This document shows positions 1 through 64,000 of a stretch of DNA of 64,000 nucleotides, in pieces. The translations under genes were made by a program, and so were the position numbers. This stretch comes from a virus. Each line of letters starts with the position of its first letter. Positions within the stretch are counted from its first letter, which is position 1. Below the pieces are notes generated by a model. That model was given only the letters and a program-made list of their open reading frames with translations. It made no database searches and was not told where the DNA came from. The DNA is taken from the IMG/VR virus record IMGVR_UViG_3300031857_000124, positions 4,496 through 68,495 of that record. One strand, written 5' to 3'.

Positions 1-2337
1 GTTACAAGGGAGGAGGCGCTGACCTATGTGGATGGGTATGGACTTGCCCCTGAAAAACAGAAGTTCACGCACCAGGAGATGCCCGAGAAGTTGAGGATGA
101 TTTACGAGGTTGTGTTCAATAAAAAACACGCTGTAAACAAGGGTAAGTACAAGGAGGTGTCTGACGTAAGGTTAGAGGATATCTACGAGGAGATTGAGTC
201 AAATCAAAAGTACTACGCATCAGAAATTGAGTGGATAAAGCTTCAGATTAAACGCAGGTACGTTGGCTACTGGTGTTTCATTAAGGGAAAACCAACTTAC
301 CTAAACGGTGCGAACTACTTCTTCCTTAATTTTTGGCCGGTGAAAAACTTTGGGAAGAACGGAAACAGGCCAGATTACAGGGACTACCAACGAAAAATGT
401 TCCACTTTTTGATGTACGCGTACACGACACAAGAGGCGTTCTACAAGCACAAAGTGTCTTACAGGGAAGACGGGGTTGTTAAGACAAGGTACTCAAACAA
501 GGACATTAAGGATGTTATTGAGGAGGTGAAAGAGATAAACTCTGAGTACTACGCTGAGCCAAACATAAACATCACTGTTGATATGGGGAGAAGGACGGTG
601 CATGGGACAAACTTTGTCTCTGGGAGGAGGATTGCTAAGACGGCAATATCTTGTTGTTTCTGCACGTGGGGAACACTGAACATGCCTGACCAGACATTTA
701 TCATACAGGCAATGAATGAAGATCAGGCGGTGGATAAGATATTTGTCAAGCAGATACAAACCCCTATAAGCAAGTTGCCGTTTTTCTTCAGGCCGTACTA
801 CAGGGGTAGACTGGAGGCGAAGCAGGGGTTGAGGTTTCAGTACGAAGGTTCGGTGGCCTCTGCCGCAAGGGCTGGGATAATCCCCGAGCAAATGGAGTGC
901 TTCATTACACCCTTACCGTCTACAGAAAAGGCTGCGGATGGTGAGGCAGAGATTGCCTTTGTGTATCGGGATGAGCCCGCAAAAAAAACAGACGCCAAGG
1001 CAGCCGATCAAAACATACCTACGTGGTGGTACAACACCATGAAACCCGCAATAGAACGAGGACAAAACATACGAGGATTTTGCATTATGCCGTCAACCGT
1101 TGGCGATATGGAGAGTGGTGGTGGGGCTCAGTTTTTCGATATTGCCAATGACTCTCACTTCTCTGATAGGAATGAAAACGGAACAACGGCATCCGGTCTT
1201 GTTAACTTCTTCTTGCCTGGATACTATGCTGTTGAGGGATACATAGACGAGTACGGGGCAAGCGTTGTAGACGACCCTGATGAGCCGGTAATGTCTAATG
1301 AGGGGAAGTGGATAACAAAAGGTGCTAAAACCTATTTGCTCAACCAGGCAGAGTACTTCGAGAAAAAGAAGCAGTGGAGTAACTTGATAAAGTTGCAACA
1401 GAACTTTCCCATGACGTGGAAGCAGGCCTTTGCCGTAATCCCTAAGGACATGGGTATGCCGATTGAGAAGATGAGGGATCGAATATCTGAACTCAAGTTT
1501 TCAAAAACCCCTATAACCACACGCGTAAACTTAAAGTGGTTGGGGGAAAAGTTTGGAGGAGATGTTTTTGTTGAGAACGACCCCAAGGGCAAGTGGATAA
1601 TGTCTTACCTACCCCCAATTGATCAAAGGAATTTAAGGACTGTGGTTACCGCGGAAGAGGGTTATGTGCCGCCAAAAAACAGGGGTGTGATTTATGCCCC
1701 CGATCCGTCTGTAATGAATAAATTTTTTCTTGCCTGTGACCCAGTTAAGTTCCACAGGAGGAATACTGTTGGCAAGAAAAAGTCAAACGCAGCCGCCGCA
1801 ATATTTTACAAGAGGGATTCACAAGTAGATCCGGACACGAAACCCAGGTCTGAGTGGGTGTCAAGTGATTGGGTGATGATTTATAACAACCCGGTGGATG
1901 ACAAAGAGGAGTACCACGAGGAGTGGTTAAAGGCCGCAATACTATTTGGGGCGTACGTTTACCCAGAGTGGCCCGATGGAGAATCTATTGTTGAGTACTT
2001 CAGGGATAATGGGTTTGACGGCTATCTTTTGAAGGACATGGGGGCTGATGGGAAGCAGGATTCAAGACCAGGAGTTTGGGCGGGTGTTGCCGAGCAGAAT
2101 GAAATGGCAGGGGATATAATGACCTACTTCCACAACAACGCTAAGTACGTGAAAATATGGGAAATCCTTGAGGAGTGGACACAGATGAGGGGTATAGACG
2201 ACCTGACAAACCATGACCTTTGCGCGGCCACAGGTTGGTGCATGAGGGCGATAAAGAGCAGGATGCCAGACCTTTACAAGGAGGTTTACCAACCCATAGA
2301 GGTCACGGGATCTTTTCAGTCGTTTGATGTTGACTAA
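1..2337 (+). CDS. terL: Terminase large subunit (5'-truncated by the window)
   Basis: Frame open from base 1. Walker A-like SGRRIAKT, Walker B FVYRDE, motif III-like MPST, nuclease ACDP. Lies directly upstream of the portal gene. Confidence 0.9.
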   Translation, partial: VTREEALTYVDGYGLAPEKQKFTHQEMPEKLRMIYEVVFNKKHAVNKGKYKEVSDVRLEDIYEEIESNQKYYASEIEWIKLQIKRRYVGYWCFIKGKPTYLNGANYFFLNFWPVKNFGKNGNRPDYRDYQRKMFHFLMYAYTTQEAFYKHKVSYREDGVVKTRYSNKDIKDVIEEVKEINSEYYAEPNINITVDMGRRTVHGTNFVSGRRIAKTAISCCFCTWGTLNMPDQTFIIQAMNEDQAVDKIFVKQIQTPISKLPFFFRPYYRGRLEAKQGLRFQYEGSVASAARAGIIPEQMECFITPLPSTEKAADGEAEIAFVYRDEPAKKTDAKAADQNIPTWWYNTMKPAIERGQNIRGFCIMPSTVGDMESGGGAQFFDIANDSHFSDRNENGTTASGLVNFFLPGYYAVEGYIDEYGASVVDDPDEPVMSNEGKWITKGAKTYLLNQAEYFEKKKQWSNLIKLQQNFPMTWKQAFAVIPKDMGMPIEKMRDRISELKFSKTPITTRVNLKWLGEKFGGDVFVENDPKGKWIMSYLPPIDQRNLRTVVTAEEGYVPPKNRGVIYAPDPSVMNKFFLACDPVKFHRRNTVGKKKSNAAAAIFYKRDSQVDPDTKPRSEWVSSDWVMIYNNPVDDKEEYHEEWLKAAILFGAYVYPEWPDGESIVEYFRDNGFDGYLLKDMGADGKQDSRPGVWAGVAEQNEMAGDIMTYFHNNAKYVKIWEILEEWTQMRGIDDLTNHDLCAATGWCMRAIKSRMPDLYKEVYQPIEVTGSFQSFDVD

Positions 2338-2368
2338 TTTGTTTTCAACAAATTGCGATAAAATTGCA

Positions 2369-2376
2369 TACATTTG
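2369..2376 (+). promoter_or_regulatory. Bacteroidota -7 promoter element (TACATTTG)
   Basis: Matches TAnnTTTG in the intergenic gap before the portal gene. Confidence 0.65.
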
Positions 2377-2401
2377 CAAGGAATAAATATTTTTGTTACA
2401 T

Positions 2402-4798
2402 ATGCTTCTACCTCAATTAGCTGGAGGGGTACTTTTCCCGAATGACAACATACCCGAGATTGACAAGCTGAAGCCAGACTTCGGTTTGCGTTGCGGGAGG
2501 GCTTTGTATTCTCGCTTTTGCGCGGGAGGAACATATTTTTCCATGGCTCAAATGCCAGAGATGCAGGAGGTCCGTAACTACGGGTCTGGAATGCAGTCCC
2601 CGGAAAAGTACAAGAACTGGTTCTCTAACGGATCCCCGATTGGTAACAAACAGGCGAAGCAGGGCGAGGCCGTTTCTTCCACACGCGGAATGACGAAGGC
2701 TCAAAGAAAGGCAATGGCAAACGTGAGTTACGACATCTTCTCTCCGATGAGAAAGATGACCAACGTTTTGTTGTCAATCCTTTCTGACAACGACTACAAG
2801 GTGGACTGCCTGTCCCTTGATAGATCTATAATAAATGTTAAAAAAACAGAGAAGGCCAAGGTAATCGCCAGAAACTCTGTTGTTAATCCGTTCCTGGAGT
2901 CTTTGGGCCTTAAAAAACTTTCTGTTCCGTTTGTTGCAAATGACCCAGCGACTGTTGAGGTGGCTGAAAGGCTTGGTTTTTTTAAGGCGAGGTATGAGGT
3001 CGCTCTTGAAAAGCTTGCTGAATCTGGTTTTAGGGCATCCAAGTGGCATGACCTAAGAATGAAAACGAACAGGGATGCTGTAGACTATCACTTCCGTGCG
3101 GCAAAGGTTTACAACGACGAGAAAACTGGACAGGTAAAGGTGAAGTACGTTGACCCAGCAAGGATGGTCATGCTGTGGAATGAGGACAACGAAAATGACC
3201 CTGTTGCTATTGGGCATATTGAGGTTGAGACCATTCAGTCTATTTACCCTAAGCTGAAGGAGGCGGGCTTCCCTGATGAACAAATACAGGCAATGGCCAA
3301 GTCATATGTTCCGTATCAAACTGACGTAAGCTCTATACCTGCGTGGGCGTTCGAGAGAAAAGATCCAACCACCAATAAATGGGTGTGGATGGACTTCAAG
3401 GTTTATGTTCTTAAGTTTGAGTACCTGTCAACAGACTACTCTCAATACGTTGAGAGGACTAACAAGCAGGGTGTAAGGACATTCTTAAAGAATAACAAGC
3501 CCGTAGACGAGAAAAAGAAAAGCCAAAGCGATGATTACCATGAGGTTTCATGCAACTATTGGTACGAGGGGTGCTACATAATCTCTGGCACAGGACAAGA
3601 TAAAATATACGATTGGCGCAAGAAGCCAAACCAAATGCAGAGCGGCCTTACGCCTAAGTGCTCCTATGTAATCGATAGGATTCTTGGTCAAAGTCCAACA
3701 AGAAGTGTTAAGGGTCTTCTTGACGATCTCATGTTTGCCGTCCTTAAACTGAGATCAGCAGTTTGGGCTGCTGCTCCGAAGGGATATAGAATAGATATAG
3801 GTGAGTCCGCCAACATTAAGATTGGCGGGGTGGAGTACGATCTTTTTGACTTGATGCACGTTCATCGCCAAAACGGTATTCTTGTTGCGGCAACAAAGTT
3901 TAATGCTGCAACAGGAAAGTATGTATCACAGCCATTGGTTGAAATGGATAACGGCCTTGGTCCACAGGGCCAGGAGTGGCTGAATCAAATAGCCAACATT
4001 CAGCTCATGATTAAGGACGTGCTTGGCATCCCTGATGCGATGGCTGCAAGTCCTGACCAGAGTGCAGAAAGACTTGTTGGTGTTATGGAGGCTGACTACA
4101 TTGCCGGTAACCACGCCAACTGGCCGCTCCGCGAGTCTGAAAGACGGTTTAAGGAGAAGATTGCAGAAAGAATAATTCACCAGGCAAGAATAGACATTCA
4201 ATTTGACAAAAAGATTGAAGAGTTTTATAGAGCCGTCATTGGGGAGAACCTTATAAACGCGCTTGTTGAGATACAGGATTTAACCCTTGATCAGTTAGCA
4301 ATTACCTGCAGGTCTCTTCCTAACGAAAAGGAAAAGAGCATGATCCTTCAGCGGGCAATACAGATGTCTCAAATCCCAACTAAGGATGGGTCTGTGCTGT
4401 TGTCTCCTTCAAGCATTGAAAGGGTTGCACAGATGCTCAAGAACGGGGATGTTGATGAGGCCCTTTGGTTTATGGCTAAGTCAGAGATTGATGCGAAGGC
4501 CCGTGAAGAGGCTCACGCTAAGGAAATGCTGCAGCAAACCATTCAGGGTCAACAGCAGACGGCAATGATGAGCGAGCAGGCAAAACTGCAATCAGCAATG
4601 CAGATGGCAGAAATAGACTTGAAGAAACAGGCACAGCTTTACAACCTTGAGTTAATGAAGGAGAAGGAGCTGCTTAAACTGAAGTCAGAAGACAACTACG
4701 ACCTTCAGCTTTTGAAGGGCGAACAGGTGCTTGAACAGATAAACTTAGAGGCCACACTTGAGTCTCAGTACGGAAACGAAATAACAGGAAGAGTATAA
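2402..4798 (+). CDS. Portal protein
   Basis: About 800 aa after terL, YVDPARM motif, Q/E-rich coiled-coil C-terminus, crAss-like gene order. Confidence 0.85.
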   Translation: MLLPQLAGGVLFPNDNIPEIDKLKPDFGLRCGRALYSRFCAGGTYFSMAQMPEMQEVRNYGSGMQSPEKYKNWFSNGSPIGNKQAKQGEAVSSTRGMTKAQRKAMANVSYDIFSPMRKMTNVLLSILSDNDYKVDCLSLDRSIINVKKTEKAKVIARNSVVNPFLESLGLKKLSVPFVANDPATVEVAERLGFFKARYEVALEKLAESGFRASKWHDLRMKTNRDAVDYHFRAAKVYNDEKTGQVKVKYVDPARMVMLWNEDNENDPVAIGHIEVETIQSIYPKLKEAGFPDEQIQAMAKSYVPYQTDVSSIPAWAFERKDPTTNKWVWMDFKVYVLKFEYLSTDYSQYVERTNKQGVRTFLKNNKPVDEKKKSQSDDYHEVSCNYWYEGCYIISGTGQDKIYDWRKKPNQMQSGLTPKCSYVIDRILGQSPTRSVKGLLDDLMFAVLKLRSAVWAAAPKGYRIDIGESANIKIGGVEYDLFDLMHVHRQNGILVAATKFNAATGKYVSQPLVEMDNGLGPQGQEWLNQIANIQLMIKDVLGIPDAMAASPDQSAERLVGVMEADYIAGNHANWPLRESERRFKEKIAERIIHQARIDIQFDKKIEEFYRAVIGENLINALVEIQDLTLDQLAITCRSLPNEKEKSMILQRAIQMSQIPTKDGSVLLSPSSIERVAQMLKNGDVDEALWFMAKSEIDAKAREEAHAKEMLQQTIQGQQQTAMMSEQAKLQSAMQMAEIDLKKQAQLYNLELMKEKELLKLKSEDNYDLQLLKGEQVLEQINLEATLESQYGNEITGRV

Positions 4799-4802
4799 TC
4801 AA

Positions 4803-5855
4803 ATGGAAACAGCAGAAATGAACAATGAAACCCCGGAGAATTCACAAAATTCAGGGGAAAACCAAGAGCAGAATTTGCCACAGGAGTGGTACAACGTGCT
4901 TGGCTATGAGAGCGAAGATGTTTTTAAACAGGAGTTTGAACAGCTAAAGACTTACAAGTCCTTGGCTGCAGAGCTTGAAGAAAAACAGAAGGATATTGAG
5001 GACGGCTTTGCACTGCTGCAGGAGGCCGAAGATCCTTACGCGGGGAATGAAGAGGCCAGGATGCTTGTCCAATTTTCAAAGAAGGGAATTCCGTCTTCTA
5101 TTTCATCGAAGATGATGTCTTTAGACGCAGAAACGATGATGGAGGATCCGCTGTCAGCGCTAATTGTTGCTGAGGCTGTAAAGAACCCCGAAAAATTCAA
5201 GAAGCTTGGTCAAGAAACAATTGAAGAGGCCGTTCGGGAGAAGTATGGGATTGGGTTTGATGGGGACTACACCCCAACAGCCCTGATGAAATCAGACGCC
5301 CTTGACGCAATTGATGCTATAACAAAAGTAAAAAAAGAGATTGCGGATGCTAAAAATCCGTTTATCTTTGCAAAAGAGTTGAAATCCCAAAACGAAAAAT
5401 CGTTTGCGGATAGGCAGTCGTTAGCGTTTTCAGAAGCCGAAAGCTTCTCAAAACAAATTAAGGATGTGCCGTACAAGTTTGGCGAAAACCAAATATCGCT
5501 GCAAGTTTCGAGCGAAGAGGTTGAAGCCGTCTTGAAGTCGCAATACGCTTCGTACTTGGGTAGGGCCTTTGACGCATCGACAAAGGAGGGTAAACAACAG
5601 GTTAGGGATTGGGTTTCTAACCAAATTCTCGTACATAAGCTTCAGTCCGGGGATATTGGAATCCAAATTCAAAACGCCCTTCAGGCAGGTGCGGAAAAGA
5701 AAGCCGTTCAAACAGTGTTCAACGGTCAGCCAAAGATGGTGAACCGTTCGGGCAAAACAAATGTTGACGCGAAGGGTTTAACGCCAGCACAACGCGACCT
5801 TATGGATCGTGGGCTTCCTATCCCGTCACAACAAATTCAGTCTAACAACAGTTAA
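4803..5855 (+). CDS. Putative scaffolding/capsid assembly protein
   Basis: Acidic, helical 350-aa protein between portal and major capsid genes. Confidence 0.6.
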   Translation: METAEMNNETPENSQNSGENQEQNLPQEWYNVLGYESEDVFKQEFEQLKTYKSLAAELEEKQKDIEDGFALLQEAEDPYAGNEEARMLVQFSKKGIPSSISSKMMSLDAETMMEDPLSALIVAEAVKNPEKFKKLGQETIEEAVREKYGIGFDGDYTPTALMKSDALDAIDAITKVKKEIADAKNPFIFAKELKSQNEKSFADRQSLAFSEAESFSKQIKDVPYKFGENQISLQVSSEEVEAVLKSQYASYLGRAFDASTKEGKQQVRDWVSNQILVHKLQSGDIGIQIQNALQAGAEKKAVQTVFNGQPKMVNRSGKTNVDAKGLTPAQRDLMDRGLPIPSQQIQSNNS

Positions 5856-5869
5856 AAAAATTAAAGAAA

Positions 5870-7294
5870 ATGGGATTTACACCTAATGGAAATATCGCAC
5901 CTTTGTCAGCCCCCGGCGGGATGACCTATGGTGGCATCCAGAACAACTGGGATGCACTCAAAGAAGATTTCGACGCGGTAGCATACCTGCCGTTCGGTGA
6001 TGAGTACTGGGACGCAATGAACCAGATTATGAACGCTATCGGTAACCGCGAAATCGCGAAGCAGCCGACCGTTCGTTGGTTTGAACTCACTCGTCAAGAG
6101 GTTCCTTTCACCGTTGATGAAACTATCACAATTGATTCAACAGACAACCCTGGAACACAAGTTAATTTGGCTGCGGCTGACGTTGTTGTTCTTGATGGTT
6201 CACGCTATGTTTGGGCGACAGTCAATGAGATTTATCGTCACGCACCAAGTGGAGCCCTTGTTCAGGTTGTTGCTAAAGACGCCTCTACTACTCCAGCCAC
6301 TCTCACTTTGCGTCCCCTTGCAGCGTCTTCTACAATCAGTGTAACTACGGGTGATAAGTTCTTCTACGTTGGTGTTTCCGTGAAGGAAAACTCTAGCGCT
6401 CAGGAGGCTAAGTTCACCTTTGATGAGCTGCGTGGAGCAAAGCTTCAGACTATGCGTCACGATGGACTGTCAAGCTCAGAGGCTCTGTACAACCAGCTTT
6501 GGTACACCCAGATTGAGAACGGCGTTCAAACTCCGTACTCAAACTCTCGCGACATCCTGTACCTCCAGCGTGAGCATCAGGTCGCTATGGTGAACACCTT
6601 CCTTGCTGGTGAAACAGACACTAACCTGTCTTCATCTACATCGTTTCAGACTACTAACGGATTGATTCCATCTATCCTCGCTGGTGGCCAGGCACACGAC
6701 GCTGCTGGTTTTGTTGATGCTTCAGACTTCTACACGCTTGAGGCTATGCTTACTTCACAGGACGCATCCATCAAGAATTACATGGTGTGGACAACTGGTA
6801 AAACATCAGCGAACATCGAGCAGGCAATGTTTGAATATAACAAGAACGCTAACATCAGCATCAATAAAGTGCAGATGGAGAAAACGTTCTGGGGCGAAGG
6901 CCAGTACGCTGACCTGATGCGCTCTACTTACTCGTTCAACAACCTTGTTTTCAATAACAAGAACTTTGGACTGGTTCGTATGGGTATTTTCGATAACCCA
7001 CAAACATTCAACGTGGCTGGTTCTAACTGGGCGGATTATGCAATCTTCCTCCCAATGAGCCAGGGCAATGTTGATGACGGTATCGGAAACATGGGTAAGT
7101 ACATTCGTCTGTGTCACAAGCCAGGTGCGTTCATGAATATGTGGCAGACAGGTGGTCGTGCCGCTGCGAACAAGACCGACAAGTGGGAACTCGGTATTCA
7201 CATTGTATCTGAGGTTGCGTTCAAGTTCGTTAACGTGAATAAGTACGGAATGTTCTACAACGCTACAGAGCCAGGCCCAGAGCCAGTAGTGTAA
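5870..7294 (+). CDS. Major capsid protein
   Basis: 474 aa, strongly biased codons, TTNGLI motif, position after scaffold, followed by a terminator. Confidence 0.85.
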   Translation: MGFTPNGNIAPLSAPGGMTYGGIQNNWDALKEDFDAVAYLPFGDEYWDAMNQIMNAIGNREIAKQPTVRWFELTRQEVPFTVDETITIDSTDNPGTQVNLAAADVVVLDGSRYVWATVNEIYRHAPSGALVQVVAKDASTTPATLTLRPLAASSTISVTTGDKFFYVGVSVKENSSAQEAKFTFDELRGAKLQTMRHDGLSSSEALYNQLWYTQIENGVQTPYSNSRDILYLQREHQVAMVNTFLAGETDTNLSSSTSFQTTNGLIPSILAGGQAHDAAGFVDASDFYTLEAMLTSQDASIKNYMVWTTGKTSANIEQAMFEYNKNANISINKVQMEKTFWGEGQYADLMRSTYSFNNLVFNNKNFGLVRMGIFDNPQTFNVAGSNWADYAIFLPMSQGNVDDGIGNMGKYIRLCHKPGAFMNMWQTGGRAAANKTDKWELGIHIVSEVAFKFVNVNKYGMFYNATEPGPEPVV

Positions 7295-7307
7295 TTTGAC
7301 TAAAGAT

Positions 7308-7336
7308 AAAAAGGGGGCAATGTCGCCCCCTTTTTT
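7308..7336 (+). terminator. Intrinsic terminator after the major capsid gene
   Basis: AAAAAGGGGGC-AATGTC-GCCCCCTTTTTT. Confidence 0.85.
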
Positions 7337-7352
7337 AAATCCAATATACGTT

Positions 7353-8297
7353 ATGCTTTTCGATATAAGCACTATGCAACCTGTTTCTATCCCAGATTGG
7401 GCAGAGCAGCAAATGAGGGAGGACTTCCCTGAGTTCTTTAAGGGCAAGCCCGTTAAAATAAGGCTGATCCCTTCAAAGGGCGTAAAAAAAATGATGGTTC
7501 CATCCAACGCCCATGACAGTGAGGCTAGGGTACGACTTGAGGCTCCTAAATCGAACTCAAGAAAGGCCAGAGGAATTGTCATTGATCCGGAGACGGGGGA
7601 ACAGTACCACATTCAGTATTCAACATCTTCCCCCCGACCAGGAAGGAATGGTGTTGAGTTTTTTTACCCTGGCAACAACGTAACTATTTCAGACGGGATG
7701 ACCATCCAGTCTGGACAGAAGGACTTGTTGTTTTATGTCCACTACTTGTGTCCCGTTATCAAGGGGAACAAGTGTCGCTTCCGTTCTTCTGACCCGTGGT
7801 ATGAGTACTACCAGCCAGAGGTAGAGGCTGCGGTTAAGATCAAGCAGGCAAAAGAGCGTGTTGATCTTGAGAAGCTTATTTACTTTGACACCCCGTATGA
7901 CGTCATCCTGAAGGCTATTGATGGATTGGCGATGAAACGCATGGGGAATGAGGAGCGAGATCGTGTGGCATTGCGAGATGCTATTTCTAAGGGTTCAGCC
8001 ACGTTTAAATCGAACGCATTCAGCATTATAAACGCGTCCGTTCAGACTCAAAAGGAAAAAACACAAGAGTCAACGTCTGAGGAATCCGAGGGAGAACTAG
8101 TAAATCGTCTTTTGATGGAAAAAATTATCAAAAATGACGAAGGAAAGTGGTATCTTCGCGACAAAAGAGGTGATGGGGATAAGTGGTTGAAGAATCCGTT
8201 TTACGAGACACAAGGTCAAGTATCAGAGGCGTTCTTCGAGCTTGTTGATCACCTTAAAATAAATAGCGAATTGCTGAATAAACTTAGAAAACAATAA
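7353..8297 (+). CDS. Hypothetical protein of the capsid module
   Basis: Long ORF with ATG after the terminator. Confidence 0.7.
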   Translation: MLFDISTMQPVSIPDWAEQQMREDFPEFFKGKPVKIRLIPSKGVKKMMVPSNAHDSEARVRLEAPKSNSRKARGIVIDPETGEQYHIQYSTSSPRPGRNGVEFFYPGNNVTISDGMTIQSGQKDLLFYVHYLCPVIKGNKCRFRSSDPWYEYYQPEVEAAVKIKQAKERVDLEKLIYFDTPYDVILKAIDGLAMKRMGNEERDRVALRDAISKGSATFKSNAFSIINASVQTQKEKTQESTSEESEGELVNRLLMEKIIKNDEGKWYLRDKRGDGDKWLKNPFYETQGQVSEAFFELVDHLKINSELLNKLRKQ

Positions 8298-8300
8298 AAG

Positions 8301-10328
8301 ATGTTAAGCACCGTATCTCTTACGTTTGAACTGTCGTACACCAACCCCATCACAGGGAATGTTGAGCCTCGCGGTATCGTAACGGACTCAACTGATTACT
8401 CTGGAATTGGTATTAATTTGTCGTCATTTTTGGCGAAGGGACTCGGTGTTATATCTTTTAACGGGGATATAATCGTCGACAAAAATTCTGTTGGCGACCC
8501 GATGATTGATCTTCAAAACTGGGAGTCTCTCCACCCTGGCGAGACCCCAGTTTTTATTTTCCCTCTTGTCCTTGACGGCAATGGGGAGCCAGCCAATGGA
8601 GTTTATTCCTTCCAATACTCTTTGAGACTTCTTTCAAACCCGCTGATCGGCGGTGTTGAAATCTTTGCTGAAATTCCTCCACACGAAGTTGAGACAGACG
8701 GCAGCGAGTGGCTCGTAAACTTCCTTGTGTCGGGCAACACTATAACCCTTGTTACAGGTTCTCCAAACTTAGTTGCTACTGTTGTTTCCGCCTCAGAGGG
8801 CGAGAACGGGGCGCTTATTGTCATTGAAGAGCAGCTTGATGCGGAAGCCCCTCACGAGGATATATCGTTTGACATAACGAATGTTCAGCTGAATAAATCA
8901 TACGTGTTTAAGGGTTGTAAGAAAGCTACTGCAAATGTAGATTTTACATACGATTGCGAGTACGGCGATTCGGGCACATGGGCGGTGGCTAACACTACTC
9001 AACTTGGTTCTAACGACGTTGTATCGAGCCTAAACTGCACGATCACATACCCTGGTTGGACATTTTCGACACCAGGATTTACTCCGACCATCACAACCAC
9101 ATCTCTTCCATATCCAACACTTGAGACTCAAACTCCGTTGGCGACTGGAACGTACACCGTTTCTCTGACAGAGGTTATTGAGACTATTCAAACCGACGGT
9201 CTGATACTTCAGTACAGCACGTCTGTTACGAAGGAGTTTTCAGTAAGCTGTGCGGGAACACTGTGTGGACTTGTTCCATGCATTGAAAACCTGAGAAAGG
9301 CACACGAGTTGGAGCTCAAGTCTAATCGCGTATCTAAGTACCAAGTTTTTGTAGACAATGTTCTTCTGTACTATACAGAGGCTTTGAACTACAAGGCTTG
9401 CGGAGAGCTTGATAAGTACAAGGAGACCATCTCTTTGATAGAGTCTCAACTTGATGCGTCGGGCTGTGAGTGTGCTTGTTGTGATGATGAGACATACTAC
9501 TGGGTGTCAAACAACAGCGGTCAGTCTGTTATCGATCAGCTTCTGGCTAACATACAGTACAAGCTGTTCGATGGAATCCCTGGTGCTACCGAGGATTCAA
9601 CGGCTGGAAACCTTGTTGGGGCAATCAAACAGGACTACAACACTGGTATCGAGTATCGATGCATTGATAACACACCTGGAGCGGCTGTTTGGGTTCTGTA
9701 TTACGACCCTAATGCAAATCCGGCTGCGGAAAACGTATCCTTTTCTGAAAACCCCAACATACCAGGAACCAATGTTCAGGACGTAATAGACAATACTATT
9801 GGGGCTACGCTGTACCTGCAGTCTTTGATAGACATAAACACGTCTCAGATAGCGTCTTTGATCACTGATGTTGGCAGTAAGGTGCAGAGTGTTACTGGAA
9901 CTGTTGTTGATAATACCGATCCTCTCAACCCGATTATTCAGGCTCTGAACTCCGTGGCAACCGACAGCTCGCTTACAGGAAACGGAACCGTTGGGTCACC
10001 CCTAGCGGTTGTTCCAAAGTACTTGTCTGCCGTGTTCAGAATCACTCAAATAGGAAGTTCTGCTCCCACTTTGGACCAGACCCTGTACAATGACACCGGT
10101 CAATCGATTTCATTGGTGAGAAGTGCTCAAGGCGTTTACCGAGTTACAATCGGCGGCCTTGTTGGCCTAACTAAAACAGCGGTGTCCATCTCCAACGGAT
10201 CCGTAAAGGGTCACGTGGCTATCGCTCCTGCTTCTGGATACGCAGTAATATCTACCGGCTCTTTTGCTGGGGTTGCTGCCGACAGTATTTTGGATGATGC
10301 TACCGTAGAGATCAAATTCTATCAATAA
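8301..10328 (+). CDS. Putative virion structural (fibre/decoration-like) protein
   Basis: T/S/G-rich beta regions, Cys cluster, fibre-like VATDSSLTGNGTVGSPL motif. Confidence 0.6.
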   Translation: MLSTVSLTFELSYTNPITGNVEPRGIVTDSTDYSGIGINLSSFLAKGLGVISFNGDIIVDKNSVGDPMIDLQNWESLHPGETPVFIFPLVLDGNGEPANGVYSFQYSLRLLSNPLIGGVEIFAEIPPHEVETDGSEWLVNFLVSGNTITLVTGSPNLVATVVSASEGENGALIVIEEQLDAEAPHEDISFDITNVQLNKSYVFKGCKKATANVDFTYDCEYGDSGTWAVANTTQLGSNDVVSSLNCTITYPGWTFSTPGFTPTITTTSLPYPTLETQTPLATGTYTVSLTEVIETIQTDGLILQYSTSVTKEFSVSCAGTLCGLVPCIENLRKAHELELKSNRVSKYQVFVDNVLLYYTEALNYKACGELDKYKETISLIESQLDASGCECACCDDETYYWVSNNSGQSVIDQLLANIQYKLFDGIPGATEDSTAGNLVGAIKQDYNTGIEYRCIDNTPGAAVWVLYYDPNANPAAENVSFSENPNIPGTNVQDVIDNTIGATLYLQSLIDINTSQIASLITDVGSKVQSVTGTVVDNTDPLNPIIQALNSVATDSSLTGNGTVGSPLAVVPKYLSAVFRITQIGSSAPTLDQTLYNDTGQSISLVRSAQGVYRVTIGGLVGLTKTAVSISNGSVKGHVAIAPASGYAVISTGSFAGVAADSILDDATVEIKFYQ

Positions 10329-11083
10329 TGGTAACCACTCTAGGTCAAATATATGATGAACTGCTTTTCCGTGCGGGTAAGGACCTTCGCGGTGGGTTCA
10401 TCACTCCAGATGACTTCAATAGGGCTATCAAGGTGATAAGCCAAAGGTACCTGAACACGTTAGTGGACAACTTTGAGAAGAGCAGGGAAATATCAAGTGA
10501 CCTTCAGCCGTTTATCAAAACACTTGGTTCTCCTCAGTACCCAGCCATGAGTTTCACGCCTGTGATGCCTGGCAACCACAAAAAGGGAGGGTACGCAGAC
10601 ATTCCTGAGGACATATGGTATGAGGCAGCATCAAGCTACCTTGAACTCATGAACGACGGGTGTTCTACCAGCGAGAACTACAGGTCTGTTGACTTTGTAA
10701 GTCAGCATGACTTTGATGCTAAGATGAGGAACTCCATTACAAGCCCAGTGGATAACCCGGGTGAGAATGACCCGATACTTGTTACAAGGAATAACAAGTA
10801 CTTCTTGTACCCATTCTTAAACAGAATTTCGTTTACATACATTCGTAAACCGAACACTCCGTACTTTGACTATGATTTTATCAATGGGGTCGCTGTATAT
10901 CTCCCGCCGGGATCAACTCACGTAAACAGTTCTGTTGAACCGCAGGGTTCCCCAAGCCTCAGCGTTGAGTTTGAGTACCCTGAGAGCACGGTCGATCACC
11001 TGACAGACATGATTAAAACCTATGTCGGTATCGGTAATGAGAATCAGTGGAATATTCAAACCCAAATGCCTAGCAAGGTATGA
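10328..11083 (+). CDS. Putative tail ring/adaptor protein
   Basis: GFITPDDFN and FTYIRKP motifs, position in the structural operon. Confidence 0.6.
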   Translation: MVTTLGQIYDELLFRAGKDLRGGFITPDDFNRAIKVISQRYLNTLVDNFEKSREISSDLQPFIKTLGSPQYPAMSFTPVMPGNHKKGGYADIPEDIWYEAASSYLELMNDGCSTSENYRSVDFVSQHDFDAKMRNSITSPVDNPGENDPILVTRNNKYFLYPFLNRISFTYIRKPNTPYFDYDFINGVAVYLPPGSTHVNSSVEPQGSPSLSVEFEYPESTVDHLTDMIKTYVGIGNENQWNIQTQMPSKV

Positions 11084-11676
11084 TAACGAAGCGCCAAGCC
11101 ATAGAGTTAGTTCAGCACAGACTCACGGGCGGAGATATCCCCGAGGATGTTCGCAGGCTGTATCCTAGATCAATAATAGCAAGGATCATAAACTTTGCCC
11201 TTTCTGATATTGTGACCAGGGATCCGTATGCGGCATCAGACATGGCTGTTCCGTATTCTTTTGACGTGAAGTCTGATGAGAGGGGGTACTACGTGGAGAT
11301 GAATCCACAGCCCATGTCGGGTAGCTTTTCTATCTACACGGTTGAGGACCAGTCTGAGGCGGCAAGTGAATACCTTGTTCAAACGAAGGCGGAGTCATCG
11401 GCAATGAAGGTGTTAAGGGGGGCCAATAAAAGTGCTGCAGTTCTTTACAAGAACCTGCTCAGGTTCAACAAGAAGCCAACTGGTTCGGTTACGATCACTA
11501 TGATCCCTAATATATATCAGATGGAAGACGACGATATACTTGTTATTCCATCGGATGTGAATGGAGCTGGTGAGCTTGCCTTCTTTCAAATGTGCTTGCA
11601 GGCGCTTTCAAGCCAAGGGTTCCAGGATGACCTTAACAACAACTCTATAGACATTCAAGCGTTATCAAAGGGTTGA
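11080..11676 (+). CDS. Putative tail ring protein
   Basis: Translationally coupled ORF in the ring-protein cluster. Confidence 0.5.
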   Translation: MITKRQAIELVQHRLTGGDIPEDVRRLYPRSIIARIINFALSDIVTRDPYAASDMAVPYSFDVKSDERGYYVEMNPQPMSGSFSIYTVEDQSEAASEYLVQTKAESSAMKVLRGANKSAAVLYKNLLRFNKKPTGSVTITMIPNIYQMEDDDILVIPSDVNGAGELAFFQMCLQALSSQGFQDDLNNNSIDIQALSKG

Positions 11677-11694
11677 TAAAACTACACTTAGTCG

Positions 11695-12426
11695 ATGACA
11701 ATAAAGGATATAAAATACATTGCAACATCAGCCCTGTACAGGCTTGGCAAGAATCCTACTGGTCGTGATTTGAACTGGATGATTCAGGTTGCCATAGACT
11801 ACATGAGTGAAAAATCGCCGCTTGACGGGTCTGTGAGCCTAAAAACGGTTTATGCAAAGATTGATACAGGGGCGAGGGTGTACACGCTCCCGCCAGACTG
11901 TATGCGCATCTCTAAGATAGGGCTCAAGTCTGGAAGGAGGATATGGACCCTGACGCCGGACACGTCACTGACATTCCCTGAGCCTGTGTTTACGTGCGAA
12001 AGCGACGCCACTGACCCCGTGATCATAGACGGCTACTATCCGTCGGGTTATTTTGGGTATTTTTACGGGTATCCAAACTACACAACTGGCGGGGGGAGGA
12101 ATGAGAACTACTACAGGATTGATGGTAGGAACATTGTTTTTGACCACAACATACCCGATGGGCAGCTTGTTATTGAGTACTTTTCAAACGGCTCAAGCAT
12201 TGATGAGAGGACATTGATTGATGCGGCATACGCTGAACCGTTTAGGCTTTATCTAATGAGTGAGTACTGTTTCCACAGGGGTAGTGCGGGTGATATGGCT
12301 AAGTACAAAGAGCTGCAAATGCAGTACGAGGCCGCCCAATGGAGTGCCAACCTTTTGGTGAAGGCTCCCAGGTTGTATGAAATGATTGACGCTTTGGCGC
12401 AGAGTTCAGAACTTAATCTTGGATAA
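11695..12426 (+). CDS. Putative tail tubular/ring protein
   Basis: YTLPPDC and LVIEY motifs typical of tail tubular/adaptor proteins. Confidence 0.6.
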   Translation: MTIKDIKYIATSALYRLGKNPTGRDLNWMIQVAIDYMSEKSPLDGSVSLKTVYAKIDTGARVYTLPPDCMRISKIGLKSGRRIWTLTPDTSLTFPEPVFTCESDATDPVIIDGYYPSGYFGYFYGYPNYTTGGGRNENYYRIDGRNIVFDHNIPDGQLVIEYFSNGSSIDERTLIDAAYAEPFRLYLMSEYCFHRGSAGDMAKYKELQMQYEAAQWSANLLVKAPRLYEMIDALAQSSELNLG

Positions 12427-15400
12427 TGGATTTCAACGAAGAAATAATCTTTGCTGGGGGCATCAACACTGACGATGATCCACGATCAATCCCTAAGGGG
12501 GATTACCGCGACATGAGTTACTGCAGGCTTGGTCCGGTGACTGGTGAGGGAGTTGCTGTCATTACCTCGTGGGGCACGGTTAACATCTCCAACCCAGAGC
12601 TTGAGAGTAGGGATGTTGTTATAGGTGCCACTATATGGGAGAGAAATGGTGGAAATTCAAGGTCTATAGTTTACTTCGTGTGTGCCTACGATGGGGACCA
12701 CGAGGTGTGGGTTTACGACATAAATTCGGAGGCACACTCGCTTGCTCTGCAAAGCCCTGAGCTGAACTTCTCTGTTAACTTCCCTGTTTTCCATGCAAAT
12801 ACGTTCGACGACATACTGAAGTTTACAGACGGCAGGTGGGATGATCAGATGTATGTTGATGGGGATCGGGTCTTTAATCCTCCGTACCAAATTAACTTGG
12901 AAAAGGCGTTGTCAGGGTTTTATACTGGCGTAACGCTTAGGACGATTGATGCAATTAAATGGCCTCCGAACCCGCCCTATACGCAGTACATTACCGATGT
13001 AGACAGGAACGACAACAAGATATCTAAGAAGCTTTTCAAGTTCTGCATTCAGTACATTTACGAGAACAACGAGGTTAGTTCATGGTCGATGTACAGTAAC
13101 CTGCCGTTGCCTGACCAGTCGGAGTTCGTTACAGGGTCAAACTGGCTTCGTACTAACTACGATAACGGGATTGCTATTACATTCGAAACAGGCCCCAAAG
13201 AGATTATAGGCTTTAACATAGCTGTTCAGCAGTTTGACGAAAGCACCGGTGGCGCCGAGGGGCCGTTTTCTGTTTTTGCTGAATTCAATAAGGAGAGGGA
13301 TGGGATTTCAGACAACGAGAATTACACGGTCAATTTCTACGGAAACGTATCCACCAAAGTTGCCGTTGATTTCCAGAAAAATTATGACCGCCTTCCTATT
13401 TCGGCTCGTTGCCAAGAGTACCTTCCGACGAGTCAGGTAGCGTATATAAATTTCAGAGAGGGTTTCGATAAGATCGCAATTGATTCTCAGTCCGATTATA
13501 TCATCAGGGAGGTTCAGTGGTCTGCGTTTGCGAATGTTTGGTTTACGGCTAGATGGGACGGCCCCGGTGGTGGGAACCTGGATACCGGCGTCGATGCGTG
13601 GAATGTCACGACCGAATTCCCCTACAGCGCAGGCATGGTCATAACACTCAACGGGCCGACGAGCATCCCTATTCTTCTGAGCTACATTGTGACTCAGCAG
13701 GACATTGATGCAGCACTCGCTCTCCCGACGATTACCGATCGGAATGAGTACATGATTCAGTTGATCGGCGACTCGTTCATGGCTTCTCTTGGTCAGCCCG
13801 CCGGGACGGTATCTCTTGTTGGAACTATTTTCAGATACTCTTTCACCCCGATCGCGAGCGACATCAACACGACTCAAAGCAAGCTGACCCGCCTCAATGA
13901 CGCCCGGACATCCCTAAAGTCTGGTGCCACTCACCAGTTTGGGATAGTTTACGGGGACAGGGCTTTCAGGGACGGCACCGTTTATACTTCGGATCAGATG
14001 AATCTGTTTGTTCCGTTCTTTTACGACATCGACAGATCGTCTTTGTCCAAAGAATGGAACCCTTTTACTATTAATCCGAAAATCACCATCGGGCATGCAC
14101 CTCCGGTCTGGGCCGACAGGTACTGGATTGTAGCGAAGCCGGCTACCGAGATATTGAGTTTTGGTCAGTACATGGTTTCGGTTGAAAACATATACGCAAA
14201 CAGTGCTATAGTTTTAGATTCTGCAAGTCAAGACACTCGTTACAAGATAACGCTTGACAACAAGTACACTAACGTTTATAACATTGGGGCGACCATAAAT
14301 CACGTTCCTCAGAAGGGTGATAAGCTAAGGTTTGTTAGAAGACGTTCCCCAGAGAGTTGGGATAACTTCAGTAACACCCTTGGCGGGTATGCGGAGTATG
14401 TTGAGGTGGATGTTTTGGATTACCTTCCCACTGACGGGGAGGGCGGAAGGCCAGTTGTTTATACTAGCCTGTTTAACATAAACCTGATTGAGAACTTTGA
14501 CAGTATCGATAACCCGGGCGGATACATTGTTGAGATATACACTCCTCGTCCGTTTGTTGACGATGACGGAGGCCTGTTTATTTCGGCTTGGAAGGACGTG
14601 ACCGGTTCTATATCGGTTATTGACGCGCATACTCCAGACAGGAGACATGGTGCGCCATACGATTACACCGCTCAGTGCGTCGAGATAGCTCCTTTCAGCT
14701 ACATATTTTCCATGACCAGTGATCGCACTAATTTGGTCGGGCAGTCCTTTAATCTCGTTCTTTATTACAACGACGGATCTGTCGAAACAGTTAATTCCGA
14801 AGAGATTATCGATGCTGAATACCGCGTAGAGGACAATATAACCTACATCACGTTTCTTAATCAGGATCCTCTCGATACCATTTCCTACATAACGCTGTCT
14901 TATAGCTCTTCTCAACAGGTGGGTGTTATTGCTTCTCCGGCCTACATCTACCCGTCATACGGAGACGTATACCTCAGGATGAGAAATTTTTGCACGGGGT
15001 ATGCAGGCGGGGCGGGGATGTACTACTACTACATCGAGGACCCGCATTATTCCGACTACTGGCTGAGTGATGTTCACAATACCGGAAGAACAAGAATCGA
15101 ATCTCCGACATTTAAGATGACGCACCGTAAGGCTGACGCCATCCACTCGAATCCTTACGGCGGCCCGAACAGCACTATTAACGGGACGTCGACCTTTGTG
15201 CTTGACAACTCGAACATCATTCAGATGAACCCCTTTCACGGGGAGGTGACTCGAGCAATTATGGCTGGCAGGGAGGGTAAGACTCTGAAGTGCCTTCAGC
15301 CGTTTAAAGAGAACTCGGTGTACATTCAGTTCTACCCCAACGAGGTTGGATCGGATAGCTCTGTGAGGGTAAGCAAGGCCACGTTCGCTTCTTGGTTTGA

Positions 15401-16736
15401 CTACAAGTCAAGGTTTGGAACCACGGCCCCTGGCTCTGTTGCGCTGCTCCCAAACGGCTCTATAGCGTACTTTGACCCGAACTCTGGGGTGTTTATCCTG
15501 TCTGACACCAACGGTCAGAACGTGATCAGTGAGATAGACCCTGCAAGCGGAAACGACTTTAAGTTCAAAACCGAGACCAAGCGGATTGCTACAGAGTACT
15601 CAAAAACGTCTGCATCTGACTGCCGTTCGTACGTGAACGAGCTTATGGGGGAGGTGGGATTTGCTTTTAAGCTGGTGAAGGACGACTCTGATTATTCTGG
15701 CGACATAGTGTTCGCCAACGAGGGCGCTTCGGTTTTCCTTGCCTCTGGAACATATGCTGAACTCGCCGGGTTTGTTGGTCGCCAAATAACGTTTTACATA
15801 CCAGTAGACGATCCTTTGGCTCCGCTTGTGACATTCACCACGTACATAGAGTTCGTCGAGGAGCCGGGCCTTATCGCACTGGGTATCGCAATATACATTC
15901 GGGATCAATTCCCTGTAGGGAACAATGTTGGTCAGGCAACGTATTACATTCACCCGGAAACAGAGGTGAAGCACGTTGTTTTCGATTACTTAAAAATGAG
16001 GTGGAGATCAACATACTACTACCCGTTCATGCACTTTGTCAACTACGGACAGCTTCTGTTTGGGTGGGGGGACGAGTCGGAATTCTTTAAACACAATCAG
16101 AGGGATTCTTTCACGTTCCACGATACCGAGTTTATTCAAAAGATAGCGTTTGTCTCCAACGAAGACCCGCTAAATGTAAAGAGGTATCAAAACTTTACTC
16201 AGCGCTCATCAAAGCCGTTTTTGGTTGAGGCAAGTTCAGAACCAAACCTCAGCTACACTAGCGGAATGTACACCTCCGTCCCAACATCAGAGATGGGGGT
16301 TTATGAGGGGTATGTAAGGGGTTACTACAAGAAGAACTTGTACGACCCCAAGTTTTTGAATTCAGCAGTCCCATCAACGTCTTTTGTTGGTATCGATCCC
16401 GACACGGGGGACCTCATCACGGGGTGGAATGTTGATGGTGATTACACGGGATTGCTTGGTGTGAATGTGGTGGTTGTTCAGGTTAACGGCAACTTTTTAG
16501 GGACGGTAACGTCTGCCGTTTACAACAGCATTACAAACACAACGTTTATAGAGACTAGCTACGGGAACCCTGTAGAAACAGGGGTTTCAGGGTACTTGTA
16601 CTCCGCCGATAAGGCCATGGCTGCTGGTGAAGACATGAGGTCGTACTACCTTACCCACGTGTTGAGTTATGACCCACTTTCAAACCAGAGCGGGGCACAA
16701 ATATTCAATGTTGGAATTAAGGGGATACTTTCATAA
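12426..16736 (+). CDS. Tail muzzle/nozzle (stabilisation) protein
   Basis: 1436 aa, N-terminal FAGGINTDDDPR..PKGDYR motif, beta-rich, follows the ring genes. Confidence 0.75.
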   Translation: MDFNEEIIFAGGINTDDDPRSIPKGDYRDMSYCRLGPVTGEGVAVITSWGTVNISNPELESRDVVIGATIWERNGGNSRSIVYFVCAYDGDHEVWVYDINSEAHSLALQSPELNFSVNFPVFHANTFDDILKFTDGRWDDQMYVDGDRVFNPPYQINLEKALSGFYTGVTLRTIDAIKWPPNPPYTQYITDVDRNDNKISKKLFKFCIQYIYENNEVSSWSMYSNLPLPDQSEFVTGSNWLRTNYDNGIAITFETGPKEIIGFNIAVQQFDESTGGAEGPFSVFAEFNKERDGISDNENYTVNFYGNVSTKVAVDFQKNYDRLPISARCQEYLPTSQVAYINFREGFDKIAIDSQSDYIIREVQWSAFANVWFTARWDGPGGGNLDTGVDAWNVTTEFPYSAGMVITLNGPTSIPILLSYIVTQQDIDAALALPTITDRNEYMIQLIGDSFMASLGQPAGTVSLVGTIFRYSFTPIASDINTTQSKLTRLNDARTSLKSGATHQFGIVYGDRAFRDGTVYTSDQMNLFVPFFYDIDRSSLSKEWNPFTINPKITIGHAPPVWADRYWIVAKPATEILSFGQYMVSVENIYANSAIVLDSASQDTRYKITLDNKYTNVYNIGATINHVPQKGDKLRFVRRRSPESWDNFSNTLGGYAEYVEVDVLDYLPTDGEGGRPVVYTSLFNINLIENFDSIDNPGGYIVEIYTPRPFVDDDGGLFISAWKDVTGSISVIDAHTPDRRHGAPYDYTAQCVEIAPFSYIFSMTSDRTNLVGQSFNLVLYYNDGSVETVNSEEIIDAEYRVEDNITYITFLNQDPLDTISYITLSYSSSQQVGVIASPAYIYPSYGDVYLRMRNFCTGYAGGAGMYYYYIEDPHYSDYWLSDVHNTGRTRIESPTFKMTHRKADAIHSNPYGGPNSTINGTSTFVLDNSNIIQMNPFHGEVTRAIMAGREGKTLKCLQPFKENSVYIQFYPNEVGSDSSVRVSKATFASWFDYKSRFGTTAPGSVALLPNGSIAYFDPNSGVFILSDTNGQNVISEIDPASGNDFKFKTETKRIATEYSKTSASDCRSYVNELMGEVGFAFKLVKDDSDYSGDIVFANEGASVFLASGTYAELAGFVGRQITFYIPVDDPLAPLVTFTTYIEFVEEPGLIALGIAIYIRDQFPVGNNVGQATYYIHPETEVKHVVFDYLKMRWRSTYYYPFMHFVNYGQLLFGWGDESEFFKHNQRDSFTFHDTEFIQKIAFVSNEDPLNVKRYQNFTQRSSKPFLVEASSEPNLSYTSGMYTSVPTSEMGVYEGYVRGYYKKNLYDPKFLNSAVPSTSFVGIDPDTGDLITGWNVDGDYTGLLGVNVVVVQVNGNFLGTVTSAVYNSITNTTFIETSYGNPVETGVSGYLYSADKAMAAGEDMRSYYLTHVLSYDPLSNQSGAQIFNVGIKGILS

Positions 16737-16747
16737 ATTTGCCTACG

Positions 16748-17182
16748 ATGAAGAGTAGCGTCAAAATAAGGTCTATTCTTGCCGCTTTTAAGGGGGACAA
16801 GGAGATAGAGCTTTATTGCGACCCAAGTAACCCTGATAAAACGGATTCAGGAGTGGCTGTAGACACCTACAAGAAAATTATGGATTGGGAGTCTGTTAGC
16901 GAGGACGGGGTTTTTAAAGACGTGGTTGTTGACGATAGAGTTGTTGGATTCATTTACACCATACCGGGGAGACTCGTGAGTTTTGGTGTAAACCCAAACT
17001 ACAGGGTAAAGACTGTTCTCAAGCAGGTGTTTGAGTCCGTTGTTGATACCGTTGGCCCCGAGTTTGAGTGCTCGATGTGGTCTCGTAACGAAAGGGGTAT
17101 AAAGTGGCTGCAGCGCTGTGGGATGAGTGTAGTTTACTCTGATGAAGAAATAACAAATTTAATCTACAAGGAATGCCGATAA
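16748..17182 (+). CDS. GNAT-fold protein
   Basis: VNPNYR...NERGIKWLQRCG motif. Sits between nozzle and ejection proteins as in podoviruses. Confidence 0.65.
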   Translation: MKSSVKIRSILAAFKGDKEIELYCDPSNPDKTDSGVAVDTYKKIMDWESVSEDGVFKDVVVDDRVVGFIYTIPGRLVSFGVNPNYRVKTVLKQVFESVVDTVGPEFECSMWSRNERGIKWLQRCGMSVVYSDEEITNLIYKECR

Positions 17183-17841
17183 CAGCAAGTATTATAGCAG
17201 GGGGCATTGCAGCGGGTAAGGGGATTCAGTCCCTTATTCGTGCGAACCGTGCCAAGAAGGAGATAGAGGGCCTACAGAAGGGGCTCAAGGACCCCCGTTT
17301 TGAGATGCCTAAAGAGATGATGCAGGCCTACGATGCTGCAAAGGCAATGCCTGTTTCAAGGAATATGCCGGGCTACGGCGCCATGCAGAACCTTATGGGG
17401 GTTCAGCAGGCCTCCGCCCTTGGGGATATTTCTAAGTACGGTACGGGTCTTGATGCCGTTGCCGCCCTTACAAACCTCGGGACTCAGGGTATGGCTCAGC
17501 AGCAGCAGATTGGTATTGAGAATGCGCAGAACTATCAATCCCAATTAGAGAACAGGCGGGCGAATATGGCGAATATGGCCTCTCAACTCGGCGAGTACAG
17601 GCAGATGGAGTACGAGCAAAACGTCTTGAACCCCTTCTTGAGAACCAGTGCAGCTATTTCTGCGTTAAGACAAAAGAGGTATCAGGAGTCGAACTTGGCT
17701 TTCGATGCTTTTGCGAATGTCGCAAGGGCTGGGGGCGGCATGATGGGGGGAATCGGGGGCAAAACCACGACAACTACGGGGAATACAGGCGAATTTGGTG
17801 AAACAGGAATAGATACAATTGAACCAATGCTTTACGGATAA
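17173..17841 (+). CDS. Putative ejection/internal virion protein
   Basis: Gly/Ala hydrophobic N-terminus, Q/A-rich helical body. Confidence 0.65.
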   Translation: MPITASIIAGGIAAGKGIQSLIRANRAKKEIEGLQKGLKDPRFEMPKEMMQAYDAAKAMPVSRNMPGYGAMQNLMGVQQASALGDISKYGTGLDAVAALTNLGTQGMAQQQQIGIENAQNYQSQLENRRANMANMASQLGEYRQMEYEQNVLNPFLRTSAAISALRQKRYQESNLAFDAFANVARAGGGMMGGIGGKTTTTTGNTGEFGETGIDTIEPMLYG

Positions 17842-19076
17842 TGGCAGTACCAAGTGCAGCAATAGTATACACAGGCGAGTCTGGTCAAATGGATGGATCA
17901 GGCAAAGGGGCTGCGTTCTTTGAACGTGGGGAGGCCTTAAACATAGCCGAGTCGGAGCTTGAAAGGGCTCGTGAATTAGCCAAGGAGGAGGAGGATAACA
18001 AGAAGGAGGCTAAGAGGCAGTGGCTCGACACAATACTTGCCCCCGAAGACCTTTGGCATGATGGGGAGGAGGAGGAGCTCAATGGTCTTATCTCTCAGTA
18101 CGACGACCTCGTTACGGGTTACATCAACTCTGGAACGGCGATGGAAGACCTTACCCCCGACCAAATAAAGGAGAAGAAGGCCCTTGAGAGGAAGATAGAA
18201 ACCGCCCGTAAGCAGTCCGAGCAAAACAGGGCCTTCTACGACAATATTATGGGTCAGTACCAAAAGGATCCTGAGGGGTTGGTTTACGATAAGGAAAAGG
18301 CCCTTGCCCAGATTGAAGCATTTAAGAGTGCCGGTACAATAGAGGAGAGGAATAGACTTGCTAGACAGGGTGCCGAACTACCTAAGGTTTATGACTTGAC
18401 GGGAGTGGTTGATGAGATTGCCAAGACGGTTCCGGAAACTGATCTGCCCAAGAACATGGTGGGTAAGGATAGAACCGCATTCGAGTCAAGACTCGACGCG
18501 TACCTGCTGAAGAGCCCTGAGGGTAAGGCTGTAGCAAATCAAATGGGGGGTTACGAGGACGCAAAAGAAGAAATCCTTAAGCAGTTTGACCAGTACTACA
18601 AGCCCAAAAAGAAGGAGGTTAAGTACACGGGGGGAGTAACAAGTAGGAAAGAGGAAAAGCCAGACTTTTCTTTTGACTTTAATGCGGGTCAGGGACAGTA
18701 CAAGGGGGTTAACTTCAGGGCTGCTCACACACCAAACCAGCCGGATCAAACAGATCTTTTTTACACGTCTGGATACAACACGATTGCCCTTGATCCTAAA
18801 ACCGTTGATTTGTATGACAGCGATGGTAACTTAAGAAGAGTAAGCGTTAAAGAGGTTTATCAAGGGCCGAACGGGACTGTAATTCGTGGTGTGGTTGATA
18901 CAGGAAGAGGCTATGTTGAATCGGTTTGGATTGACTACTCAGATGTAAGGAATAGGAACGCGTTTTTAGGGGAGTACGGGGCTGATGCAAATGACATATT
19001 TAACAATATTCGCGGGGGTGGCAGCGCTAATCAAAGCACGGACAACTCAGGCGTTACCTGGTTGAAACCCGATTAA
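17841..19076 (+). CDS. Putative ejection/internal virion protein
   Basis: Helical charged protein in the ejection-protein position. Confidence 0.55.
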   Translation: MAVPSAAIVYTGESGQMDGSGKGAAFFERGEALNIAESELERARELAKEEEDNKKEAKRQWLDTILAPEDLWHDGEEEELNGLISQYDDLVTGYINSGTAMEDLTPDQIKEKKALERKIETARKQSEQNRAFYDNIMGQYQKDPEGLVYDKEKALAQIEAFKSAGTIEERNRLARQGAELPKVYDLTGVVDEIAKTVPETDLPKNMVGKDRTAFESRLDAYLLKSPEGKAVANQMGGYEDAKEEILKQFDQYYKPKKKEVKYTGGVTSRKEEKPDFSFDFNAGQGQYKGVNFRAAHTPNQPDQTDLFYTSGYNTIALDPKTVDLYDSDGNLRRVSVKEVYQGPNGTVIRGVVDTGRGYVESVWIDYSDVRNRNAFLGEYGADANDIFNNIRGGGSANQSTDNSGVTWLKPD

Positions 19077-19129
19077 GCACATGGCAAAGAATAAAGTGCA
19101 GTAACAACAATTACAAGACAAAAATATAA

Positions 19130-22100
19130 ATGGCAATACCAGTAAGCAAGAAGTATTACGAATATCTGAAGTCGAAAAACCTTGACGTACCACCAACGTA
19201 CGAATCGTTTCAGAAAACACTTTCCAATCAGGAGAGTGCAAGGAAATATTTTTCATACCTTCAGTCCAAAAAATCTCAGGGAATAGATGTCCCCGAATCG
19301 TTTGAATCGTTTTACAAAACGCTTTCGCTAAAGGGGGCGCAACCGGAAGATGGCGCGGCTTCTGGGCAAGAATCAAACGCGCCACAAGGGCAGCAGCCAC
19401 AGCCTTCCGCTCCGAGTTTTGGGCAGGGCATTGTCGATAGGATGAAGCAGTCTCAAATTCAGGTTCCGCTTAAAACTGATTTGCAAAAGAAGCAAGAGAT
19501 AAAGCGTCCATTTGAAGACATAACCTACAAAAAAGAAGAACTGCCATCCGAGACAACTCAAGCGCTTGTCCCTGAGCAAACCTCCTTTGAAATAAGTCAA
19601 GCAAACAAGGCTCAGTCGCAAATTCGGCAGGGCAAACTGCCGTCGAATCCAAAGTACGTAAACGAGCAGGTTGTTCAAGAGGTTGAGGACATTAGAAAGG
19701 AGAAGGGTATGCCAACTCTTGAGGAATCAGCCAGAAGGACGATGAGAAGGGCGGAGTTAAGCGATGCTATTTCCCCATTTGAGGATGAGTTGAAGGACTA
19801 CATGGCCTATTCTGGGGATGATACGTTAACTGACGATGACTATACAATTGCATCCAATAAGGACATTGCTGATTTGTACCAAGAGTCAGAGGACCAGCCC
19901 GTTTCTACCATATTTCTCGAAACAACTGAGGAGGGCAAAAAGAACAGGGAAAAGAAGGATTTAGTTTTTAAAAACGTAATGGATTCTTATTGGAGGTACA
20001 TGTCCAAAAAGTATCCAGACGGGTATAGCTCCAACAAACAAAGGTACGACGAGATTAAAAAAAGAATATCGGATAAAGAGGGTGTTTCTAAGGGGGATGA
20101 GCAGTTTGTTTTATCTATAGAAGACAGGGCAAAGGGGCTGTTTAATGCCAAGAGGGCAGAACAGGCTATGGCTATTGAAAACAGGATTGTGGAGAACTCA
20201 AACCTTGTTGGCAGTGTAGATATTCAGAAGTACCAAGAACAAACAGGCGATATTTTTAAGCAGGCCGAGGTGTTGAACACTCAGTTGCAGAAGGGAGAAA
20301 TAGCCCGTGAGTTCTATGACTCTCAAATGGAGTCTTTAAAACAAAAAGAAAAAAGTATATCTACTCGACTTGGCATAACTGAAGATGTCAAGAAAAGGGT
20401 AAACCAACTTCAGCAGGACTATAACATCTATGGCAAGGTCTTGATGGGCATGTCGGCTTCTGGTCAGGCGTTTGCTGACGAGTTTGAGAAGTATTCGGGC
20501 ATAAAGGAGGAGTTTGAACAGAAGAAGCGCAATGAAGAAATTGCAAAGAAGTTTTGGTCAACGGATTTTGGGGTGATTGAAGCTCCTATGAAAACATGGG
20601 GGGCTGCGTATGAATTTATGAGGTCGGCAGGTGCTGCGGGAATGAGTATGGCCATATCTTCAGCGGCATCACTTGTTAGGATGGGGGCTCAAGTTGGGCC
20701 GGCAAAGTTTTTAACAAGCGATGACAAGTACGACATCTCGGACAGGCTGTTTGATAAAATTATGGGGCTTAACGCCAACCTTATAGCTGAATCGTTCGAG
20801 CCAGAGACTAACTCTGTTGTTCAGAAGCTGTCAAGCATGGCCGGTAGTGGTTTTGGATCGATGGCTATGTTTATGATGGGGGGAGAAGCTGCGGCAGCGG
20901 CAAAAGCCCCTGCTTGGCTTGGAACATTTATCCCCGGGTTTTTATCTGCTGAGGCGGACTACTATAATGAACTGATTCAAACGGGCAAGTACAGTTCGTC
21001 TGAAGCTTCTGTAGTGTCCTCTGCGTTGGCAATTCCGCAGGCCACAATAGAACTTGCTGTCCCAGATAATTTGTTTAAGACGCAGGCAAGGGCCTCTATT
21101 CGTCAGGCCATAAGGGGCAACGGCCCGCTTGGAAAGGCCGTGTTTGAATCGCTTGGGGCGTACACAAGGGATGCCTTTATTAAGGAGGGACTTCTTGAAG
21201 AAGGGGGTGCTTACATCCTTGATAACATATCGAAGCGGGCTGCTAACGCTATCGGTCAATCGAAGTACTTTGACACACAGTTTAATAACGAAGAATTTGT
21301 AAATAGCGTTCTTGGGGGAGCCATCGTAAAGGGTGGCGTTGACTTCATAAAGGGTCCTCAAAAGAAGTCCCAAACAAGGGAGTCTGTAGAGTATGAAATA
21401 GCTGAAAGGGGACAAAAAATAATTGATTCTCACACATCAGAGAGCACTGTGGGTCAGTTAAAAGAGACGCTCAAAAAGCCGATGGAGACTCTGGAGTCTT
21501 TAAGGGTTCACCCTAATTGGGATTCCCTTGATGACACGAAAAAGGCTCACGTCTTTTCGATCAGTCAAGACATCAAAACGCTTGAAGATTCAGACGTGCA
21601 GGATCCTGTAACCGAGGCTCAAATTCAAAGACTCAAAAGTGAAAGGGAGCAAATTTTAAACCTTGGCACAAACGGGATTGATGCAAGAACGGTGGGTGTT
21701 TCTACGGCCCCTCAACGAGTTATGGTGGATGGGCAACAGGCGAATTTCTTCATAAACGAAGATGGGGATTACGAGCTTGAGTACAACAACGGGAAAAGTG
21801 TTGTAATCGAGAAGGGCGAAGGCGCGGCTGAAAAAATTCGCTCAATGGGGATTAAGACAGACACTGGAGACGTTGGGGAGATGGTAAAAGAAAACCAGAA
21901 CACCCTCATCACTCCATCCCTTGAAAAGGGGGCAACAGTAGACTACAATGGTAAAAACGCTGTAGTCAATAGCTATAAAGAAAAGGGCGGCAAGGTTGTG
22001 TATCTTAATATAACAACTGAAGACGGCAAAAATCTTCAAATAAGAGATGGTGCACAGGGTCCTGGGCAACAGCTGTTGAATAATCTAAACAATCTCCCTT

Positions 22101-25100
22101 ATGATCAAGAAAACCAAACAAGGGTATCAGGTGAAGTCGGAGTCGGGCAAGAACCTGTCACAACCCAACCTATCGAAACAACAAGCGGTGAAGCGCCTGC
22201 AACAAGTGGAGTTCTTCAAACATCAGACGAAGCCGCGCAAAGGGTAAACGATATATTGAGTGATATTTATTTCAATGTTCCCGGCGGACGAAGTGGCGGA
22301 TTGTTGGATGAAGGATTTGGGAATGCCCCAGCAGCTCTCGATAGAGCGAATGCGGAAGGCGGAAATCAATATTCGGCTCATGGAATGGGGAAAACAACTA
22401 TTGGTAAAGCATTTAGTGATTTATTCAATCTTTTAACCAAAGGGATAGACCCGACTAGAGGTGGAGGAAGGCTTTACACGGCTCCGTTATCAGGGGGTCA
22501 ACAAGGGGCGGGAGCCGGAACCGGAACAGCTTCTGGAAACGCATATATGGATGGACCATTTACTCTTGTTGCAAATAGAGGTGTTGGATCGATAACCGAC
22601 GTGTCTCAAATAGGCGGAATCATCGTAAATGACGGTCTTGTAAATGCAAGGCCCGAATTGCTTGACGCTCTAAGACAGGCGTTTCCTGATATTGTATTTG
22701 AATCTACATCAAACGCTGACCTGCTTGTTAGGCAATTAAATGCAAGAAGCGAAAGTCAACAAGCCGCTCAAACAGAAGCCGCTCCTCAAGCACAAGAAGA
22801 AATAGACTCTGTAAGACAGCGGATAAATGCAATTGAAGCCGCAAGAAGAGAGGGCAGAATCCTTGAAGATGAAAAGCCTAATGAATTAAAGGAACTTAAG
22901 GCAAGGGAAAAAGAATTATTGTCCCAAGAGACCAAACCGTCTGGACAAAAATTAACCGTTGGAAGCAAAATTCAATGGGACGTATTCGGCAATGAATCAA
23001 TGAATGAATGGACTGTTGCTGAAGAAACTACAACTAGAGGCGGACAACCAGCGGTAAGGCTTACTCGGTTTATAGAACAGGGCGTTGCCGAAGGCGGCGG
23101 AATTGCGGGGTACACGCAAGAACACGTTGTACCAATCGTTGACTTGCAAGCCAAGCCAACCACCGAAAAGGCAACCGAAGGAACCAAGCCCGAACCTCAA
23201 AAGAAACAGCCACTCAGAAAACGCGTTGCATCACTGTTTGAAACATCCGAAGGGGAGAAGTCAGCAGAGAAGGTTGGTGAGTTCTTAAAGGATGCCAACA
23301 TCGATGTAGAAGTACTGGACCCAAAAGATTTTGAGGAAAAGGGTTCACAAAGAAACTTCGAGGGAGATGCTGATGGTGTATTCTTAGTTGATAACAACAC
23401 AGGCAAAATCTACCTGAACAGGGAGAAGATAAAGACCGCCGAAGGGAAGGTCATCGCGTTCCACGAGGGTATCCACCCGGTTATCAACATCATCCGCAAC
23501 ACTAATCCAAAGCAGTACCAGGCGATCGTCCAAGGATTGAAGGCAGAGGCTGCAAAAAATAGCGCTGTGGCTCAGGCCGCTGCCGATGTTGCTGCTTCTG
23601 AATACTACCAGGAGCAGGGTCCTTTGGCTATTGAAGACGAGACCGTTGTAGAAACCATGGCTCGTGTGGCTGCTGGAGATATTGACATCGACACGTTCGA
23701 GCCTACGTTCCGTGAGAAGTTCATCGACTTCATGAATAAGTTGGCTAAGATGCTTGGCCTAGGCCCTATCGCGGTAAACTCTCCACGAGTTGAGGTGAAG
23801 CGTTTGGCTGATCAGCTTAGCAAGGCGTTGAATGAGGGCGGTAAGATTAGCGATATTGTAGGGAAAAAGAATGTGGGTAAATTCCAGAACACTATTAGTG
23901 ATGGACAATATTCTATAGATGCTAGAATAGCAGATAAAGGAGTTCAAGTTCCTCGAAGTGAAAAATTGCCATTGAAAATTGTGGCAAGCAAAGAGGAAGA
24001 TGTTATGCGTAGGATAAATGAATTGTTAGACAAATATCCAAACGCATTAACTGATAAAGAGCAATGGAAAGAGTTGATGTCAAGAGTTTTCCCTATAACT
24101 GTTGATGGGGAAGTGTTTATACCAGCATTTCCAGAAGGACTCGCTAGAATGGCAGGAAGTGTGCAAGAGACTTTAAAAGAGATAAATAAAGTAAGCGACG
24201 AACAAAGAAAACTCGCTTCAGAAGGTTTGAAAAAAACCAAGGAGATTGGCGAGTTGTACAAGCAAGGAAAAATGGACGAGGTTGATACCGGTCTTTATTT
24301 CTTGTGGAATATCATGTCAATAGGTATAAGTCCATATCCTCAAGAATCTGGATTTCTTCAGGCTGTTAATGGTGGTGTAGACAAGTATATAAAACTTGCA
24401 GCTGCGGGTAAATTTAATGAAAACACTCTTAAAGAATACTTGAATTGGGTAGACGGAGTGCTTCCTAAAGGAACTCCTGGAGCCGGCTCAAAATCTAACT
24501 TAAATTCATTTGGTAAAAGTTTCTTATCAAAGGCGGCACAAGAAATTGAAAGTGGAGAATTTGAAGGGAAAACAAAACTGCAAGCTCTTCATGAAATTCT
24601 TTCTGATAGAAAAACACCAACCAACGAACTTAGAAGAAAATGGCAAGCAAATATGTCTGCCATGCAATTCAATAATAAGATTTTTGACTTTATCTTGCTT
24701 ACTACTGGTCGTAGTGATTTGTTTGTTACAGACAGAGTTAGGGTAGATCACTTCTGGGACGGAAATAACTTTAAGAAGAAGCGTGGTTTAAAGGAGTCAA
24801 CCTCTTTGTATGACGGAAGCGACTTGACGTATGGTGCAGCAGCAGGTGCTGGATTTACTAAGATATTATCAGATGTGCCTGGATTAGTGTTTAATGAATT
24901 GGCAAACAGAACTATGACGCCCATAGTTGAAAAGGCTTACAAACAGATAGGAGTAAAAGATTATCCTGAAGTAGGCAGATTTCACTGGGAAACATGGGTA
25001 GCTGCTAGTTCTCAGGAAGTTTCTCACGGATCTATTGATGCTATTGTACAAAGAAAAGAGAAAGGAGAGATACAAGATGCCGGTATTCGTCAAGGTAAAT

Positions 25101-27049
25101 ATGGCGCATGGGATTTTAATTTTGCGTACAAGAAAAGAGCGGGGAAAGATTTCGTTTATGAATTTGTAGACAATGACGGCAACACTTATGTGTTTGATAA
25201 GATTAATGATATTCAAGACGAGATAGAGAAACAAAAGAAAAAAACATACGAAACAAATAATAGATTTTTATTACCAGATGAAAAAGGAAACATATCAAGG
25301 CCAACAAAAGGCTTATCGACCGCTTGGTACGATACAGAACTCGTCGATGCAGAAAAATATTTCGAATTCCTCAGAAGCAAAGCAAAGGAAATCATTCCAG
25401 CACCTGATGTCGTTGAAGATCAAGGCGTCGTAATTGAAAAGCCGAAATCTGAAAAGATTTCTAAGGGAAAGAAACCGACTGGCCAGCCATCCAAAGGCAT
25501 CAAACGCGGATCATACATCCCCAAAACACAACCACTAGCCGGCGCTCCAACCCCTCAAGGAGCGACCGGACCTATAGAAGAGCTTGTTAATGTGGCTGAG
25601 AGTTATGCTAAAAAGTTTAACATCCCTTACACCCGCCAGGCGGAATATGTTCCGATAGACGAAGATTTTTCAAAAGAACTTGCTGATGCCTACGAGGCGA
25701 TGAAGCACGACCCAAGCAACCCAAAGGTTAAAGAGAGTTATGAGGATTTGATTCGTCAAACAAAGGATCAGTACGATGCCCTTGTGGATGCTGGATATGA
25801 GTTTACATTTTTTGACAGCAAAACCGATCCGTACAAGGGTAATCCGGTAGACGCAATGCGTGACCTGAGGGCCAATAAGAAAATGGCTGTTTATGGAACG
25901 TATGATGGATACGGAACTGGAAGTGAGTTAAATATTGGTCTTAAAGATCCAGCAGGAGGGCCAGACTTAAAGGTGAGTGACGTATTAAAGGCTGTTAAGG
26001 ATGCTGGAGGAGAGGTTGTAAACAGCTCTGTTTACGAATCAAATACAGAGCCTACCTTAGTTGTTAAACTTAAAACAAAACTTGACGATAAGTCGGCAGA
26101 CAAATTATCAAGCGATCTTGGTCAGGAGTCTATTGCCCAAAGGTTTGATGACGAAACAGGAAAACTTTATGGCCCTCAGGCCGAAAAGTGGGGTGACTTC
26201 AATCCTGAGTTTTTTGTAACACTGGACGGAAGAAGGGCTTCCGACACCTCAAATCCTATGCTTGCTGATACTGGACTTCAATGGCCTGATCAAAACGGGG
26301 TGATGCACAAGGTTACGGCTAATGACTTGTTCCGCGCAGTACACGACGCGTTTGGTCATGGATTAGAAGGGGCTGGGTTTAGAGCGAGGGGGGAGGAGAA
26401 TGCATGGCAAGGTCATGTGCGTTTGTTTGTTGGTCCGGCCGTTGGAGCCATAACCACCGAAACTCGCGGTCAGAATAGTTGGTTGAACTACGGTCCTTAT
26501 GGAGAAAAGAACAGGAAGGCCAAATTAGAGGACACTGTTTTTGCAGAACAGAAAACAGGGCTGATGCCTGAGTGGACGTGGACAGAAAATGTGGCTCCCG
26601 CTATGGATGAAGCTCCGCCAGAAACTGGCAAGCCAACCGCCCAACAATCCACCAAGATCCCCCGCACCCAGGCACAGGTTCGTGAGGCCGCTGAAAACGC
26701 AATAGACGCGGTAGAAGAAGCGATTGCTGACGGCATGAGTCCACAGCAGGCCATTGATGAAAACATCTCAAACCAGGAATGGTACGGTGATTTGAGTGCT
26801 GCCCAGAAGGAACAGCTGAATGAAATACTTCAAGACGAGTTCGGGGCCACTGCAAGTGAACCTAAACTACAGAACAACGCCCAGCGCGTAGCTGACCTGT
26901 GGGAGAAGGGTGGAAAAGAAGCCAAGGCAGAGATCAAGAACATTTTGGAGACTGACCCTGAACTTTCGTACATTTACAACAATTTCCCGAAGATAACTAA
27001 GCAGTTAGAAGAGCAGGGATTGTTGACTAAAACAGAGAATTGTCCATGA
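19130..27049 (+). CDS. Giant multidomain (polyvalent-type) ejection/cargo protein
   Basis: 2639 aa with a G/A-rich hydrophobic segment, zincin-like FHEGIH motif, several globular modules and low-complexity linkers. Confidence 0.7.
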   Translation: MAIPVSKKYYEYLKSKNLDVPPTYESFQKTLSNQESARKYFSYLQSKKSQGIDVPESFESFYKTLSLKGAQPEDGAASGQESNAPQGQQPQPSAPSFGQGIVDRMKQSQIQVPLKTDLQKKQEIKRPFEDITYKKEELPSETTQALVPEQTSFEISQANKAQSQIRQGKLPSNPKYVNEQVVQEVEDIRKEKGMPTLEESARRTMRRAELSDAISPFEDELKDYMAYSGDDTLTDDDYTIASNKDIADLYQESEDQPVSTIFLETTEEGKKNREKKDLVFKNVMDSYWRYMSKKYPDGYSSNKQRYDEIKKRISDKEGVSKGDEQFVLSIEDRAKGLFNAKRAEQAMAIENRIVENSNLVGSVDIQKYQEQTGDIFKQAEVLNTQLQKGEIAREFYDSQMESLKQKEKSISTRLGITEDVKKRVNQLQQDYNIYGKVLMGMSASGQAFADEFEKYSGIKEEFEQKKRNEEIAKKFWSTDFGVIEAPMKTWGAAYEFMRSAGAAGMSMAISSAASLVRMGAQVGPAKFLTSDDKYDISDRLFDKIMGLNANLIAESFEPETNSVVQKLSSMAGSGFGSMAMFMMGGEAAAAAKAPAWLGTFIPGFLSAEADYYNELIQTGKYSSSEASVVSSALAIPQATIELAVPDNLFKTQARASIRQAIRGNGPLGKAVFESLGAYTRDAFIKEGLLEEGGAYILDNISKRAANAIGQSKYFDTQFNNEEFVNSVLGGAIVKGGVDFIKGPQKKSQTRESVEYEIAERGQKIIDSHTSESTVGQLKETLKKPMETLESLRVHPNWDSLDDTKKAHVFSISQDIKTLEDSDVQDPVTEAQIQRLKSEREQILNLGTNGIDARTVGVSTAPQRVMVDGQQANFFINEDGDYELEYNNGKSVVIEKGEGAAEKIRSMGIKTDTGDVGEMVKENQNTLITPSLEKGATVDYNGKNAVVNSYKEKGGKVVYLNITTEDGKNLQIRDGAQGPGQQLLNNLNNLPYDQENQTRVSGEVGVGQEPVTTQPIETTSGEAPATSGVLQTSDEAAQRVNDILSDIYFNVPGGRSGGLLDEGFGNAPAALDRANAEGGNQYSAHGMGKTTIGKAFSDLFNLLTKGIDPTRGGGRLYTAPLSGGQQGAGAGTGTASGNAYMDGPFTLVANRGVGSITDVSQIGGIIVNDGLVNARPELLDALRQAFPDIVFESTSNADLLVRQLNARSESQQAAQTEAAPQAQEEIDSVRQRINAIEAARREGRILEDEKPNELKELKAREKELLSQETKPSGQKLTVGSKIQWDVFGNESMNEWTVAEETTTRGGQPAVRLTRFIEQGVAEGGGIAGYTQEHVVPIVDLQAKPTTEKATEGTKPEPQKKQPLRKRVASLFETSEGEKSAEKVGEFLKDANIDVEVLDPKDFEEKGSQRNFEGDADGVFLVDNNTGKIYLNREKIKTAEGKVIAFHEGIHPVINIIRNTNPKQYQAIVQGLKAEAAKNSAVAQAAADVAASEYYQEQGPLAIEDETVVETMARVAAGDIDIDTFEPTFREKFIDFMNKLAKMLGLGPIAVNSPRVEVKRLADQLSKALNEGGKISDIVGKKNVGKFQNTISDGQYSIDARIADKGVQVPRSEKLPLKIVASKEEDVMRRINELLDKYPNALTDKEQWKELMSRVFPITVDGEVFIPAFPEGLARMAGSVQETLKEINKVSDEQRKLASEGLKKTKEIGELYKQGKMDEVDTGLYFLWNIMSIGISPYPQESGFLQAVNGGVDKYIKLAAAGKFNENTLKEYLNWVDGVLPKGTPGAGSKSNLNSFGKSFLSKAAQEIESGEFEGKTKLQALHEILSDRKTPTNELRRKWQANMSAMQFNNKIFDFILLTTGRSDLFVTDRVRVDHFWDGNNFKKKRGLKESTSLYDGSDLTYGAAAGAGFTKILSDVPGLVFNELANRTMTPIVEKAYKQIGVKDYPEVGRFHWETWVAASSQEVSHGSIDAIVQRKEKGEIQDAGIRQGKYGAWDFNFAYKKRAGKDFVYEFVDNDGNTYVFDKINDIQDEIEKQKKKTYETNNRFLLPDEKGNISRPTKGLSTAWYDTELVDAEKYFEFLRSKAKEIIPAPDVVEDQGVVIEKPKSEKISKGKKPTGQPSKGIKRGSYIPKTQPLAGAPTPQGATGPIEELVNVAESYAKKFNIPYTRQAEYVPIDEDFSKELADAYEAMKHDPSNPKVKESYEDLIRQTKDQYDALVDAGYEFTFFDSKTDPYKGNPVDAMRDLRANKKMAVYGTYDGYGTGSELNIGLKDPAGGPDLKVSDVLKAVKDAGGEVVNSSVYESNTEPTLVVKLKTKLDDKSADKLSSDLGQESIAQRFDDETGKLYGPQAEKWGDFNPEFFVTLDGRRASDTSNPMLADTGLQWPDQNGVMHKVTANDLFRAVHDAFGHGLEGAGFRARGEENAWQGHVRLFVGPAVGAITTETRGQNSWLNYGPYGEKNRKAKLEDTVFAEQKTGLMPEWTWTENVAPAMDEAPPETGKPTAQQSTKIPRTQAQVREAAENAIDAVEEAIADGMSPQQAIDENISNQEWYGDLSAAQKEQLNEILQDEFGATASEPKLQNNAQRVADLWEKGGKEAKAEIKNILETDPELSYIYNNFPKITKQLEEQGLLTKTENCP

Positions 27050-27552
27050 TGACACCTAATAAACTCGATAAGAAAGCCGTTGACCTACTCATCCCGCGAA
27101 TGAAGGATGAGTACAACGCATTTTACTTCTACCGTGCCGCCAGTAACTGGTGTCAGGGTGTTGGATTCTTCCAAGCCGCCAAGTTCTTTGCTGCCGAGTC
27201 GCAGGATGAGCTTGAACACGCAAAGAAGATTGAGGATTATATCACCGACTGGAATGTAATCCCAGAACTACCCACCGTGGCTCGTCCACAGCTTGAGTTC
27301 TCCAGCATCGTAGAGGTTTTGGAAGAGGCTTACAAGATCGAGTACGACTTGTACGAGGCTTACGAGGAGACTTCGAAGAAACTTTTCGAGATTGACCTGT
27401 GCGTGTTTGACTTTTTACAACCACTGCGGTTGATACAGAACAAGTCTGTTGCTGAGTACAGCGACAAACTAAACCTGCTCGAAGGAGTAGAGGGTACTGA
27501 CAAGTTCAAAGCACTGTTATTGGAAGAAAAGTTATTCCCCGTAAATGGCTAA
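27046..27552 (+). CDS. ftn: Ferritin-like protein
   Basis: DEYNAFYFY, GFFQAAKFF..ESQDELEHAKK, AYKIE and LIQ match non-haem ferritin ferroxidase motifs. Confidence 0.85.
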   Translation: MMTPNKLDKKAVDLLIPRMKDEYNAFYFYRAASNWCQGVGFFQAAKFFAAESQDELEHAKKIEDYITDWNVIPELPTVARPQLEFSSIVEVLEEAYKIEYDLYEAYEETSKKLFEIDLCVFDFLQPLRLIQNKSVAEYSDKLNLLEGVEGTDKFKALLLEEKLFPVNG

Positions 27553-30500
27553 TCCCTGTAAAATAACCTTTAAGAAGACCAAGGACGGAAAGGCGAAGGA
27601 GTACACCTACGCTGAGTTCATGACTGCCCTGCAAGATGGATTGTTCCAAGAGCTTGTGGATGGCGGACTTTTGAATGCGAATAAGATTCCAGGAGAAAAT
27701 CCGTTTGCGGCAGCTGCTCCAAAGGAACAGAAGGGTCCGTCGGTAAAGGAAAGGAAGACCATAACCACAATCAAGAATAATCCGGACATCTCTGACAAGG
27801 TAAAGAATGCGTTTTCATCTGATCGCATCAACTACAATCAGTTGCCTAACGATGTTTCTGTAGCAGAGGCCAACGCGATTATCGAATCACTTGGTATGGA
27901 AGAGGCAGATAAATTGGCCAAGACTGGAAACAAGGATATGCCATCCGCGTTTAGAATTACCCTCGCTCAGATATTGATTAAGAAATACAACCAGGCGGGG
28001 GAATACGGAAAGGCTGTAGATGTTGCTCAAGACATCGCTGAACTTGCTACCGATTACGGTCAGGCGATTCAGGCTCTTTCTCTGTTCGCAAGACTTACTC
28101 CAGAAGGGGCATTGCTTGCAGCTACCCGCATGGTAAAGAAGAATAAGGACAGGGCGGTAAGCAAACATAAATCGAAGGCGACAGAGGTTAAAAACACGAT
28201 CAACAAGATTAACAAGGAGACCGCTAAACAAGTGGCTCAAGTGGCTCAAGCCGAGATGGAAAGGACCACAGCTAGTGTTAAGATGGTTGATCGTCCCAAG
28301 ACTTATGGTAAAAAGAACAAACTAGTAACCTTAGAAAGATACGAGAAGGCTCGTGCCGCCCTAAAGGGTAAGATGTTCAGTGCGGTTGTTCCCCCTCCCG
28401 AACTCATTGAAATCGCTATGTTTCATATTGAGGCTGGGGCAAGGAATTTTGCCGACTTTGTGAAGCGAATGAAGGAGGATTTTGGAGAAAGGGCTAATGA
28501 TTATTTACAGCCGGCTTATGATGAGGCGGTTTCAAGGCTTGATGCTTCTGAAAAGCAAAAGGCGATTACGTCTTCGGTGAATAAGTTTGGGAGATTGATC
28601 TCCGAGCAGTTGCCCCGTCAAGCAGATCGCAGGAGTAAGGTTGAAAAACTTCAAGAACTTGCCGATCAAATTGATGCGGAAACGGGGAACGATGCGTTCA
28701 ACCAGATTCTTAATGATTACAAGGCCATCCTAGCCCAAGAGCAGGCGGATAACGATGCTGTAAAGGCTCAGAAGAAACTAGACAAACTCGTTGCCTTCAT
28801 GGGGACTGAGGCTGGAATCAGAAAGGGACTCAAGGAAATGAATGTGAGAATAGGTGACTTGATTAAGCAGCACTATTCTGAGGTTGATGCGACAAAGGAA
28901 GACCTTATCAACAAACTCGTAAATGAGGCTGGATTGACTGGTGTTGAGGCCGATAACTTAGCTAACAAAATTCAGTCTGAGTTTGAGACCCTTGTTGCAG
29001 ATAAAAAGAGAAAGGCCATCGAGAGATTAATGCCGAAAGGTCCACGCACAACTGCTCGTAAGGAGGCATTTGAAAAACTCGTAGAGGCATCCAACATTGG
29101 GGCCGTAGACGAGGCGATGGTTAATGACGCAATAGCTGAGGCTCTTGGGGTTCCGTCAAGCCTAACGCCTGAACAGGCGGCTAAGATTACTGAACTGGCC
29201 AACGCGGTTCAAGAGGCAAAGACTGAGCGTGAAGAGCTACGTGCAATACAGAATTTACTATCTTATCAGCAGAACATTAATGGCATTTCTTGGTTTGAAG
29301 TAACTCAAGCCGTGTGGATGGCCAATATGTTGTCTGGATGGAAGACACAGACCATCAACATGATAGCCAACCTTTACAACACTGGAGCCCTGTTTGCTAA
29401 TGCCGCCCTTCAGCGCAGCACAAGCAGAAGGTTATTAGTAAAGGGTTTGGCAGTTGGATGGAAACGCGGATTTTTTGAGGGTCTTGACAGCCTAAAAACG
29501 GGATACAGCCCGATTCGAGATAAGTCAGAAATCCCAAACATACTTGAGCGCGTAACATTTAAGGGCGGAAAGTTTAATCCAGTTAACTACGCCAAGTATG
29601 TTCGACGTCTTATGACGGCTGTTGATGTTTTATCCTTTGAGGGATTACGCCAGATGCGTTCATTCCAGATGGCGTACAAGAAGGCGGCTGCTGAAAACGA
29701 AGGATTTTCCAGCAAAGAATTAAGAGACAAAGCTCTTGAGATATTAAACAGGAAAGATGAGACATTGAATGCCGCAATTGATCAGGCAAAAGATGAAAGG
29801 GCAGTAAAAGAGGCGTTGCTCAAGGATGATTTTGAGGATGGAAAAATTACTAAGGAAGAGTTCATGAAGCAGATGGACTTTGCTAAAACTGACGAACGAT
29901 TCCGAATCCACGAATTGATTGAAGAAAAACGTGATAGTGATATAATGATTGAGGCAAAGGATTACGCTGCTCGCGGTACGTTCAATCACCCGCCAAACGG
30001 ATTGCTTGGTCTTCTTTCTCAATACATGAACTCCGCGAAGAGGGAATGGCCAGCGTTGAATTTTGTAGTGCCATTCGTAAACGTAATCTCTAACGTAGCC
30101 AACGAAACGCTTAACTACACCCCTGTAGGTTTTGCTCGTGCAAGAAAGGAAGGTGGGACATTGACTGGACTCAAACCTATTCAGGATTGGGACGCTCAGA
30201 AGAGAACTGATCTGATGATAAAGGCGACTATGGGAACAGGCCTTATGGCTTTGACCTACCTGTTGACTAAGTTAGACGATGATGACGAAGAACCAGTTCT
30301 TGAAATTACGACTAATGGGTTCAATGACTTTGCTAAGAATAAAGAACTTATGGAGACCGGATGGCAACCATACTCTGTGAGGGTGAAGAATCCTGTTACC
30401 GGAGAGTATTCGCCTTGGTTCTCTTACAAGACAAGCCCATTCATGCTTGGTCTTTCGTTCATTGGATCGCTTGGAGATGCTGAAAAGTATTTAGGGGAAG

Positions 30501-31249
30501 ACATCTCTGCTGATGGATACAAGAAGATGTCTGTAGCGGCCACGGGGCTTACAAGGTCTTTCCTTGATCAAACATTCCTTTCATCTGGAGAAGACTTCTT
30601 ATCAAGTGTGCTTGACTCAAGGGATAAGGACTTAGTTGACAATGTTCGTGATGCGGTTATTAAGACAGGAACTACTATTGTTGTTCCGGCCATCTACACT
30701 CAGACCGCTCAAAAGATTTCAGATATCATGGAAATCCCACAAAAAGAAATCCGTGATACGTACTTTGGTAGGGTGTTCAGGGACATCCCTGTTGCTCGGG
30801 ATAGGTACAATAATGTGATTAACGCCCTAGGAGATGAAGTTCCCTACGACTCTGACTTGCTAATTAGCTCTGACAAGGGTAAGCCAGAAGATAGGCTTTG
30901 GAACCTTGTTATTTCTAAAAAACAAACTATTGGCACACCTAAAGCGCCAGAAACGTATTTGGATAAGGATAATAACGAAGTTCAGTTAACCGAAGAGCAG
31001 ACGTACAGTTTCATGAAAATCAGGGGTTCGTACATTAAAAAAGCGCTAGAAGAGAACTACGACGCCCTTAGCAAGTTAAGCAATGCCGATTTCTCCAAGT
31101 ACTTAACAGGTTTAAAATCACAGGCTACAAGCATTGCTAAGTCTTCCTTCACCACAGAGCAAAAAGCGTTAGACAAGAAGATTGCTCGAGATCTAAAAGA
31201 ACAAAAGTGGAAAATTGAAGATATACTAGAAAAAAACGAATCTGAATAA
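27545..31249 (+). CDS. Large ejection/internal virion protein
   Basis: 1234 aa helical protein with ANMLSG..T, VVPFV and GWQPYSV motifs seen in large podovirus internal proteins. Confidence 0.65.
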   Translation: MANPCKITFKKTKDGKAKEYTYAEFMTALQDGLFQELVDGGLLNANKIPGENPFAAAAPKEQKGPSVKERKTITTIKNNPDISDKVKNAFSSDRINYNQLPNDVSVAEANAIIESLGMEEADKLAKTGNKDMPSAFRITLAQILIKKYNQAGEYGKAVDVAQDIAELATDYGQAIQALSLFARLTPEGALLAATRMVKKNKDRAVSKHKSKATEVKNTINKINKETAKQVAQVAQAEMERTTASVKMVDRPKTYGKKNKLVTLERYEKARAALKGKMFSAVVPPPELIEIAMFHIEAGARNFADFVKRMKEDFGERANDYLQPAYDEAVSRLDASEKQKAITSSVNKFGRLISEQLPRQADRRSKVEKLQELADQIDAETGNDAFNQILNDYKAILAQEQADNDAVKAQKKLDKLVAFMGTEAGIRKGLKEMNVRIGDLIKQHYSEVDATKEDLINKLVNEAGLTGVEADNLANKIQSEFETLVADKKRKAIERLMPKGPRTTARKEAFEKLVEASNIGAVDEAMVNDAIAEALGVPSSLTPEQAAKITELANAVQEAKTEREELRAIQNLLSYQQNINGISWFEVTQAVWMANMLSGWKTQTINMIANLYNTGALFANAALQRSTSRRLLVKGLAVGWKRGFFEGLDSLKTGYSPIRDKSEIPNILERVTFKGGKFNPVNYAKYVRRLMTAVDVLSFEGLRQMRSFQMAYKKAAAENEGFSSKELRDKALEILNRKDETLNAAIDQAKDERAVKEALLKDDFEDGKITKEEFMKQMDFAKTDERFRIHELIEEKRDSDIMIEAKDYAARGTFNHPPNGLLGLLSQYMNSAKREWPALNFVVPFVNVISNVANETLNYTPVGFARARKEGGTLTGLKPIQDWDAQKRTDLMIKATMGTGLMALTYLLTKLDDDDEEPVLEITTNGFNDFAKNKELMETGWQPYSVRVKNPVTGEYSPWFSYKTSPFMLGLSFIGSLGDAEKYLGEDISADGYKKMSVAATGLTRSFLDQTFLSSGEDFLSSVLDSRDKDLVDNVRDAVIKTGTTIVVPAIYTQTAQKISDIMEIPQKEIRDTYFGRVFRDIPVARDRYNNVINALGDEVPYDSDLLISSDKGKPEDRLWNLVISKKQTIGTPKAPETYLDKDNNEVQLTEEQTYSFMKIRGSYIKKALEENYDALSKLSNADFSKYLTGLKSQATSIAKSSFTTEQKALDKKIARDLKEQKWKIEDILEKNESE

Positions 31250-31275
31250 CTTTATCATCGTATATTTGCACCGCA

Positions 31276-31470
31276 ATGATAGTAGAGCACACTCAATCGT
31301 CTAACCCAATAGATTCAATCATCGCCATAGTCCTTACGGCATTTGCTGCCGTTGTGTCCTGGCAAGAACAGGCCGAGTGGGCGTTCCGTATTCTGTCATT
31401 AATGTTGGCATCTACAGTCTCTGTTGTTGTGCTTTTCGGCCACTACAAGAAGACAAAGAAGAAGAGGTAG
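31276..31470 (+). CDS. Small membrane protein, holin-like
   Basis: Two hydrophobic segments and a basic C-terminus. TATATTTG promoter element at 31261. Confidence 0.5.
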   Translation: MIVEHTQSSNPIDSIIAIVLTAFAAVVSWQEQAEWAFRILSLMLASTVSVVVLFGHYKKTKKKR

Positions 31471-31496
31471 TCTGTCTCCCAGCTATAAATAACAAA

Positions 31497-31520
31497 GGGG
31501 GGCAGCGTTTACTGTCCCCC
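31497..31520. terminator. Terminator hairpin
   Basis: GGGGGGCAG-CGTTTA-CTGTCCCCC, with the T-tract on the minus strand. Confidence 0.6.
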
Positions 31521-31738
31521 TCAAATGGTTTTGCCTCCCGGCATTTGCGCTAAACCGCGACAAATCTAATACAAAAAAGCTAAAAATCCTAATTAGCATT
31601 TATTTTAACAAAATAAATTTGACTAAGCATTAAATTGTGACTAATTTAGCCGCATTGGAATAAAGTTCAATGTCAATGTTTTGGTAGGTGATCAACTCCT
31701 GGGCAACGGCTCGGGAGTTGTTTTTTAAATGAACAATT

Positions 31739-32389
31739 ATGATACGAATAAAGATAGCCGACCCACTGTTCCCCGAGCTTTCGGAGTACAACCGATTACT
31801 TAGTGAGTTTAAGGGGCTGTTCCCCCACGTTTCAGTTACGGTCACAAGAAGGAGTTCTGATTACGCAATGTCCACTGCCTGTTTTACCGACTCCAGCACC
31901 GGCCGTATCGAAAGCTTCTTCTCAATCTACCCGCACTCCCCCAACGCCGCAGTTGGACAGGTTAAGGCCGATATAATGTCTGTGGTGCAGGGGATAAGGT
32001 CGTTTGGAGTCCCTGTTGAGTACATTGATTCGGTTCAAGAGCCGAGGGAGAGCCTTCACATAACAAGGGCAAGGCTGTCAGGGTGCGTGTCCATCAAGCA
32101 GATGGTGTCTATGCTGGAGGACGCTAACCACGAAAGGCTTCCGGAGGTGCTTTCATTCATTGAATCTAAGAGGGCATCGGGCGGCAGGCCGAGCAAGAGG
32201 TCTGTAGTTGATCTGATATTTTCGGGGGCTAAGGAGGAAAAGCGGGCGCAGCCAATGAGAACGGGGCTAGAGTGGGCGCAGGTCAAGTCCAGGTGGAAGG
32301 ACCGTTTTCACGACTCTAAATTTGCTAAAACATACAAAAGTCTTGATGAATTTTGTACCTTTGCCACTGACCAGGAGTGTTCGCAATGA
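31739..32389 (+). CDS. Hypothetical protein
   Basis: 216-aa ORF coupled to the tail fibre gene by an ATGA overlap. Confidence 0.6.
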   Translation: MIRIKIADPLFPELSEYNRLLSEFKGLFPHVSVTVTRRSSDYAMSTACFTDSSTGRIESFFSIYPHSPNAAVGQVKADIMSVVQGIRSFGVPVEYIDSVQEPRESLHITRARLSGCVSIKQMVSMLEDANHERLPEVLSFIESKRASGGRPSKRSVVDLIFSGAKEEKRAQPMRTGLEWAQVKSRWKDRFHDSKFAKTYKSLDEFCTFATDQECSQ

Positions 32390-35049
32390 TAACAATAGAC
32401 TCGGTAAGCACAATACAGATAGAGGGGAACGACATGGTGTCGTTTCTCGACGCGAATGGGGATTACATTCAAACGCTGAGTCAGGTTGTCCCAGACAACG
32501 CCCCGACATACATTTCATACAGGTACGATAAGATTACGATTGCACAGGACCCCGGGACTGGCATTACGTTCTCCGTGTACGCCATCACGGCAGTGGGCGG
32601 AAACTCGTTCCCTGCCCTGACTTTTAAGGATACATCAGACACCGTTCTTGCCAAAACAAGGGAGGTGTACAGGCTGCTTGTTACATCTGTCTTCAAGGGT
32701 TGCTGCGACTGCGGGGATACAACCCCGGAGTGTGCGATTCAGTACGAGGTGGGGGATATAACCCAACCGGGCAAGTTCTCTTACGATGGGGCAACGATCA
32801 AGTTTTCATACACCACGGCGAACAATCAGGACTTCACAAACTTTTACCCAATAGTTCAGGACGGATCTTGGGTGTTTTTATTCAGCAAAACAGATCCAAC
32901 GGTTTACGCCGTGGTTCAGCTGTCAGGGTATACCGACGGGGTAACCTGTGCGATATTTACAGCAACAGAGCTCGACTCCAACGGAACCCCGTTTGTTGAA
33001 GGGACTCAGTTCTGCGTGGATTTCACAAGCGTAGGGGGCAACCTTGTTCAGGGCTTCCAAGACGTTCTTGATATCGATTCTGTTTTGACATCAGACAATG
33101 ATATTGATACGTCTGGGTACAGATTTAAGTTCTCCAACACTTACGAGTTCAGTGCGGAGTCCACATCGGGGGAGGAGATAGCCGTTGGTGCTGGCTACGT
33201 AAGGGTTAAGACCCCTAACTACGGCACGGCAACTACGGGAATGGTGCTGGCCCTTGATGGGGCTGGGAATGTGGAGTACATCACCCCGCCGGCCGGAACG
33301 GGCACCGTTACATCTATAGAGGTGAGCGGCGGAACGGGTATATCTGTGTCTCCTGCTGGTCCGATAACTACATCAGGTACATTTACAGTAACTAATACTG
33401 CTCCAGATCAGGTGGTTGTACTTACTGCAGGTACGGGTATATCTATTTCGGGTACATATCCCTCATTTACTATTGCGGGTACAGATTCACTTTTGTATGG
33501 TGTAGCATCAGGGACAAATAACTATACTGTAACTATTACTGGGGTTACAGCCTACACAGCTGGTGATGCCTATATAATTAAGTTTACAAATGGTAATGAT
33601 AATGACTCTGATATTGACATTAACGGACTAGGTATCAAGACTTTAGTCAAAGAGTTTAATGTACAGCTTACTGGGGGAGACATTGTATCAGGGCAACAGT
33701 TAATCATCATGTATGATGGTACTAACTTCCAGACTCTTGGAGTAGCTCCTAACCAACTATTTGCTTATGTAACTAATGATGATTCAGTTACTATAACCAA
33801 GGGTCAGCCAGTATATGCATTTGGCGCAGCTGGTAACAGGATGAGTGTTAAACTTGCTGCTAATACTTCAGATGCAACATCTGCTCAAACGGTTGGTGTA
33901 GTTTTTTCTAATTCTATTGCAGCCGGACAAAAAGGATTTATTATTACTCAGGGTGTTATATCAGGATTAAATACTAGTATGTATAGTCCTGGTAATCAGT
34001 TATACTTAGGTTCAACAGCAGGTTCTCTTACTAACGTCAAACCATATGCACCTAACCATCTTGTATATATAGGTATTGTAGAAAGGGCAAACGCAGGTAA
34101 CGGTCAGATTTACATTAAGCCTCAAAATGGATATGAGTTAGATGAACTTCATAATGTTCAGGCACAAACACCCACTGTAAATGATGTTTTATATTATTTT
34201 GGAGGAAGTCCTGGTCAGTGGAAGACAGCTTCTATATCCACTATTCTTGGTTATACACCATTAAGTGCTGCCATTACATCACTTAATGCTTTAACGGATG
34301 CTTCTCAAACATTTGCTATAGGGACAACTGGTACAGACTTTAATATTAGCTCTGCCACCTCAACACATACCTTTAACCTTCCGACCGCTTCAGCAACCAA
34401 CAGGGGGGCTCTTTCTTCAACCGACTGGTCCACGTTTAACTCTAAGGAGCCGGCGATATCTGCGGGCACGACCCTGCAGTATTGGAGAGGGGATAAGTCT
34501 TGGCAAACCCTTGACACCCTTGCTGTTCCAGAGAATTCGAATCTGTATTTTACCGACTCAAGGGCAAGATCGGCAATATCCCTCACCACAACCGGCACCA
34601 GCGGCGCGGCTACGTACAACAGTTCCACGGGGGTGCTGAATGTTCCCCAGTACACCGGAAGCGTCCCTTACATCTTTGGCACCCACGCGGTTAATGCTGT
34701 TATTGGGGCTGGAGCAACCCTGTATTGGACAAACCGGATCACGGGTGCAGGAGCCGGAACACTGGCTCAGAGGCAGTCATCCATGACCTTTAGCGGTACG
34801 GCGTCTCATCTTCAGGTTCGAACCTCTACGACTCAGCCTGTTTCAGGAGCTTTGACGTTTACGGTTCAAAAAAACGGCGTAGACACCGCTCTTGTTCTTG
34901 TGATTGCCGCCGGATCAGCCGCCGGGGTGTACGATAACGTTATTAATACGTTTACCTTTGTAGACGGAGACCTGATCAGTTTCAAGGGCGTGAACAGCGC
35001 TACTGGAAATAGCGCGGGTCTTTACGATATCCAATTCAACTGCAACTAA
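32386..35049 (+). CDS. Tail fibre/receptor-binding protein
   Basis: GTGTVTSI and TAGTGISISG repeats, ELDELHNV, NLYFTDSRAR and RGALSSTDWSTFNSK fibre motifs. Confidence 0.85.
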   Translation: MITIDSVSTIQIEGNDMVSFLDANGDYIQTLSQVVPDNAPTYISYRYDKITIAQDPGTGITFSVYAITAVGGNSFPALTFKDTSDTVLAKTREVYRLLVTSVFKGCCDCGDTTPECAIQYEVGDITQPGKFSYDGATIKFSYTTANNQDFTNFYPIVQDGSWVFLFSKTDPTVYAVVQLSGYTDGVTCAIFTATELDSNGTPFVEGTQFCVDFTSVGGNLVQGFQDVLDIDSVLTSDNDIDTSGYRFKFSNTYEFSAESTSGEEIAVGAGYVRVKTPNYGTATTGMVLALDGAGNVEYITPPAGTGTVTSIEVSGGTGISVSPAGPITTSGTFTVTNTAPDQVVVLTAGTGISISGTYPSFTIAGTDSLLYGVASGTNNYTVTITGVTAYTAGDAYIIKFTNGNDNDSDIDINGLGIKTLVKEFNVQLTGGDIVSGQQLIIMYDGTNFQTLGVAPNQLFAYVTNDDSVTITKGQPVYAFGAAGNRMSVKLAANTSDATSAQTVGVVFSNSIAAGQKGFIITQGVISGLNTSMYSPGNQLYLGSTAGSLTNVKPYAPNHLVYIGIVERANAGNGQIYIKPQNGYELDELHNVQAQTPTVNDVLYYFGGSPGQWKTASISTILGYTPLSAAITSLNALTDASQTFAIGTTGTDFNISSATSTHTFNLPTASATNRGALSSTDWSTFNSKEPAISAGTTLQYWRGDKSWQTLDTLAVPENSNLYFTDSRARSAISLTTTGTSGAATYNSSTGVLNVPQYTGSVPYIFGTHAVNAVIGAGATLYWTNRITGAGAGTLAQRQSSMTFSGTASHLQVRTSTTQPVSGALTFTVQKNGVDTALVLVIAAGSAAGVYDNVINTFTFVDGDLISFKGVNSATGNSAGLYDIQFNCN

Positions 35050-35321
35050 TGGCTTATACATTCACAAAAACCGGATCTACATGGTCCTTCAGGGTCGGAA
35101 CGATCACTCTTGGTCTTAACGAGAATCTGCCGTCTCACCTTGAGGTTATCAACCTTCTTAACGACGCCACAAACGGCACATCTTACCGGGATTACATGGA
35201 GAGTCTTTTGACTTGGGAAAACTCTGTATCCGGCTCCGCTCTGCAGGCCTTTCGGGACGTGTTCGGTCTGTACGCTATCGACCCTCCGGCTCCACCTATT
35301 GAAATTGATCCAAATCAATAA
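35049..35321 (+). CDS. Hypothetical protein (possible fibre chaperone)
   Basis: Coupled ORF directly after the fibre gene. Confidence 0.55.
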   Translation: MAYTFTKTGSTWSFRVGTITLGLNENLPSHLEVINLLNDATNGTSYRDYMESLLTWENSVSGSALQAFRDVFGLYAIDPPAPPIEIDPNQ

Positions 35322-35323
35322 TT

Positions 35324-35734
35324 ATGAACAAGAATCTCAAAAAGCTGATCTACAAGCTCAATCTTTATGACGGAGTGTGGTCGATCCCTCTTTCCTTCCT
35401 GATATTTTTTCTGGTCGGCAAATACTCTTACGAGTACTTCAATTCGCCCCTGATCTCCGTGGAGTATTATCAGGTGGTGTTTATGGCTGCTATGATCATG
35501 GTTTTCGGCAACTTCGTTGTATTTTTGGGCCTCAATCTCAACTTCAGAAGCTTGCAACGCTACTTCTATAGCAGAGAGATAAAAGACCACGTCCAATACT
35601 CATTAAGCACATGGCAACGGATAAAGCTGTACGTTTTTGTTTACTCATTCTTTTTCTGTGCATTCCTGTTTTTGGTCTGGATGCTTCTGACGGTTACTGC
35701 GTCAGGGCTACCGCAGACTATTATGTCGGAGTAA
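35324..35734 (+). CDS. Three-TM membrane protein, candidate holin
   Basis: Three hydrophobic segments, overlaps the endolysin gene. Confidence 0.55.
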   Translation: MNKNLKKLIYKLNLYDGVWSIPLSFLIFFLVGKYSYEYFNSPLISVEYYQVVFMAAMIMVFGNFVVFLGLNLNFRSLQRYFYSREIKDHVQYSLSTWQRIKLYVFVYSFFFCAFLFLVWMLLTVTASGLPQTIMSE

Positions 35735-36186
35735 CAGAAAAGGGAGGAAACAACCGGGGGTTTACAAGTAAGGCCCTTCAGGAAGAGCTCAAGAACGCGG
35801 GTTGGCAGCCCGGACACGCATGGTGCGCGTACTTTGTCAAGGCAATGCTTGACGATTGCGGTATTCCGAATACGGTTACCGGATGGTCTCCTACGGCATA
35901 CAATCGAAAAGACGTCATCTACACCGATGGTCGGTTTCAGAAGTCATTCAGCGACAACGACGTTCTTGTTGCCACATACACTTATCAGAGTTTTGTCGGT
36001 AAGCGATTCAAAGGGATCGGTCATACCGGTGTTGTGGATAAAATCGGGAAGTATTCGATTCGAGCAATCGAGGGGAACACCAATGACCAAGGCATGCGGG
36101 ACAGCAGGGCCGGAGACGGGGTTTACATAAAGATTCGTCCCCTGACCCGGAACGTCCATATCACTCGCTGGGGCAAGAGGCGTTAA
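35611..36186 (+). CDS. CHAP-domain endolysin with N-terminal signal sequence
   Basis: AWCAYFV, GHTG and IEGNT CHAP motifs, hydrophobic N-terminus. Confidence 0.85.
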   Translation: MATDKAVRFCLLILFLCIPVFGLDASDGYCVRATADYYVGVTEKGGNNRGFTSKALQEELKNAGWQPGHAWCAYFVKAMLDDCGIPNTVTGWSPTAYNRKDVIYTDGRFQKSFSDNDVLVATYTYQSFVGKRFKGIGHTGVVDKIGKYSIRAIEGNTNDQGMRDSRAGDGVYIKIRPLTRNVHITRWGKRR

Positions 36187-36623
36187 AGGAAGAAGTAGAT
36201 GAATGCCGCTCCGGCGGTAGCTACCCCGGCATAGCATTTCCAGAAGATCTTTTTTCGGCGCTCTGACTTCATGGCGCTTGTTTCAGACTCAAGCCTCCTC
36301 TGTAGGTACTCGATGTTCTTTTCCAGAGACTCAATGGTTGCCCGATCGTTCTCCAAGGACTCAGAGCACAGCTTGTTGTTTTCTAGCGCAAGTTCAAGAG
36401 CCACCTCTGCTGCACGCAACTGCTCTTTGTACATTCGAATTCTCTCAGACCTCGCATCCAAGCTGATCTTGTCCTGACGGATTGTTTCTGCGGCTGCAGA
36501 CACAACCTCTTGAGCTTCCCTTGGAATCTTCGGAGCATCATTCACTTGGCTGAAGCCTGCCTGAGCGATACTCATTGAGAAGATAAGTCCAAGAATTGTT
36601 GTAAGTCTTCTGAAGTGAATCAT
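36183..36623 (-). CDS. Coiled-coil envelope protein, spanin-like
   Basis: Signal-like N-terminus (MIHFRRLTTILGLIF), coiled coil, C-terminal hydrophobic segment. Confidence 0.45.
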   Translation of the reverse strand: MIHFRRLTTILGLIFSMSIAQAGFSQVNDAPKIPREAQEVVSAAAETIRQDKISLDARSERIRMYKEQLRAAEVALELALENNKLCSESLENDRATIESLEKNIEYLQRRLESETSAMKSERRKKIFWKCYAGVATAGAAFIYFFL

Positions 36624-36936
36624 TGGATAGATGAGGTATTTGTGAAACAAATGTTCTGGAGTTCTTGATCCTGAGGAATTCCTGTTCCTCTCTCTGTTTA
36701 TCGTAGACGATAAAAGAGTCGATAGCAGCCTTGGTTTGGAGTACAACCTGAGTGTTTTGTTGCATCTCTTGGTAGTAGCCCTCATTGATTTCGCGGAGCC
36801 TTTCAATGGCAATCCTTTCGGTTTGGTTCTCAGTCCTCACCGATCCTATGTTGTAGACCAAGAAGAAGGTCCCAAACAGGACAGCCACAACCAGGGCAAG
36901 GATGATCAGTGTGTATATGTTTTTCGTCTTGTCCAT
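36538..36936 (-). CDS. N-anchored coiled-coil protein, spanin-like
   Basis: N-terminal TM plus coiled coil, overlaps the neighbouring gene next to the endolysin. Confidence 0.45.
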   Translation of the reverse strand: MDKTKNIYTLIILALVVAVLFGTFFLVYNIGSVRTENQTERIAIERLREINEGYYQEMQQNTQVVLQTKAAIDSFIVYDKQREEQEFLRIKNSRTFVSQIPHLSNDSLQKTYNNSWTYLLNEYRSGRLQPSE

Positions 36937-37093
36937 AGTACAAATTTACTCAAAATTTGCATACCCCAAGTCTTCCCACACAGGAGATTCGTTCATTGTT
37001 TTTTTTCTTGCAAATTTAATGGTATTCCCGCAGGTATTCTTGCAAGAAGTTCACTACCTTTGATGTAGCACATTCACAGTGCGTATAATTAAT

Positions 37094-37609
37094 ATGCCAA
37101 GACGGAACTCAAGAACGCGGTCTAACACGGTAAGGAAGGCCGGCCCCAAGAAGGGGAGCGGTGGGAAAATAAGATCCACACAAAAGATTGTTGATGGCAT
37201 ACAGTTCAAGTCAATGCTTGAGGTGTTCACTTACAGAAAGCTGCTTGAGTATGAACTCAGGTTTGAGTATGAAAAGAAACGGTTCGTGGTTATGCCTGGG
37301 TTTGACTACCCTGAGTGTTCGTGGGAAAGCAAACCAAGTGGGGACTACGAGGACAAGGGGCATGGAAGGGTGAGGGACATTACCTACACCCCGGACTTTG
37401 TGGGGTATGATTTGCACGGCAATATGCAGTGGGTTATAGAGTGCAAGGGCTTCGCCAACGAGCGCTTCCCCAACACGTGGAAGCTGTTTAAGCAGACCCT
37501 TATCCGGGAGGGGAATCCTGTTCCGCTGTACCTCCCAAAAAACCAAAAGCAGGTGCTTGAATCGATTGAGAAAATATTGCTCTTAGGCAATCCAACCCCT
37601 CTCCCTTGA
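37094..37609 (+). CDS. PD-(D/E)xK endonuclease, endonuclease I/resolvase-like
   Basis: FKSMLE, YTPDF and IECKG motifs. Confidence 0.75.
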   Translation: MPRRNSRTRSNTVRKAGPKKGSGGKIRSTQKIVDGIQFKSMLEVFTYRKLLEYELRFEYEKKRFVVMPGFDYPECSWESKPSGDYEDKGHGRVRDITYTPDFVGYDLHGNMQWVIECKGFANERFPNTWKLFKQTLIREGNPVPLYLPKNQKQVLESIEKILLLGNPTPLP

Positions 37610-37954
37610 TTCTTTAGGGTGTCGTTCTACATACTCGTGGCAGTTCCTACACAGGGCCATCCATGTTTTAACGTTTAAGTAGTTCTGACCCCTCCTGTGT
37701 ACGTGGTGTACGTCAGTGGACCTCAAGAAGCATCCTTGCAGATTTAGTTTGCACTGCGGGTGGTTTTTGAGGAACACATCACGAAGTGCGTAGTACGCCC
37801 TGTCTTCTTTCTTCTTCTTTTCGCTTACCTTGTTTATCCTGTTTTTAGTTCCATGGGCGATCTTGCACTCCGTGTTACCACAGGTGACTTCCATGGTGCT
37901 GTACTTTGGGGTAAATGGTGCTTTGCACACCCTACACAACTTTGCTTTTTTCAT
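37583..37954 (-). CDS. HNH-type nuclease (NinG-like N-terminus)
   Basis: CRVC...C...C zinc motif, DVHH and LCRNCH. Confidence 0.7.
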   Translation of the reverse strand: MKKAKLCRVCKAPFTPKYSTMEVTCGNTECKIAHGTKNRINKVSEKKKKEDRAYYALRDVFLKNHPQCKLNLQGCFLRSTDVHHVHRRGQNYLNVKTWMALCRNCHEYVERHPKESRERGWIA

Positions 37955-39183
37955 AGGTGTTTCGGCAAAGAAACTTATTCATCTTTAGTGAATGGGAGGA
38001 ATTGCCGCCTCAAAGTTAAATTAAATTTTGGTATTTCAAACGAATGAACTATATTTGTTCCGTGAAACTGACATTGCAGATAAAATTGCTGCCTGATAAT
38101 AAACAGGCAAATGCTCTCAAAGATACTTTGAAGGAGTGTAATACCGCCTGTAATGAAATTTCCAAACGGTGTTTTGAGAAAAAGATTTGGGGGCAATATA
38201 GAATCCATCACGAAGTTTACTATTCTGTAAAATCCTCTTTCAATCTTTCCTCTCAAATGGTTGTAAGATGTATTTCTAAGGTTGCTGACAGCTACAAGTT
38301 GGATAAGAAGGTTCAACGAATATTTAAGCAGTTTGGCAGCATTGCTTATGATAGCAGGATTCTTACCTATAAACAATCCGAAGTATCTATTTGGACTGTT
38401 GAAGGTAGATTGAAAATTCCTTTTGTTTGCCACAACCCCCAATACATTCCATACATTAAAGGCGAAGCGGATTTGGTTTACAAGAAGGGTAAATTTTACA
38501 TTTTTCAAACTGTTGAAGTTCCCGAAGAAGATATAAAAGATATTGAGGAATTTATCGGTTGCGATTTTGGACAAACAGATATTTGCACTCTGTCCGATGG
38601 CACTAATTTTAATTCTGAACAACTTAAAAAGATTCGTAAAAAATATTCTAAAGTAAGAGCTTCGGTTCAATCCAAAGGCACTAAAGGAAGCAAGAAACTT
38701 CTGAAACGGCTTGGCGGGAGAGAACGAAGATTCGCTACAATTTCTAACCATACAGTTAGTAAACAGATAGTAGCTAAAGCCAAAGAAGAAAATAAAGGCA
38801 TAGCTATTGAGGATTTGAGTAAAATTAGATTTACCGCAAAGCCAAAAAGCAAAGCACAAAAGACAGAACTTAACCGTTGGAGCTTCTATCAGCTTCGTCG
38901 ATTTCTGACATACAAAGCGTTGCTTAATGGCATTAAACTTGCGGTAATTCCACCTGCTTATACTTCTCAAACTTGCTCTGTTTGTTTGCATATTGGTAAA
39001 AGAGTAGCGAAAAAATTTACTTGTGAAAACTGCGGAAATATTTCTGATGCAGACGAAAACGCTGCTAAGAATATTTCTGCATGGGGTGTCGCTGTAAATA
39101 CGCCCGAAAAGAATAATATGTTTTGCTCTCTGCATTCGTGTTAATTCTTAAGCCTATTGGTCTTTAGCCAATGGGTAGTTTAC
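37955..39183 (+). mobile_element. IS200/IS605-family, TnpB-only (IS1341-like) element
   Basis: Related subterminal hairpins with TCTTTAG loops at 37974-37996 and 39153-39175, AT-rich interior. Removing it restores a TGA-A-ATG gene junction. Confidence 0.85.
38044..39144 (+). CDS. tnpB: RNA-guided endonuclease TnpB
   Basis: RuvC I GCDFG, RuvC II AIEDL, zinc finger TSQTCSVC...CENC, RuvC III DADENAAKN. Catalytic D-E-D is intact. Confidence 0.93.
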   Translation: MNYICSVKLTLQIKLLPDNKQANALKDTLKECNTACNEISKRCFEKKIWGQYRIHHEVYYSVKSSFNLSSQMVVRCISKVADSYKLDKKVQRIFKQFGSIAYDSRILTYKQSEVSIWTVEGRLKIPFVCHNPQYIPYIKGEADLVYKKGKFYIFQTVEVPEEDIKDIEEFIGCDFGQTDICTLSDGTNFNSEQLKKIRKKYSKVRASVQSKGTKGSKKLLKRLGGRERRFATISNHTVSKQIVAKAKEENKGIAIEDLSKIRFTAKPKSKAQKTELNRWSFYQLRRFLTYKALLNGIKLAVIPPAYTSQTCSVCLHIGKRVAKKFTCENCGNISDADENAAKNISAWGVAVNTPEKNNMFCSLHSC

Positions 39184-39200
39184 TTCAGTTTTTTGGAAAT
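39030..39200 (+). ncRNA. Putative omega/reRNA (boundaries approximate)
   Basis: Expected overlap with the tnpB 3' end and right-end hairpin. The guide would begin at 39184. Confidence 0.5.
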
Positions 39201-39616
39201 TCAGTTCCTCCCCCCACAGGCTCTGGCTCATTAATTTTTTTGAAGTGCCTTGCGTAAATGGCGTTGGTGTACTCTTCCGCCCATGTGACCACGTCTTCTT
39301 CGTGGTTGTCTACATCCCAACTGTGTATCAGTAAAGACATATGGATCATTTCGTGGTTAATCAGGGTAACATCCCGGTAATCACCGTGCAGTGCGGATCT
39401 GTTAATAAATACAAAGGGCAAAGGATCGGTATTCAACAGGGTGTCCTTAGGATCGTAGTTGGCAAAACCATCTATGTAGGTACCCCCCTCAGCTATCCTG
39501 TTAATACATTCGATCTTGCTGACCCCGTGCATCTCCTGGACACTGTAGTAATCAAACAGTTCTACGGCATTATTCCCAATGAGTAGAACAAACTGTGCAT
39601 AGTATATCACTTCCAT
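39185..39616 (-). CDS. HExxH metallopeptidase-like protein
   Basis: INHEMIH followed by a downstream EE. Confidence 0.55.
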   Translation of the reverse strand: MEVIYYAQFVLLIGNNAVELFDYYSVQEMHGVSKIECINRIAEGGTYIDGFANYDPKDTLLNTDPLPFVFINRSALHGDYRDVTLINHEMIHMSLLIHSWDVDNHEEDVVTWAEEYTNAIYARHFKKINEPEPVGGGTEFPKN

Positions 39617-39770
39617 TCTGTCAAGTTATATGTTTACTTTTTATAGCCCTATACTGAAATTTATATCCATCTCCACTCTGTCTATCTTGTATGAATTTAA
39701 TTCTTCCTATCTACTGTTTTTGGATATAGGAGGAAGGTTTTATTCGCCTATATGTAAGTTAGCGGTAATG

Positions 39771-40100
39771 CTACCACGCATCCATAACGACATCGCAACT
39801 GTCAAACTTTTGTTTAGTCCAATCTATTGAGCCATTATTATCTACCCATACCGCTTTTTGTTTACAATAAATCTTTATACCATCAACTCTCAACTGATGA
39901 ACCACATCTTCCATTTCCTCATCACTCATATTATTTGCAGGTTTTATACTTTCCTTTACAAAAGTTTGAAGTTGCTTTTGTTCTTCGCAGTTACACACAT
40001 ATCTACTGCGTTGTTTGCTTCCACATCCTGAAAGCACTACCGCTAACAACAAACTTGCAAAAGCAAGGGTTAATCGGTTAATTGAAAATCTGTTTTTCAT
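39771..40100 (-). CDS. Lipoprotein (cassette gene)
   Basis: MKNRFSINRLTLAFASLLLAVVLSG-C lipobox signal, A-rich start context. Confidence 0.7.
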   Translation of the reverse strand: MKNRFSINRLTLAFASLLLAVVLSGCGSKQRSRYVCNCEEQKQLQTFVKESIKPANNMSDEEMEDVVHQLRVDGIKIYCKQKAVWVDNNGSIDWTKQKFDSCDVVMDAW

Positions 40101-40173
40101 TTTGATATTTGTTTTTAAGTTAAAAATTTGTACTTCTAAATCCTTTCCTTCGCAAGTTTGCAAAACGTTATAA
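40041..40173. repeat. attC-like palindromic site (133 bp)
   Basis: CGCTAAC..AAACTTGC...GCAAGTTT-GCAAAAC-GTTATAA. Confidence 0.7.
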
Positions 40174-40608
40174 GTAATTTTTTACAAATTCCGACATTTC
40201 AACCAAAGAGGCATCTCTCCTTCCTGTATTTGCAAATACTGTAGTTAAAACAATGTTATCTTTTTTATATCCAATACTATTATCTAATCTATCTAAACTT
40301 GGTTTTCTCAATTTGTCTTTTAATGTAAAGTCTATAGGTATATTTAACCAATAACACATACCGTTTTGTTTGTTTTTTAAGTGTTCTAAAAAAGCACCAT
40401 TTATTTTATCATCAACATCGTGTACTTTCTTATTCCTACCATCTGGCAATTTTTGATTTTTAGCCTTCCTTGATGATAATGTTGACATTAACCTATATTT
40501 CCAATTTGAATTATAACAAACTTTACATTGCCCTCTTTGTTTGCCATTGCCTCTACTTGAATATTCAGCTAACGGTTTTAATACTTTACACTCTATACAT
40601 TCTTTCAT
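40168..40608 (-). CDS. HNH/endonuclease VII-like protein (cassette gene)
   Basis: CIEC...CKVC zinc motif and PSLDRLDNSIGYKKDNIVL. Confidence 0.7.
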   Translation of the reverse strand: MKECIECKVLKPLAEYSSRGNGKQRGQCKVCYNSNWKYRLMSTLSSRKAKNQKLPDGRNKKVHDVDDKINGAFLEHLKNKQNGMCYWLNIPIDFTLKDKLRKPSLDRLDNSIGYKKDNIVLTTVFANTGRRDASLVEMSEFVKNYL

Positions 40609-40630
40609 AATTATATCAATTTAAAACTAC

Positions 40631-40685
40631 TTATAACAGCACATTGGCGGCATTAAAACGACCGCCAATCTGCAAAACGTTAGCT
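40631..40685. repeat. attC-like palindromic site (55 bp)
   Basis: TTATAAC-AGCAC-ATTGGCGG...CCGCCAAT-CTGCAAAAC-GTTAGCT. Confidence 0.7.
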
Positions 40686-40731
40686 GCTATTTTGGGACAA
40701 CCCCTCAACTTTTCTTGTTGATTTAGATCAA

Positions 40732-41049
40732 TCAAAACGGCACCCCGTCGCTTTCGTAGACATACTCTCCCACAAGCTCTCTTCTGCCGGAATTATTGAT
40801 CTTGGTTAATATACTGTTTTCTGAGTCTGTTTCGTACCAGAACGCTACCGGCTCTCCCTGACTTTCATCCGGGTCAGGTAGCAATGTAATATTTTCCGGG
40901 ATGTAGACATACGACTTCCCGGCCTTTCTGCAGGCCAAGGCTTCCTTGCAAACAACTGTCAGGCTGTTCCCGGGAGGAGGAGTCCCTCCGCCAGAAAAGA
41001 TAGCCATGATGTCCTTGGTTTTGATTATTGGGACCGTGATTTTTGTCAT
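40732..41049 (-). CDS. Hypothetical protein
   Basis: Coupled ORF in the leftward operon. Confidence 0.6.
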   Translation of the reverse strand: MTKITVPIIKTKDIMAIFSGGGTPPPGNSLTVVCKEALACRKAGKSYVYIPENITLLPDPDESQGEPVAFWYETDSENSILTKINNSGRRELVGEYVYESDGVPF

Positions 41050-41555
41050 ACGATGATCTTGATTTTGCTGACGTGATCCATTATTGGATACCCCATATTG
41101 GTCAGGATTTCAAACACCTGATCGGCAACAGCCCGAAAAGCTTTTTCGACACTGTACTTCTTCACAAAGGTTTTGTTCTCCACATGACCGATGGTGCAGT
41201 ACGCTTTCTTGTACTTGAATTTGTCCCCGAGTTTTTGTTGCGAGAACTTGGGGTACAGTTTTCTCATGGACCATATTGCAATGTGACGAGCCCTGACGTA
41301 ATTCGCCTCATTGGTTTTTCCATCGGTGATGTCTTCCTGCGGAATAAGGGTCACCAGACTGACTGCTGATAGCACGTCTGCCCATACGTTCATTGCCGGG
41401 ATCTTTGATACGTCCTCGATTCTTTTCTGCACGATGTCGATCTGTTTGTATATCTCGAATTCGTACTCGGACTTTGCGATCTTCGCAAGGTCTGTCAACA
41501 TTTCCATTCTGTGGTTGGGATGGCAGAAGGCCACCATTCTTTCGATCTCTCTCAT
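41046..41555 (-). CDS. DnaA domain IV-like HTH protein (paralog 1)
   Basis: RARHIAIWSMRK..FSQQKLG..F..YCTIGH resembles the DnaA C-terminal domain. Confidence 0.6.
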   Translation of the reverse strand: MREIERMVAFCHPNHRMEMLTDLAKIAKSEYEFEIYKQIDIVQKRIEDVSKIPAMNVWADVLSAVSLVTLIPQEDITDGKTNEANYVRARHIAIWSMRKLYPKFSQQKLGDKFKYKKAYCTIGHVENKTFVKKYSVEKAFRAVADQVFEILTNMGYPIMDHVSKIKIIV

Positions 41556-41556
41556 C

Positions 41557-41805
41557 TTATTCGATTGTTTTGTTGATTACCATTGATTTTGGAACCACGA
41601 TCCCATTGGACAGCATAAGCTCCCCGCGCATAGGGTAGGCTCTCCACACGGACAGCGTGTCTTTGTAGATCACGACTCTTTTGCCAACAAGAGGCTCCAT
41701 GAATTCTCGTTCTGTCTTGATGCCATTTGAGATGTGATGGCAGATGAATATGACCCCTGCGAATATCATTCCGATTGTCAAAAATGCGATAAGTTTGAGT
41801 TTCAT
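41557..41805 (-). CDS. Small membrane-anchored protein
   Basis: N-terminal TM segment. Confidence 0.55.
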   Translation of the reverse strand: MKLKLIAFLTIGMIFAGVIFICHHISNGIKTEREFMEPLVGKRVVIYKDTLSVWRAYPMRGELMLSNGIVVPKSMVINKTIE

Positions 41806-41816
41806 ATTTGTGTGTT

Positions 41817-42077
41817 TTAATTTTCCATTTCAATCCAGTTCACCCGGTCCTTCTTAAGGCATTCGAGGATCGTGTTTCTCAGGCTGCGGGCGTTCGCTTC
41901 TCCCATGATTGCGACATCACTTGGATGCAGAAGAATGTCGTCTACGACCGTCCCGTTCATTTGCCTGAGAAGCTCGAAGTCCCACTCACACTTTTCTTCT
42001 ATGCCGTCAAAGCAAGCTATAACCTTGCCCTTGTGGTAGTCAGCCTTTTTGTAGGCTCTTTTATTCAGTTGTATCAT
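41817..42077 (-). CDS. Hypothetical protein
   Basis: ORF tiled within the operon. Confidence 0.55.
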   Translation of the reverse strand: MIQLNKRAYKKADYHKGKVIACFDGIEEKCEWDFELLRQMNGTVVDDILLHPSDVAIMGEANARSLRNTILECLKKDRVNWIEMEN

Positions 42078-42080
42078 GTG

Positions 42081-42590
42081 TTAAATTATGATGTGCATTT
42101 TATTTACGTGAATAAGTATTGAGTAGCCCTTGGACTCAAGTATTTCGCAGGCCTGTAGCATGAGCGTTCTGAAGGATTTCTCTGTAGCGTAGAGGCTTGG
42201 CACGGACTTGTTCTCAACATGGCTGACGGTGCAGTGCTTTCGTGGGTGGTCAAACATATTCCCCAAGTTGGTCTGCGAGAAGTGCGGGGCCAGCTTCCTC
42301 ATAATCCAAATCGCGATGTGTCTTGGCCTTGCGTACTCCCTCTCGCGAGAGTGTGCCGACGTGATTAGATCCACAGGGACAAAGGTCACCTCACTGACCG
42401 CAGACAGTATGTCGTTCCACACGTCTTTGGGGGACATGGATTCGGGGGGCGTCGGGGCCTGTTGATCAGCATTAATCTGCCGATAAATTTCAAACTCAAA
42501 TTCGGGCTTGGCAACTTTCGCAAGTGTTGCCAGCATCTCGGCCCTGTGCGGGTATCGGCAAAAGGCTACTAAAGTTTCAATCTCGTTCAT
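42081..42590 (-). CDS. DnaA domain IV-like HTH protein (paralog 2)
   Basis: SREREYARPRHIAIWIMRK..FSQTNLG..F..RKHCTVSH, aligns end to end with 41046-41555. Confidence 0.65.
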   Translation of the reverse strand: MNEIETLVAFCRYPHRAEMLATLAKVAKPEFEFEIYRQINADQQAPTPPESMSPKDVWNDILSAVSEVTFVPVDLITSAHSREREYARPRHIAIWIMRKLAPHFSQTNLGNMFDHPRKHCTVSHVENKSVPSLYATEKSFRTLMLQACEILESKGYSILIHVNKMHIII

Positions 42591-42689
42591 TTTTTTAGTG
42601 TTTAAAGTGTTTGTTTTTTAGGGTTGTACATTGCTGCGTAACGTTATGACTTTACAATTTTGTTTGTTTTGTCAAGGTTTTACTTGACT

Positions 42690-42793
42690 TGGTTACCGGG
42701 ACAGGATTCGAACCTGTATGATAAGTAACTTTAAGACCCTGTTGTAAACTTATCTCATCTTGGGTCAGCGTCTACCAATTCCGCCACCCGGTA
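42690..42793 (-). ncRNA. tRNA-like RNA (Leu-type body, aberrant anticodon arm)
   Basis: Acceptor TACCGGG/CCCGGTA plus A-CCA, D arm GCGGAATTGGTAGACGC, T arm ACAGG-TTCGAAT-CCTGT. No 7-nt anticodon loop. Confidence 0.8.
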
Positions 42794-42872
42794 AAATCAA
42801 CCCAGACCAACAACGGAAGCAAGAGTGTTCAAGCCGCCTCTCGACTTATATTGTTGCGGTCCGGGTCGAGAA

Positions 42873-43025
42873 TTAAATTTTGTACAACTCGTCTCCCGTT
42901 TCTTCGTAGAGCTTACTCATCAGTTGTCTCATTTTGGCGCTGTCTTCTATTGACGGACGAATCGACCTTCTTGCAGTCAACACAAACAGTTGCCGATGCA
43001 TTTCTCTTACCTCTTCTGATGCCAT
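42873..43025 (-). CDS. Small hypothetical protein
   Basis: ATG preceded by the A-rich sequence CAAAACAA. Confidence 0.5.
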   Translation of the reverse strand: MASEEVREMHRQLFVLTARRSIRPSIEDSAKMRQLMSKLYEETGDELYKI

Positions 43026-43036
43026 TTGTTTTGTAA

Positions 43037-43228
43037 TTAAGGTTTCAAGTACTTCCAGGTCCCCGCAACGGCCGGAATCATCAGTACATAAATCGCGATC
43101 TTCATCGCTCCATCGGAGAGTTCGGCGAAAGAAAGGAAGAGGATTATCACCACTATACAGCAAAGTATGGTGAACATCCCCCTCCCAGCTTCCTTCATTC
43201 CTCTCCCGAAATCGTCAAGGTACGACAT
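43037..43228 (-). CDS. Small two-TM membrane protein
   Basis: Hydrophobic ORF downstream of a minus-strand TATATTTG near 43270. Confidence 0.55.
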   Translation of the reverse strand: MSYLDDFGRGMKEAGRGMFTILCCIVVIILFLSFAELSDGAMKIAIYVLMIPAVAGTWKYLKP

Positions 43229-43390
43229 GGGTTTGATCTTTAATTCTAGATGTCTTGCAATTTTTTGCAAATATAAATCTATATGCGTTGTTTGTGCAAA
43301 TTATTTAACATTTAATGTTAAGAACTCCTAGATAATTTTCGGATCAATTCAAAAAAAATATAGGTTTTTTCGGTTTTTGTTTTACATTTG

Positions 43391-43492
43391 CTGCGTTCTC
43401 ACATTGCAGTGTTTGACGGCAGTGCAATGCGGGATGTAAGATCAAAATCTTACCCTGAAATGCCCTTGGTCCGTCAAACAAGGGCTTTTTTT
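43391..43492 (+). promoter_or_regulatory. Structured leader/attenuator with loop-loop complementarity
   Basis: Promoter element TACATTTG at 43383. Hairpin loop TTTGACGG is complementary to terminator loop CCGTCAAA. Confidence 0.7.
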
Positions 43493-44212
43493 ATGCCTAA
43501 GCGCACAGAAATATCAAGTATAATCTCAAGCGACACACTGTTTTCGAACGTAGAAAACATAAAGTGGCTTGAGAGGTTCGTTGAGTTCAAGCGGGCATTC
43601 CCAAACTCCGTGATATATAAATACTCTGCCTACCGAGTTGAAAAACTTGGGAGGTTAAAAATGTCACGTAACACAATCAAGAACACGATAGACAAGTTCA
43701 TCGAGCTTGGTTGGGCAACAAAGAATAAATCTCACCTCATTTTAATATCTAAAAACAAATTGTCTGCGCTCTATGGGGCAAAATCTCATAGAAAAATCAA
43801 ATTAGACACAACCCTATCCGTTAAGATTCAATTACAAGCAAAGGTGTTTAGCAGAGCCATCAATCGCTCTCGCTATGGTAAGTGCATGCAGGAAGTACAA
43901 GGTAAAAGCATCAGGCGTAAATACGCTAAATCACTCAGTGGCACTCCGCAGGAACTTTCTAGCAAAAAGATTGGGAAAATTTTTAACTCATCACAAACTC
44001 AAGCTCTAAGGGTGGTAAGAAGTCTGGAGAACAATGGGTGGATCACTGTACAACGGCAAAAACTCAAACATTTGGGTAAGTGTTCAGCCAAGCAGTGGCA
44101 GTTCAGAAAGGCGTGGTGGAACAAGAAGGAAAGTGTCGACAACTGCTTTTGGCATTTGGGGCATTTCTTCCATCTTCCATCTAATTCTTACCTCATGAAT
44201 AGCATACCCTAA
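43493..44212 (+). CDS. Basic tandem winged-helix DNA-binding protein
   Basis: Two HTH-like segments (MSRNTIKNTIDKFIELGW and SSQTQALRVVRSLENNGWI). Confidence 0.6.
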   Translation: MPKRTEISSIISSDTLFSNVENIKWLERFVEFKRAFPNSVIYKYSAYRVEKLGRLKMSRNTIKNTIDKFIELGWATKNKSHLILISKNKLSALYGAKSHRKIKLDTTLSVKIQLQAKVFSRAINRSRYGKCMQEVQGKSIRRKYAKSLSGTPQELSSKKIGKIFNSSQTQALRVVRSLENNGWITVQRQKLKHLGKCSAKQWQFRKAWWNKKESVDNCFWHLGHFFHLPSNSYLMNSIP

Positions 44213-44262
44213 AGATGCTAGAATTCCTAACCATTTTTTGACCAAGCAAAAAAAATCATCAA

Positions 44263-44862
44263 TCAAATAAGGCTCATTTTACTGAGGTAATCACACTCCT
44301 CATTCATTTCCCTTGGAATCCATTCTATTTCAATGTTTGAGAACGCCCCAAACATTTTCTTACACTCTAAGCCGTAGGGCAGGTACAGTCCGTTTGCCCC
44401 GAACCCCCACACCCCATTCATTTGATTGACAACTAGGCTGGAGTCCCCCCTGACAAGTATGTTGTGGTCAGAGAAACTGTTATCCATAAGCCAGCACAGG
44501 GCATCGTAGAGGGCTATGTACTCTGCTGTGTTGGCTGAGTTTTTTGTGCTGGCCTGCTGTCTTCCTGAGGATTGGTGTATCCACCTCCCCCCTTGTTCGA
44601 CATAAAACCCCCACCCCATCTGCCCGTATGGGTTGACTGGTTCGCAGCATCCGTCAAAGTACACTATTAGGTCGCGATTAAAGTGTTTAAACGTCTCCGA
44701 CTCTACCTCCGCCCAGTAGCGCTCGTAGTAGGCGGATACGGCAGGGTACTGACCCCCCTCCCACGTTTCTTTAATCCACCATGCGGGGGTGTCTATCATT
44801 CTTTTACCCTTGTGTACCCCGAACGGGAAGGTGTCGCTGTGTTTTGCATTTTTGTTAGTCAT
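44263..44862 (-). CDS. rnhA: RNase H1-like protein with N-terminal FPFGxHKG domain
   Basis: VYFDG, NTAEYIAL, RGDSSLVVNQ and WIPREMNEECD motifs. Confidence 0.85.
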   Translation of the reverse strand: MTNKNAKHSDTFPFGVHKGKRMIDTPAWWIKETWEGGQYPAVSAYYERYWAEVESETFKHFNRDLIVYFDGCCEPVNPYGQMGWGFYVEQGGRWIHQSSGRQQASTKNSANTAEYIALYDALCWLMDNSFSDHNILVRGDSSLVVNQMNGVWGFGANGLYLPYGLECKKMFGAFSNIEIEWIPREMNEECDYLSKMSLI

Positions 44863-45293
44863 AGTAACTCAAGTTGTTCGTTTGGATCGGGTATGTAGAT
44901 GTCCAGGGTCTCAGCGGCAAACTGCTTGACCTGCTCAAGGTAGTCCATGAACTCCGAGGTTGTTAGGTCCCTTGTTTTTTTAGGGATCTTCATAACCTCT
45001 CCGGTCTTTTCGTCATTCAGTTCATTGAACAGGAATCGGGACTTGAGGAACTCGTGGGTCATTTCCTTGTCCACATCGTGTCCGAATTCCCTGAGTCTGT
45101 CACAGATCATTTGAACGCACACCCCGAAGTAGTACGCGTTGTGGAACACGGACCTGTACCTTCTCTTTGGCCTGACCTCGACCTCGACCTCGTACTCCTT
45201 GTCCCTTGACAGGGACCTCAGGTACTCGTCAAACAGGGCTCTGTTCTTAACCCTGAGTGTTCCGTCTGGATTCACTATTGCGTTGAATTTCAT
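44859..45293 (-). CDS. NinB-like recombination protein
   Basis: RSVFHNAYYFG, HEFLK and TRDLTTSEFMDYLE motifs. Confidence 0.65.
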   Translation of the reverse strand: MKFNAIVNPDGTLRVKNRALFDEYLRSLSRDKEYEVEVEVRPKRRYRSVFHNAYYFGVCVQMICDRLREFGHDVDKEMTHEFLKSRFLFNELNDEKTGEVMKIPKKTRDLTTSEFMDYLEQVKQFAAETLDIYIPDPNEQLELL

Positions 45294-45517
45294 TTGACCC
45301 TCCACACTCTAAAGCCCCCGTCACACAGGGCTGATTTAAACTTCTTTTTTTCAGACTTGGTGTGGTAGAGTGCAAGGGCCATTGTTGATGCCCTGCGGCT
45401 TGATGAATTAAACTCATCACACTCAACGAAGAAGGAATCTCCGACCTCCATCTTGTCAAACGGGTACTTTGTTTCTTTCTTCTTCCTTTCAAAAGGCACG
45501 TTTTTTTCGATGTCCAT
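45290..45517 (-). CDS. Small conserved phage protein
   Basis: IEKNVP..KYPFDKMEVGDSF..RVWRV motif. Confidence 0.65.
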   Translation of the reverse strand: MDIEKNVPFERKKKETKYPFDKMEVGDSFFVECDEFNSSSRRASTMALALYHTKSEKKKFKSALCDGGFRVWRVK

Positions 45518-45536
45518 AGTTGTTGTTTTTTTGTTG

Positions 45537-46541
45537 TTAGTCTTCTGTTTCTTCTTCTGTAACACCCACCCTCTTAGCGGTTTCTACAAGGCTCATGAAG
45601 TCGTAGCCGGCATTCTCAATCTCCTTACGCACCTCCTCGTTCTTAGCGGTAATCTTATCACCCTTTGCGTAGCGGGCGATGACCCGTGACCAACGTGCTA
45701 CCTGAGACTTGACTGAGTCAGAGTAGTCGCGTGGCTCTTCGAAGTCGTACAGGAACTTGAGGTAGTTTGAATACTCGATGCCGAAGTTCTTCTTGAACTT
45801 GCCATCCTCGAACACAATCGGTTTCTCAAGCGGAGGGCGAGTATTGGACGTGTAGTAGTGCGATATGGCGGCAAGGTCTGCTAGGTACTCCTGCTCAAGT
45901 TCTTCGGTCGGCTCGTAGTCAAAGCACATCATGCGGAGGTCATCCTTGCAGATGTACACGAGTTCGCCGTTGAGGTTAAGTCCCTTCATGTAGTGGAATA
46001 GCTGAAGGCGGTGGTGCTTAATAGGCTTCTCGGTCTTCTCCATCATATCCATGACAAAGGATGAGCAAGACTTGATTTCAAGCACCTTGGTCTCTAGTTC
46101 CATATCCCCGAACCTTTCATACAGTTTCTCTGCGATGTACAGGGAGGATGCTTGGATGGATTCGGGAAGGTGTGACGAGGTGATGTCCTGCTTGGCACGT
46201 TCAAGGTCTATCTTACCACCGGCTAGGAAGTCAAGGCGACCCGATACGCGCAGTTTATTCGGGTATTCGACCATTACCCTCTCCTGAGTCTCTTGGATCA
46301 ATCCTGCGCGTTCTAAAACGTATCGCACCACCCACTCGACAAGGTTACCCGCCTCGAACTTGCGGAGGCTTCTCATGTTGGGGGGGTTGGTTGGTGTAAC
46401 GGCTCTCATCTTCAGATATCGATCGACAAGGGGCTGTCCGATTTCCGATGCGTAGCAGTAGTCACGTTCTTCGAGTGGTCTTTGTACTGAGTATACGCAC
46501 TCGTTCCATAAACTCGCTAAATTCCACGTTTGTTTATTCAT
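45537..46541 (-). CDS. PD-(D/E)xK exonuclease (Cas4/lambda-exonuclease-like)
   Basis: YASEIG, GRLDF, LEIKS and QLFHY motifs. Confidence 0.7.
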   Translation of the reverse strand: MNKQTWNLASLWNECVYSVQRPLEERDYCYASEIGQPLVDRYLKMRAVTPTNPPNMRSLRKFEAGNLVEWVVRYVLERAGLIQETQERVMVEYPNKLRVSGRLDFLAGGKIDLERAKQDITSSHLPESIQASSLYIAEKLYERFGDMELETKVLEIKSCSSFVMDMMEKTEKPIKHHRLQLFHYMKGLNLNGELVYICKDDLRMMCFDYEPTEELEQEYLADLAAISHYYTSNTRPPLEKPIVFEDGKFKKNFGIEYSNYLKFLYDFEEPRDYSDSVKSQVARWSRVIARYAKGDKITAKNEEVRKEIENAGYDFMSLVETAKRVGVTEEETED

Positions 46542-46552
46542 TGTGTTTTGTT

Positions 46553-46768
46553 TTATGTTAGTATGATTACTACGTTCCCTTTTTTCATGTGGAAGTAGCC
46601 GCTGTTGTCTACTTCTACGGTGTATTCATCGGCATTGCACCGCTGTGATATTGGCGGTTGAAACTTGCCCTGAAGGACCACCTTGTCGTCCCACACGCTG
46701 ATGTTGTAGAACGCACTCTCACCGAACAGGTCTAGGAGGTCGTTCGCAATTTTTAAGTTAGCTTTCAT
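46553..46768 (-). CDS. Small hypothetical protein
   Basis: Tiled early-region ORF. Confidence 0.55.
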   Translation of the reverse strand: MKANLKIANDLLDLFGESAFYNISVWDDKVVLQGKFQPPISQRCNADEYTVEVDNSGYFHMKKGNVVIILT

Positions 46769-46952
46769 TTCGTTGGATGTTAAAGAAGATTGTTTTGATT
46801 TCGTTTGGTATGTTCTTAAGCAGTCGACCGCTCGGTATGTAGCTCGGGGAAACCCTCCCGATGTACTTGACGTTCTTGCCTACGATTGCATATAGATCAC
46901 GAGAGTGCTTCACGATTTCATAGCCGTCCTTGGTCTTGTATACCCTGCTCAT
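46758..46952 (-). CDS. Small hypothetical protein
   Basis: Tiled early-region ORF. Confidence 0.55.
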   Translation of the reverse strand: MSRVYKTKDGYEIVKHSRDLYAIVGKNVKYIGRVSPSYIPSGRLLKNIPNEIKTIFFNIQRNES

Positions 46953-47001
46953 TGCATTAACAGAATTAGTTGTACGTATTATTATTTCTACTAAATAGAT
47001 A

Positions 47002-47307
47002 CTAATTAGTGTCTATTAGCACCTCCTCCAACGCCGCCCTGAGGTCATCCTCCTGCTCGTCGGTGAGTAGTTTCCTGAACAGTTCTATGGCTATGTACCA
47101 CACGTTATCCCCCTTCTCAAAGTGCGTCCCGCAGTGGGTGCAGAGGGTGAACGGCCGGTTGGATCTAAGCCCCACGTCAACGATGGTTGCGCACCCGCAC
47201 GGGAATGATACGACATCTCTCACGGTGTATATCTTCCCCTTGATGACAGCTCCTTGGGAGTGTGTTTTGATACAAATCACATCATCCCCTGATTTAATTG
47301 CGCTCAT
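47002..47307 (-). CDS. Small Cys-rich protein
   Basis: GDDVICI SH3-like start, CGC and CTHC motifs. Confidence 0.6.
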   Translation of the reverse strand: MSAIKSGDDVICIKTHSQGAVIKGKIYTVRDVVSFPCGCATIVDVGLRSNRPFTLCTHCGTHFEKGDNVWYIAIELFRKLLTDEQEDDLRAALEEVLIDTN

Positions 47308-47357
47308 TGTTGTGGATAGATTTTGATAGTTGATACATTATGGCAAACACGATGTGT

Positions 47358-47558
47358 TCAATTATGTTCTTCATCCCCTATTGTGTTAAGTATTGATACG
47401 AAAAACTGCATTTCCTGTTCGTAGTACTCAGCGGACGAGAGGGATATGTACTCATCGGTATCTGATTTGCTGTTGGATATCCTCCTTGCGCTCTCTGCTT
47501 GGAATGCGAGGACCATGATCCGCTGTTTGATTTGCTGTATGATTTGATCTCTTTCCAT
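47358..47558 (-). CDS. Small hypothetical protein
   Basis: Tiled ORF. Confidence 0.5.
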   Translation of the reverse strand: MERDQIIQQIKQRIMVLAFQAESARRISNSKSDTDEYISLSSAEYYEQEMQFFVSILNTIGDEEHN

Positions 47559-47560
47559 GT

Positions 47561-47803
47561 TTACTGCTTTATGAATTCAATGTTGAAGTCCTGCTCTGCG
47601 GCTTTGATGTCCTCGGTGAACTCTTCCCTGTCGAAGTAGGTTAAGACCCTGAGGATTTCCTCGTTGATTGTCATGAGGGTTACGAAGTAGTAGCCGTCAT
47701 CCCTGTCATCTCTTCCCATCCAAAGCAGGGTTGGGTTGTCGTGGTGGGCTTCTTCGCACACCTCGGCGAGTTCCGGAAGGTGGTAGTTTGAGTTGTTTCT
47801 CAT
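47561..47803 (-). CDS. Small acidic protein
   Basis: Likely starts at MRNNSNY, coupled (TGATG) to a 29-aa ORF at 47803-47892. Confidence 0.55.
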   Translation of the reverse strand: MRNNSNYHLPELAEVCEEAHHDNPTLLWMGRDDRDDGYYFVTLMTINEEILRVLTYFDREEFTEDIKAAEQDFNIEFIKQ

Positions 47804-47905
47804 CAGTTTACGTTTATTAGAATTATTTCGATGCTGTGGTTTGGGTTGGAGCAGAGGATAACCTCTGTCACTTCGCATACTCTTACGTTCATTGTGTTTT
47901 TTTTT

Positions 47906-48067
47906 TTAGTCTGAACTATCTACTGACCATTGGATGTTACAGGTGTCGCAGGTGTACCTGCTGTAGCACCTGCCGAGTTGTTCGTGCTTCACGGTGTGGA
48001 GCATTGACCGGCACGACTGAACCTCTGCGGGTGTCTTGCCGTAAATGTTGATGTCAAATGTTTTCAT
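47906..48067 (-). CDS. 53-aa zinc-ribbon-like protein (not in the ORF track)
   Basis: Manual translation MKTFDINIYGKTPAEVQSCRSMLHTVKHEQLGRCYSRYTCDTCNIQWSVDSSD fills the gap. Confidence 0.6.
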   Translation of the reverse strand: MKTFDINIYGKTPAEVQSCRSMLHTVKHEQLGRCYSRYTCDTCNIQWSVDSSD

Positions 48068-48350
48068 TGTCAATGTGTGTTTGTAGGTGAATTACTGAGT
48101 TGTGGGAGAGCGTCATCCTGTGCTTGGAGAAAACTGCCTCCGACAGGATGGCAATCTTAGACCTCAGCAGGGAGGATGTTCTCTTTGACTTCTCAACGAG
48201 TCGGGGGAAGCCCATGTCTTGGTACATTACCTCGTTGTGGATAGAGTTCTCAAGTTGGTTGACCCTGTCTTTGAGCCTCTCAAGCAGTTCTACCTGATGT
48301 TCAAGGGACTCGATTGCCAGGTCAATTTGGTGTGTTGTGCTGTTCTGCAT
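48054..48350 (-). CDS. Coiled-coil hypothetical protein
   Basis: Tiled ORF. Confidence 0.5.
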   Translation of the reverse strand: MQNSTTHQIDLAIESLEHQVELLERLKDRVNQLENSIHNEVMYQDMGFPRLVEKSKRTSSLLRSKIAILSEAVFSKHRMTLSHNSVIHLQTHIDNENI

Positions 48351-48354
48351 GGCG

Positions 48355-48579
48355 TTAGTTGTTAGAGTTAATGAATGCCACTACTTTATCTCTTGTTCCG
48401 ATACTTCCAAGAGCATCGCAGCGGAAGCCGTAGGCGGTCATAACTGCTTGGATGCTTTCATCACTACCATCGGTAGTTCGTGCTGCGTTTACAGCTGCCC
48501 TGTAGTTGATTTCAGACAGGAGCAGGACGATGACCGCGACAAAGGCAATCACCGAGAGTGCGGGGAGGTGTTTTTTCAT
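48355..48579 (-). CDS. Small membrane-anchored protein
   Basis: N-terminal hydrophobic segment. Confidence 0.55.
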   Translation of the reverse strand: MKKHLPALSVIAFVAVIVLLLSEINYRAAVNAARTTDGSDESIQAVMTAYGFRCDALGSIGTRDKVVAFINSNN

Positions 48580-48583
48580 GCTG

Positions 48584-48859
48584 TTACTTTTTGTCGATTA
48601 GTATCTTGAATCCTTTGTAGATGCCGGCACGATATGACTTGCTCTCGTGCTTGAATATTTTACTGATCATGATAGAGCCTACAGAGATAAACTCGGTCTC
48701 TATCTGATCAATCACTCCGCTCAGTGTCTTGCCTGCTCTTAAGGCGTCAATCACCTCTTGCTTCGTGTGCACCACAGGGTCGTCGAAGTTGCCGGTCTTG
48801 AGCGCTTCCAAATGCCGGTCTGCGATTGCCTTTGCTTGTTTACTGATTCTGTTCTTCAT
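48584..48859 (-). CDS. Hypothetical protein
   Basis: ATG after the A-rich sequence AAACAAAATAAA. Confidence 0.55.
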   Translation of the reverse strand: MKNRISKQAKAIADRHLEALKTGNFDDPVVHTKQEVIDALRAGKTLSGVIDQIETEFISVGSIMISKIFKHESKSYRAGIYKGFKILIDKK

Positions 48860-48954
48860 TTTATTTTGTTTGTTTTGTTTCTTAGATAAAGGGAGTGCGA
48901 GCCGTTGCCGCTCCTCCCTTCTTTGCATTTACGAGCATCAGGTTGAGCACCTGA

Positions 48955-49016
48955 TAGAACAAGGGCGGGAGTCGAACCCGCCAATGAACCAAGCCGTGTG
49001 GCCGTATCACTTGTTA
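48955..49016 (-). ncRNA. Mini tRNA-like element (acceptor plus T arm)
   Basis: GCGGG-TTCGACT-CCCGC T arm and AACAAG/CTTGTT stem. Confidence 0.5.
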
Positions 49017-49471
49017 TCTTCAGCTATTCGCTGAGATATAATTCTGATGTAGTCACGCTTCTGCGTTTCCGTGCCGTGTCCTTGGGGCATGGGGAGTTCT
49101 ATCTCCCTGTCAAGGTCAATCGAGTAAATTGCCTTCTGATTGTTAAGCATCCCGAACTCTGCCGCATCCTGCACGCTATCGAAGCGGCGGGACAGGTCAA
49201 GGTACAGCTTGTTGTCACTCCACCACCCCCCGATGTACACGTCCTCCTGCTCCGCCTCAATGCCGTTCTTAGCGATGAAATTCAGGACGTGGTTAGCAAT
49301 CATCTCGCGTTGCAATTCACGTTTATAACGAATGTATGCGGAGGGCAGTTCAGGGATGTACTCATGCCCCTGCATCGAAGCCATAACGCCTGTCGTTGGT
49401 TTACCCTGAGTGAGTGAGTAAGATGCCCCGTTACCCGTAACGAGGTCGTCAATAAATGTTTGTAGGTTCAT
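49007..49471 (-). CDS. Putative SAM lyase (SAMase)-like early protein
   Basis: IGGW..KLYLDLS..AAEFG..NQKAIY pattern, with its own promoter element at 49495-49502. Confidence 0.5.
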   Translation of the reverse strand: MNLQTFIDDLVTGNGASYSLTQGKPTTGVMASMQGHEYIPELPSAYIRYKRELQREMIANHVLNFIAKNGIEAEQEDVYIGGWWSDNKLYLDLSRRFDSVQDAAEFGMLNNQKAIYSIDLDREIELPMPQGHGTETQKRDYIRIISQRIAEDNK

Positions 49472-49601
49472 TCTGTTTGTCTGTTTGTTTTGTGCAAATA
49501 TATGCAGTAAATTTAAGTTTCAAAATTTATTTTTAAAAAAAGCACACTTCATCAAGCCGTTCGTGGTTGATGCTCCCGGTTGTGAATCTCTAATTTGCTT
49601 T

Positions 49602-49832
49602 TCATACTTGTTGAGTTTTTAAGTTTGGATAAAATTGATTGAAGATCGTGTTGTACTCTTGCTCGGTGATTACCACAAAGCCATCCCACCCGTCATACAT
49701 TTTAAGCAAATCTTCGGGTGTGTTTTTTTCGGTATCGTAACAAATTACGTCACCTGTAAAGTGGTCAGTCAATTCGGCGATGTTTGGGTAAATTTCCACG
49801 GCCTGTTCGCCAACTAGAAAAAAGTGTTTCAT
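49602..49832 (-). CDS. Small acidic hypothetical protein
   Basis: First clear ORF of the leftward arm. Confidence 0.55.
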   Translation of the reverse strand: MKHFFLVGEQAVEIYPNIAELTDHFTGDVICYDTEKNTPEDLLKMYDGWDGFVVITEQEYNTIFNQFYPNLKTQQV

Positions 49833-49850
49833 GCTGTTGTGTATTAAGTT

Positions 49851-49930
49851 TAGAACAACGGGGAGACTCGAACTCCCTGCGAATGTGGTAACCTCAGTTA
49901 GTCACACTTGCCGCACCTTGCGTCGTTGCT
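49851..49930 (-). ncRNA. Mini tRNA-like element (acceptor plus T arm, no D stem)
   Basis: AGCAACG/CGTTGTT acceptor and GGGAG-TTCGAGT-CTCCC T arm. Confidence 0.6.
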
Positions 49931-50303
49931 GTGTTGTATTGCACGTTTGCTTCATTGAGCAGTTAAGACGCTACTCGTTAACTGCTCCCCACATTACTGC
50001 GGGACTTGTATTGCGCTGTATTGCGCTTTTTTTCGGGCCATTGCGGTACTCCGTTTGTTACTCCCGTGCTATTGGCACGGCTCAGGCAAGTTTAACCTGT
50101 AACTCCTAACCTTGTTACTGACAGGTTGCCGAATGTTGTCGGCCATTTGCGAGCTTGCTCTCGTCGCGTCGTTACCTTCGCGCTCACCCTCTTTTCTGTC
50201 AGGAGAGGGAATCAGAACCTGTTGCTGTCTTTCAATTCTAACTGATATCTCATCAGGTATACTTGCGGGTGACTTAAGCACTCCGTTGTTCCGTTGAACG
50301 GGG

Positions 50304-50311
50304 CAAATATA
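50304..50311 (-). promoter_or_regulatory. Leftward -7 promoter element (TATATTTG)
   Basis: CAAATATA on the + strand at the head of the leftward arm. Confidence 0.65.
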
Positions 50312-51217
50312 TGTTTAAGTGAAAGTTTCAATGCAAATTTGAATGATCGTTTAAAACACCTGTATTATCAAGGCTTTCAGAAAATGTCATTTCTGAAACC
50401 CGCGTCAGACGTGGCCGAAACCACATTCAAAATATTTTTTCAATTATTTTCAGTTTTGTAGGAATGACGCGGGTTGTAGAGCGAAAAAAAAATGAAAAAA
50501 AGTTTGACTTTTCTTGGAAGCCGCGTAAACATTGACTATCTTTGTAAGCAACAGCATTGAAACCCGCATCAATCAAGCAATGCAGCAAATCGCTGAATCG
50601 GTAAAAATGGCTCATTTCAGGCCGTTAGGTCACGTTCTCAGGTGATCCGGACACAGGGTAAAACGGGGCTAAAATCAGGTTAAAAAATGGGTGCATTTAA
50701 GGTCATCCGAAAATGGTCCGGAAAGGCCAAGGCCCGAGCGCGGATACACTGCACGCATAGCTCTCCCCTCTCCTCCTACTACACAAACACAAAAGAATAA
50801 TAGTGTATTGCACAAGGTCTCCTCGTGTGCGCACGCGTTTGGGCTCTCCAATCTTGTTGTGGCCCAAACTAAAAATTTCCCACGCCCCACGCGGCTTTCA
50901 GCACAACTGCATGAAAAAACACGAAAAAAGGCATGATCCGGCAGCCCTTAAAACAGCCCCTCATTATTGTATTCTCAGAGGTTTTGGCCTCAAAGTTAAA
51001 GCACTGATAATCAGGATCAGTTTATCTTCCTGCTCCGGCTGAAGACAATTTTATCGTTGGATTCCTATTATTAGACCTGTTTCTGGGCTGCTTTCGCCAT
51101 GCCGCGCAGCGCTCCCCAGTTTATATGACCAGCGCCCAGTGTGCGCGATGAGCGGACGATTGCGCCTAGTTTATGCGGGCCAGTTCATATGATCCAGATT
51201 GTGGTCTGACGTGATCA

Positions 51218-51321
51218 TATGCACGCATAGGATTGTAAGCTATGCACGCATAACACTGCACACTATGCACGCATAGCATCGCACCTTATGCACGCATAAC
51301 ACCATGTCCTATGCATGCATA
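51218..51321. repeat. Five TATGCACGCATA repeats with a 23-bp period
   Basis: Copies at 51218, 51241, 51264, 51287 and 51310 (last copy TATGCATGCATA), with unique 11-nt spacers. Confidence 0.9.
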
Positions 51322-51586
51322 ATACCGCGCCCAGTCCATGGGATATGGCCGCCGGTTTGTGGCTGATTATCAACGCTTTATACATAGCTGACTACCAAGT
51401 AGTTACCACTATGTGCCGCTCCTTATGCCTCCTGCTTCCCCGCTCTATATGGTTGACAGCCAATGCGTTACCTGTTGGGGGATAATTAGCTGTGGATCAG
51501 CGACTTAGTGCACCCACCCCATTTGCTAATTCGACTTCGGGAGCGGCAGGCGGCAGTGGTGGTGGGGGGGGTGACCCCCACCGCAG

Positions 51587-51669
51587 TTGGTTTACGTTTT
51601 TCAATAAAATCGCTTCACTACGCTTGGTTTACGTTTTTTCAATAAAATCCCTCCGCCACAGTTGGTTTA
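51587..51669. repeat. Direct repeats TTGGTTTACGTTTTT(T)CAATAAAATC
   Basis: Full copies at 51587 and 51624, partial copy at 51662. Confidence 0.8.
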
Positions 51670-51747
51670 TGAGTTTTCGGGGTTTTCTATGGTTAATTAA
51701 TTTTTTGTTGTAATTGATTGGTTGTGTATATTTGTAAAAAAAAAGTT

Positions 51748-52020
51748 ATGAGACTTGTAAAGAATGGGGATCCGAAGAATCGCAAGGTTTCTGAGGGTGC
51801 GAACTCGGGGATGTCTTGCAGCAAGGATGGCTGTGGGGCGGTTAAGACGAATTCAAGTGTTGGGACCAACCGTCAGAACGTTGGGGGTGCTAAGGGGCTC
51901 TCCAGCAAGCCTCAGTACGGATCAAAGACCATCACCAAGAAGCAGGCTGAAAAGAGGGCTGTGAAGATGGCTGAATACCGGGCGAAGGCTCAACCGAAGT
52001 CAAATCGATCTAAATACTAA
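51748..52020 (+). CDS. Small basic protein
   Basis: Lys-rich, TATATTTG promoter element at about 51727. Confidence 0.6.
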   Translation: MRLVKNGDPKNRKVSEGANSGMSCSKDGCGAVKTNSSVGTNRQNVGGAKGLSSKPQYGSKTITKKQAEKRAVKMAEYRAKAQPKSNRSKY

Positions 52021-52026
52021 TAAACA

Positions 52027-52305
52027 ATGAAAAAGGTAAACAGGGGTAACCCAGAAAAACGAGCTGCCAAGGTGGAGGCTCGTGCCGAAAAGAAGATGAC
52101 CAAGGCTAAATCGTCTTGGAACAAGGCTGAGGCCACGAGAAAGGCTGAGCCTCCAAAAAACAAGACGGTAACCTACGACGACTTCGGGGGCATGGCTCAT
52201 CAGGCCAAGACCAACAGGTTGTACGCAAGGTCTGCGAGACAGGCTGAGAAGGCCCGGGATCTCAAAACCAAGGCCGGTATCATTCGTTCCGGAGGTAAGA
52301 AATAA
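52027..52305 (+). CDS. Small basic protein
   Basis: K/A/R-rich ORF. Confidence 0.65.
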   Translation: MKKVNRGNPEKRAAKVEARAEKKMTKAKSSWNKAEATRKAEPPKNKTVTYDDFGGMAHQAKTNRLYARSARQAEKARDLKTKAGIIRSGGKK

Positions 52306-52324
52306 TCTTTTATCCTTATACGAC

Positions 52325-52666
52325 ATGGCAAAATCATCAAAACCAAATCCGCCTAAAAAGAAGGCGAACACTCAGGGTCCTTTGAAATCAGGACCAAGAA
52401 TGGCTCCGGGAAGCGGGGTTAGAAAGCTTGATAAACAAAGCCCCGGAGGTTCTAAGCCAAGAACAGGATCTCAATTTGTCCCCAAAAGCATGCCCAAAAA
52501 CGGACCGTCAAAGCCGAAACCGAAGCCTAAAAGCGCAGGTCAACAACTCAGGGAGGGCAACGAGGTTGTTCGCCAGACAGCAAAGAGGCTCTACAATGAG
52601 TTTGGAGACAAGGTCATGGGAGCCCGTGAGTGGATCCGAAAGGATCTCGGCCTGCCCAAGAAGTAA
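52325..52666 (+). CDS. Small basic protein
   Basis: K/P-rich ORF. Confidence 0.65.
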   Translation: MAKSSKPNPPKKKANTQGPLKSGPRMAPGSGVRKLDKQSPGGSKPRTGSQFVPKSMPKNGPSKPKPKPKSAGQQLREGNEVVRQTAKRLYNEFGDKVMGAREWIRKDLGLPKK

Positions 52667-52711
52667 GATCCTTCAGAGATATGGAAATCAAAAAGCCCCG
52701 ATTGTAGTCGG

Positions 52712-52864
52712 GGTTTCAAGGCCGTGCAGAGCAAGATTGCTAAGAAGCAGGGCATCAGTAAGGAGAGTTCCGGGGCTATTTTGGCCTCTGCTGCTCGTAA
52801 GGCGATTCCTGCTGCTAAGAAGGCCAACCCGAAGTTGAAGAACGTTAAAATGAAGAAGAAGTAA
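52712..52864 (+). pseudogene. Basic peptide frame lacking an in-frame ATG (GFKAVQSKIAKKQG...)
   Basis: 50 coding-like codons ending in TAATG coupling, with the 5' end overlapped by a hairpin. Confidence 0.5.
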
Positions 52865-52983
52865 TGGCAAAGTCACTAGGAAACGGACTAAAAACAGTAT
52901 TCGGGAAGCGCAAGGAGGGTAAAGCCTCCAAGCGCAAATCCCCGAAGGATAAGCACGTCAAATCTTCACGAGGACAGGGATGA
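52864..52983 (+). CDS. 39-aa basic peptide (not in the ORF track)
   Basis: MAKSLGNGLKTVFGKRKEGKASKRKSPKDKHVKSSRGQG, coupled at both ends. Confidence 0.6.
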   Translation: MAKSLGNGLKTVFGKRKEGKASKRKSPKDKHVKSSRGQG

Positions 52984-53360
52984 ATAAGCCTAAACCAAAA
53001 GTAAAACAAGGAATGGTGGTTAGCCAGCGTCGCAAGACCGCTCAAGCTATTCGCGATCCTAAAAAGCCCATGCCCGGAAGTAATTCAACTCACTTGATGC
53101 AGCATGGGGAATCGGGGAAAAAAAAGTACAAGTACGACGTTAACCCGACTATTTTCCCTAATAAAGATGGTTCATGGACTGATTACAGCAATGATCCAAA
53201 GGCTGCGTATGCTGAAGCAAAAAAGAGAGGCGAGACGTTTGGTTTTAAGCGTGAGAAACGAGCAGAGAAGTTTGCTGCTGGGTCATGGAAAAAGGGCCAG
53301 GATCGCAAGGAGGCTATGAAGAACTATCGTCAAGATAAACGTCAAAACAAAAAGAAATAA
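52980..53360 (+). CDS. Basic hypothetical protein
   Basis: Coupled K-rich ORF. Confidence 0.65.
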   Translation: MNKPKPKVKQGMVVSQRRKTAQAIRDPKKPMPGSNSTHLMQHGESGKKKYKYDVNPTIFPNKDGSWTDYSNDPKAAYAEAKKRGETFGFKREKRAEKFAAGSWKKGQDRKEAMKNYRQDKRQNKKK

Positions 53361-53623
53361 TGGCAAAATCACCAGCATGGCAGAGGTCTGAGGGCAAGTC
53401 AAAAACAGGAGGCTTGAATGCCAAGGGCCGTGCATCGTACAAGCGTGAAACCGGAGGCACATTGAAGCCCCCAGTCTCTGCTAAGCAGGCCAAGAGGTCT
53501 CCAAAGGCCGCTGCAAGGCGTAAGTCATTTTGCGCTAGAATGAGCGGGATGGCTGGTCCGATGAAGAAGCCTAACGGGGAGCCGACAAGGAAGGCCCTGG
53601 CCCTAAGGAAGTGGGACTGCTAG
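53360..53623 (+). CDS. Conserved basic phage protein
   Basis: PAWQRSEGK..GGLN.KGRASY..RRKSFCARM..LRKWDC pattern common in phages. Confidence 0.75.
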   Translation: MAKSPAWQRSEGKSKTGGLNAKGRASYKRETGGTLKPPVSAKQAKRSPKAAARRKSFCARMSGMAGPMKKPNGEPTRKALALRKWDC

Positions 53624-53829
53624 TCCCAGAAGCACTTATTTTTTTGGTACACCCCATGAATGAATGACGTTGCCTCTTCTGTGGTGACCTCGTGGTAGAA
53701 TGTTTTTGAGTACTTCCTCTTGTTCTTACACCAAACCGTACACGTTGTACCACCCCCATCCTTAATGACGGTCATCATGTCCTGTCCCACCACCAGTCTG
53801 TGGTAGTTGTTTGAGCTTGTCCACTCCAT
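53620..53829 (-). CDS. Small hypothetical protein
   Basis: End of a leftward operon. Confidence 0.5.
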   Translation of the reverse strand: MEWTSSNNYHRLVVGQDMMTVIKDGGGTTCTVWCKNKRKYSKTFYHEVTTEEATSFIHGVYQKNKCFWD

Positions 53830-53843
53830 TTTGTAAGTATGTT

Positions 53844-54164
53844 TTAAATTTCGTTCTTCCCCTCAACCCCGCGCTTGATTCTGTTTGCGGTACGGGCGTT
53901 CTGCCAGTGGATAGCCTCTTCAATCTTTGTGATTGTCAAGGCATTTTCTCTGCACGGGAATGCATCGTTAAGGCTTTCGAATAAACACTTTACGTACTCG
54001 AGCATATCTGTTGCTTGAACTCCGTTTACCCCGACCTCGCTGACGGGGTCTGACTGGATTGTAAACTTTACAACTGGGGCAACCCCCCTCACATCCTCTG
54101 TGTTTTCGAGGGTGATGAATGGTGTTTCGCCGAACTTCAGCAGGGCCTTTTCTACGTGTCTCAT
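53844..54164 (-). CDS. Acb2/Tad1-like helical hairpin protein
   Basis: GVNGVQ..CRENALTITKIEEAIHW..R..RGVEG. Confidence 0.6.
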   Translation of the reverse strand: MRHVEKALLKFGETPFITLENTEDVRGVAPVVKFTIQSDPVSEVGVNGVQATDMLEYVKCLFESLNDAFPCRENALTITKIEEAIHWQNARTANRIKRGVEGKNEI

Positions 54165-54356
54165 TTATTTATTGTTTTTAGTGTTATTAAGGTTAGCCAC
54201 GGGGACTCATGCGGGGTCGGATCCACTACCGCAGGTATTGCCCCCGTGGATTGCCGTTAGCAAGTCGGCTACTTACGGGTTAGTTAAAGTCTGTTTTATC
54301 CCACCTCTCCACGAGCTTTACTACTGCATAAACAGTCAGGTAGAGGGCGAGGGCGA

Positions 54357-54578
54357 CTACGATTGCTTCTTTCCACATCTTCTTTTCTGTTGGTTCTTTT
54401 TCTTTTCGTGGTTGCTGTTTATTGCGTTGAGCGCCTGCTCGATCTTATCGATACCGTAAGACCTTGACTGTAACTCAAGCTCAAACCTCTCCTTGAGGTC
54501 GTTCATTCGCCCCGTTGACCAAAGGGCAAGTATGATGATGGCTGATAGCTCAACCACGTGCACTACTGCGTGAATCAT
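54357..54578 (-). CDS. Small membrane-anchored protein
   Basis: N-terminal hydrophobic segment. Confidence 0.45.
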   Translation of the reverse strand: MIHAVVHVVELSAIIILALWSTGRMNDLKERFELELQSRSYGIDKIEQALNAINSNHEKKKNQQKRRCGKKQS

Positions 54579-54753
54579 GTATTGAAATTGTTTTTTTTAA
54601 GTACACGGCAAGGTCAAGGGCCTCTTCGTAAGCGTGTTGTAGCCACTCGATTTCGGAGAGGTCTGTCCTGTCTACGGTTGTCCCGTACTTGGACAGTCCC
54701 CTCTGCTCCCTTGACTCAAGGTCTTGTACTACCTGGTTTATTATTTCGCTCAT
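54550..54753 (-). CDS. MazG-like all-alpha nucleotide pyrophosphatase-like protein
   Basis: RGLSKYG..WLQHAYEEALDLAVYL (EExxD). Confidence 0.55.
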   Translation of the reverse strand: MSEIINQVVQDLESREQRGLSKYGTTVDRTDLSEIEWLQHAYEEALDLAVYLKKTISIHDSRSSARG

Positions 54754-54756
54754 GGT

Positions 54757-55791
54757 TTACCCCCAAATATCCTTAATACCCGTCTCCAGTCCGTACACCA
54801 TCCCCGCGTTCTCGTTCTTACCCTGTGCTGGGAGGAACTCCGCGTAGGCCACAACCTGTGCGTTTGTTTCGAGGGACTGGTTAAACATCAGCTCCCTTTT
54901 AATTGGGTCGTACATGTCTTTAGCCCCTGCCACAATCGATACGGTGTTATCCTCATCGGAGGTGAAGCTTGCCGTGACTGAGGATCCGTATGGGGTCCTT
55001 CCCGCCTCGTTGTACAGGTTCCATCTAAATACAAACGACGGGCACGACTTACCGTATGAGGCCACTTTGCCTGGGGCGCCCGTGGCCGGCTCCCCGTTGA
55101 TGTGGAACACCCCACGGATTTTATTGTCGGGCAGCGTTTCGATGTCCATGGAGATGCTTGTAACGTGAGTTTCTGGGCTGACCGACACCGAGTTAAAGGT
55201 CACCCTTGTGTTGTAGGAGATCTCCTCGGCGGTCATCCCTGTAACCGAGCACAGCTGGCCGACCGTCCACCTAACGAACTGCTTCTTGCTTGTCCACGTC
55301 TTGGTTGTTCCGTCCGATGATCTCGTAATAGATTTCTGTACGCGGTAGAAAACACCACCCCTAACGAACGGGTTGTCCGGGTTTGATGGGGTTCCGTCAG
55401 TGTTGACGTTCATCCCTATGTCTGATATAACGTCAAAGGAGTGCCCCCCACCGGACTCGGATGGGTAAAGCTCAACCATTTGCCATGGCATCCACCTGCC
55501 GTTGTCCCCGTACACACGTGGTTTGTTTGTTGTCATAACGGACCCGTTAAACACAGGCATACCGTGACCGTAAGAGTGGATGTAGTTGGATATCATATTG
55601 AAGGTGTACGCCCCAAACAGCTCCGTGGAGCTTGATACGTAAACCCTTGTGCTGATTTTTCTAGGGGAAACCGTAAAGTCATGGGTTTCCTCAACAATTA
55701 AGAACCGTGAGGTTTTGCTCTGTATTTGCCCCTCAAACTGCTGACACTCGTCGGGTAGTTGTAGCAGCTCTAACGCCTTTTGTGTGCTCAT
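54757..55791 (-). CDS. Beta-rich hypothetical protein
   Basis: 344-aa ORF tiled within the operon. Confidence 0.65.
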   Translation of the reverse strand: MSTQKALELLQLPDECQQFEGQIQSKTSRFLIVEETHDFTVSPRKISTRVYVSSSTELFGAYTFNMISNYIHSYGHGMPVFNGSVMTTNKPRVYGDNGRWMPWQMVELYPSESGGGHSFDVISDIGMNVNTDGTPSNPDNPFVRGGVFYRVQKSITRSSDGTTKTWTSKKQFVRWTVGQLCSVTGMTAEEISYNTRVTFNSVSVSPETHVTSISMDIETLPDNKIRGVFHINGEPATGAPGKVASYGKSCPSFVFRWNLYNEAGRTPYGSSVTASFTSDEDNTVSIVAGAKDMYDPIKRELMFNQSLETNAQVVAYAEFLPAQGKNENAGMVYGLETGIKDIWG

Positions 55792-56003
55792 TTATGTGTT
55801 TTTTTTGATTTTTTAACCACTTGCGCCCCCTCAACCACCTCCCACGAGTACTTGTGCCACGGCCTGTCAAATCCCATTACCTTATCAAGCTTCCAGCAGT
55901 CTGAAAGGCACTTCGACTTAGCCATTTCGGGGGACTTAGCGGTACACCTTGCGTGGTGAATCACGCTATCCCCATCAAGAACCATTACCGTGTATTCCCT
56001 CAT
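55788..56003 (-). CDS. Small hypothetical protein
   Basis: ATGA-coupled ORF. Confidence 0.55.
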   Translation of the reverse strand: MREYTVMVLDGDSVIHHARCTAKSPEMAKSKCLSDCWKLDKVMGFDRPWHKYSWEVVEGAQVVKKSKKTHK

Positions 56004-56395
56004 TCCTCGCCCTCCCCTGAGATTTCAACCTCAACCTCCTGGGGGAGCGGGGTTTTGTTACTTTCCGCCTCAATTACCACCTTTTTAATGTTTTTTACAG
56101 CCATTACCACCGTTGGCCAGTACTCCAGAGGCAGACCAGACAGCTCGGCAATGGTGTTGTCAATTGTGGCAACGGCACGAACGTACTCGTCCCCGTCGTT
56201 TAGGTCCCCCAAGGTCTTGTACAGCTGCTTAAACTTGTTCTCCAGCTTAGAGACAAGGTTGTTTGAAGCCATTTTTAGGTCCTGTGTAAAAACCCCCGTG
56301 GCAACACTCTCGTCGTGACACTGGGCGTACACCTGCTGCGCGGCAAGGCCTGTGACAACCATCCTGTAGGCCCTGATTGCTTGTTCTTTCGTCAT
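56000..56395 (-). CDS. Hypothetical protein
   Basis: A-rich start context, coupled to the next gene. Confidence 0.6.
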   Translation of the reverse strand: MTKEQAIRAYRMVVTGLAAQQVYAQCHDESVATGVFTQDLKMASNNLVSKLENKFKQLYKTLGDLNDGDEYVRAVATIDNTIAELSGLPLEYWPTVVMAVKNIKKVVIEAESNKTPLPQEVEVEISGEGEE

Positions 56396-56467
56396 TTTTC
56401 TGTTTGTTTTTGCAAGTGTACGACATTGTGAGTAGTATTTGCAAATAAATTACGCGATTTTAACAAA

Positions 56468-56725
56468 TTAGTTCTTAAAAAACAGGTACTTTGACTGAGT
56501 CTGATCATCTATTGCGTCAATCAGCTCGTCAAGCGTAGCCGCAACGACAAACTGTGCCCCCCCTGAACCAACGACACACAGGTTCTTAAAGGATGAGTAT
56601 GGACCTATGTAGTCTATGTGGTAAAACCAAAACTCTTCGATGTGGAACATTTCGGGCATGGTTTCCAGCTCTTCGTACAAGCGAATTTGTAGATCATCAA
56701 CCACTGACAGTTTAAGCTTTAGCAT
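56468..56725 (-). CDS. Hypothetical protein
   Basis: ORF with an upstream TAAATTTG. Confidence 0.55.
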   Translation of the reverse strand: MLKLKLSVVDDLQIRLYEELETMPEMFHIEEFWFYHIDYIGPYSSFKNLCVVGSGGAQFVVAATLDELIDAIDDQTQSKYLFFKN

Positions 56726-56770
56726 AGAAGACTGTGATTTTGGTTTGTAACAAATTTATTGTGTTTTTTG

Positions 56771-57007
56771 TCACGACTCAACTTTCCTGTAATGATTTTT
56801 CCAAAGAAAATCCGATAAGCAGACCCCCGTCTCGGTGACCTTCTCCTCTGTCCACTCTGGGTGGAGGTGAAGGTACTCGTGAATCATAACCTCAAGGTGC
56901 TTCTTGCCCCTTAGCCTTGGGTCAATTTCTATAGTTCCGTTTGGCATATACTGCCCCCAGGCCTGTTGCCTCCCCAGTTTTTTCAGTATTACCTTCGGGT
57001 GTCTCAT
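56771..57007 (-). CDS. Minimal HExxH metallopeptidase-like protein
   Basis: IEIDPRL..MIHEYLH..WTEE. Confidence 0.65.
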   Translation of the reverse strand: MRHPKVILKKLGRQQAWGQYMPNGTIEIDPRLRGKKHLEVMIHEYLHLHPEWTEEKVTETGVCLSDFLWKNHYRKVES

Positions 57008-57025
57008 TAGTCAAATTTACAAAAA

Positions 57026-58036
57026 CTACCGAACCCTTCCGTTTATAATTGTAAAATTTTGAACCTCAAAGGTCTCGTCCTCAAAGACCTTGATGTGGGC
57101 AAACCCGTGGTTGTATTTGTTGTACGGTGCGTAGTCCGGGTGCAGCTCCGACAGGCAACCAATAGACCAGCAGGCAACCACCCTCCCGTTAATGTTAGGC
57201 TCCGTGTGGTGAGATGTCTGGTGGCTGTGACCGCAGATTGCGTTGTCCTTTGCCCTTGTGTAAAGACCACGCGCCACGTTGACGGGGGAGAACGTGGACT
57301 TACCAAGCTCATGGCCGTGGAGTATCGTCAGTTTCCCCGCGTGGATAAGCTGCTTATCGGGGATCATTACGATGTTGTACCTCTCCAAGTGAAGCAGGGA
57401 CTCTAAGTTAAACTCGTTTATCCCAAGCAGGTCGGGTGCCTTATTGATGATGTAGTGTTCGTACCTAATGTCGTGGTTGCCGAGTTTAAAGTAGATGTTC
57501 TGGGTTGGGAAGAGTTCCCTTAGGGTTGCAAGGAACTCCCTGGTAGACAGAATCTCGTTGGCAAAGTTCCTCTTCCTTGGGTCCTTGTCAAACCTGGAGA
57601 CCGCGTAGAAGTCTATCAAGTCTCCATTGATAATGATTGTGTTAACCCCCTGCTCCATCCCGTACTTTAAAGCTGCAGTCAGAGCCTGAATGTTGTGGTA
57701 CGGGATGTGAATATCGGAGATAAGGAGGATGTCGTTGTGCGAGACGGGGAGCTTGAACGCCTTGTGCTCGGGCTCTAAACTCTTGGGGAGGTTGAGCGGG
57801 TTGTCGTTCTTTGACAGCGCCTTGAGGTCTGCAAACTCTGATTTTTTATTCGTGGGGGCGGTTGGCTTTGGGTTGTCTTTCTTCATCCTCTTTGGGCTCC
57901 TCTTCCACCGGAAGTAGGCCGCTGAAAAGCATGAGTACGTCTCCCCCTGTTTTTTAGCGTACTCATTCAGCAGTTGCCTTTGGCTTTTTCCGCTTGTGTC
58001 AGAAATAATTTGTTGAAACACTGTTCGTCTATCCAT
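57026..58036 (-). CDS. Calcineurin-like metallophosphoesterase
   Basis: SDIH, NGDLID, GNHD, HGH and GHSH motifs. Confidence 0.9.
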   Translation of the reverse strand: MDRRTVFQQIISDTSGKSQRQLLNEYAKKQGETYSCFSAAYFRWKRSPKRMKKDNPKPTAPTNKKSEFADLKALSKNDNPLNLPKSLEPEHKAFKLPVSHNDILLISDIHIPYHNIQALTAALKYGMEQGVNTIIINGDLIDFYAVSRFDKDPRKRNFANEILSTREFLATLRELFPTQNIYFKLGNHDIRYEHYIINKAPDLLGINEFNLESLLHLERYNIVMIPDKQLIHAGKLTILHGHELGKSTFSPVNVARGLYTRAKDNAICGHSHQTSHHTEPNINGRVVACWSIGCLSELHPDYAPYNKYNHGFAHIKVFEDETFEVQNFTIINGRVR

Positions 58037-58173
58037 TGATTTTATTTTTTATGGAGAAAAAAAAACAAGCCGCCCCAACTATAGGGACGGCTGTCAAACA
58101 AAACGAAAATTGAAACAAGGCACACAGATCAGTGTGCGGAACAAATGTATTGAATATGTTCCATTGAAGCAAG

Positions 58174-58416
58174 TTAGTTGATTGTAATGCTAAACCTATT
58201 GGTCCCAGTCTGTTTTGATTTTGATTTCCACTGAATGAACTTGGTGACAAGCGCAAACGACATGGTTGTCGAACACGCTATTAAGTTCTTTGTATCAGAC
58301 TGCGTAACAGACACTATCACCCCCACGAAAAAGGCAAAAACAAAGGCTAAAAAACCATGGTTTTCACCCGACACGAGGTGCTTGGCAAATAGGATTGCGG
58401 AGTTTGGTTTCTTCAT
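58174..58416 (-). CDS. Small membrane protein
   Basis: Two hydrophobic segments. Confidence 0.5.
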   Translation of the reverse strand: MKKPNSAILFAKHLVSGENHGFLAFVFAFFVGVIVSVTQSDTKNLIACSTTMSFALVTKFIQWKSKSKQTGTNRFSITIN

Positions 58417-58703
58417 ACTGCTTCTTGTATTTTCAGCTTACTTATGGGTACCTCAACAGAGACATCAAAGCTCGTCCCCTTCATTTTTTTGTCCTTTGTC
58501 ATGTCGTATACGCTCGGTGCGTAAAACGATCTCCACGCCTCGCACATAGCGCATATGTGTTTTTTTACAGAGGACGCAGTGTTTAACACCTCCGATGTCT
58601 GTAGGATTTCGTTGTTAGAGGCCACTGTCTTCACCCTGAACCCCTTCATTTTTTTCCCATCAACAGTTCTTGTGGCGTCGTAAATTTCTATTCTGTTTGT
58701 CAT
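58413..58703 (-). CDS. Hypothetical protein (YegP/DUF1508-like motif)
   Basis: FRVKTVASNNEILQTSE. Confidence 0.5.
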   Translation of the reverse strand: MTNRIEIYDATRTVDGKKMKGFRVKTVASNNEILQTSEVLNTASSVKKHICAMCEAWRSFYAPSVYDMTKDKKMKGTSFDVSVEVPISKLKIQEAV

Positions 58704-58786
58704 CTTGTTTATTGTGTTTGTTGTGTCAAATGTAACAATTAATTGCTAAATGCCCGTGGTGGTTTTGTTTTTCTAACAAAAATCAA

Positions 58787-59176
58787 TCATCTCAAGTACG
58801 TTTGAGAAAACCCAAGCCACCTTAGCACGGAAAAGAACACCATTAAAAAAAATGTGTTTAATAGGCTGTTAGTGAAGCTGTAGGCTATCAAGAAATCCGT
58901 TATTCTGTACTGAAAGAAGTTGGACAGGTGCCACCAGTCAGTAAAAAACACCAGCGCCGTTGAACTGAACGGGAACCTTTCAGAGTACTTCGGTAAGTGA
59001 GTCCCAAAGTACCACCAATGCCTTGTTTCAGAGCCCGGGACAAGCGATCCGTTGGGGTTTGTTTTCCACTTACCCTTCCACCCATTGATTATGTAGTCTG
59101 GATCGTGGGCAATCCTATCTGATATACCCTTGAACGCCCCAACAAAAAATATCCCTATAATAATTATCGCTATCAT
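58787..59176 (-). CDS. Membrane protein
   Basis: Hydrophobic segments, ERFPFSSTALVFFTDWWHL. Confidence 0.6.
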   Translation of the reverse strand: MIAIIIIGIFFVGAFKGISDRIAHDPDYIINGWKGKWKTNPNGSLVPGSETRHWWYFGTHLPKYSERFPFSSTALVFFTDWWHLSNFFQYRITDFLIAYSFTNSLLNTFFLMVFFSVLRWLGFSQTYLR

Positions 59177-59409
59177 TTTTTTCTTTTTTTTCGGTAGTCA
59201 GGCCTTGGTTCGCGCATCTCTTTGATATACTGGTAGGCCATGACGGCCAGAACAAGGCTTGCCGTTACCATACACCCAATGGCTGTTGTCATGTCCCCCA
59301 CAAAGTAGCTTGACACTCCGTACACGACAAAAAGAATCAAGAACGTGCTTACAATCTTGCTGTCGTATGCCACCAAGTAGTACCAAAATGTTGTTCTGTA
59401 CTTTTTCAT
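59173..59409 (-). CDS. Small two-TM membrane protein
   Basis: Start MKKYRTT after A-rich context. Confidence 0.55.
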   Translation of the reverse strand: MKKYRTTFWYYLVAYDSKIVSTFLILFVVYGVSSYFVGDMTTAIGCMVTASLVLAVMAYQYIKEMREPRPDYRKKRKK

Positions 59410-59476
59410 TTTTGTTTGTTTTAGGCGGGAGGGGGGAAACCAAAAACCCCCCTTTCCGCCGTACTTCAAATCAACT

Positions 59477-59683
59477 CTAACCACTGGTTTTTTCGTCTAT
59501 CTTGTATGTTGCGTTCTTCCAAATCCGTACCTGGTCACTTGTGAAGTGCTTTATCTCCCCGCCGTTCTCAAGAACAACGGTTATTTCATCGTTCTCAAGG
59601 AATCCAGACGCGGTTATGTAAAGTATGTAGCCATCCCCAAGGGGCGTAATTACTGGTATCGGTCTGTCTACAAAGGTTATCAT
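59477..59683 (-). CDS. Small hypothetical protein
   Basis: PVITPLGDG motif, tiled ORF. Confidence 0.6.
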   Translation of the reverse strand: MITFVDRPIPVITPLGDGYILYITASGFLENDEITVVLENGGEIKHFTSDQVRIWKNATYKIDEKTSG

Positions 59684-59706
59684 TTTAAAACGGTAAAATC
59701 AAAATT

Positions 59707-60342
59707 TTAAAATGGCAATCCATCATCCTCGGGAGGCGATCCTGCAGGCTGCCACCCCGTTGCCTGTTGTTTCTCCTCCGGCTTTGACTCATAAACCCTT
59801 GGCAAGAACGTGTCCTTTAGGTAAGACTCAAAAAACTCTTGTCTCTCCGTGTCGTCCCAAACAATCTGCCCCTTGACCTTCATCTGCTTCATTTCTGGCA
59901 TATCGCCTGGGTTCTCCCTTGTCCACGCCCACTCAACGTTGTCTTTATCCTGTCGGATGTAAAGCATTGTTTTTTTCTTTCCGTCAACCTCCTTTGCCCA
60001 CGGGGATAGCGTTACTGGCTTTTCCGGGTTGATGTTCGGCATACACAAAAAGAAACCTGATGAGTACCGTGAAGACCATGGCATTTGTACCTGAAAGGTC
60101 TCATCCCCGTCCTTCAACACAATGCAGAGCTGATCGCCGTACCCCTGCTCGGACACCCTCTTAAAGGCATCAACGATGTTCCCCGTAACGGACGGGTAAC
60201 GCTTTTCGTACCAAACCTTGGTACCGTCCTTTGAGTTGCACTTTACAGCACCGTCGGTGCCCTCTTGAACTCGTTTTGCAATACGTCCATCAGAAATACT
60301 GAGGTACGTTCTGTTTGATGAACCACCTGTGTCTAATCCCAT
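59707..60342 (-). CDS. Putative ssDNA-binding protein
   Basis: Beta-rich, C-terminal DDGLPF tail, next to the primase-helicase gene. Confidence 0.6.
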   Translation of the reverse strand: MGLDTGGSSNRTYLSISDGRIAKRVQEGTDGAVKCNSKDGTKVWYEKRYPSVTGNIVDAFKRVSEQGYGDQLCIVLKDGDETFQVQMPWSSRYSSGFFLCMPNINPEKPVTLSPWAKEVDGKKKTMLYIRQDKDNVEWAWTRENPGDMPEMKQMKVKGQIVWDDTERQEFFESYLKDTFLPRVYESKPEEKQQATGWQPAGSPPEDDGLPF

Positions 60343-60428
60343 AGTTTAATTGATTAATGATTGATTGATTAATTATTGTGTGCAAATGTAACATACACGA
60401 CTTGTTTGTGCAAATTTAATTTGTTAAA

Positions 60429-62369
60429 TTATTCCCAGGCTTCCTTGTACCCGTTTGGGTGCGCTATGTCTTCGTTCCATTCTTTTGCTTCTTTTGAATC
60501 CGTCCAGTTTCTGTTAGGACTTACTGCGCTTGGTGTTTCTTGCTTAATTTCAATCTGGACAGCCCTCCCGTCTATTGCCTGTTGAAGGTAGTCTACACCG
60601 TCAAAGGTAAACCTCCTCGTGTTCCTCTGTAGTTGAAATTCAAACGACCCCTTTAGTCCAACTATCTTCTGTCTTCTGATCTTCTTACTGTGAAACTCGC
60701 ACACGGGGCTGTCTGGGGCTGTCTGAGCGAATGGACGGTGGTATATGATGATGTTATCCGCCTTGTTGTTCCACATCGCACCATCTGCAAGGTCAAACAC
60801 CTCTGGACAAGGATAATTCCCATCCTCTCCTTTTCTCATTTTGTGCGGGTGAACCACGATGTCGAAGTACACGTTGTTCTTCCTCGCAAACCGTGTGCAG
60901 TCAGAAAGGAAAGTTTCGAGGTACTTGTCGCTGCGTCCCGCACCCTTTGAGTAATCGTTTGCCATTTGGTTGAACGGATCAATAACCACCCTGTCAACTC
61001 CGTGCTTGATGATCAGGCTCAGGAACACCTCCTTCACGTAATCTGGTGTGGGGGCTACGTTCTTCGGGTACACCATGAAAATATGGTCTCCAATCATCTT
61101 GTACACCTTCATGTACGCATCGTATGATGGGCGTGTTGGGTTACTTGGTGTGCAGTCTCTCCCAAAGTAAATCTCTACAAGGTCGTGGTAGAACTGTTCG
61201 GCAGGCAGTTCCTCAGGAGTAAAGATGGCAACCCTCTCCCCAAACCTAACCATACGCATTATCATCTCCCACTTCATGAATGATGACTTTCCGTAGTTTC
61301 CTATTCCGGAAACAATTGTTAATTCGCCTTTAACTCTTTTGAAGTGCCTATCGAGCAATGGGACGCCGACGGGCATTGCTGCTTGATAACCCTTGAGGTA
61401 AATTTCCCCAGCCCTATCCATCACCTCCTCGGCATAGATTACGTCCTCCTTAGACATTTCATCGAGGTCCTCTTCGGTTAGCTCAATCTTAACCTCCTTG
61501 TGGCTACTCTTTGTAACTAACTGATCCTTAGTGAACTCGGCAGTATTCCACTGGCTCATGTTCGCCCTGTACGCACTACGGATGGCCTGGCGACACTCCT
61601 TCTGACTGAAGCTTGCATCAGGAACGACGTAGGTCATCATCATGCTGTAGCACGTCTCCTCGAGCATCCCGAACCTACAGCAGCTTGCGGCCAGCTTAAA
61701 AACGAAGTGATTCCTTTCCCCCTCACGGAACGCATCCCCCTTGGATGTCATCCACGTCAGCAGGTTGTTGAATATCTTGTCGTCATCGTTAATCGTTTCA
61801 GTGGTTGTCTGTTGGGGCAACCTTCTATCGGCCTTTTTTACAGGCAGTTTGTTGTACGTCTCGGCGTTCTCGTTGTACCAAAGATTGGGATCATACGACT
61901 CAAAGCAGAGTCGGGACAGGTTCTTTCCGGTCTTGTCAATGTCTGGAAAGTCATTCATTAAGGCCTCAAAGTGCTCTTTGTGCATGGTTTTCCATTCAAT
62001 TTGGACGAGCGCCTTCAATCCCTTGCCAGATGGGGAAGTCCAAACAGCTGTTATGTACCCTAAAGAGCACAGTTCTCTGCGTTTTTCGGCCATGTCTGAC
62101 ACGTTATCGAAGTCCAAAACAATGTACCCGGAATGTTCGACAAGTTCAGAGTCCTTTCGCTTTGAGAACGTGCCGCTGAAACAAACGGCAGGGAGTTTCT
62201 TTTTTAACTCGTCCGCCTCCTTCTTGGTTTTTGCTTGCCTCGCCTTGTTAACAAGCTCCTTTGACTTCCCATTCCTAATTCGTTCAAGTGCGCCCAACAC
62301 ACTAATTGTGTGTCCCTGCAGGTCGTTGAAGTCTTGGTAGATTGATACTTTACCATCTATTGGTCTCAT
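60429..62369 (-). CDS. Primase-helicase (BT4734/VirE-N-like AEP, PriCT, SF4 helicase)
   Basis: KKKLPAVCFSG, LDFD, SPSGKGLK, EGERNH, Walker A GIGNYGKS, VIDPFN and VVHP. Confidence 0.85.
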   Translation of the reverse strand: MRPIDGKVSIYQDFNDLQGHTISVLGALERIRNGKSKELVNKARQAKTKKEADELKKKLPAVCFSGTFSKRKDSELVEHSGYIVLDFDNVSDMAEKRRELCSLGYITAVWTSPSGKGLKALVQIEWKTMHKEHFEALMNDFPDIDKTGKNLSRLCFESYDPNLWYNENAETYNKLPVKKADRRLPQQTTTETINDDDKIFNNLLTWMTSKGDAFREGERNHFVFKLAASCCRFGMLEETCYSMMMTYVVPDASFSQKECRQAIRSAYRANMSQWNTAEFTKDQLVTKSSHKEVKIELTEEDLDEMSKEDVIYAEEVMDRAGEIYLKGYQAAMPVGVPLLDRHFKRVKGELTIVSGIGNYGKSSFMKWEMIMRMVRFGERVAIFTPEELPAEQFYHDLVEIYFGRDCTPSNPTRPSYDAYMKVYKMIGDHIFMVYPKNVAPTPDYVKEVFLSLIIKHGVDRVVIDPFNQMANDYSKGAGRSDKYLETFLSDCTRFARKNNVYFDIVVHPHKMRKGEDGNYPCPEVFDLADGAMWNNKADNIIIYHRPFAQTAPDSPVCEFHSKKIRRQKIVGLKGSFEFQLQRNTRRFTFDGVDYLQQAIDGRAVQIEIKQETPSAVSPNRNWTDSKEAKEWNEDIAHPNGYKEAWE

Positions 62370-63057
62370 CTGTAGTAGGTGTTTGTTTTATCGTTTGTTT
62401 TGTTTGTGTTTCATCCTCCCATCTCCTGTCGCGAAGGTATCGCACAGGATCCTTCCAGTACTTGCGTTCGCGCCCCGATTTGTGGTTCCCCATGCACTCC
62501 ACGGCAAGTATGCGATCTTTTTCATGCAGTTTGTTCCATGCAGCTTCTGCTTGTTTCTTGTCCACTTTCTTGTCGTAAGCCATCCAAAACTGCTCGAAAG
62601 AATACTTATTTTCTTCTTTTACTTTATTCTTTTTATTATGTGAGCATTCCTGAGCAGGGGTATGCTCATTTTTGAGCAGGGGGTATGCAGGTTTTTGAGC
62701 AGGGGTATGCTCAAAAAAATCATCTTCCTCATTTTCAGACACTGGTATCTCGGGGGTAACTGTTCTGCTTAAAATGTCGGCATCTGGATTTATAGTTAAA
62801 CATCTAACCTCAACCTCATTTCTGGTATTGAGTTTCACAATTCTCCCCAAAACACCTTTCTGTTCGAGATCAGCAATTATCCGTCTCACACTGTGCTTGG
62901 ATATCCCAAGGCATTCACCCAGATAATGATTTGAGGCAAAGCAATAGCCCCTGATGTTTGATAAATTCGAAATAACCCCTATAAGGAGTTTTTCCGTGGA
63001 TGATAATTCCTTGCTAAGCAACACACTTGCAGGGATAATTGAATATTGATTGTGCAT
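62350..63057 (-). CDS. HTH replication initiator (lambda O-like architecture)
   Basis: GYCFASNHYL HTH, FEQFWMAYDKK C-terminal domain, internal iteron-like repeats. Confidence 0.75.
   Translation of the reverse strand: MHNQYSIIPASVLLSKELSSTEKLLIGVISNLSNIRGYCFASNHYLGECLGISKHSVRRIIADLEQKGVLGRIVKLNTRNEVEVRCLTINPDADILSRTVTPEIPVSENEEDDFFEHTPAQKPAYPLLKNEHTPAQECSHNKKNKVKEENKYSFEQFWMAYDKKVDKKQAEAAWNKLHEKDRILAVECMGNHKSGRERKYWKDPVRYLRDRRWEDETQTKQTIKQTPTTDETNRW
62651..62713. repeat. Iteron-like repeats TGAGCAGGGGTATGC (x3) inside the initiator gene
   Basis: Copies at 62651, 62673 and 62696. Confidence 0.8.
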
Positions 63058-63166
63058 GATAAAATAAAAAAGCCCCGTGTAAGGCACCGGGGCTTGGGTT
63101 GGTCAAACTTGCGTTCAACTTGCCAAACCCTTCTTTTCGGCCTTACTCAAAAAGAAGGAATTGGCA
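63058..63166 (-). promoter_or_regulatory. Structured leader/attenuator with loop-loop complementarity
   Basis: Hairpin loop GTAAGGC is complementary to terminator loop GCCTTAC. U-tract precedes the ATG. Confidence 0.7.
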
Positions 63167-63268
63167 CAAATACATCGCAAAGATAATCCTGTTTTTTCAC
63201 TTGTCAAGACTTTACTCATATTTTTTTCAGTCTATTGACACAGTGCATATTATTTGTATATTTGCCGC

Positions 63269-63484
63269 ATGAGTAAACTTATTCCGCCAGACCACACGGT
63301 CTTTGTAAACATAGAATCGCGCTCAAAGGGGAGCGTGAAGGCTGTGATAACCGATGTTGGGAGCGGCGTTGACTATGAGGTTGGTCAGCGCGTCGGCATT
63401 ATTGGAAAGATAGACAACCTTGAAATACAGGGGGACTCAAGGTTCTCCGTTCACGAAAAATACATTGCGTTTTTATATGAGTAA
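63269..63484 (+). CDS. Small GroES-like fold protein
   Basis: AVITDVGSGV..EVGQRV pattern. Confidence 0.45.
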   Translation: MSKLIPPDHTVFVNIESRSKGSVKAVITDVGSGVDYEVGQRVGIIGKIDNLEIQGDSRFSVHEKYIAFLYE

Positions 63485-63797
63485 CAAGAAGACGTGGGAA
63501 AGGGCTAAGACTGTTTTACAGCGCCTTATTGATGATCGTGTCGAAATATACGAGGTTACAAGGATATTTAACCCAATGGCAAACGGGGCAAGAAAAACCC
63601 TGTGCCTGTGTAAGCCGTCAGTAACCGACAACGATCTTGACGAGGTTGAGAAAACAATAGAAAGATACAAGAACACCCTGAGCGAGGTGTCCTCAACTCG
63701 TGTTGAGCAGAGGGTAAAGCGGTCGATGTTCTTTAAAACACTTCAGGAGCACTATGATAAGAACAAAAACAAAAGAGCAGTACGAAAAGGCCATTAA
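63477..63797 (+). CDS. Hypothetical protein
   Basis: Overlapping ORF in a rightward operon. Confidence 0.55.
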   Translation: MSNKKTWERAKTVLQRLIDDRVEIYEVTRIFNPMANGARKTLCLCKPSVTDNDLDEVEKTIERYKNTLSEVSSTRVEQRVKRSMFFKTLQEHYDKNKNKRAVRKGH

Positions 63798-64000
63798 GGT
63801 CTACGACTACTACATCCGCAGGGAGGTGGCAGAGAAAGACAAGCTAGAGTCACTTACTGAAGACCCCGAGGTTATAGAGCTTTTTGATGGCTCTTACGCC
63901 TCTATCCGCAGGGCCATTTGCAGGATGCGTGATAAAAAGCCTGTTGGGAAGAAACTTTTCGAGAGGCAGCTTGCTTTTTTAGAGATTTACGAAAAAAGAT
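63754..64000 (+). CDS. Hypothetical protein (3'-truncated by the window)
   Basis: MIRTKTKEQYEKAIKVYDYY... open to the window end. Confidence 0.5.
   Translation, partial: MIRTKTKEQYEKAIKVYDYYIRREVAEKDKLESLTEDPEVIELFDGSYASIRRAICRMRDKKPVGKKLFERQLAFLEIYEKR

Follow-up and report, generated by a model that had tools for sequence, protein, structure and literature searches.

A putative recombinase-less array of integron-like gene cassettes in a phage genome

The island at positions 39759 to 40679 of the window (the 64,000-nt stretch of IMG/VR virus record IMGVR_UViG_3300031857_000124 analyzed here) is probably a recombinase-less array of two cassettes belonging to an integron-like gene-capture system of Bacteroidota phages, a reading to which we assign a probability of roughly 75%. 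Each cassette consists of one gene and an upstream hairpin site, the short site belongs to a large family whose stems covary, and some related phages carry a short Xer-like tyrosine recombinase at the end of such arrays. The first-pass annotation of this DNA had proposed an integron-like array; that overall reading is supported, with the amendment that the cassette genes point in the direction opposite to those of a classical integron.

Anatomy of the island

GC content is 0.27 to 0.37 over about 39600 to 40650, against 0.44 to 0.48 in the flanks, and within this AT-rich island both 15-nt inverted pairs and both TAAC...GTTA palindromes lie where the first-pass annotation had placed them. The palindromes had been given lengths of 133 and 55 bp; measured from TAAC to GTTA, they are 127 nt (40044 to 40170) and 49 nt (40634 to 40682). 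The features are as follows, a slash marking a cassette border.

39740..39757, minus strand: array end, TAAC then TTACATATAGG, with no hairpin
39758..39772, minus strand: 3' arm of cassette 1, immediately after the TAG stop codon
39759..40167, minus strand: cassette 1, lipoprotein gene and upstream long hairpin site; borders at TAA/C on the sense strand (G/TTA on the plus strand), the inferred exchange point
39771..40103, minus strand: lipoprotein ORF, 110 aa, ATG at 40103, lipobox LSGC
40033..40047, minus strand: 5' arm of cassette 1, GTTAGCGGTAGTGCT on the sense strand, within the signal-peptide codons
40044..40170, minus strand: long hairpin site E2, 127 nt, with a TAACGTTTTGCA head and a TGTTA tail, both as in E1
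40167..40181, minus strand: 3' arm of cassette 2, ending in TAAC on the sense strand and overlapping the last codons of the ORF
40168..40608, minus strand: endonuclease VII-like/HNH-like ORF, 146 aa (phrog_1035, phrog_3322)
40168..40679, minus strand: cassette 2, endonuclease VII/HNH-like gene and upstream short hairpin site; same layout in loci L005-L007
40623..40637, minus strand: 5' arm of cassette 2, GTTATAAGTAGTTTT on the sense strand
40634..40682, minus strand: short hairpin site E1, 49 nt; TAAC, G, 4-nt bulge, stem, GTTTTAAT loop, stem, T, GTTA
40679..40693, minus strand: orphan 3' arm upstream of E1, AAAATAGCAGCTAAC on the sense strand

The claim that every gene is bracketed by its own inverted pair holds for cassette 2 (40167-40181 with 40623-40637); in cassette 1 the pair (39758-39772 with 40033-40047) brackets the gene body only, its inner arm lying inside the ORF, in the signal peptide. 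Both pairs have 15-nt arms and one mismatch, which in each case falls at arm position 11 and is a G.T wobble on the gene-sense (minus) strand. The start codon and first 18 to 19 codons of the lipoprotein gene lie inside E2, whose 22-nt arms (40050-40071 and 40139-40160) are 82% complementary and enclose that start in their loop. The stop TAA of the 146-aa ORF is the TAA of the conserved TAAC, and both ORFs are complete only with borders at 39758/39759, 40167/40168, and 40679/40680. These are the G/TT borders proposed at first pass, and they agree with the exchange point inferred from three independent sources, namely, this completeness of the ORFs, the junction on the recombinase side of related arrays, and an insertion that distinguishes phages P12002S and P12002L (both described below). 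The orphan arm at 40679-40693 has no 5' partner within the window; in locus L132, a cassette is flanked by both members of a pair whose arms are almost identical to it.

The 12-mer TGCAAAACGTTA has exactly two copies in the entire 68.5-kb genome, both of them within the window, at 40159 and 40671; with a one-mismatch copy at 15787 there are three matches against 0.45 expected, a number reached by 0 of 100 shuffles. Inverted pairs of 15 nt that are led by GTTA and have no more than one mismatch number five in 297,961 bases, two of them in the island and three being the same sequence in L005-L007, compared with a mean of 0.8 in 20 block shuffles of the same bases. A pattern built from the four window arms re-finds only those four and is not an independent test.

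The lipoprotein matches phrog_2316 weakly (E = 0.0012), the 146-aa protein matches phrog_1035 (endonuclease VII; E = 9.3e-16) and phrog_3322 (E = 3e-15), and neither has a match in Pfam. The same endonuclease occurs in L005-L007 in an identical layout with compensatory changes in the arms, and the methyltransferase gene of L005 contains a near-identical copy of the cassette 1 5' arm, read in another frame. A flanking 143-aa gene has relatives in L027 and L028, where similarity ends at 39616 and the upstream DNA is unrelated; no relatives of a 105-aa gene were found. A TnpB gene also neighbors the island, and no association with it was noticed in other loci. A blastn search with 36500-44000 found no match among GenBank phages, and no close relative of the window phage was found for a before-and-after comparison of gain or loss at its sites.

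Hairpin sites, arms, and cargo in related phages

E1 scores 59.7 bits (E = 3e-13) against R1, the covariance model of the family, and no other match to R1 in the window or elsewhere in the genome is strong; the other R1 matches in the window, with E values of at least 0.38, were treated as chance. R1 misses E2, as expected for a short-site model applied to a long site, and long sites like E2 are frequent in related arrays. Together, E1 and E2 place two family sites 512 nt apart. Folded as DNA, E1 reaches -12.4 kcal/mol on the sense strand (z = -3.0) and -10.7 kcal/mol on the plus strand (z = -2.0). Its fold has a one-sided 4-nt bulge; the first-pass annotation had ascribed a 4-nt arm asymmetry to both palindromes. 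E2 as a hairpin site is supported by its centroid fold.

The family to which E1 belongs is large, with members in genomes of Bacteroidota and in uncultured phages. When IMG/VR was scanned with a pattern, at least 117 loci came up, and among the matches listed there are 87 nonredundant hairpins whose stems have 7 pairs or more. A set of 87 distinct hairpins, taken in part from genome_contigs matches, was also aligned; in this alignment the core letters of TAAC and GTTA are invariant or nearly so, the GTTTTAAT loop is conserved, and 11 of the 12 pairs of the stem change on both sides. Double-change cells number 283, compared with 102.5 ± 9.7 in shuffles (0 of 500 as high), and slid controls score far lower. 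When GenBank phages were searched by blastn, a common family hairpin matched one uncultured 462-kb phage and the window's own hairpin matched none. R1 finds five sites in the Polaribacter phage P12002L, adjoining its methyltransferase genes.

The complementarity of a cassette's leading end to its own site proved to be family-wide. In the 49 loci listed, 112 small units, each with a single gene, have complementary arms of 13 nt on either side, whereas the same sequences reversed gave 2; the filter required a G.T wobble at arm position 11, which is hence present in all 112. A downstream arm partner with no true mismatch exists for 19 of the 87 sites listed (upstream control, 1 of 87), and when one mismatch is allowed, 34 of 87 have a partner within 3 kb (control, 5 of 87). 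The P12002 cassettes do not follow this arm rule. The longest ORF lies on the arm-defined sense strand in 108 of the 112 cassettes and starts inside the upstream element in 53. The cargo varies widely, most of it has no known function, and DNA methyltransferases turn up in it repeatedly; only 7 of 102 cargo proteins fall in the three families with two or more members, and the palindromes thus recur beside unrelated genes, as had been anticipated.

Recombinase linkage, mobility, and alternative readings

The first-pass annotation saw no integrase, and the whole genome of the window phage in fact contains neither a tyrosine nor a serine recombinase (no match to PF00589 or PF00239), which makes the island an orphan array. 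For the tyrosine recombinase that it had proposed as mobilizer, related phages offer a candidate, which is Xer-like and not an IntI. A recombinase of 265 to 281 aa is present in 7 of 32 hairpin-bearing phage records, about 0.4 to 2.5 kb from a hairpin. In seven of the eight loci concerned, its gene lies directly downstream of the last cassette and is co-oriented with the cassettes; the TAAC of that cassette lies about 35 to 110 nt upstream of the gene on the same strand, and a TAAC/TA..TATAT junction precedes the gene. The array end in the window is similar to this junction, as judged by eye. Against the integron integrase model TIGR02249 (cut-off, 265 bits) the array-linked enzymes score 151 to 159 bits, and their best match is a XerA-type model, at 184 to 194 bits, below its cut-off of 220. 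The closest solved structures are the archaeal XerA-type 4a8e (E = 1.4e-37) and XerD 1a0p. Each recombinase found beside these arrays is without the IntI-specific insertion, having 29 residues where VchIntIA (2a3v) has 77. No paper on phage cassette arrays linked to an Xer-type recombinase was found among open PMC papers and bioRxiv.

Movement of a cassette is recorded in two cultured sister phages, Polaribacter P12002S and P12002L: P12002S carries a 918-nt unit of hairpin plus methyltransferase gene where P12002L has an empty site. Both junctions read TAACGT, placing the insertion exactly at TAAC. Gain or loss at the GTT sites had been predicted, and this insertion is one instance. A cassette shared by L144 and L133 is 88% identical, with homology running from TTGTTA to TAAC between unrelated flanks, and it stands behind different upstream hairpins, as does the methyltransferase cassette common to P12002L and P12002S (about 88% identity). 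Because one-point exchange strictly keeps the upstream hairpin, these differing hairpins count against it. The only clean indel among related metagenomic loci (281 nt, L123 versus L124) has no family sites at its borders.

An alternative that we consider improbable is that the hairpins, and the arms that span the genes, are RNA-level elements, acting in processing, stability, or translation control of a polycistronic mRNA. The non-Watson-Crick cells of the stem are mostly G.U when read on the gene-sense strand (82 G.T against 16 A.C), and all signature arm pairs have G.U at position 11, as the filter demanded. The elements are co-oriented with the genes in 108 of 112 cases, 53 of 112 ORFs begin inside them, and the loop sequence is conserved; the wobble bias and strict gene co-orientation fit RNA structure equally well. 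An RNA role, however, leaves unexplained the TAAC-bounded insertion in the sister phages, the exact limits of cassette homology at GTTA and TAAC, and the tight, ordered linkage to a tyrosine recombinase. No Rfam family matches in 37500-41500, and the sites have no terminator-like T tract. RNA and DNA roles are not mutually exclusive.

A slightly poorer prospect is shuffling of the kind ascribed to PeSLs, in which repeated intergenic motifs would let genes be swapped by ordinary homologous recombination with no dedicated recombinase. PeSLs are stem-loop motifs found on both sides of small orphan genes, in the variable regions of T4-type phages, and are credited with gene shuffling and mini-circle formation (PMC2839356 and PMC4122927, as excerpted); they combine a sigma-70 promoter with a terminator stem-loop and recombine by homology at variable points (PMC2839356, as excerpted). 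The arrays studied here likewise consist of phage-borne, repeated intergenic stem-loops around small genes. Hairpins are near-identical within one genome although the arms differ on both sides, the same cassette is found behind different hairpins, and 25 of the 32 hairpin-bearing records have no recombinase, including G016-G019, G028, and G029, which CheckV rates 93 to 100% complete. Homologous exchange within a repeat, however, creates no cassette-specific complementary arms and would not fix junctions at one tetranucleotide, and the recombinase, where present, occupies a fixed place at the array end. Nor do the window sites have the PeSL signature: sigma-70-like promoters are not enriched at sites (8 found versus 6.5 ± 3.1 expected), and terminator-like sites number 2 versus 1.3 ± 1.2 expected, neither being at E1 and with no T tract.

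It is very unlikely that these are true attC cassettes which came from an IntI integron of the bacterial host and are still served by it. The system does share features with integrons. One-gene cassettes lie between imperfect palindromic sites with AAC and GTT ends and, in the folded hairpin, a one-sided bulge; each cassette begins with bases complementary to its own site (in the window, over 15-nt arms with one wobble); the cargo is diverse and mostly of unknown function; and a tyrosine recombinase from the Xer/IntI branch adjoins the array in related phages, beside a distinct terminal junction that may be the counterpart of attI, a similar junction ending the window array, which has no recombinase. 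Phage attC clusters without an integrase have already been published, and IntI1 is reported to have recombined an attC site of P12002L into attI1 (Qi et al., 2023; PMC9892861); the site so tested was probably one of the five R1 sites. CALINs are clusters of attC sites with no integrase, reported in P12002L among other phages (PMC9892861); R1 sites occur in P12002L, and orphan arrays that have no recombinase occur in the present family. CALINs are formally defined by two or more neighboring attC sites, scored with the attC model of IntegronFinder, and E1 and E2 were recognized here by R1 or by shared ends. The differences from classical integrons concern both enzyme and polarity. An integrase with the IntI-specific domain is absent from the window genome and from the neighborhood of related arrays, where all the recombinases found are Xer-like. 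In a classical integron the attC follows the cassette ORF and reading runs away from attI and Pc; here the site is 5' of its gene, the ORFs point toward a recombinase that is itself downstream and co-oriented, and the genes lie on the folding strand, opposite to the site polarity of classical cassettes. The 13- to 15-nt arms with a G.T wobble at position 11 and the conserved GTTTTAAT loop are likewise distinctive; to our knowledge, neither such arms nor a conserved loop is a feature of attC sites.

We give almost no credence to ordinary morons with a homing endonuclease, in which an acquired AT-rich island would bear inverted repeats by chance or as local terminators: low GC, the free-standing HNH/endonuclease VII-like gene, and its arm-less relatives beside a DNA polymerase gene in L008-L017 would fit, but shuffles yield about 0.8 such arm pairs per 298 kb against two within 1 kb here, E1 matches a family model whose stem covaries, and the same architecture with compensatory changes recurs in L005-L007.

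Proposed mechanism of the cassette array

On the sense strand, a cassette comprises C, a folding hairpin site, GTTA plus the 5' arm, one gene, and a 3' arm ending in TAA; in the integron-like reading that we prefer, the hairpin ends TAAC and GTTA are the counterparts of AAC and GTT in attC sites. Were a cassette excised as a circle, its arms would come to lie on either side of its own hairpin, adding 13 to 15 bp to the stem, which would account for the bracketing of each gene by its own inverted pair. Exchange would most likely take place at TAA/C, the 5' foot of the folded gene-sense strand, on a single-stranded substrate. The likely catalyst would be the short Xer-like tyrosine recombinase encoded directly downstream of arrays in related phages. 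These enzymes are nearest to Xer in sequence and length; their sites differ in being hairpins of 45 to 130 nt set in arrays. Xer recombinases act on folded single-strand substrates with filamentous phages. The cassettes of the window phage, if active, would be moved in trans, with a co-infecting phage as one possible source of the enzyme, and may otherwise be frozen.

More tentatively, and at somewhat less than even odds, we propose that Bacteroidota phages, from 30-kb siphoviruses to genomes of more than 300 kb, possess a capture system of their own in which a short Xer-type enzyme free of the IntI domain exchanges one-gene cassettes at the feet of sense-strand hairpins. Hairpin loops would often supply a start codon and leader peptide to the gene body that lands behind them. 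Orphan arrays would rely on service in trans at co-infection, making a phage-to-phage market in accessory genes, such as those for methyltransferases, nucleases, and surface lipoproteins. The integron is generally seen as a device of bacteria that needs a special IntI domain; such a system would follow the same logic with that domain absent. It would sit in virulent and very large phages and carry cargo of the kind that decides phage-host arms races, would explain the gene-by-gene turnover of variable regions in these phages, and would add to the recombinases known to use folded DNA as a substrate. Tools that require IntI would miss recombinase-linked arrays and call the rest stray attC clusters. 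Polaribacter phages P12002L and P12002S are cultured test beds for these proposals.

For the island itself, four metagenome runs, assessed as contigs with rare variants dropped, contained no cassette-sized deletion or circle junction, stretches with no coverage carrying no weight in this result. In favor of mobility, metagenome loose ends occur at 40632 and at 40679-40693, and in run X14 depth spikes on the window hairpin, at 296 compared with 2 to 23 in the other covered bins.

The low-GC island in the window

Our analysis supports reading the island at 39759-40679 on the minus strand as an array of integron-like cassettes that lacks an integrase. The source record, of which the window covers bases 4496-68495, is 68,495 bp long and has a CheckV rating of complete. 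Every gene from 39185 to 41555 lies on the minus strand in the ORF map, and GC content in the stretch between the 143-aa and 105-aa ORFs is 27-37%, compared with 44-48% in the flanks, which bears out the AT-rich island reported in the first-pass annotation.

Genes of the island and its flanks
39185-39616, minus strand: flanking 143-aa ORF (ORF map)
39771-40103, minus strand: lipoprotein of 110 aa with lipobox LSGC, in the low-GC island
Low-GC island, minus strand: 146-aa endonuclease VII / HNH-like protein (phrog_1035, E 9.3e-16; no match in a Pfam search)
40732-41049, minus strand: flanking 105-aa ORF (ORF map)

Both of the inverted pairs described in that annotation were recovered by a repeat finder (15 nt, one mismatch apiece), as was a 31-nt direct repeat centered on TGCAAAACGTTA, a 12-mer whose only two copies in the genome both lie in the island. 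In shuffled DNA, inverted pairs like these average 0.8 per 298 kb. On the gene-sense strand the 5' arms follow the pattern GTTA-nnn-G-Y-A-G-T and the 3' arms A-T-T-R-C-nnn-TAAC, so the lone "mismatch" of each pair is a G.T wobble, identical in the two. The array ends in TAAC followed by TTACATATAGG, similar to the recombinase-side terminal junction of related arrays.

Adjoining the island, in a patch of 35% GC, is a TnpB-type ORF of 366 aa (38044-39144, plus strand; Cas12f1-like TNB, E 2.7e-22; OrfB_IS605 under its cut-off), followed by a 10-pair hairpin at 39152-39176, with no TnpA in view; together these look like a solo IS200/IS605-type insertion. On the other side lie two 169-aa paralogues (41046-41555 and 42081-42590, minus strand) with two small ORFs between them, in which the DnaA C-terminal helix-turn-helix PF08299 scored 28.1 bits (under the cut-off) and 42.4 bits (over it).

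Hairpins and arms across related loci

Relatives of the endonuclease gene were compared at 23 IMG/VR loci. In three of them that look identical, L005-L007 (protein identity 66%), the gene lies behind a short hairpin that keeps the window's frame, TAAC...GTTTTAAT...GTTA, with a stem that is different but compensated, and the arms of the gene differ from those in the window at one position, changed on both sides. The next gene there is an N6/N4 DNA methyltransferase, whose arms, GTTAGTGGCAGTGCT and AGCATTGCCACTAAC, match those of the window lipoprotein save for two compensated changes, and keep the wobble. The lipoprotein and the methyltransferase read the common arm in different frames, so its conservation is that of a nucleic acid and not of a protein. 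The remoter relatives (L008-L017) adjoin a polymerase gene and have no arms.

A search of IMG/VR with the pattern TAACG-N(10-22)-GTTTTAAT-N(9-18)-TGTTA matched at least 117 loci, often several times on a single strand of one contig; keeping only those with 7 or more stem pairs left 87 non-redundant sites among the matches listed. The same pattern found 31 stem-bearing sites in 28 loci of bacterial genome contigs, and nearly all of the stem-bearing genome-contig records whose titles were examined were Bacteroidota (among them Flavobacteriales, Bacteroidales, and Chitinophagales). The host phylum proposed earlier, Bacteroidota, therefore fits the hairpin family and is unproven for the window phage. 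A common hairpin matched, by blastn, a single GenBank phage record, the uncultured 462-kb phage LR756500.1 (404155-404206).

An alignment of 87 distinct hairpins, de-duplicated separately and including genome-contig matches, showed the TAAC/GTTA core letters and the loop to be invariant or nearly so, while 11 of 12 stem pairs changed on both sides. Double-change cells numbered 283, against 102.5 +/- 9.7 in shuffles (as high in 0 of 500), and 89.8% of cells were paired, against 33-49% with partners slid. Non-Watson-Crick stem cells were biased toward G.T (82, versus 16 A.C), which gives the gene-sense strand the better fold. The short hairpin site of the window, E1, folds at -12.4 kcal/mol on the sense strand (z -3.0) and -10.7 on the other (z -2.0), and R1, a covariance model built from the alignment, gave a single strong match across the window and the genome, at 40634-40682 (59.7 bits).

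The arm rule extends to these loci. When a TAAC-ending complement of the 13-nt arm following each of the 87 sites was sought, 19 sites had a partner without a true mismatch downstream, and 1 had one upstream (34 versus 5 with one mismatch allowed). A scan of all loci, which required the position-11 wobble in bracketing arms, recovered 112 cassettes in 49 loci, with a median length of 263 nt and eight within 6 kb in L051 alone; reversed sequences gave 2. The sense strand carries the longest ORF in 108 of the 112, the stop codon is the TAA of TAAC in 31, and in 53, including the window lipoprotein, the ORF starts upstream of GTTA, within a long version of the hairpin. Cargo is very diverse: a Pfam family was assigned to 8 of 102 distinct proteins (N6_N4 methyltransferases in four cases), and only 3 families had two or more members. 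A leader of about 30 codons is common to adjacent cassettes in L095 (sense 1770-2210) and L107 (sense 1440-1580 and 2380-2520); long hairpin sites encode it in their loop and 3' stem, and different gene bodies follow behind GTTA.

The probable point of exchange

Two cultured Polaribacter phages provide a natural before-and-after pair. R1 found five sites in P12002L, on the gene strand beside three methyltransferases and a Mom-like gene, and one further partial match on the opposite strand. Its sister P12002S carries an extra 918 nt, comprising one hairpin and one methyltransferase gene, with 98.6-99.3% identity on either side (P12002S record, L281, 30720-31637; counterpart in P12002L, L280, about 32224-32295). 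TAACGT is present at both insert junctions and uninterrupted in P12002L, so that the inserted unit reads C-hairpin-GTTA-gene-TAA. On the sense strand the exchange thus falls within TAAC(GT), where the hairpin has its 5' foot, and on the other strand at G|TTA, in agreement with the G|TT border named in the first-pass annotation.

Two further loci, L144 and L133, have in common a 231-nt cassette, 88% identical from TTGTTA to TAAC, between unrelated flanks. One difficulty is that the upstream hairpins differ within this pair, as they do between the P12002L and P12002S copies of the methyltransferase cassette (about 88% identical), which points either to quick hairpin replacement or to exchange at more than one point.

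Depth spiked at the short hairpin E1 in four metagenome runs, and contigs left the window sequence from 40632 and from 40679-40693 to continue into other DNA. E1 therefore also has other surroundings in those communities; no joint spanning a cassette turned up in these runs. Contigs from runs X12 and X13 carried 11 substitutions and 2 indels at 40074-40122, all of them in the part of the long hairpin site that forms its loop, around where the lipoprotein starts; neighboring contigs were identical to the window.

Recombinases beside related arrays

A whole-genome search found no tyrosine or serine recombinase in the window genome, and the window array is a small orphan whose activity is putative.

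Tyrosine recombinases in hairpin-bearing and control records
First five hairpin-bearing records: 4 of 5 (265-274 aa)
Further hairpin-bearing records: 3 of 27 (275-281 aa)
Control records, pattern match without stem: 3 of 19 (308-561 aa)

Each of the seven short recombinases has a hairpin at a distance of about 0.4-2.5 kb, and pairwise identity among them is 65-79%, except for one at 39%. At seven of eight distinct loci (the exception being L154) the TAAC of the last cassette is about 35-110 nt upstream of the recombinase gene on the same strand; in seven of the eight this terminal TAAC is followed by TA..TATAT and has no hairpin. The recombinase is Xer-like: its Pfam domains are Phage_integrase and Phage_int_SAM_4, the best NCBIfam model is XerA-type (184-194 bits, under its cut-off of 220), and the integron-integrase model gave 151-159 bits against a cut-off of 265. 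Among solved structures the nearest is the XerA-type 4a8e and the next VchIntIA, to which the match falls into two pieces; where VchIntIA has 77 residues, the phage protein has 29. Its absence from 25 of the 32 hairpin-bearing records, several of them rated complete, counts against strict dependence on this recombinase.

The cassette system works like an integron, but both the IntI criterion and the orientation of its genes exclude it from the integrons. In a screen of 10,705 phage genomes from NCBI, run with IntegronFinder and HattCI, Qi et al. (2023; PMC9892861) reported 17 integrase-free attC clusters, of which the one in P12002L holds two methyltransferases, and showed that IntI1 integrates one P12002L site; the R1 sites in P12002L are likely the same attC sites. 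PeSL motifs of T4-type phages are described as promoter-terminator repeats between which homologous recombination shuffles orphan genes (PMC2839356, PMC4122927), whereas the hairpin sites here have no promoter or terminator signals and their junctions are fixed. Our search of open PMC papers and bioRxiv returned no account of a Xer-type recombinase beside cassette arrays in phages.

Two observations concern the recombinase gene elsewhere. L086, a 309-kb record rated complete with no full-length PF00589 match, has at 11354-11446 a 31-residue fragment matching the recombinase N terminus, which may be a decayed gene. In L198, a contig from the genome of a cultured bacterium (Aquimarina sp. isolate), a homologue with 43% identity (301-1089, plus strand) and a 1432-nt bracketed cassette (1132-2606, minus strand) are convergent, with about 40 nt between the homologue and the cassette's TAAC end.

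Follow-up and report, generated by a model that had tools for sequence, protein, structure and literature searches.

Integron cassettes are assumed to be promoterless units in which the attC site trails the open reading frame (ORF) and which depend on an enzyme with a special domain. In attC sites, the extrahelical bases lie on the side opposite to the crossover core. Sedentary chromosomal integrons also contain inverted cassettes, for example those for toxin-antitoxin systems, which have their own promoters. In T4-type phages, promoter-early stem-loop (PeSL) modules reportedly flank novel ORFs (Arbiol et al. 2010) and are reported to act via homologous recombination between the repeats.

Sites of the attC type have also been found in phages. 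A survey of 10,705 genomes reported 17 integrase-less attC clusters (CALINs) in phages, among them virulent ones such as the flavobacterial Polaribacter phage P12002L; the clusters were treated as ordinary attC sites that IntI1 can use, and one site of P12002L recombined with IntI1. Methyltransferases were frequent CALIN cargo (Qi et al. 2023, PMC9892861). The text consulted, differing in this from the present study, makes no mention of a phage-borne Xer-like recombinase or of sites that overlap start codons. Our site finder detected sites resembling those described below in P12002L. In the paper on the Freya phages, the integrase is taken as a sign of lysogeny, and the words “integron” and “cassette” do not occur in the main text. 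Insertion of cassettes outside att sites by the integron integrase is reported for IntI and bacterial genomes in a preprint (bioRxiv 10.1101/2022.09.11.507474). In the literature, we found no description of integron-like arrays with a compact Xer-like recombinase in flavobacterial phages, nor of recombination sites that enclose start codons.

The window, as we call the whole stretch of DNA analysed, comprises 64,000 nt of virus record IMGVR_UViG_3300031857_000124, which is 68,495 nt long and 100% complete according to CheckV. Large structural genes occupy the plus strand up to about 35 kb, and the minus strand encodes replication and recombination functions (a BT4734-like primase, two DnaA-C-like proteins, NinB, RNase H and a Cas4-like exonuclease). 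The G+C content falls from about 46% to 36–39% across 38.0–40.7 kb, an island that contains the features listed in Table 1. A BLAST search with positions 37000–42600 against 50,697 phage records gave no match, and relatives of the backbone, sought in viral contigs via the flanking 105-aa and 169-aa proteins, were not found, the empty insertion place thus being unseen. Ends of an IS200/IS605 element belonging to the neighbouring TnpB gene were dropped as a candidate, because the palindromic sites are not adjacent to TnpB and obey the cassette chain rule set out below. Flanks of a homing endonuclease were dropped as well, since EndoVII homologues in loci L013–L022 lack palindromes and the sites flank many unrelated genes.

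Table 1. Features of the low-G+C island (positions of the window; a slash within a sequence marks a break or crossover point, here and in the text)
Feature	Position	Strand	Remarks
TnpB gene	38044–39144	+	inside the low-G+C island
143-aa ORF			within the island at 38.0–40.7 kb
Array end CCGCTAAC/TTACATATAGGCGA	39744–39765	-	T after AAC instead of the G of the family; no hairpin beyond
Putative cassette 2	39758–40166	-	G + site B body + GTTAGCGG + remainder of lipoprotein gene + terminal core CCGCTAAC
109-aa lipoprotein gene (MKNRFSINRLTLAFASLLLAVVLSGC...)	39771–40100	-	ATG and first 18 codons within site B
Site B	40040–40174	-	long class, imperfect palindrome, 135 nt with cores; 32 homologous sites with covarying arms
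Site B right (3') arm	40050–40071	-	inside the signal-peptide codons LTLAFASL
Site B left (5') arm	40139–40160	-	non-coding, 5' of the lipoprotein start; compensatory with the coding arm at 5 pairs
Putative cassette 1	40167–40678	-	G + site A body + GTTATAAG + leader + EndoVII-like gene + terminal core CTTATAAC
146-aa endonuclease VII / HNH-like gene	40168–40608	-	cargo of cassette 1; phrog_1035 endonuclease VII, E 9.3e-16
Site A	40630–40686	-	short class, 57 nt with 8-nt cores; heads the EndoVII-like gene

Site B reads, on the minus strand from 40174 to 40040, CTTATAAC-G-TTTT-left arm-67-nt loop-right arm-TT-GTTAGCGG. The arms are 22 nt each, 82% complementary and spaced by 67 nt; GCAAACTTGCGAAGGAAAGG follows the TTTT on the left side, and CCCTTGCTTTTGCAAGTTTG precedes the TT on the right side. 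The loop contains an A-rich leader and the ATG at 40100–40098, and the site also takes in the codons for MKNRFSINRLTLAFASLL, so that the first-pass annotation was right to place the A-rich region, the start and the leader codons within the palindrome. The codons for LAVVLSGC follow, the frame over the 3' core being TTG TTG TTA GCG GTA GTG CTT TCA GGA TGT (LLLAVVLSGC), and the lipobox is completed outside the palindrome, as had also been noted, with its Cys falling beyond it. By its sequence, the protein has the n-region, h-region and Cys-ending lipobox (MKNRFSINRLTLAFASLLLAVVLSG/C) of a lipoprotein and is predicted to be processed as one. The ATG at 40100 is supported as the probable start by homologues that begin with MKN or MKT at the same place. 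The mature part has homologues in 7 viral loci, where it is joined to a different signal peptide in each case, and the closest (L002, 67% identity) starts with MKNKLSINN and has no evident palindrome. The lipoprotein matched no Pfam family, and the weak “lipoprotein” look-alikes in a protein atlas (best score 0.83) provide a lead only.

The predicted folding of the minus strand of site B (-17.0 kcal/mol, z -1.97) is marginal, 7 of 200 shuffles being equally good. Site B is nevertheless not a chance palindrome: a scan for TAAC..GTTA with a paired stem found one site in the window vs one match in 20 shuffled windows combined, an exact 11-mer (GCAAAACGTTA) is common to sites A and B, the arms covary (see below), and the homologues have the same start. 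Inspection of the loop by eye revealed no convincing promoter motif of the Bacteroidetes type, and a sigma-70 promoter scan remained at shuffle level (7 found vs 5.5 expected). A small terminator-like hairpin is present inside the right arm.

Site A has the layout CAGCTAAC-G-TTTT-stem-loop CGTTTTAATG-stem-T-GTTATAAG, and folding of its minus strand (-12.4 kcal/mol, z -3.87) was matched by none of 200 shuffles. An identical body occurs in six further loci (L042, L107, L061, L087, L129, L139). The gene behind it matched no Pfam family and has homologues in 23 loci. It is bracketed by the 8-nt complement of GTTATAAG and CTTATAAC, a pair that covaries to GTTATAGG and CCTATAAC in L010; a second 8-nt complement connects GTTAGCGG (40047–40040) with CCGCTAAC (39765–39758), which is located directly 3' of the lipoprotein stop codon. 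The boundaries of cassette 1 are derived from left-core breakpoints in other loci. Upstream of the array, the backbone ends with ...CAGCTAAC (40686–40679), and the terminal core CCGCTAAC is followed by TTACATATAGG... This array end appears to resemble, weakly, the junction TAAC/TAT.ATATA found upstream of the recombinase gene of relatives, and it might mark a secondary place of insertion or be a remnant. Sites A and B are two co-oriented attC-type sites within a few kb with no integrase nearby, and thus represent a CALIN. No match to PF00589 was found at E <= 1 in the whole 68.5-kb record, with all controls detected. As this phage has no recombinase gene, its two cassettes, carrying the EndoVII-like gene and the lipoprotein, are orphans.

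Loci with homologues of the EndoVII-like or lipoprotein genes carry rows of similar sites, all co-oriented with the genes; as loci were collected by patterns and homologues of this phage site family, the counts given here describe an enriched sample. A short-site pattern (TAACG, stem, loop CGTTTTAATG, stem, GTT) was found in at least 119 stretches of viral contigs, among these 151 matches with 141 unique sites. Identical short bodies bear many different outer core letters on both sides. In 53 aligned short sites, where the pattern fixed the loop and the cores and left the stems free, 85.7% of the stem cells are paired, compared with 66.0% in shuffles and 31–48% with the partners slid, and there are 187 double-sided changes vs 71.5 in shuffles, with none of 500 shuffles as high. 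For the subfamily of site B (32 homologous sites from other contigs), 95.5% of the arm cells pair (41–51% with the partners slid), and the 37 double-sided changes (8.4 in shuffles) were likewise reached by none of 500 shuffles. The compensatory changes at the five arm pairs include letters left free by the search pattern, so the non-coding arm tracks codon changes in the signal peptide; three G-T pairs are invariant. A site finder was set to accept sites with AACG and GTT, a stem score no lower than 9 and an unpaired stretch that is longer on the 5' side. With the duplicate loci L011 and L012 as well as L001 and L151 excluded, it yielded 261 oriented sites that form three classes by length, with 95 at 40–50 nt, 51 at 70–90 nt and 95 at 110–130 nt. 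Folding of the gene-sense strand is better than that of its complement in 292 out of 322 unique sites, equal in 10 and worse in 20. The short-site pattern was also found in at least 120 stretches of bacterial assemblies, mostly with Bacteroidota titles; 56 of the 120 listed pass a crude stem check, which is not a count of true sites.

Among 166 neighbouring site pairs (at most 3 kb apart), 112 have a 3' core that is perfectly reverse-complementary over 8 nt to the 5' core of the next site, as compared with 620 of 19,912 random site pairs (3%). This core chaining, which occurs twice in the window (GTTATAAG with CTTATAAC, GTTAGCGG with CCGCTAAC), is a hallmark of integron cassettes; alone, it cannot assign a site to either neighbouring gene. 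Three loci (L035, L069, L132) share an upstream gene with 96% identity and diverge exactly at TATAAC/G, after which there are three different site bodies and three different genes. L004 and L005 have a lipoprotein homologue and the preceding long site in common and differ in their upstream genes, the homology beginning at CTAAC/GT and ending at GCACAAC/G. The window and L009 are unrelated after the EndoVII stop codon, which overlaps CTTATAAC, and the EndoVII homologues of L009 (82% identity) and L010 (66%) are both followed by unrelated long sites. When 344 sites with full flanks from 229 loci were compared, pairs alike only in the upstream flank shared the site body in none of 8 cases and pairs alike in both flanks did so in all 24, while the three pairs alike only in the downstream flank had the same body once, an intermediate one once (0.70 identity) and a different one once. 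One methyltransferase unit is preceded by differing short bodies in L085 and L140 and by a long body with a leader in L233.

A natural indel is provided by the cultured Polaribacter phages Freya_1 (43,978 nt) and Freya_10 (48,920 nt), which are collinear except for one block with an offset of 4,939 nt (4.94 kb) and 12 annotated CDS. The block starts with G and a site body directly after TTTACAAC and ends with TTGCTAAC; it is followed by the junction ACCCCTATAAC... and then the integrase gene, an AAC core bounding both ends. As the breakpoints fall at the 5' core TAAC/G, the site heads its own gene. Taken together with the folding of the gene-sense strand, they indicate a crossover at the 5' core on that strand, so that a cassette consists of site body, 3' core, gene and terminal core. 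Of two alternatives raised in the first-pass annotation, this favours the one where the gene is inverted within its cassette and carries the start in its own site; the body accompanying the upstream gene in none of the 8 pairs and the unrelated long sites behind EndoVII homologues point in the same direction.

Of five array-bearing records, the two large incomplete ones possess a recombinase of 265–268 aa right at the array end, and no such recombinase was found in the three complete or near-complete phages. In 80 viral loci gathered through a 268-aa recombinase, 296 sites are co-oriented and upstream of the recombinase gene vs 5 elsewhere (on the same strand 3 downstream; on the other strand 2 upstream and none downstream). 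At least one site is present in 59 and at least two in 53 of the 64 loci with 1.5 kb or more of upstream sequence, and any site in 3 of the 76 loci with as much downstream sequence. The conserved junction TAAC/TAT.ATATA... lies immediately 5' of the recombinase gene. The enzyme is Xer-like, scoring 184–194 bits on an XerA-type model (cut-off 220) and, in two stretches, 151–159 bits on the integron-integrase model TIGR02249 (cut-off 265), than which it is about 50 residues shorter. An integron integrase with the IntI-specific segment was not found beside the array, either in the window or in the relatives. Viewed from the recombinase gene, the array has the geometry of an integron, with the genes turned round. 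The hairpin sites, the AAC and GTT cores, core chaining and the arrays beside a tyrosine recombinase in relatives all uphold the original description of site B as attC-like in its anatomy and its context.

We consider it likely, from sequence comparison, that site B serves as the recombination site for a cassette with a single gene, within a gene-capture system of Bacteroidota phages that resembles integrons. What was observed directly is the anatomy of the sites, their grouping into a family, the covariation of their stems, the chaining of their cores, their orientation relative to the recombinase gene and the position of breakpoints at the 5' core. Each site would form a hairpin of the gene-sense strand (5'-nnnnTAAC/G, a 4–6-nt bulge, stem, loop, stem, 1–3 nt, GTTAnnnn-3') at the 5' end of its gene, with the crossover at TAAC/G of the 5' core. 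A cassette would extend from the G after one AAC through the next AAC, its 3' core and terminal core being 8-nt complements, and arrays would grow at an attI-like junction just 5' of a compact Xer/IntI-related tyrosine recombinase gene, with recombination probably taking place on folded single strands. Since the genes of the cassettes are read towards the recombinase gene, one promoter shared at the place of insertion could not serve them, so that signals for expression would have to be located within the site or directly behind it. The loop of the long class (about 120 nt) would hold an A-rich leader, the start codon and 14–30 codons, and the 3' arm would be coding; in the window, the coding arm would correspond to the n- and h-regions of the lipoprotein signal peptide, which may tolerate a constraint at the DNA level. 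The two orphan cassettes of the window presumably arrived in trans, from a co-infecting phage or from an element of the host.

Start codons inside a site are not peculiar to the window. An inside start was defined as an ATG-led ORF that begins within the site and reads at least 40 codons past the core, and 63 of 102 long sites enclose one, so that the window shows what is usual for this class; among short sites 11 of 99 have such a start, and among mid-length sites 1 of 60. The inside starts lie 16–93 nt before the 3' core, with two at 16 nt and 61 of 63 at 41–93 nt, and in the other long sites the ORF starts downstream (35), starts upstream (1) or is missing (3). The departure from the usual order of attC after ORF, which had been pointed out for site B, thus applies to the family: the phage sites head genes and the majority of the long ones enclose starts. 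The codon junction TTG/TTA at the core, pointed out at the same time, is real in the window and fails as a general rule, because the frame across the 3' core of the 63 sites is mixed (GTT as a codon in 46, xxG/TTA in 14, xGT/TAx in 3).

A pattern based on the coding arm of site B occurs in 83 viral stretches, from which 32 full homologues were aligned. They encode MKT[KR]TSIYHRTFAFAYVLL or MKN.xSINRLTLAFASLL, beyond which shared leader the ends of the signal peptides, the lipoboxes and the mature parts are diverse; a lipobox was recognised in 38 of 59 leader ORFs of the subfamily by a regular expression of our own. In four loci (L167, L193, L194, L219), the stretch between the 5' arm and the 3' core is highly identical to the window, with a drop in identity after it; in L192, the high identity persists about 60 nt farther past the 3' core. 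Leader-bearing bodies that are almost identical stand before mature domains unrelated to one another, with the similarity frequently ending at the 3' core, and one such body is of no use where it stands, before a methyltransferase gene. This provides a grain of truth for the other alternative of the first-pass annotation, according to which the site is a portable export leader that fuses to whichever cassette comes next. As a mechanism this second alternative is not supported, since there is no fixed frame across the core and since homologous lipoprotein genes keep the leader without a complementary upstream arm (L159, L163/L202, L182/L204, L196, L210, L217, L218; a rough ungapped measure, with at most 13/20), which is what the first-pass annotation had named as grounds for refutation. 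As near-identical leader bodies stand before unrelated domains and identity drops at or just after the 3' core, some exchange at the 3' core or conversion of bodies occurs. We read these data as suggesting that the signal peptide belongs to the gene, that the site is built around it, and that bodies are sometimes exchanged or converted. It is possible, if rather doubtful, that the long site doubles as a portable 5' expression module providing leader, start codon and N-terminal peptide (here an export signal), which is grafted through cassette genesis or 3'-core exchange. If so, one DNA element would serve both gene capture and the translation or export of the captured cargo, and portable front ends would offer phages a natural way of forming new fusion genes.

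Several observations do not sit easily with the cassette model that we favour. The phage of the window and three other complete or near-complete array phages are devoid of the recombinase, and the contigs of the four sequencing runs that were compared contain no joint, circular form or spanning piece. The unpaired bases lie on the side of the crossover core, opposite to the extrahelical bases of attC. The body is also not strictly tied to its downstream gene, as seen from the one same, one intermediate and one different body, from the methyltransferase unit and from the leader bodies with identity falling at or after the 3' core. These latter points would be accommodated if both cores were exchange points or if bodies were often converted, the stable unit being a gene within 8-nt inverted cores and the body, with any leader, being semi-independent. 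In all 8 pairs with a common upstream gene, the bodies that follow it differ, and a common downstream gene can likewise be preceded by differing bodies (one or two of three pairs; L085/L140/L233); identical short bodies have many outer core letters on both sides; and metagenome contigs with the body of site A become unlike the window at both cores (40632/40633 and 40682–40687). However, sedentary integrons show homogeneous bodies and variable outer cores with a single crossover point, so that variable outer cores need not imply two exchange points; the only clean natural indel examined, that of the Freya phages, uses the 5' core at both ends; and the folding asymmetry (292 of 322 sites) argues for one recombinogenic strand. 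We regard exchange at both cores as unlikely, if worth keeping in mind.

It is improbable that site B has the classical orientation, i.e. that it is the attC of the EndoVII cassette with the crossover at G/TTAGCGG, and that the lipoprotein gene has no start of its own and was put in frame with a portable leader by its landing. What speaks for this is that bodies like that of site B precede different mature domains with identity falling at the 3' core, that families of N-termini encoded by sites, for example ...ENLNISDV/, continue into unrelated sequences, and that leader ORFs are cut short before other cargo, after 19 codons at a TAA in the core preceding the methyltransferase unit in L233 and after 29 codons in L043. 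It is contradicted by the unrelated long sites behind the EndoVII homologues of L009 and L010, by the body accompanying the upstream gene in 0 of 8 pairs, by the Freya block, which has a site body at its start and an AAC core at its end, and by the mixed frames and the leaders that lack an upstream arm. Still less credible, and in our opinion very improbable, is that the hairpins between phage genes act at the RNA level or in regulation, for instance as terminators, processing sites or translational operators comparable to the stem-loop modules of T4-type phages, and that they are shuffled by ordinary homologous recombination with no dedicated recombinase. Structure is indeed conserved on the transcribed strand with G-U-compatible pairs kept, the start codon in the loop makes a translational effect plausible, and the hairpin in the right arm of site B looks like a terminator. 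Such elements, however, leave unexplained the 8-nt chaining of successive cores, the near-exclusive placement upstream of the tyrosine recombinase gene (296 vs 5) and insertion exactly at AAC/, and an Rfam scan of 37900–41000 at E <= 10 gave no family match (best E 1.1, all hits being far below gathering scores and at chance level).

The likeness of the proposed phage system to integrons comprises imperfect palindromes with ...AAC and GTT... cores and covarying variable stems, for which single-strand folding may be assumed, a content of mostly one gene per unit, an outer core that complements the end of the next cassette, arrays that appear to grow at a junction beside a tyrosine recombinase gene, and a site length of 45–135 nt, which overlaps the range of attC. 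The cores TTATAAC and GTTAGCG of the window have an AAC and a GTT that pair, but fit the attC consensus RYYYAAC...GTTRRRY only in part. The differences concern the recombinase of the relatives, which at 265–268 aa stays below the integron-integrase cut-off; the cassette genes, which point towards the recombinase and are headed rather than trailed by the site; the unpaired bulge, which adjoins the crossover core; the start codon and N-terminal codons within long sites; and the occurrence in lytic-looking genomes, that of the window being without any recombinase. The integron layout, with an ORF before attC that is read away from the integrase from a common promoter, was not found, and the phage system is not a canonical integron. 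The inverted cassettes of sedentary integrons are similar in that the gene runs against the usual direction of the array and has its own expression signals, but there they are an exception and the ORF does not overlap attC, whereas in the phage system this orientation is the rule and 63 of 102 long sites enclose the start of the ORF. Like PeSL modules, the phage sites are repeated stem-loops between small accessory phage genes and are tied to modular shuffling; unlike these, they have chained cores and break at a fixed dinucleotide step, and relatives possess a dedicated recombinase. Insertion outside att sites, as reported in the above preprint (10.1101/2022.09.11.507474), would explain orphan cassettes at a non-array place without an enzyme, but it is known for IntI in bacteria and not for the compact recombinase or for phages.

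Folded sites and chained cores are here found with reversed gene polarity, a simpler recombinase and sites that overlap coding sequence, and because of this overlap DNA structure and signal peptide constrain each other. If our interpretation is correct, it widens the definition of a gene-capture platform and would explain why standard detectors have reported few of them in Bacteroidota and their phages. The dual-use sequence offers a testable case where recombination should be separable from translation and export by synonymous mutations of the arm. The data further suggest that nucleases, methyltransferases and small lipoproteins move among marine and freshwater flavobacterial phages, including those without the enzyme.

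Half or more of the sampled words of 39600–40800 were found in 16 public sequencing runs, and RNA runs contained a fraction of at most 0.10 of the sampled words of this region. In one run (X13), the part 38002–39838 is uncovered, which is no evidence of a cassette-free variant. A variant contig occurring in two runs (X12, X14) spans 39783–40161 and differs from the window by 11 letters and 2 gaps, all of which fall within 40073–40122, i.e. in the loop and the first codons, while the arms and the remaining gene are identical.

The window's array ends at a sequence that bears a weak likeness to the TAAC|TAT.ATATA junction, which in related loci lies directly 5' of the gene for the recombinase, and this end may represent an insertion site that lacks a recombinase. 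The two cassettes, which carry the EndoVII-like and lipoprotein genes, adjoin a gene related to TnpB/Cas12f, all within one low-GC island. Placed after the array end is an ORF for which no Pfam family was found; it has an HEMIH motif and possibly encodes a small metallopeptidase.

Features at and around the array end and elsewhere in the window
Feature	Position	Strand	Details
Array end	39744-39765	-	reads CCGCTAAC|TTACATATAGG
TnpB/Cas12f-like gene	38044-39144	+	PF07282, E 2.7e-22; phrog_506, E 2.1e-44
386-aa ORF	37975-39135		antisense to TnpB/Cas12f-like gene
143-aa ORF	39185-39616	-	HEMIH motif
169-aa protein	41046-41555	-	DnaA C-terminal helix-turn-helix domain, PF08299
169-aa protein, paralogue	42081-42590	-	same domain, PF08299
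Acb2/Tad1 hairpin-domain match	53844-54164	-	E 1e-4, below cut-off
Ferritin-like gene	27040-27552	+	PF00210, E 3.3e-20

The lipoprotein cassette also occurs on a variant contig (public metagenome runs X12 and X14), whose changes relative to the window are confined to the loop (40073-40122) of site B, the long palindromic site that encloses the gene start: 11 letters and 2 gaps differ, with no change in either arm or in the gene body.

Long sites in seven other viral loci (L043, L048, L062, L083, L086, L088, L099) encode families of N-terminal peptides that recur ahead of unrelated sequences, examples being M..E.EYLKAKQIVQEYEKQLNISDV and MKDL.HI.RFNESEENLNISDV, and in these sites the ending ...LNISDV is encoded by the arm. 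A conserved non-coding stretch of ~90 nt, reading GTTAGCAG TAGTACGG ... CTTTTCTTTTTTGTG, was observed 3' of the 3' core at L036:1057, L119:714 and L077:9978 (locus:position). The sites that precede it belong to different classes and the genes behind it also differ; it may constitute an extra regulatory or RNA module present in some cassettes.

Among the cultured Polaribacter phages Freya_1 to Freya_10, record lengths (43,978, 44,820, 45,722, 46,194, 48,018, 48,613 and 48,920 nt) differ by cassette-sized steps; base-by-base comparison within the series was of Freya_1 with Freya_10 only.

Elsewhere in the window, the two paralogues with a DnaA C-terminal domain are spaced by ~500 nt, and the weak Acb2/Tad1-like match could possibly correspond to an anti-defence sponge. 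The ferritin-like gene sits amid large structural genes.

Follow-up and report, generated by a model that had tools for sequence, protein, structure and literature searches.

The rep leaders of plasmids pT181, pIP501 and pAMbeta1 are controlled by antisense-RNA-driven transcription attenuation; in the pT181 type, a counter-transcript from the opposite strand binds and refolds the leader so that a terminator forms. Among the C4 RNAs of phages P1 and P7, relatives differ by matched changes in both partners. The CI RNA of P4 has its pairing partners, seqA and seqC, in its own transcript, and IsrK of the Gifsy-1 prophage has a short form that acts in trans on the translation of its own read-through transcript (both in the available text of PMC4825925). 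In corrinoid riboswitches, terminators come under the control of a sensor loop that kisses a regulatory hairpin, and the L5-L13 kissing loop stabilises the regulatory hairpin to which it belongs (available text of PMC5028336 and PMC10327014). In 'tug-of-war' antitermination, upstream structures act on intrinsic terminators (bioRxiv 10.64898/2026.06.17.733018, available text).

Structure, promoter and closest relatives in design

The window, that is, the whole stretch of 64,000 nucleotides that was analysed, carries a unit (copy 1) with the following features.

43383-43390, + strand: -7 promoter box TACATTTG, Bacteroidota-type TAnnTTTG
43397-43434, + strand: hairpin 1, full extent in the fold; core CATTGCA (43402-43408) and TGCAATG (43423-43429)
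43410-43419, + strand: L1, TGTTTGACGG, the segment of the hairpin 1 loop that pairs with L3
43436-43453, + strand: hairpin 2, GTAAGAT-caaa-ATCTTAC, 7 bp, loop CAAA
43462-43492, + strand: intrinsic terminator, 7-bp stem, 10-nt loop and T7; arms GCCCTTG (43462-43468) and CAAGGGC (43479-43485)
43471-43480, + strand: L3, CCGTCAAACA, the exact reverse complement of 43410-43419
43486-43492, + strand: T7 tract, followed by ATG at 43493
43493-44212, + strand: gene for a 239-aa protein with two winged-helix domains

The promoter box, the three hairpins and the terminator with its T7 tract abutting the ATG, which a first-pass annotation had reported, are each present, and the exact 10-nt complement that it described between the first loop and the terminator loop with its 3' arm was confirmed (43410-43419 and 43471-43480). 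The terminator loop contributes eight bases to L3, from its 3' side, and the 3' arm its first two. About 61 bp separate the centre of L1 from that of L3, each of which lies in its own hairpin loop, and 7-10 unpaired nucleotides separate hairpin 2 from the terminator. Copy 1 is convergent to the NinB operon and lies between two leftward gene blocks.

The likeness to P4 CI and P1/P7 C4 lies in a regulator and target carried on one transcript upstream of replication or antirepressor genes, with premature termination as the outcome, which here would be the predicted one. At this locus a candidate regulator and its complementary target lie in one predicted transcript and change together among relatives. 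CI and C4, however, are cut from a precursor, are antisense RNAs in lysogens and form a defined covariance family, whereas here the target is the terminator's own loop and the 61 proteins scanned include no lysogeny genes. An Rfam scan, proposed in the first-pass annotation, placed neither unit in a family: at the gathering score there was no match in the whole window or in four related loci, and at E values up to 10 the two units gave chance sub-threshold matches only (for example, Phe_leader, PyrR and ctRNA_p42d), with C4 absent. The element resembles P4 CI and P1 C4 in logic only and is not a member of that family.

The rep leaders of pT181, pIP501 and pAMbeta1 are similar in that an intrinsic terminator stands just before the replication initiator, as it does in a second unit (copy 2, below), and in that the decisive RNA contact is made through loops. 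Unlike in pT181-type control, both partners here are on the sense RNA. A terminator directly before a replication initiator is found at copy 2; an antisense promoter is not. Scanning for the TAnnTTTG type revealed no antisense box within copy 1 or copy 2 of the window and none conserved in relatives (common to 0 of 8 copy-1 relatives); an antisense -7 box was present in three of the seven copy-2 leaders checked, about 215 nt into the scanned region (leader plus 250 nt). With no conserved antisense -7 box of this type, countertranscript control was rejected.

As in corrinoid riboswitches, an upstream structure would kiss the loop of a downstream regulatory hairpin in the same transcript. There, a large aptamer that binds the ligand provides the upstream partner, the kissing loop needs the cofactor for its stability, and the contact decides a terminator or a translation start (available text of PMC5028336 and PMC10327014). 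Here, in contrast, the partner is a plain hairpin, the helix has 7-10 bp (-12 to -19 kcal/mol) with no evident ligand pocket, and the kissing loop is carried by the terminator hairpin itself; neither unit matched the Rfam Cobalamin models, and hairpin 1 is a simple stem-loop. IsrK is comparable in that the terminator of a small-RNA unit is partly read through into what lies downstream, giving short and long forms from one promoter, and it differs in that loop-loop pairing with its own terminator is not described in the available text (PMC4825925). In tug-of-war antitermination, a stable upstream secondary or tertiary structure likewise alters terminator efficiency without overlapping the arms, but it must sit immediately upstream and acts sterically (available text of bioRxiv 10.64898/2026.06.17.733018), whereas here 7-10 unpaired nucleotides precede the terminator, whose loop has a conserved base-paired contact.

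The three-hairpin fold of copy 1 comes to -37.5 kcal/mol (z = -4.1; matched by 0 of 200 shuffles) and the L1:L3 duplex to -15.4 kcal/mol (equalled by 1 of 5,000 shuffles of the terminator-loop letters), although, because the sequences are related, shuffle controls are not probabilities. At 0 mismatches, the copy 1 10-mer occurs at its two sites only within the 64 kb; allowing up to one mismatch, L1 has 11 matches against 4.9 expected, two of which are the element itself. Eight sites in the window are terminator-like by strict definition, and an upstream complement of at least 7 nt was found at copy 1 and copy 2 only, with decoy controls (reversed, or complemented only) giving 0 each. In both copies, a G+C-rich stem directly before a U tract, kept in relatives, marks a predicted intrinsic terminator.

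Bacteroidota promoters have the consensus -33 TTTG / -7 TAnnTTTG, and we take TACATTTG at 43383-43390 to be a -7 box of this type. Copy-1 relatives conserve both the -7 box and a TTG 19-21 nt upstream. The window's own copy 1 has no -33 TTG at 17-21 nt; the TTG is present in relatives and in copy 2. The window has 20 occurrences of the combination TTG-N17-21-TAnnTTTG, where simulations gave 5.0 +/- 2.7. A sigma-70-like site at 43413-43442 was rejected: it falls inside L1 and hairpin 2, relatives do not share it, and promoters in this phage are of another type.

The phage probably infects a freshwater member of the Bacteroidota. Its portal protein matched 84 records, all 84 from Flavobacterium, Cellulophaga or Maribacter phages (among the matches listed, identity was 21-24%), and the sequencing runs that contain 42800-44400 are all DNA, mostly freshwater metagenomes. 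No DNA match was found among the cultured phages of the phage collection, no integrase or repressor among the 61 proteins scanned, and no prophage or host copy in genome contigs, which gave two weak, unrelated matches only.

Conservation of the loop-loop pairing

Loss of the loop complementarity in relatives had been set beforehand as the result that would overturn the first-pass annotation. We found the opposite: the pairing is kept in 15 of 15 distinct copy-1 relatives (viral and metagenome contigs) and a complement of at least 7 nt in 33 of 33 distinct copy-2 leaders, with matched changes that give seven different loop addresses in the former and three core addresses in the latter, numbers that may reflect few events. 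Nine chance pattern matches in metagenome contigs (L054, L055, L057, L058, L061, L065, L066, L068 and L069), unrelated sequences in which the rest of the element is absent, were excluded before counting. A strict architecture scan of the first 40 kb of Cellulophaga phage phi46:3, a distant cultured relative, found no such unit.

In alignment A4 of copy 1 (15 distinct rows), four of the nine L1:L3 pairs show a change in each partner; 96.7% of cells pair, and the three that do not reflect a misplaced gap in the L031 type. The L1:L3 helix of copy 2 (A3, 19 distinct rows) has seven pairs, three of them changed on both sides, with 97% of cells paired. Over the whole structure, 95.9% of copy 1 is paired; sliding the partners by 1-3 columns lowers this to 36-49%. 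For copy 2 the corresponding values are 98.3% and, after sliding, 35-56%. The copy-1 terminator stem is paired in 100% of cells over 15 distinct rows, with one compensatory pair, and T7-T9 tracts follow it in 16 copy-1 sequences. A hairpin persists at the position of hairpin 2 in copy-1 relatives, with a different sequence. Hairpin 1 of copy 1 is 98.9% paired over 15 distinct rows, but these close relatives were found with a pattern built from its arms and the invariance of this stem is therefore an ascertainment artefact.

The kissing columns are about ten times more variable than the terminator stem (0.21-0.23 versus 0.02 differences per column). For each of the seven copy-1 address types, L1 binds the L3 of its own type best, and the addresses are partly orthogonal (-15.4 kcal/mol for the cognate partner versus -5.2 with an L029-type target). 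In copy 2, whose leaders were collected without such bias, one helix varies about as fast as another, and the address is exchanged regardless of which variant of the hairpin 1 stem or of hairpin 2 a leader carries. Only the sense strand tolerates G-U pairs (A4 and A3), one of them within the L1:L3 pairing of L036, and antisense matches score far lower, which identifies the sense RNA as the selected molecule. Judged from these alignments, the L1:L3 pairing is under selection and forms a long-range helix of 7-10 bp, a kissing loop or a pseudoknot, whose address changes freely.

An inverted repeat co-evolving with a binding protein would also keep its reverse complementarity, and a tandem winged-helix gene adjoins copy 1 in this phage. 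L1 and L3 could then be the inverted operator half-sites of a dimeric DNA-binding protein, matched changes keeping the symmetry. We consider such a DNA-level element highly improbable: the half-sites would be about 61 bp apart, each exactly in its own hairpin loop; the winged-helix gene is absent from 14 of the 15 distinct relatives that keep the pairing; ten addresses would require ten matching protein specificities; and the G-U tolerance in L036, the conserved promoter upstream and the U tract downstream all argue against it.

Downstream genes and the second copy

The 239-aa protein encoded after copy 1 has weak MarR/Crp HTH matches, below Pfam cut-offs; its AF2 model (pLDDT 94.9) has two winged-helix units with weak structural neighbours only, and a word-index search for homologues returned the protein itself only. 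The gene was found in this phage and one relative (L030), which share the start at 43493 and a T tract abutting the ATG. In 13 of the 15 distinct relatives, the copy 1 terminator leads instead into a non-coding block, itself conserved, with no protein gene. The annotated role of copy 1 as leader of the winged-helix gene thus stands for the window and L030 and falls as a general rule; because those 13 have no protein gene after the terminator, a leader of a gene is not evident for most of the copy-1 family. A leader peptide was also considered and rejected, because L030 does not share the leader ATGs at 43427 and 43460, which the database calls of 250 and 274 aa use.

The second copy that the first-pass annotation had supposed exists, on the opposite strand and before the replication genes.

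63185-63055, - strand: copy 2, whole unit, same design as copy 1 with a different sequence
63178-63185, - strand: -7 box TATCTTTG, with TTG 19 nt upstream (63207-63178)
63121-63166, - strand: hairpin 1, with L1 = GTAAGGC at 63146-63140
63102-63119, - strand: hairpin 2, 7 bp, loop GCAA
63066-63093, - strand: terminator GCCCCG/CGGGGC, 10-nt loop, T6
63085-63079, - strand: L3 = GCCTTAC; the ATG of the gene is at 63057-63055
62350-63057, - strand: gene for a replication initiation protein (HTH_36; phrog_270)
60429-62369: primase/helicase gene, next after the replication initiator

A covariance model built on copy 1 (R1) found copy 2 as its next-best match in the 64 kb (23.3 bits, E = 5.5e-4), and the model built on copy 2 (R2) found copy 1 likewise (18.9 bits, E = 0.06). 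With filters off, R1 and R2 returned these two units and no further copies in the window, and each of four near-complete related genomes contains one R1 match and one R2 match. On these matches, copies 1 and 2 are one RNA class with two families. Copy 2 directly precedes the ATG of the replication initiator in 33 of 33 distinct leaders, and the distance from T tract to ATG is 0-9 nt, with no space for a further promoter.

These positions bear on the possibility that the unit is a stand-alone structural small RNA that binds protein or is antisense to leftward read-through transcripts. Nothing downstream would be gated, the terminator would merely end the RNA and L1:L3 would merely compact or stabilise it. 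The unit's own conserved promoter and terminator, the lack of an ORF after it in 13 of 15 distinct relatives and its placement, with leftward gene blocks on both sides and the NinB operon converging on it, are consistent with this reading, which nevertheless looks improbable to us: the paralogous copy 2 stands directly before the initiator ATG in all 33 distinct leaders, the T tract abuts the ATG in the window and L030, and L1 has no trans target in the window, where none of its 11 matches is at a plausible target site.

Possible action within one transcript or between molecules

We consider it about evenly balanced whether copy 1 is a promoter-proximal attenuator that is tuned by the loop-loop helix and forms a self-contained transcription unit. 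In such a unit, a Bacteroidota-type promoter would drive a non-coding RNA of about 95-100 nt with three hairpins that ends at the intrinsic terminator. Most polymerases would stop at the U tract, releasing the small RNA, and the L1:L3 helix would set the fraction that reads through into whatever is downstream. In this phage that would be the tandem winged-helix gene, in most relatives the conserved non-coding block, and at copy 2 the operon of replication initiator and primase/helicase. That the promoter is used, that the 3' end falls at the U tract and that polymerase reads through are all predictions from sequence.

Gating is consistent with the placement of copy 2 before the replication genes and with the folding energies of copy 1. 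While the 3' arm of copy 1 is still untranscribed, the L1:L3 helix gives the nascent RNA its lowest energy (-30.0 kcal/mol); the full-length RNA favours the three hairpins (-37.5 versus -30.6 kcal/mol with the L1:L3 helix). In copy 2, hairpin 1 is too stable to open (-31.7 versus -26.0 kcal/mol), and the L1:L3 pairing of the window's copy 2 stays off the terminator arm. Sequestration of the terminator, as by a classical antiterminator, is impossible because pairing in the terminator loop takes only 1-2 nt of the arm. We lean towards docking that lowers termination, through competition with the upper part of the short terminator stem or strain on it, the direction being a guess. The effect could also run the opposite way if docking pre-organises and stabilises the large-looped terminator, by analogy with L5-L13 of corrinoid riboswitches.

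The same RNA could instead be self-addressed and act in trans, with logic like that of P4 CI or IsrK. The terminated RNA of about 95 nt would accumulate, dock through L1 and L3, possibly as a head-to-tail dimer, on nascent leaders of the same address and change their termination, serving the genes downstream as a timer, as a counter of copy number or as a means of lineage-specific incompatibility. Such a device would account for kissing letters that change as fast as unconstrained linkers while complementarity is always kept, for seven partly orthogonal addresses among otherwise near-identical copy-1 units and for different addresses on the two units of one genome; the unit also stands alone in most relatives, like a small-RNA gene, and IsrK and P4 CI RNA offer precedents (available text of PMC4825925). 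We nonetheless think it rather unlikely. With the partners 50 nt apart in one molecule, docking in cis should outcompete docking in trans; the helices of copy 2 vary alike, and the addresses therefore need no special diversification; the 61 proteins and the genome contigs give no sign of lysogeny; and copy-1 L1 pairs with copy-2 L3 at a cross energy of -9.2 kcal/mol, which is not negligible. A more specific form of this idea, in which the loop letters are an address and the docking of the terminated RNA lets each lineage count its own transcripts or genome copies and distinguish co-infecting relatives, seems to us a doubtful proposition. If true, it would mean an RNA-only timer or incompatibility system that gates replication genes in apparently lytic Bacteroidota phages, with two insulated channels per genome.

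In the full-text literature searched, we found no phage terminator loop reported to pair with a leader loop upstream of it, and RNA-based control of Bacteroidota phage replication genes was absent from the literature searched. Gene control in Bacteroidota phages is almost unknown. Here, a single RNA design is found twice per genome, with a promoter, three hairpins and a terminator loop base-paired to the loop of the first hairpin, and the design is kept in every related genome examined while the pairing letters change. It raises the question of whether loops in contact with each other are enough to tune an intrinsic terminator when no domain binds a ligand. Should the variable addresses work from one molecule to another, they would represent a new kind of self-recognition between competing phages.

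Two units of one design

Copy 1 is a rightward unit with a leftward gene block on either side, and a leftward promoter (43299-43268) is placed back to back with it. The first-pass annotation had described a promoter box, three hairpins, the last of them a terminator, and a loop complement at 43383-43495, and we found all of these parts where it had placed them.

Copy 1 (plus strand; from sequence reading, with hairpin 1 extended by folding)
43383-43390 (+), promoter box TACATTTG
43397-43434 (+), hairpin 1 as extended by the fold; core arms 43402-43408 and 43423-43429
43410-43419 (+), L1, the hairpin 1 loop segment, TGTTTGACGG, exact complement of L3
43436-43453 (+), hairpin 2
43462-43468 and 43479-43485 (+), terminator arms, enclosing a 10-nt loop
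43471-43480 (+), L3, CCGTCAAACA
43486-43492 (+), T7 tract; ATG at 43493

L3 lies in the terminator loop, on its 3' side, and extends two bases into the 3' arm. Several results speak against a chance origin of copy 1: at zero mismatches the 10-mer occurs at these two sites only in the window, the RNA reaches -37.5 kcal/mol (z = -4.1) when folded as three hairpins, and the L1:L3 duplex (-15.4 kcal/mol) was equalled by only 1 of 5000 loop shuffles. The frame of the following winged-helix (wHTH) gene is open through the leader (window 43388-43492), and public gene calls place its start within the RNA element, giving proteins of 250 and 274 aa. As the ATG at 43460 is not kept in L030, the only one of the related loci found with the wHTH gene after copy 1, comparison of the sequences makes 43493 the likely start.

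No direct repeat of the copy 1 sequence was found in the window. We scanned for terminators that have a complement upstream and then read the sequence, which revealed a second unit of the same design.

Copy 2 (minus strand; from sequence reading, the terminator also from the scan)
63185-63055 (-), whole unit
-7 box TATCTTTG, with TTG 19 nt upstream
Hairpin 1, long, with GTAAGGC in the loop
Hairpin 2, 7 bp
Terminator, 10-nt loop with GCCTTAC
T6 tract, with an ATG 8 nt beyond

Both direct reading and the terminator scan give an L1:L3 complement of 7 nt in copy 2, and the distance from the start of the complement to the terminator is 52 nt in copy 1 and 53 nt in copy 2. This locus has a back-to-back pair of full Bacteroidota-type promoters, one (63235-63264, +) facing rightward genes that lead to terminase and the other (63207-63178, -) driving copy 2 and the replication operon. 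A hairpin at 31693-31726 (+), with a 7-bp stem, a 14-nt loop, T6 and an ATG 2 nt downstream, was rejected as a third unit; it is terminator-like, but its loop has no upstream complement.

We then compared the units through covariance models of the copy-1 family (R1, built from copy-1 sequences alone) and the copy-2 family (R2). The next-best R1 match in the window was copy 2 (23.3 bits, E 5.5e-4), the next-best R2 match was copy 1 (18.9 bits, E 0.06), and nothing in the window scored beyond these two. Each of four near-complete related genomes (62-70 kb, three with terminal repeats) contains one R1 and one R2 match, and a 68%-complete related fragment contains an R1 match only. Judged by these models, the units form one class. 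The Rfam scan that had been proposed matched neither unit, nor any of four related loci, to a family. Phage RNAs that target themselves are already known, as are attenuators and kissing loops; in Rfam and in full-text literature searches we found no ligand-free leader with the loop of a simple hairpin paired to that of the terminator itself, occurring in two copies per genome and with addresses (the sequence of the L1:L3 pairing) that vary.

Covariation of the loop pairing

A covariation check had also been proposed, and it found loop complementarity conserved among relatives, in 15 of 15 copy-1 elements and 33 of 33 distinct copy-2 leaders. The wHTH protein has a single close relative in IMG/VR. 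In the leader of that relative, neither L1 nor L3 has the sequence seen in the window, and the two are still complementary over 10 nt; its terminator stem holds a compensatory pair too. With the arms of hairpin 1 as a pattern, a scan of viral and metagenome contigs returned 47 loci. These comprise 24 distinct sequences, 15 of which are the element. The other nine are unrelated chance matches in which the rest of the element is absent, and they were left out. Because the hairpin 1 stem was the search pattern, its invariance in the copy-1 set is meaningless. The 15 elements carry seven different addresses, and every L1 binds best to its own type of L3. A 16-sequence alignment (15 distinct rows) has nine L1:L3 pairs, four of which have changed in both partners. 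Of the cells in this helix 96.7% are paired, and the three exceptions reflect a gap placed wrongly. For the structure as a whole the figure is 95.9%, compared with 36-49% when partners are slid. The kissing columns differ between sequences at 0.21-0.23 per column, a level similar to that of the unpaired linkers, compared with 0.02 in the terminator stem.

Copy-2 relatives were found through the protein, so that ascertainment of the RNA is unbiased. In 22 leaders plus the window, three of the seven L1:L3 pairs are altered on both sides and 97% of cells are paired; the figure for the whole structure is 98.3% (35-56% when slid). A wider set of 80 loci yielded 44 full-length R2 matches and nine cut by the locus end. 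The 27 loci without a match comprise one at a contig end and 26 with a C-terminal protein match only, in which the 400-nt flank falls short of the gene start. The 33 distinct leaders, including the window, have a complement of at least 7 nt from the hairpin 1 loop to the terminator loop. Three core addresses combine freely with the various hairpin 1 stems and forms of hairpin 2, and the T tract lies 5-9 nt from the initiator gene ATG in all.

These comparisons show a conserved RNA, predicted to form three hairpins and to end in a terminator-like hairpin with a U tract, and they show selection on the L1:L3 helix. The selected molecule is the sense RNA, as G-U pairs are tolerated on the sense strand and antisense matches score far lower; a DNA operator of inverted half-sites is unlikely. 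That this conserved structure is a structural small RNA with another role seems rather unlikely.

Genome setting and sequences behind the units

The window belongs to a 68,495-bp virus record rated complete, with structural genes rightward over 1-35 kb and early and replication genes mostly leftward. Among 61 proteins scanned we recognised no integrase, repressor or antiterminator, and no prophage copy was found in the genome contigs searched. The portal protein matches phages of Flavobacterium, Cellulophaga and Maribacter only (84 of 84 records), the Bacteroidota promoter motif is enriched four-fold in the window, and the datasets that contain the sequence are mostly freshwater metagenomes. 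Repeat arrays of five 23-bp units (TATGCACGCATA...) and three 37-38-bp units, at 51218-51332 and 51575-51676 in a gene-poor stretch between leftward blocks, are candidate replication-origin iterons. Two hairpins (48964-48982 and 49861-49877, both -) resemble tRNA T arms, with GGTTCGAcTCC-like loops and a similar tail after each (C-T/G-TTGTTCTA); ARAGORN detected no tRNA in the window, and the hairpins could be mini-elements resembling tRNA or remnants of tRNAs at the ends of genes.

The proteins encoded after copy 1 and copy 2 are unrelated to each other. Copy 2 is followed by a replication initiation protein (HTH_36, phrog_270) and then a primase/helicase. Copy 1 is followed by a 239-aa protein with two winged-helix domains, weak Pfam matches and an AF2 model of pLDDT 94.9. 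Its structural neighbours are weak and mostly wHTH regulators. Its N-terminal half has a weak likeness to RepA_N-type plasmid initiators (4pta_D, with Z 6.5 and an rmsd of 4.0 over 97 residues; E 0.07-0.09 for 4pql and 5kbj) that assigns no function. The leftward block adjoining copy 1 encodes paralogous 169-aa proteins (41046-41555 and 42081-42590, both -) with a DnaA C-terminal HTH domain.

Copy 1 had been annotated as the leader of the wHTH gene, a description that holds only in the window and L030. In 13 of the 15 distinct relatives, the terminator is directly followed by a non-coding block starting ACCC or CCCC (L031:1310-1507, and the same place in the related loci L033-L037, L077 and L080). 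The block is about 190 nt long in the eight distinct sequences readable in full and then meets a convergent NinB gene. It is extremely conserved, about 80 nt of it forming a pyrimidine-rich tract that is invariant, and the consensus fold of the eight sequences is -41.7 on the small-RNA strand versus -24.2 kcal/mol on the opposite one. The window lacks the block, and genes for the wHTH protein and an RNase H stand in its place; in another related locus, L029, the terminator is followed by a different sequence again. Since the sequences behind the terminator vary among relatives, copy 1 appears to be a stand-alone promoter-to-terminator unit with variable downstream cargo, and in phages that have the non-coding block, this may be the cargo under regulation.

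Loop docking and termination

L1:L3 is the sole conserved pairing that touches the terminator. In both families L3 lies against the 3' arm, reaching 1-2 nt into it in most members, with a linker of 2-3 nt 5' of L3. For a nascent copy 1 RNA ending just after L3, the L1:L3 helix is preferred (-30.0); for the complete RNA, the three hairpins are preferred (-37.5 versus -30.6). Hairpin 1 of copy 2 is too stable to open, so that only a loop-loop contact is plausible there. We lean towards the view that docking would weaken the short terminator by taking its top stem pairs and adding bulky tertiary structure, which fits the suppression of intrinsic termination by upstream structures described in a preprint (bioRxiv 10.64898/2026.06.17.733018). 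By analogy, docking could equally stabilise a regulatory hairpin, as does the kissing loop of the corrinoid riboswitch (PMC5028336, PMC10327014).

It is also conceivable, if rather unlikely, that the terminated RNA acts in trans on nascent leaders with the same address. Such action would fit addresses that change fast and are partly orthogonal, as well as units that stand alone, and IsrK and P4 CI offer precedents (PMC4825925); however, docking in cis should win, and the kissing helix of copy 2 is without excess variation. Returning to docking in cis, we infer that the unit is an attenuator. The copy 2 terminator precedes the operon of the initiator and primase/helicase with no space for another promoter, so some read-through into these replication genes would have to occur.

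Follow-up and report, generated by a model that had tools for sequence, protein, structure and literature searches.

A candidate kissing-loop attenuator with covarying loops ahead of the replication genes of an uncultured, probably Bacteroidota phage

What is the role of an RNA leader in which the loop of the terminator hairpin is complementary to the loop of a hairpin upstream of it? This question is raised by a leader of about 110 nt (leader 2) on the minus strand of the window, by which we mean the whole stretch of 64,000 nucleotides analyzed here. Leader 2 occupies the region between a divergent plus-strand gene, starting at about 63269, and the gene of a replication initiation protein (rep). 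An earlier note on this DNA had interpreted it as a kissing-loop attenuator and as the second copy of a layout also found at 43.4 kb (copy 1).

The window belongs to a single phage contig of 68,495 bp with about 2.9 kb repeated at its two ends, which suggests terminal redundancy or a circular assembly and a unique genome of about 65.6 kb. Leader 2 is present twice in the contig, at genome positions 1973-2062 and 67565-67654, the latter corresponding to 63070-63159 of the window. A block of minus-strand ORFs runs leftward from 63057 to about 44263 with leader 2 at its head, and the gene after rep in this operon encodes a primase/helicase (Table 1). The 26 ORFs scanned include terminase, portal, endolysin and recombination genes, with no integrase among them; the large terminase is of the conventional type. 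The host group is probably Bacteroidota, judging from the promoter consensus and from the BT4734-like domain of the primase/helicase. A blastn search with 62350-63300 against public phage records gave no match, and no relative of rep was confirmed in genome contigs. Besides, the minus strand encodes two paralogous 169-aa proteins (41046-41555 and 42081-42590) with no PHROG match, whose C-terminal halves resemble, by eye, the C-terminal DNA-binding domain of DnaA.

Table 1. Positions of the two leaders, their parts and the neighboring genes in the window
Feature	Position	Strand	Details
Promoter of leader 2	TTG(ACA) 63207-63202; TATCTTTG 63185-63178	minus	19-nt spacer; Bacteroidota-type
H1 hairpin, leader 2	63165-63122	minus	outer helix GCCAA/UUGGC, inner helix CCUUCUUUU/AAAAGAAGG, 12-nt loop; from the fold
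H1 inner arms (DNA)	CCTTCTTTT 63158-63150; AAAAGAAGG 63137-63129	minus
K1, in the H1 loop	63146-63140	minus	GUAAGGC, complement of K3
H2 hairpin, leader 2	63119-63102	minus	GUUGAAC[GCAA]GUUUGAC; GCAA tetraloop, two G.U pairs; from the fold
Intrinsic terminator, leader 2	63095-63066	minus	AAGCCCCG/CGGGGCUU, 10-nt loop, U6; from the fold and the terminator call
Terminator arms (DNA)	AAGCCCCG 63095-63088; CGGGGCTT 63077-63070	minus
K3, in the terminator loop	63085-63079	minus	GCCUUAC; 2 unpaired nt on its 5' side, 1 nt on its 3' side
T6	63071-63066	minus
rep ATG	63057-63055	minus	8 nt past the U-run
rep, replication initiation protein	62350-63057	minus	235 aa; phrog_270 (8e-30), Pfam HTH_36 (2.7e-10)
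Primase/helicase	60429-62369	minus	BT4734-like_N (4.9e-21), PriCT_1, phrog_18375 (5.7e-57)
Copy 1, whole	43383-43492	plus	same layout as leader 2 with other letters; ATG next
-7 box, copy 1	43383-43390	plus	TACATTTG
H1 hairpin, copy 1	43398-43433	plus	K1 GUUUGACGG at 43411-43419
H2 hairpin, copy 1	43437-43452	plus	UAAGAU[CAAA]AUCUUA
Terminator, copy 1	43462-43485	plus	GCCCUUG/CAAGGGC; K3 CCGUCAAAC at 43471-43479
U7, copy 1	43486-43492	plus
239-aa gene	43493-44212	plus	weak MarR-like HTH matches; starts right after copy 1

All the elements that the earlier note had listed for leader 2 (a hairpin with GTAAGGC in its loop, a GCAA hairpin, a terminator with GCCTTAC in its loop, T6 and the ATG) were found on the minus strand. 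The minimum free energy structure given by RNAfold, at -47.8 kcal/mol, consists of three hairpins: a long 5' hairpin (H1), a second one (H2) and a GC-rich terminator, which together with the U6 span 63165-63066. Its z-score is -4.97, and none of 200 dinucleotide shuffles was as stable. The leader has what we looked for in an intrinsic terminator, a GC-rich stem with a U-run immediately after it. The segments K1, in the H1 loop, and K3, in the terminator loop, are exact reverse complements of each other. When the RNA was refolded with the 3' arm of the terminator removed, H1 and H2 stayed as they were and no nested antiterminator helix formed, which leaves K1:K3 as the sole conserved long-range pairing seen.

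One could argue that the complementarity arose by chance between two unrelated hairpin loops. We estimate the probability of a single 7-mer match between loops of 10-12 nt at about 0.002, a value that is not negligible genome-wide, and the count of GTAAGGC across the window (8 matches for 6.2 expected) is uninformative. We also used a descriptor consisting of a terminator hairpin with a T-run whose loop has at least 7 nt of Watson-Crick complementarity to a hairpin loop at most 90 nt upstream. Over the whole 68.5-kb genome it matched only the two leaders, out of 20 terminator-like calls.

Regarding the promoter, we take TATCTTTG to be the -7 box, probably of the Bacteroidota type (consensus TTG / TAnnTTTG). 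A sigma-70-like match, TTGACA-16-TATCTT, is the same site as TTG-N19-TATCTTTG, and both boxes are conserved in the closest relatives of the window (loci L214 and L215). The earlier note had assigned the role of promoter box to TGTATTTG (63174-63167). This motif lies 10 nt downstream of TATCTTTG and has a G where the consensus has an A, so it is probably not the -7 box, and TATCTTTG fits better. In the gap between the terminator and the rep ATG there is one weak sigma-70-like match (9/12) and no convincing promoter. Since, in addition, the terminator ends 8 nt before the ATG, the rep mRNA should come from read-through, which by position would make the leader an attenuator. Sigma-70-like matches on the plus strand inside the stretch, such as 63011-63039, also score a weak 9/12. 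A leader peptide was considered and set aside: the ATG inside TGTATTTG, like the one in the relatives' TATGTTTG, lies in or at the -7 box (by eye).

Other features were observed on the upstream side. The divergent gene encodes a 71-aa protein (63269-63484, plus strand) with no Pfam or PHROG match and, by eye, a small, beta-rich, GroES-like look; the divergent promoter region is conserved in L214 and L215. Relatives L001 to L026 carry a palindrome, CAACCTCGCGTGGTTG or variants of it, between the TTG and TATGTTTG, some 20-45 nt upstream of the leader (for instance at L174:968-983), which is possibly an operator. The window, L214 and L215 have no such palindrome and show the divergent gene arrangement instead.

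To see how the leader varies, we collected 26 loci with relatives of rep from IMG/VR. The leader stands directly before the ATG in 25 of them, and the remaining locus, L022, is cut off. Alignment A1 contains the 22 distinct leaders upstream of rep homologues, that is, the window and 21 relatives. The structure described above pairs 94.9% of its cells, compared with 39-51% when the partners are slid. Changes on both sides were present in 14 of the 31 pairs, and none of 500 shuffles reached the observed covariation score. By element, 9 of the 16 pairs of H1, 3 of the 9 of the kissing helix and 2 of the 6 of the terminator (with 99% of cells paired) had changed on both sides; in the kissing helix the row of the window is one column out of register and hence scored as unpaired. 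G.U pairs are frequent, H1 included (columns 28-43, to take one pair of the alignment, have GU 12 times and GC 9 times). This favors an RNA made from this strand over duplex DNA. RNAalifold recovered H1 and the terminator from A1 independently. The structure, its covariation and its position before rep are thus directly observed.

The K1/K3 match is present in all 21 relatives' leaders of A1, corresponding to 25 loci, with only two combinations of letters, or addresses: X (AAGAGCAAC/GTTGCTCTT) and Y (AAGAACCAC/GTGGTTCTT). H2 is replaced by different small hairpins in relatives other than L214 and L215, and is shuffled among them, with the same H2 types accompanying the X and the Y address. The Rep proteins have three N-terminal types, each of which occurs with X and with Y. 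In three loci with the Y address (L020:1327-1461, and also L025 and L026) we observed that the H2 loop holds TTGCTCTTAC, a 10-nt identity to the terminator-loop region of X-type leaders that could pair with an X-type K1; it is possibly a cross-type decoy or the relic of a duplication. A metagenome scan gave eight loci, at least three of them apparently duplicates of IMG/VR contigs, and the new leaders read there (L168 and L169) have the known X and Y addresses. Two pattern scans were discarded: the one with the relatives' copy-2 H1 stem was too unspecific (at least 116 stretches), and the one with the window's own H1 stem gave six matches, all in unrelated sequences.

The set was broader when we started from the primase/helicase, with 65 loci. 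A covariance model built from A1 (R1, whose E-values are rough) was searched on the window and on the 39 of these loci judged not to be covered before; in 34 of the 39 it located a plus-strand leader ahead of the rep-primase pair. Those missed were L216, with too little upstream DNA, and L226, L227, L228 and L234. In alignment A5, inspection by eye gave 7-9 nt of Watson-Crick complementarity between K1 and K3 for each of the 13 rows. Six addresses, also read by eye, were new: GTGGAGT/ACTCCAC, GTACGAGC/GCTCGTAC, GGACTAGC/GCTAGTCC, GTAGAGC/GCTCTAC, GTAAGGAA/TTCCTTAC and GTCGAGAG/CTCTCGAC. In total, nine different complementary loop pairs were read in the copy-2 family.

The comparison with L214 and L215 is the closest one. 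Over the 63 columns 141-203 of alignment A6, which run from GGGTTTGG through H2 and the linker to the end of the terminator, only four letters differ between the window and these relatives, all of them in K3 (GCCTTAC versus ACTCCAC), while H2 is identical. Four differences in K1 (GTAAGGC versus GTGGAGT) compensate every one of the differences in K3. A stem followed by a T-run is present in every row of A1, of A5 and of the copy-1 alignment A2 described below, with a few runs broken by one other base (L214, L222). By eye, K3 mostly lies close to the 3' arm of the terminator, 0-1 nt being left on its 3' side and 0-3 nt on its 5' side (L236 is an exception), and the spacing between K1 and K3 varies between A5 rows with the length of the H2 region and of the terminator loop. 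R1 also gave minus-strand matches of 23-43 bits just upstream of the relatives' leaders. We did not count these as antisense RNAs, since they are explained by the reverse complement of the palindromic H1, the promoter palindrome and a T-rich stretch.

One of the loci missed by R1, L226 (1060-1195), belongs to a divergent lineage with a primase 53% identical, and shows a similar principle in a different architecture. By eye, an 11-nt 5' segment, TTGCAACATGA, is complementary to TCATGTTGCAA in the loop of a large terminator-like hairpin, ATAGATAGGGGGC/GCCTCCTATCTAT, which is followed by TTTTAT and stands directly before a 203-aa rep-like gene upstream of the primase. Only 7 nt separate TCATGTTGCAA from the 3' arm, and we judge that both helices could hardly form in full.

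Copy 1 offers a second family. Its relatives were retrieved with a pattern made of its H1 stem with a free loop, which gave 15 IMG/VR loci. Alignment A2 has 16 rows including the window; its H1 stem is invariant by construction of the search, and the terminator loop was outside the pattern. The terminator loop tracks the H1 loop through seven addresses, and 4 of the 8 pairs of the kissing helix show changes on both sides, with 99% of cells paired and one U.G wobble, in L040. Judging by contig names, both leader types are present together in at least five contigs of relatives. R1, built from copy-2 leaders alone, detects copy 1 with 23.6 bits and an E-value of 0.1 (on its rough scale), which suggests that the two families are alike in architecture and possibly distant relatives. 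The earlier note had described the two leaders as having the same layout and unrelated sequences; the layout holds, and in the light of this match 'unrelated' is slightly too strong. Its expectation that the loops would not cross-pair agrees with the loop sequences of the two copies, which do not match each other.

What follows copy 1 differs from what follows leader 2. Of the 16 A2 rows, only two, the window and L032, have the T-run immediately followed by an ATG. In L039 and L028, the two relatives for which ORFs were listed, the RNA has no co-directional gene after it; a convergent NinB-like gene comes next, with its 3' end at a distance of about 190 nt. In both of these relatives the RNA stands as a gene of its own. 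Past the T-run, the other 12 rows are similar to L039 and L028. Of the RNA class that had been proposed to gate HTH and replication genes, the position before rep is supported, with covarying loops in relatives, whereas the copy-1 family is not generally the leader of an HTH gene. In the window, the copy-1 RNA is separated from the NinB-like gene by the 239-aa HTH gene and an RNase H-like one (44263-44862, minus strand; phrog_531). L039 and L028 have neither at this place, as if about 1.4 kb had been inserted in the window or lost from the relatives. The copy-1 address has three matches in the window, where 0.6 are expected and 2 of 100 shuffles reach three. The third 9-mer, CCGTCAAAC, lies at 2013-2021 on the minus strand, antisense in the terminase gene. 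In the genomes of two relatives the 9-mer is present at K1 and K3 only, and we judged the third site in the window to be a chance match and discarded it as a target.

According to these results, chance complementarity of the loops is already refuted: it is kept with different letters through nine copy-2 and seven copy-1 address types, and what probability we still leave to chance is close to nil. The earlier note's view that chance is less likely is borne out by the covarying loops in relatives of both families. A different explanation of the same data is that the 7-10-mers act in the DNA, as inverted half-sites (an operator, iterons or an origin) for Rep or a repressor, the hairpins being incidental. 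Rep proteins often bind repeats adjoining their own gene, and inverted repeats would also covary if they followed a change in the specificity of a protein. However, the repeats coincide with hairpin loops, and the stems below these loops covary on this strand with G.U pairs among them, one of the K pairs is the U.G wobble of L040, and a U-run comes after the second hairpin in every member. Moreover, they are some 60 nt apart with a spacing that differs between A5 rows (by eye), and the type of address is decoupled from the type of the N-terminal, DNA-binding part of Rep. We regard the DNA-level explanation as very improbable.

The reading that we consider probable, from sequence comparison, is that the leader is an intrinsic-terminator attenuator in which K1:K3 pairing sets the read-through into the replication operon. 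The leader of this leftward operon (initiator, then primase/helicase) would fold into H1, H2 and the intrinsic terminator, and K1 in the apical loop of H1 would form a 7-bp kissing helix with K3 in the terminator loop. The hairpin with its U-run would function as a terminator under the control of the kissing helix, and transcripts would be split between a short terminated RNA and the rep mRNA in proportions set by the K1:K3 pairing. K1 and K3 together would constitute an exchangeable address that has to match within one leader.

As for the direction of the effect, we favor, with low certainty, that pairing promotes read-through. This follows from the analogy with the guanidine-IV riboswitch (see below) and from L226, in which the pairing is hard to combine with the full terminator stem. 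ColE1 RNAI/RNAII provides an example of kissing complexes in which 7-nt loops pair fully while the stems stay intact, so the pairing need not disturb the terminator, and the direction amounts to a guess. Besides, a kissing helix of 7-10 bp should be stable without a ligand, which counts against a switchable gate, and the leader could be a fixed, unregulated partial terminator. In the copy-1 family of L039 and L028 there is nothing obvious to gate, and a free-standing RNA would fit better there than an mRNA leader.

One could also argue for processive antitermination: the leader RNA would act in cis on RNA polymerase and modify it for the long early operon, the terminator being the first one to be overridden. 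The put RNAs of HK022 are the model for such a mechanism. The location of the leader at the head of the minus-strand block that reaches about 44263, and of a structured RNA immediately after the promoter, would suit it. Nevertheless, it leaves the pairing of the terminator loop with H1 unexplained, the copy-1 family of L039 and L028 has no downstream operon, and the Rfam scans gave no family similar to the leader. Altogether we find processive antitermination very improbable.

The cis attenuator may also be only part of the story. In an extension that adds to it rather than excluding it, the terminated RNA of about 100 nt would itself be the functional product and would act in trans on nascent leaders with the same address, from its own or a co-infecting genome. 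This would provide dosage control or immunity, with the letters of the address as determinants of immunity or incompatibility. The localized, compensated changes of address, the discrete types and the stand-alone copy-1 RNAs recall the specificity determinants of trans-acting RNAs. In L039 and L028 the copy-1 RNA forms a unit of its own from promoter to terminator, and no gene comes after it; addresses differ sharply between otherwise near-identical leaders, as in the window versus L214 and L215; and discrete types occur on shuffled backgrounds, decoupled from the N-terminal type of Rep. The X-like 10-nt TTGCTCTTAC in the Y-type H2 loop of L020, L025 and L026 would also be in line with it. Precedents, according to excerpts of PMC4825925, are the CI RNA of P4 with seqA and seqC, and IsrK, whose terminated short form acts on its own read-through form. 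Against a trans action, K1:K3 pairing within the molecule should outcompete pairing in trans unless it is sterically impossible, the genomes of two relatives have the copy-1 address at K1 and K3 only, and the short RNA would have to accumulate. We therefore hold the trans action as a tentative reading, to which we give roughly one chance in a few. In its broadest form, which we put forward just as tentatively, these leaders would be 'addressed' RNA gates. A hypervariable address of 7-10 nt would be written twice, in the 5' hairpin loop and in the terminator loop, kept matched under selection and diversified between competing phages, and the short RNA would read the addresses of nascent leaders in trans, sensing the dosage of the genome or excluding co-infecting phages with the same address.

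Should K1:K3 pairing indeed decide on termination, phage replication genes would be preceded by a ligand-free transcription gate with freely re-writable specificity, and nature would offer its own version of the orthogonal RNA attenuators that have been engineered. The way in which uncultured, probably Bacteroidota, phages time or limit their replication would become easier to approach, and the mosaic 'immunity-like' modules of these genomes may find an explanation. If the 'addressed' gates were true, an RNA-only system of immunity or copy control would be built into a terminator, and further cases would be expected before the replication genes of unrelated phages and of mobile elements. The window and L214 form a pair of natural variants that constitutes a ready-made compensatory-mutation experiment.

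Finally, we compared the leader with known systems. The whole window gave no Rfam family at gathering score, and permissive scans around both leaders (E-values up to 10) returned only sub-threshold noise, the best being the trpB motif (23.5 bits for a cutoff of 59) and Phe_leader (23.6 bits for a cutoff of 55). The possibility, raised in the earlier note, that the motif belongs to an Rfam family already described is thus answered in the negative for either leader. No such leader is described in the literature as far as the titles and abstract openings given by a full-text search show. The element is probably an uncatalogued RNA of a kind already known, that of RNA attenuators and kissing-loop control.

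In the attenuation of pT181 and pIP501 and the kissing copy control of ColE1 and R1, loop-loop recognition decides on a terminator before a replication-initiator gene, and in plasmid antisense-RNA systems the letters of the loops define specificity groups. Those plasmid systems rely on a countertranscript encoded by the opposite strand and on nested folds that exclude each other, whereas in the phage leader both partners belong to the sense strand and refolding gave no alternative nested fold; no antisense promoter is evident there beyond the weak plus-strand matches (9/12). The pRNA of phi29 has two complementary loops in one small RNA, which covary between related phages and pair between molecules over 4 nt to form a ring on the portal. 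Unlike it, the phage leader ends in a terminator before rep and has no Rfam match, and the phage has a conventional large terminase together with its portal.

In P4, according to excerpts of PMC4825925 and PMC3632133, complementary sequences control premature termination before replication genes. The P4 CI RNA (seqB), with seqA and seqC, is like the phage leader in having complementary segments on the same strand, in the untranslated leader of a replication operon. The difference is that the P4 RNA is processed and has two linear targets, which it reaches in trans, whereas in the phage leader the partners are two hairpin loops of one short RNA, one of them the terminator's own loop. In the Gifsy-1 prophage a single promoter gives rise to the short terminated RNA IsrK and to a read-through mRNA, and the short form acts on the long one (excerpts of PMC4825925). 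In the same excerpts the action of IsrK is on the translation of the read-through transcript, with no description of pairing between a loop and a terminator loop. Neither the Rfam C4 nor the IsrK family was among the matches, in the whole window or in the permissive scans of both leaders.

Along with the immunity system of the satellite phage P4, the nearest parallel in print is the guanidine-IV riboswitch (mepA / GGAM-1 motif), in which, as in leader 2, a terminator located just before the start codon has a loop that pairs with that of a hairpin upstream. According to excerpts of PMC7736828 and PMC11611296, this pairing governs termination, and the kissing loop that includes the terminator hairpin gives read-through. 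Around both leaders, the scans with E-values up to 10 gave no match to the Rfam model of guanidine-IV. The guanidine-IV loops are highly conserved and form a ligand pocket, while those of the phage leaders are hypervariable, pair over 7-10 Watson-Crick base pairs and show no sign of a ligand. Unlike guanidine-IV, the phage leader has an extra hairpin, H2, between the partners. Guanidine-IV precedes guanidine exporters and related genes such as mepA and sugE, and the phage leader precedes replication genes.
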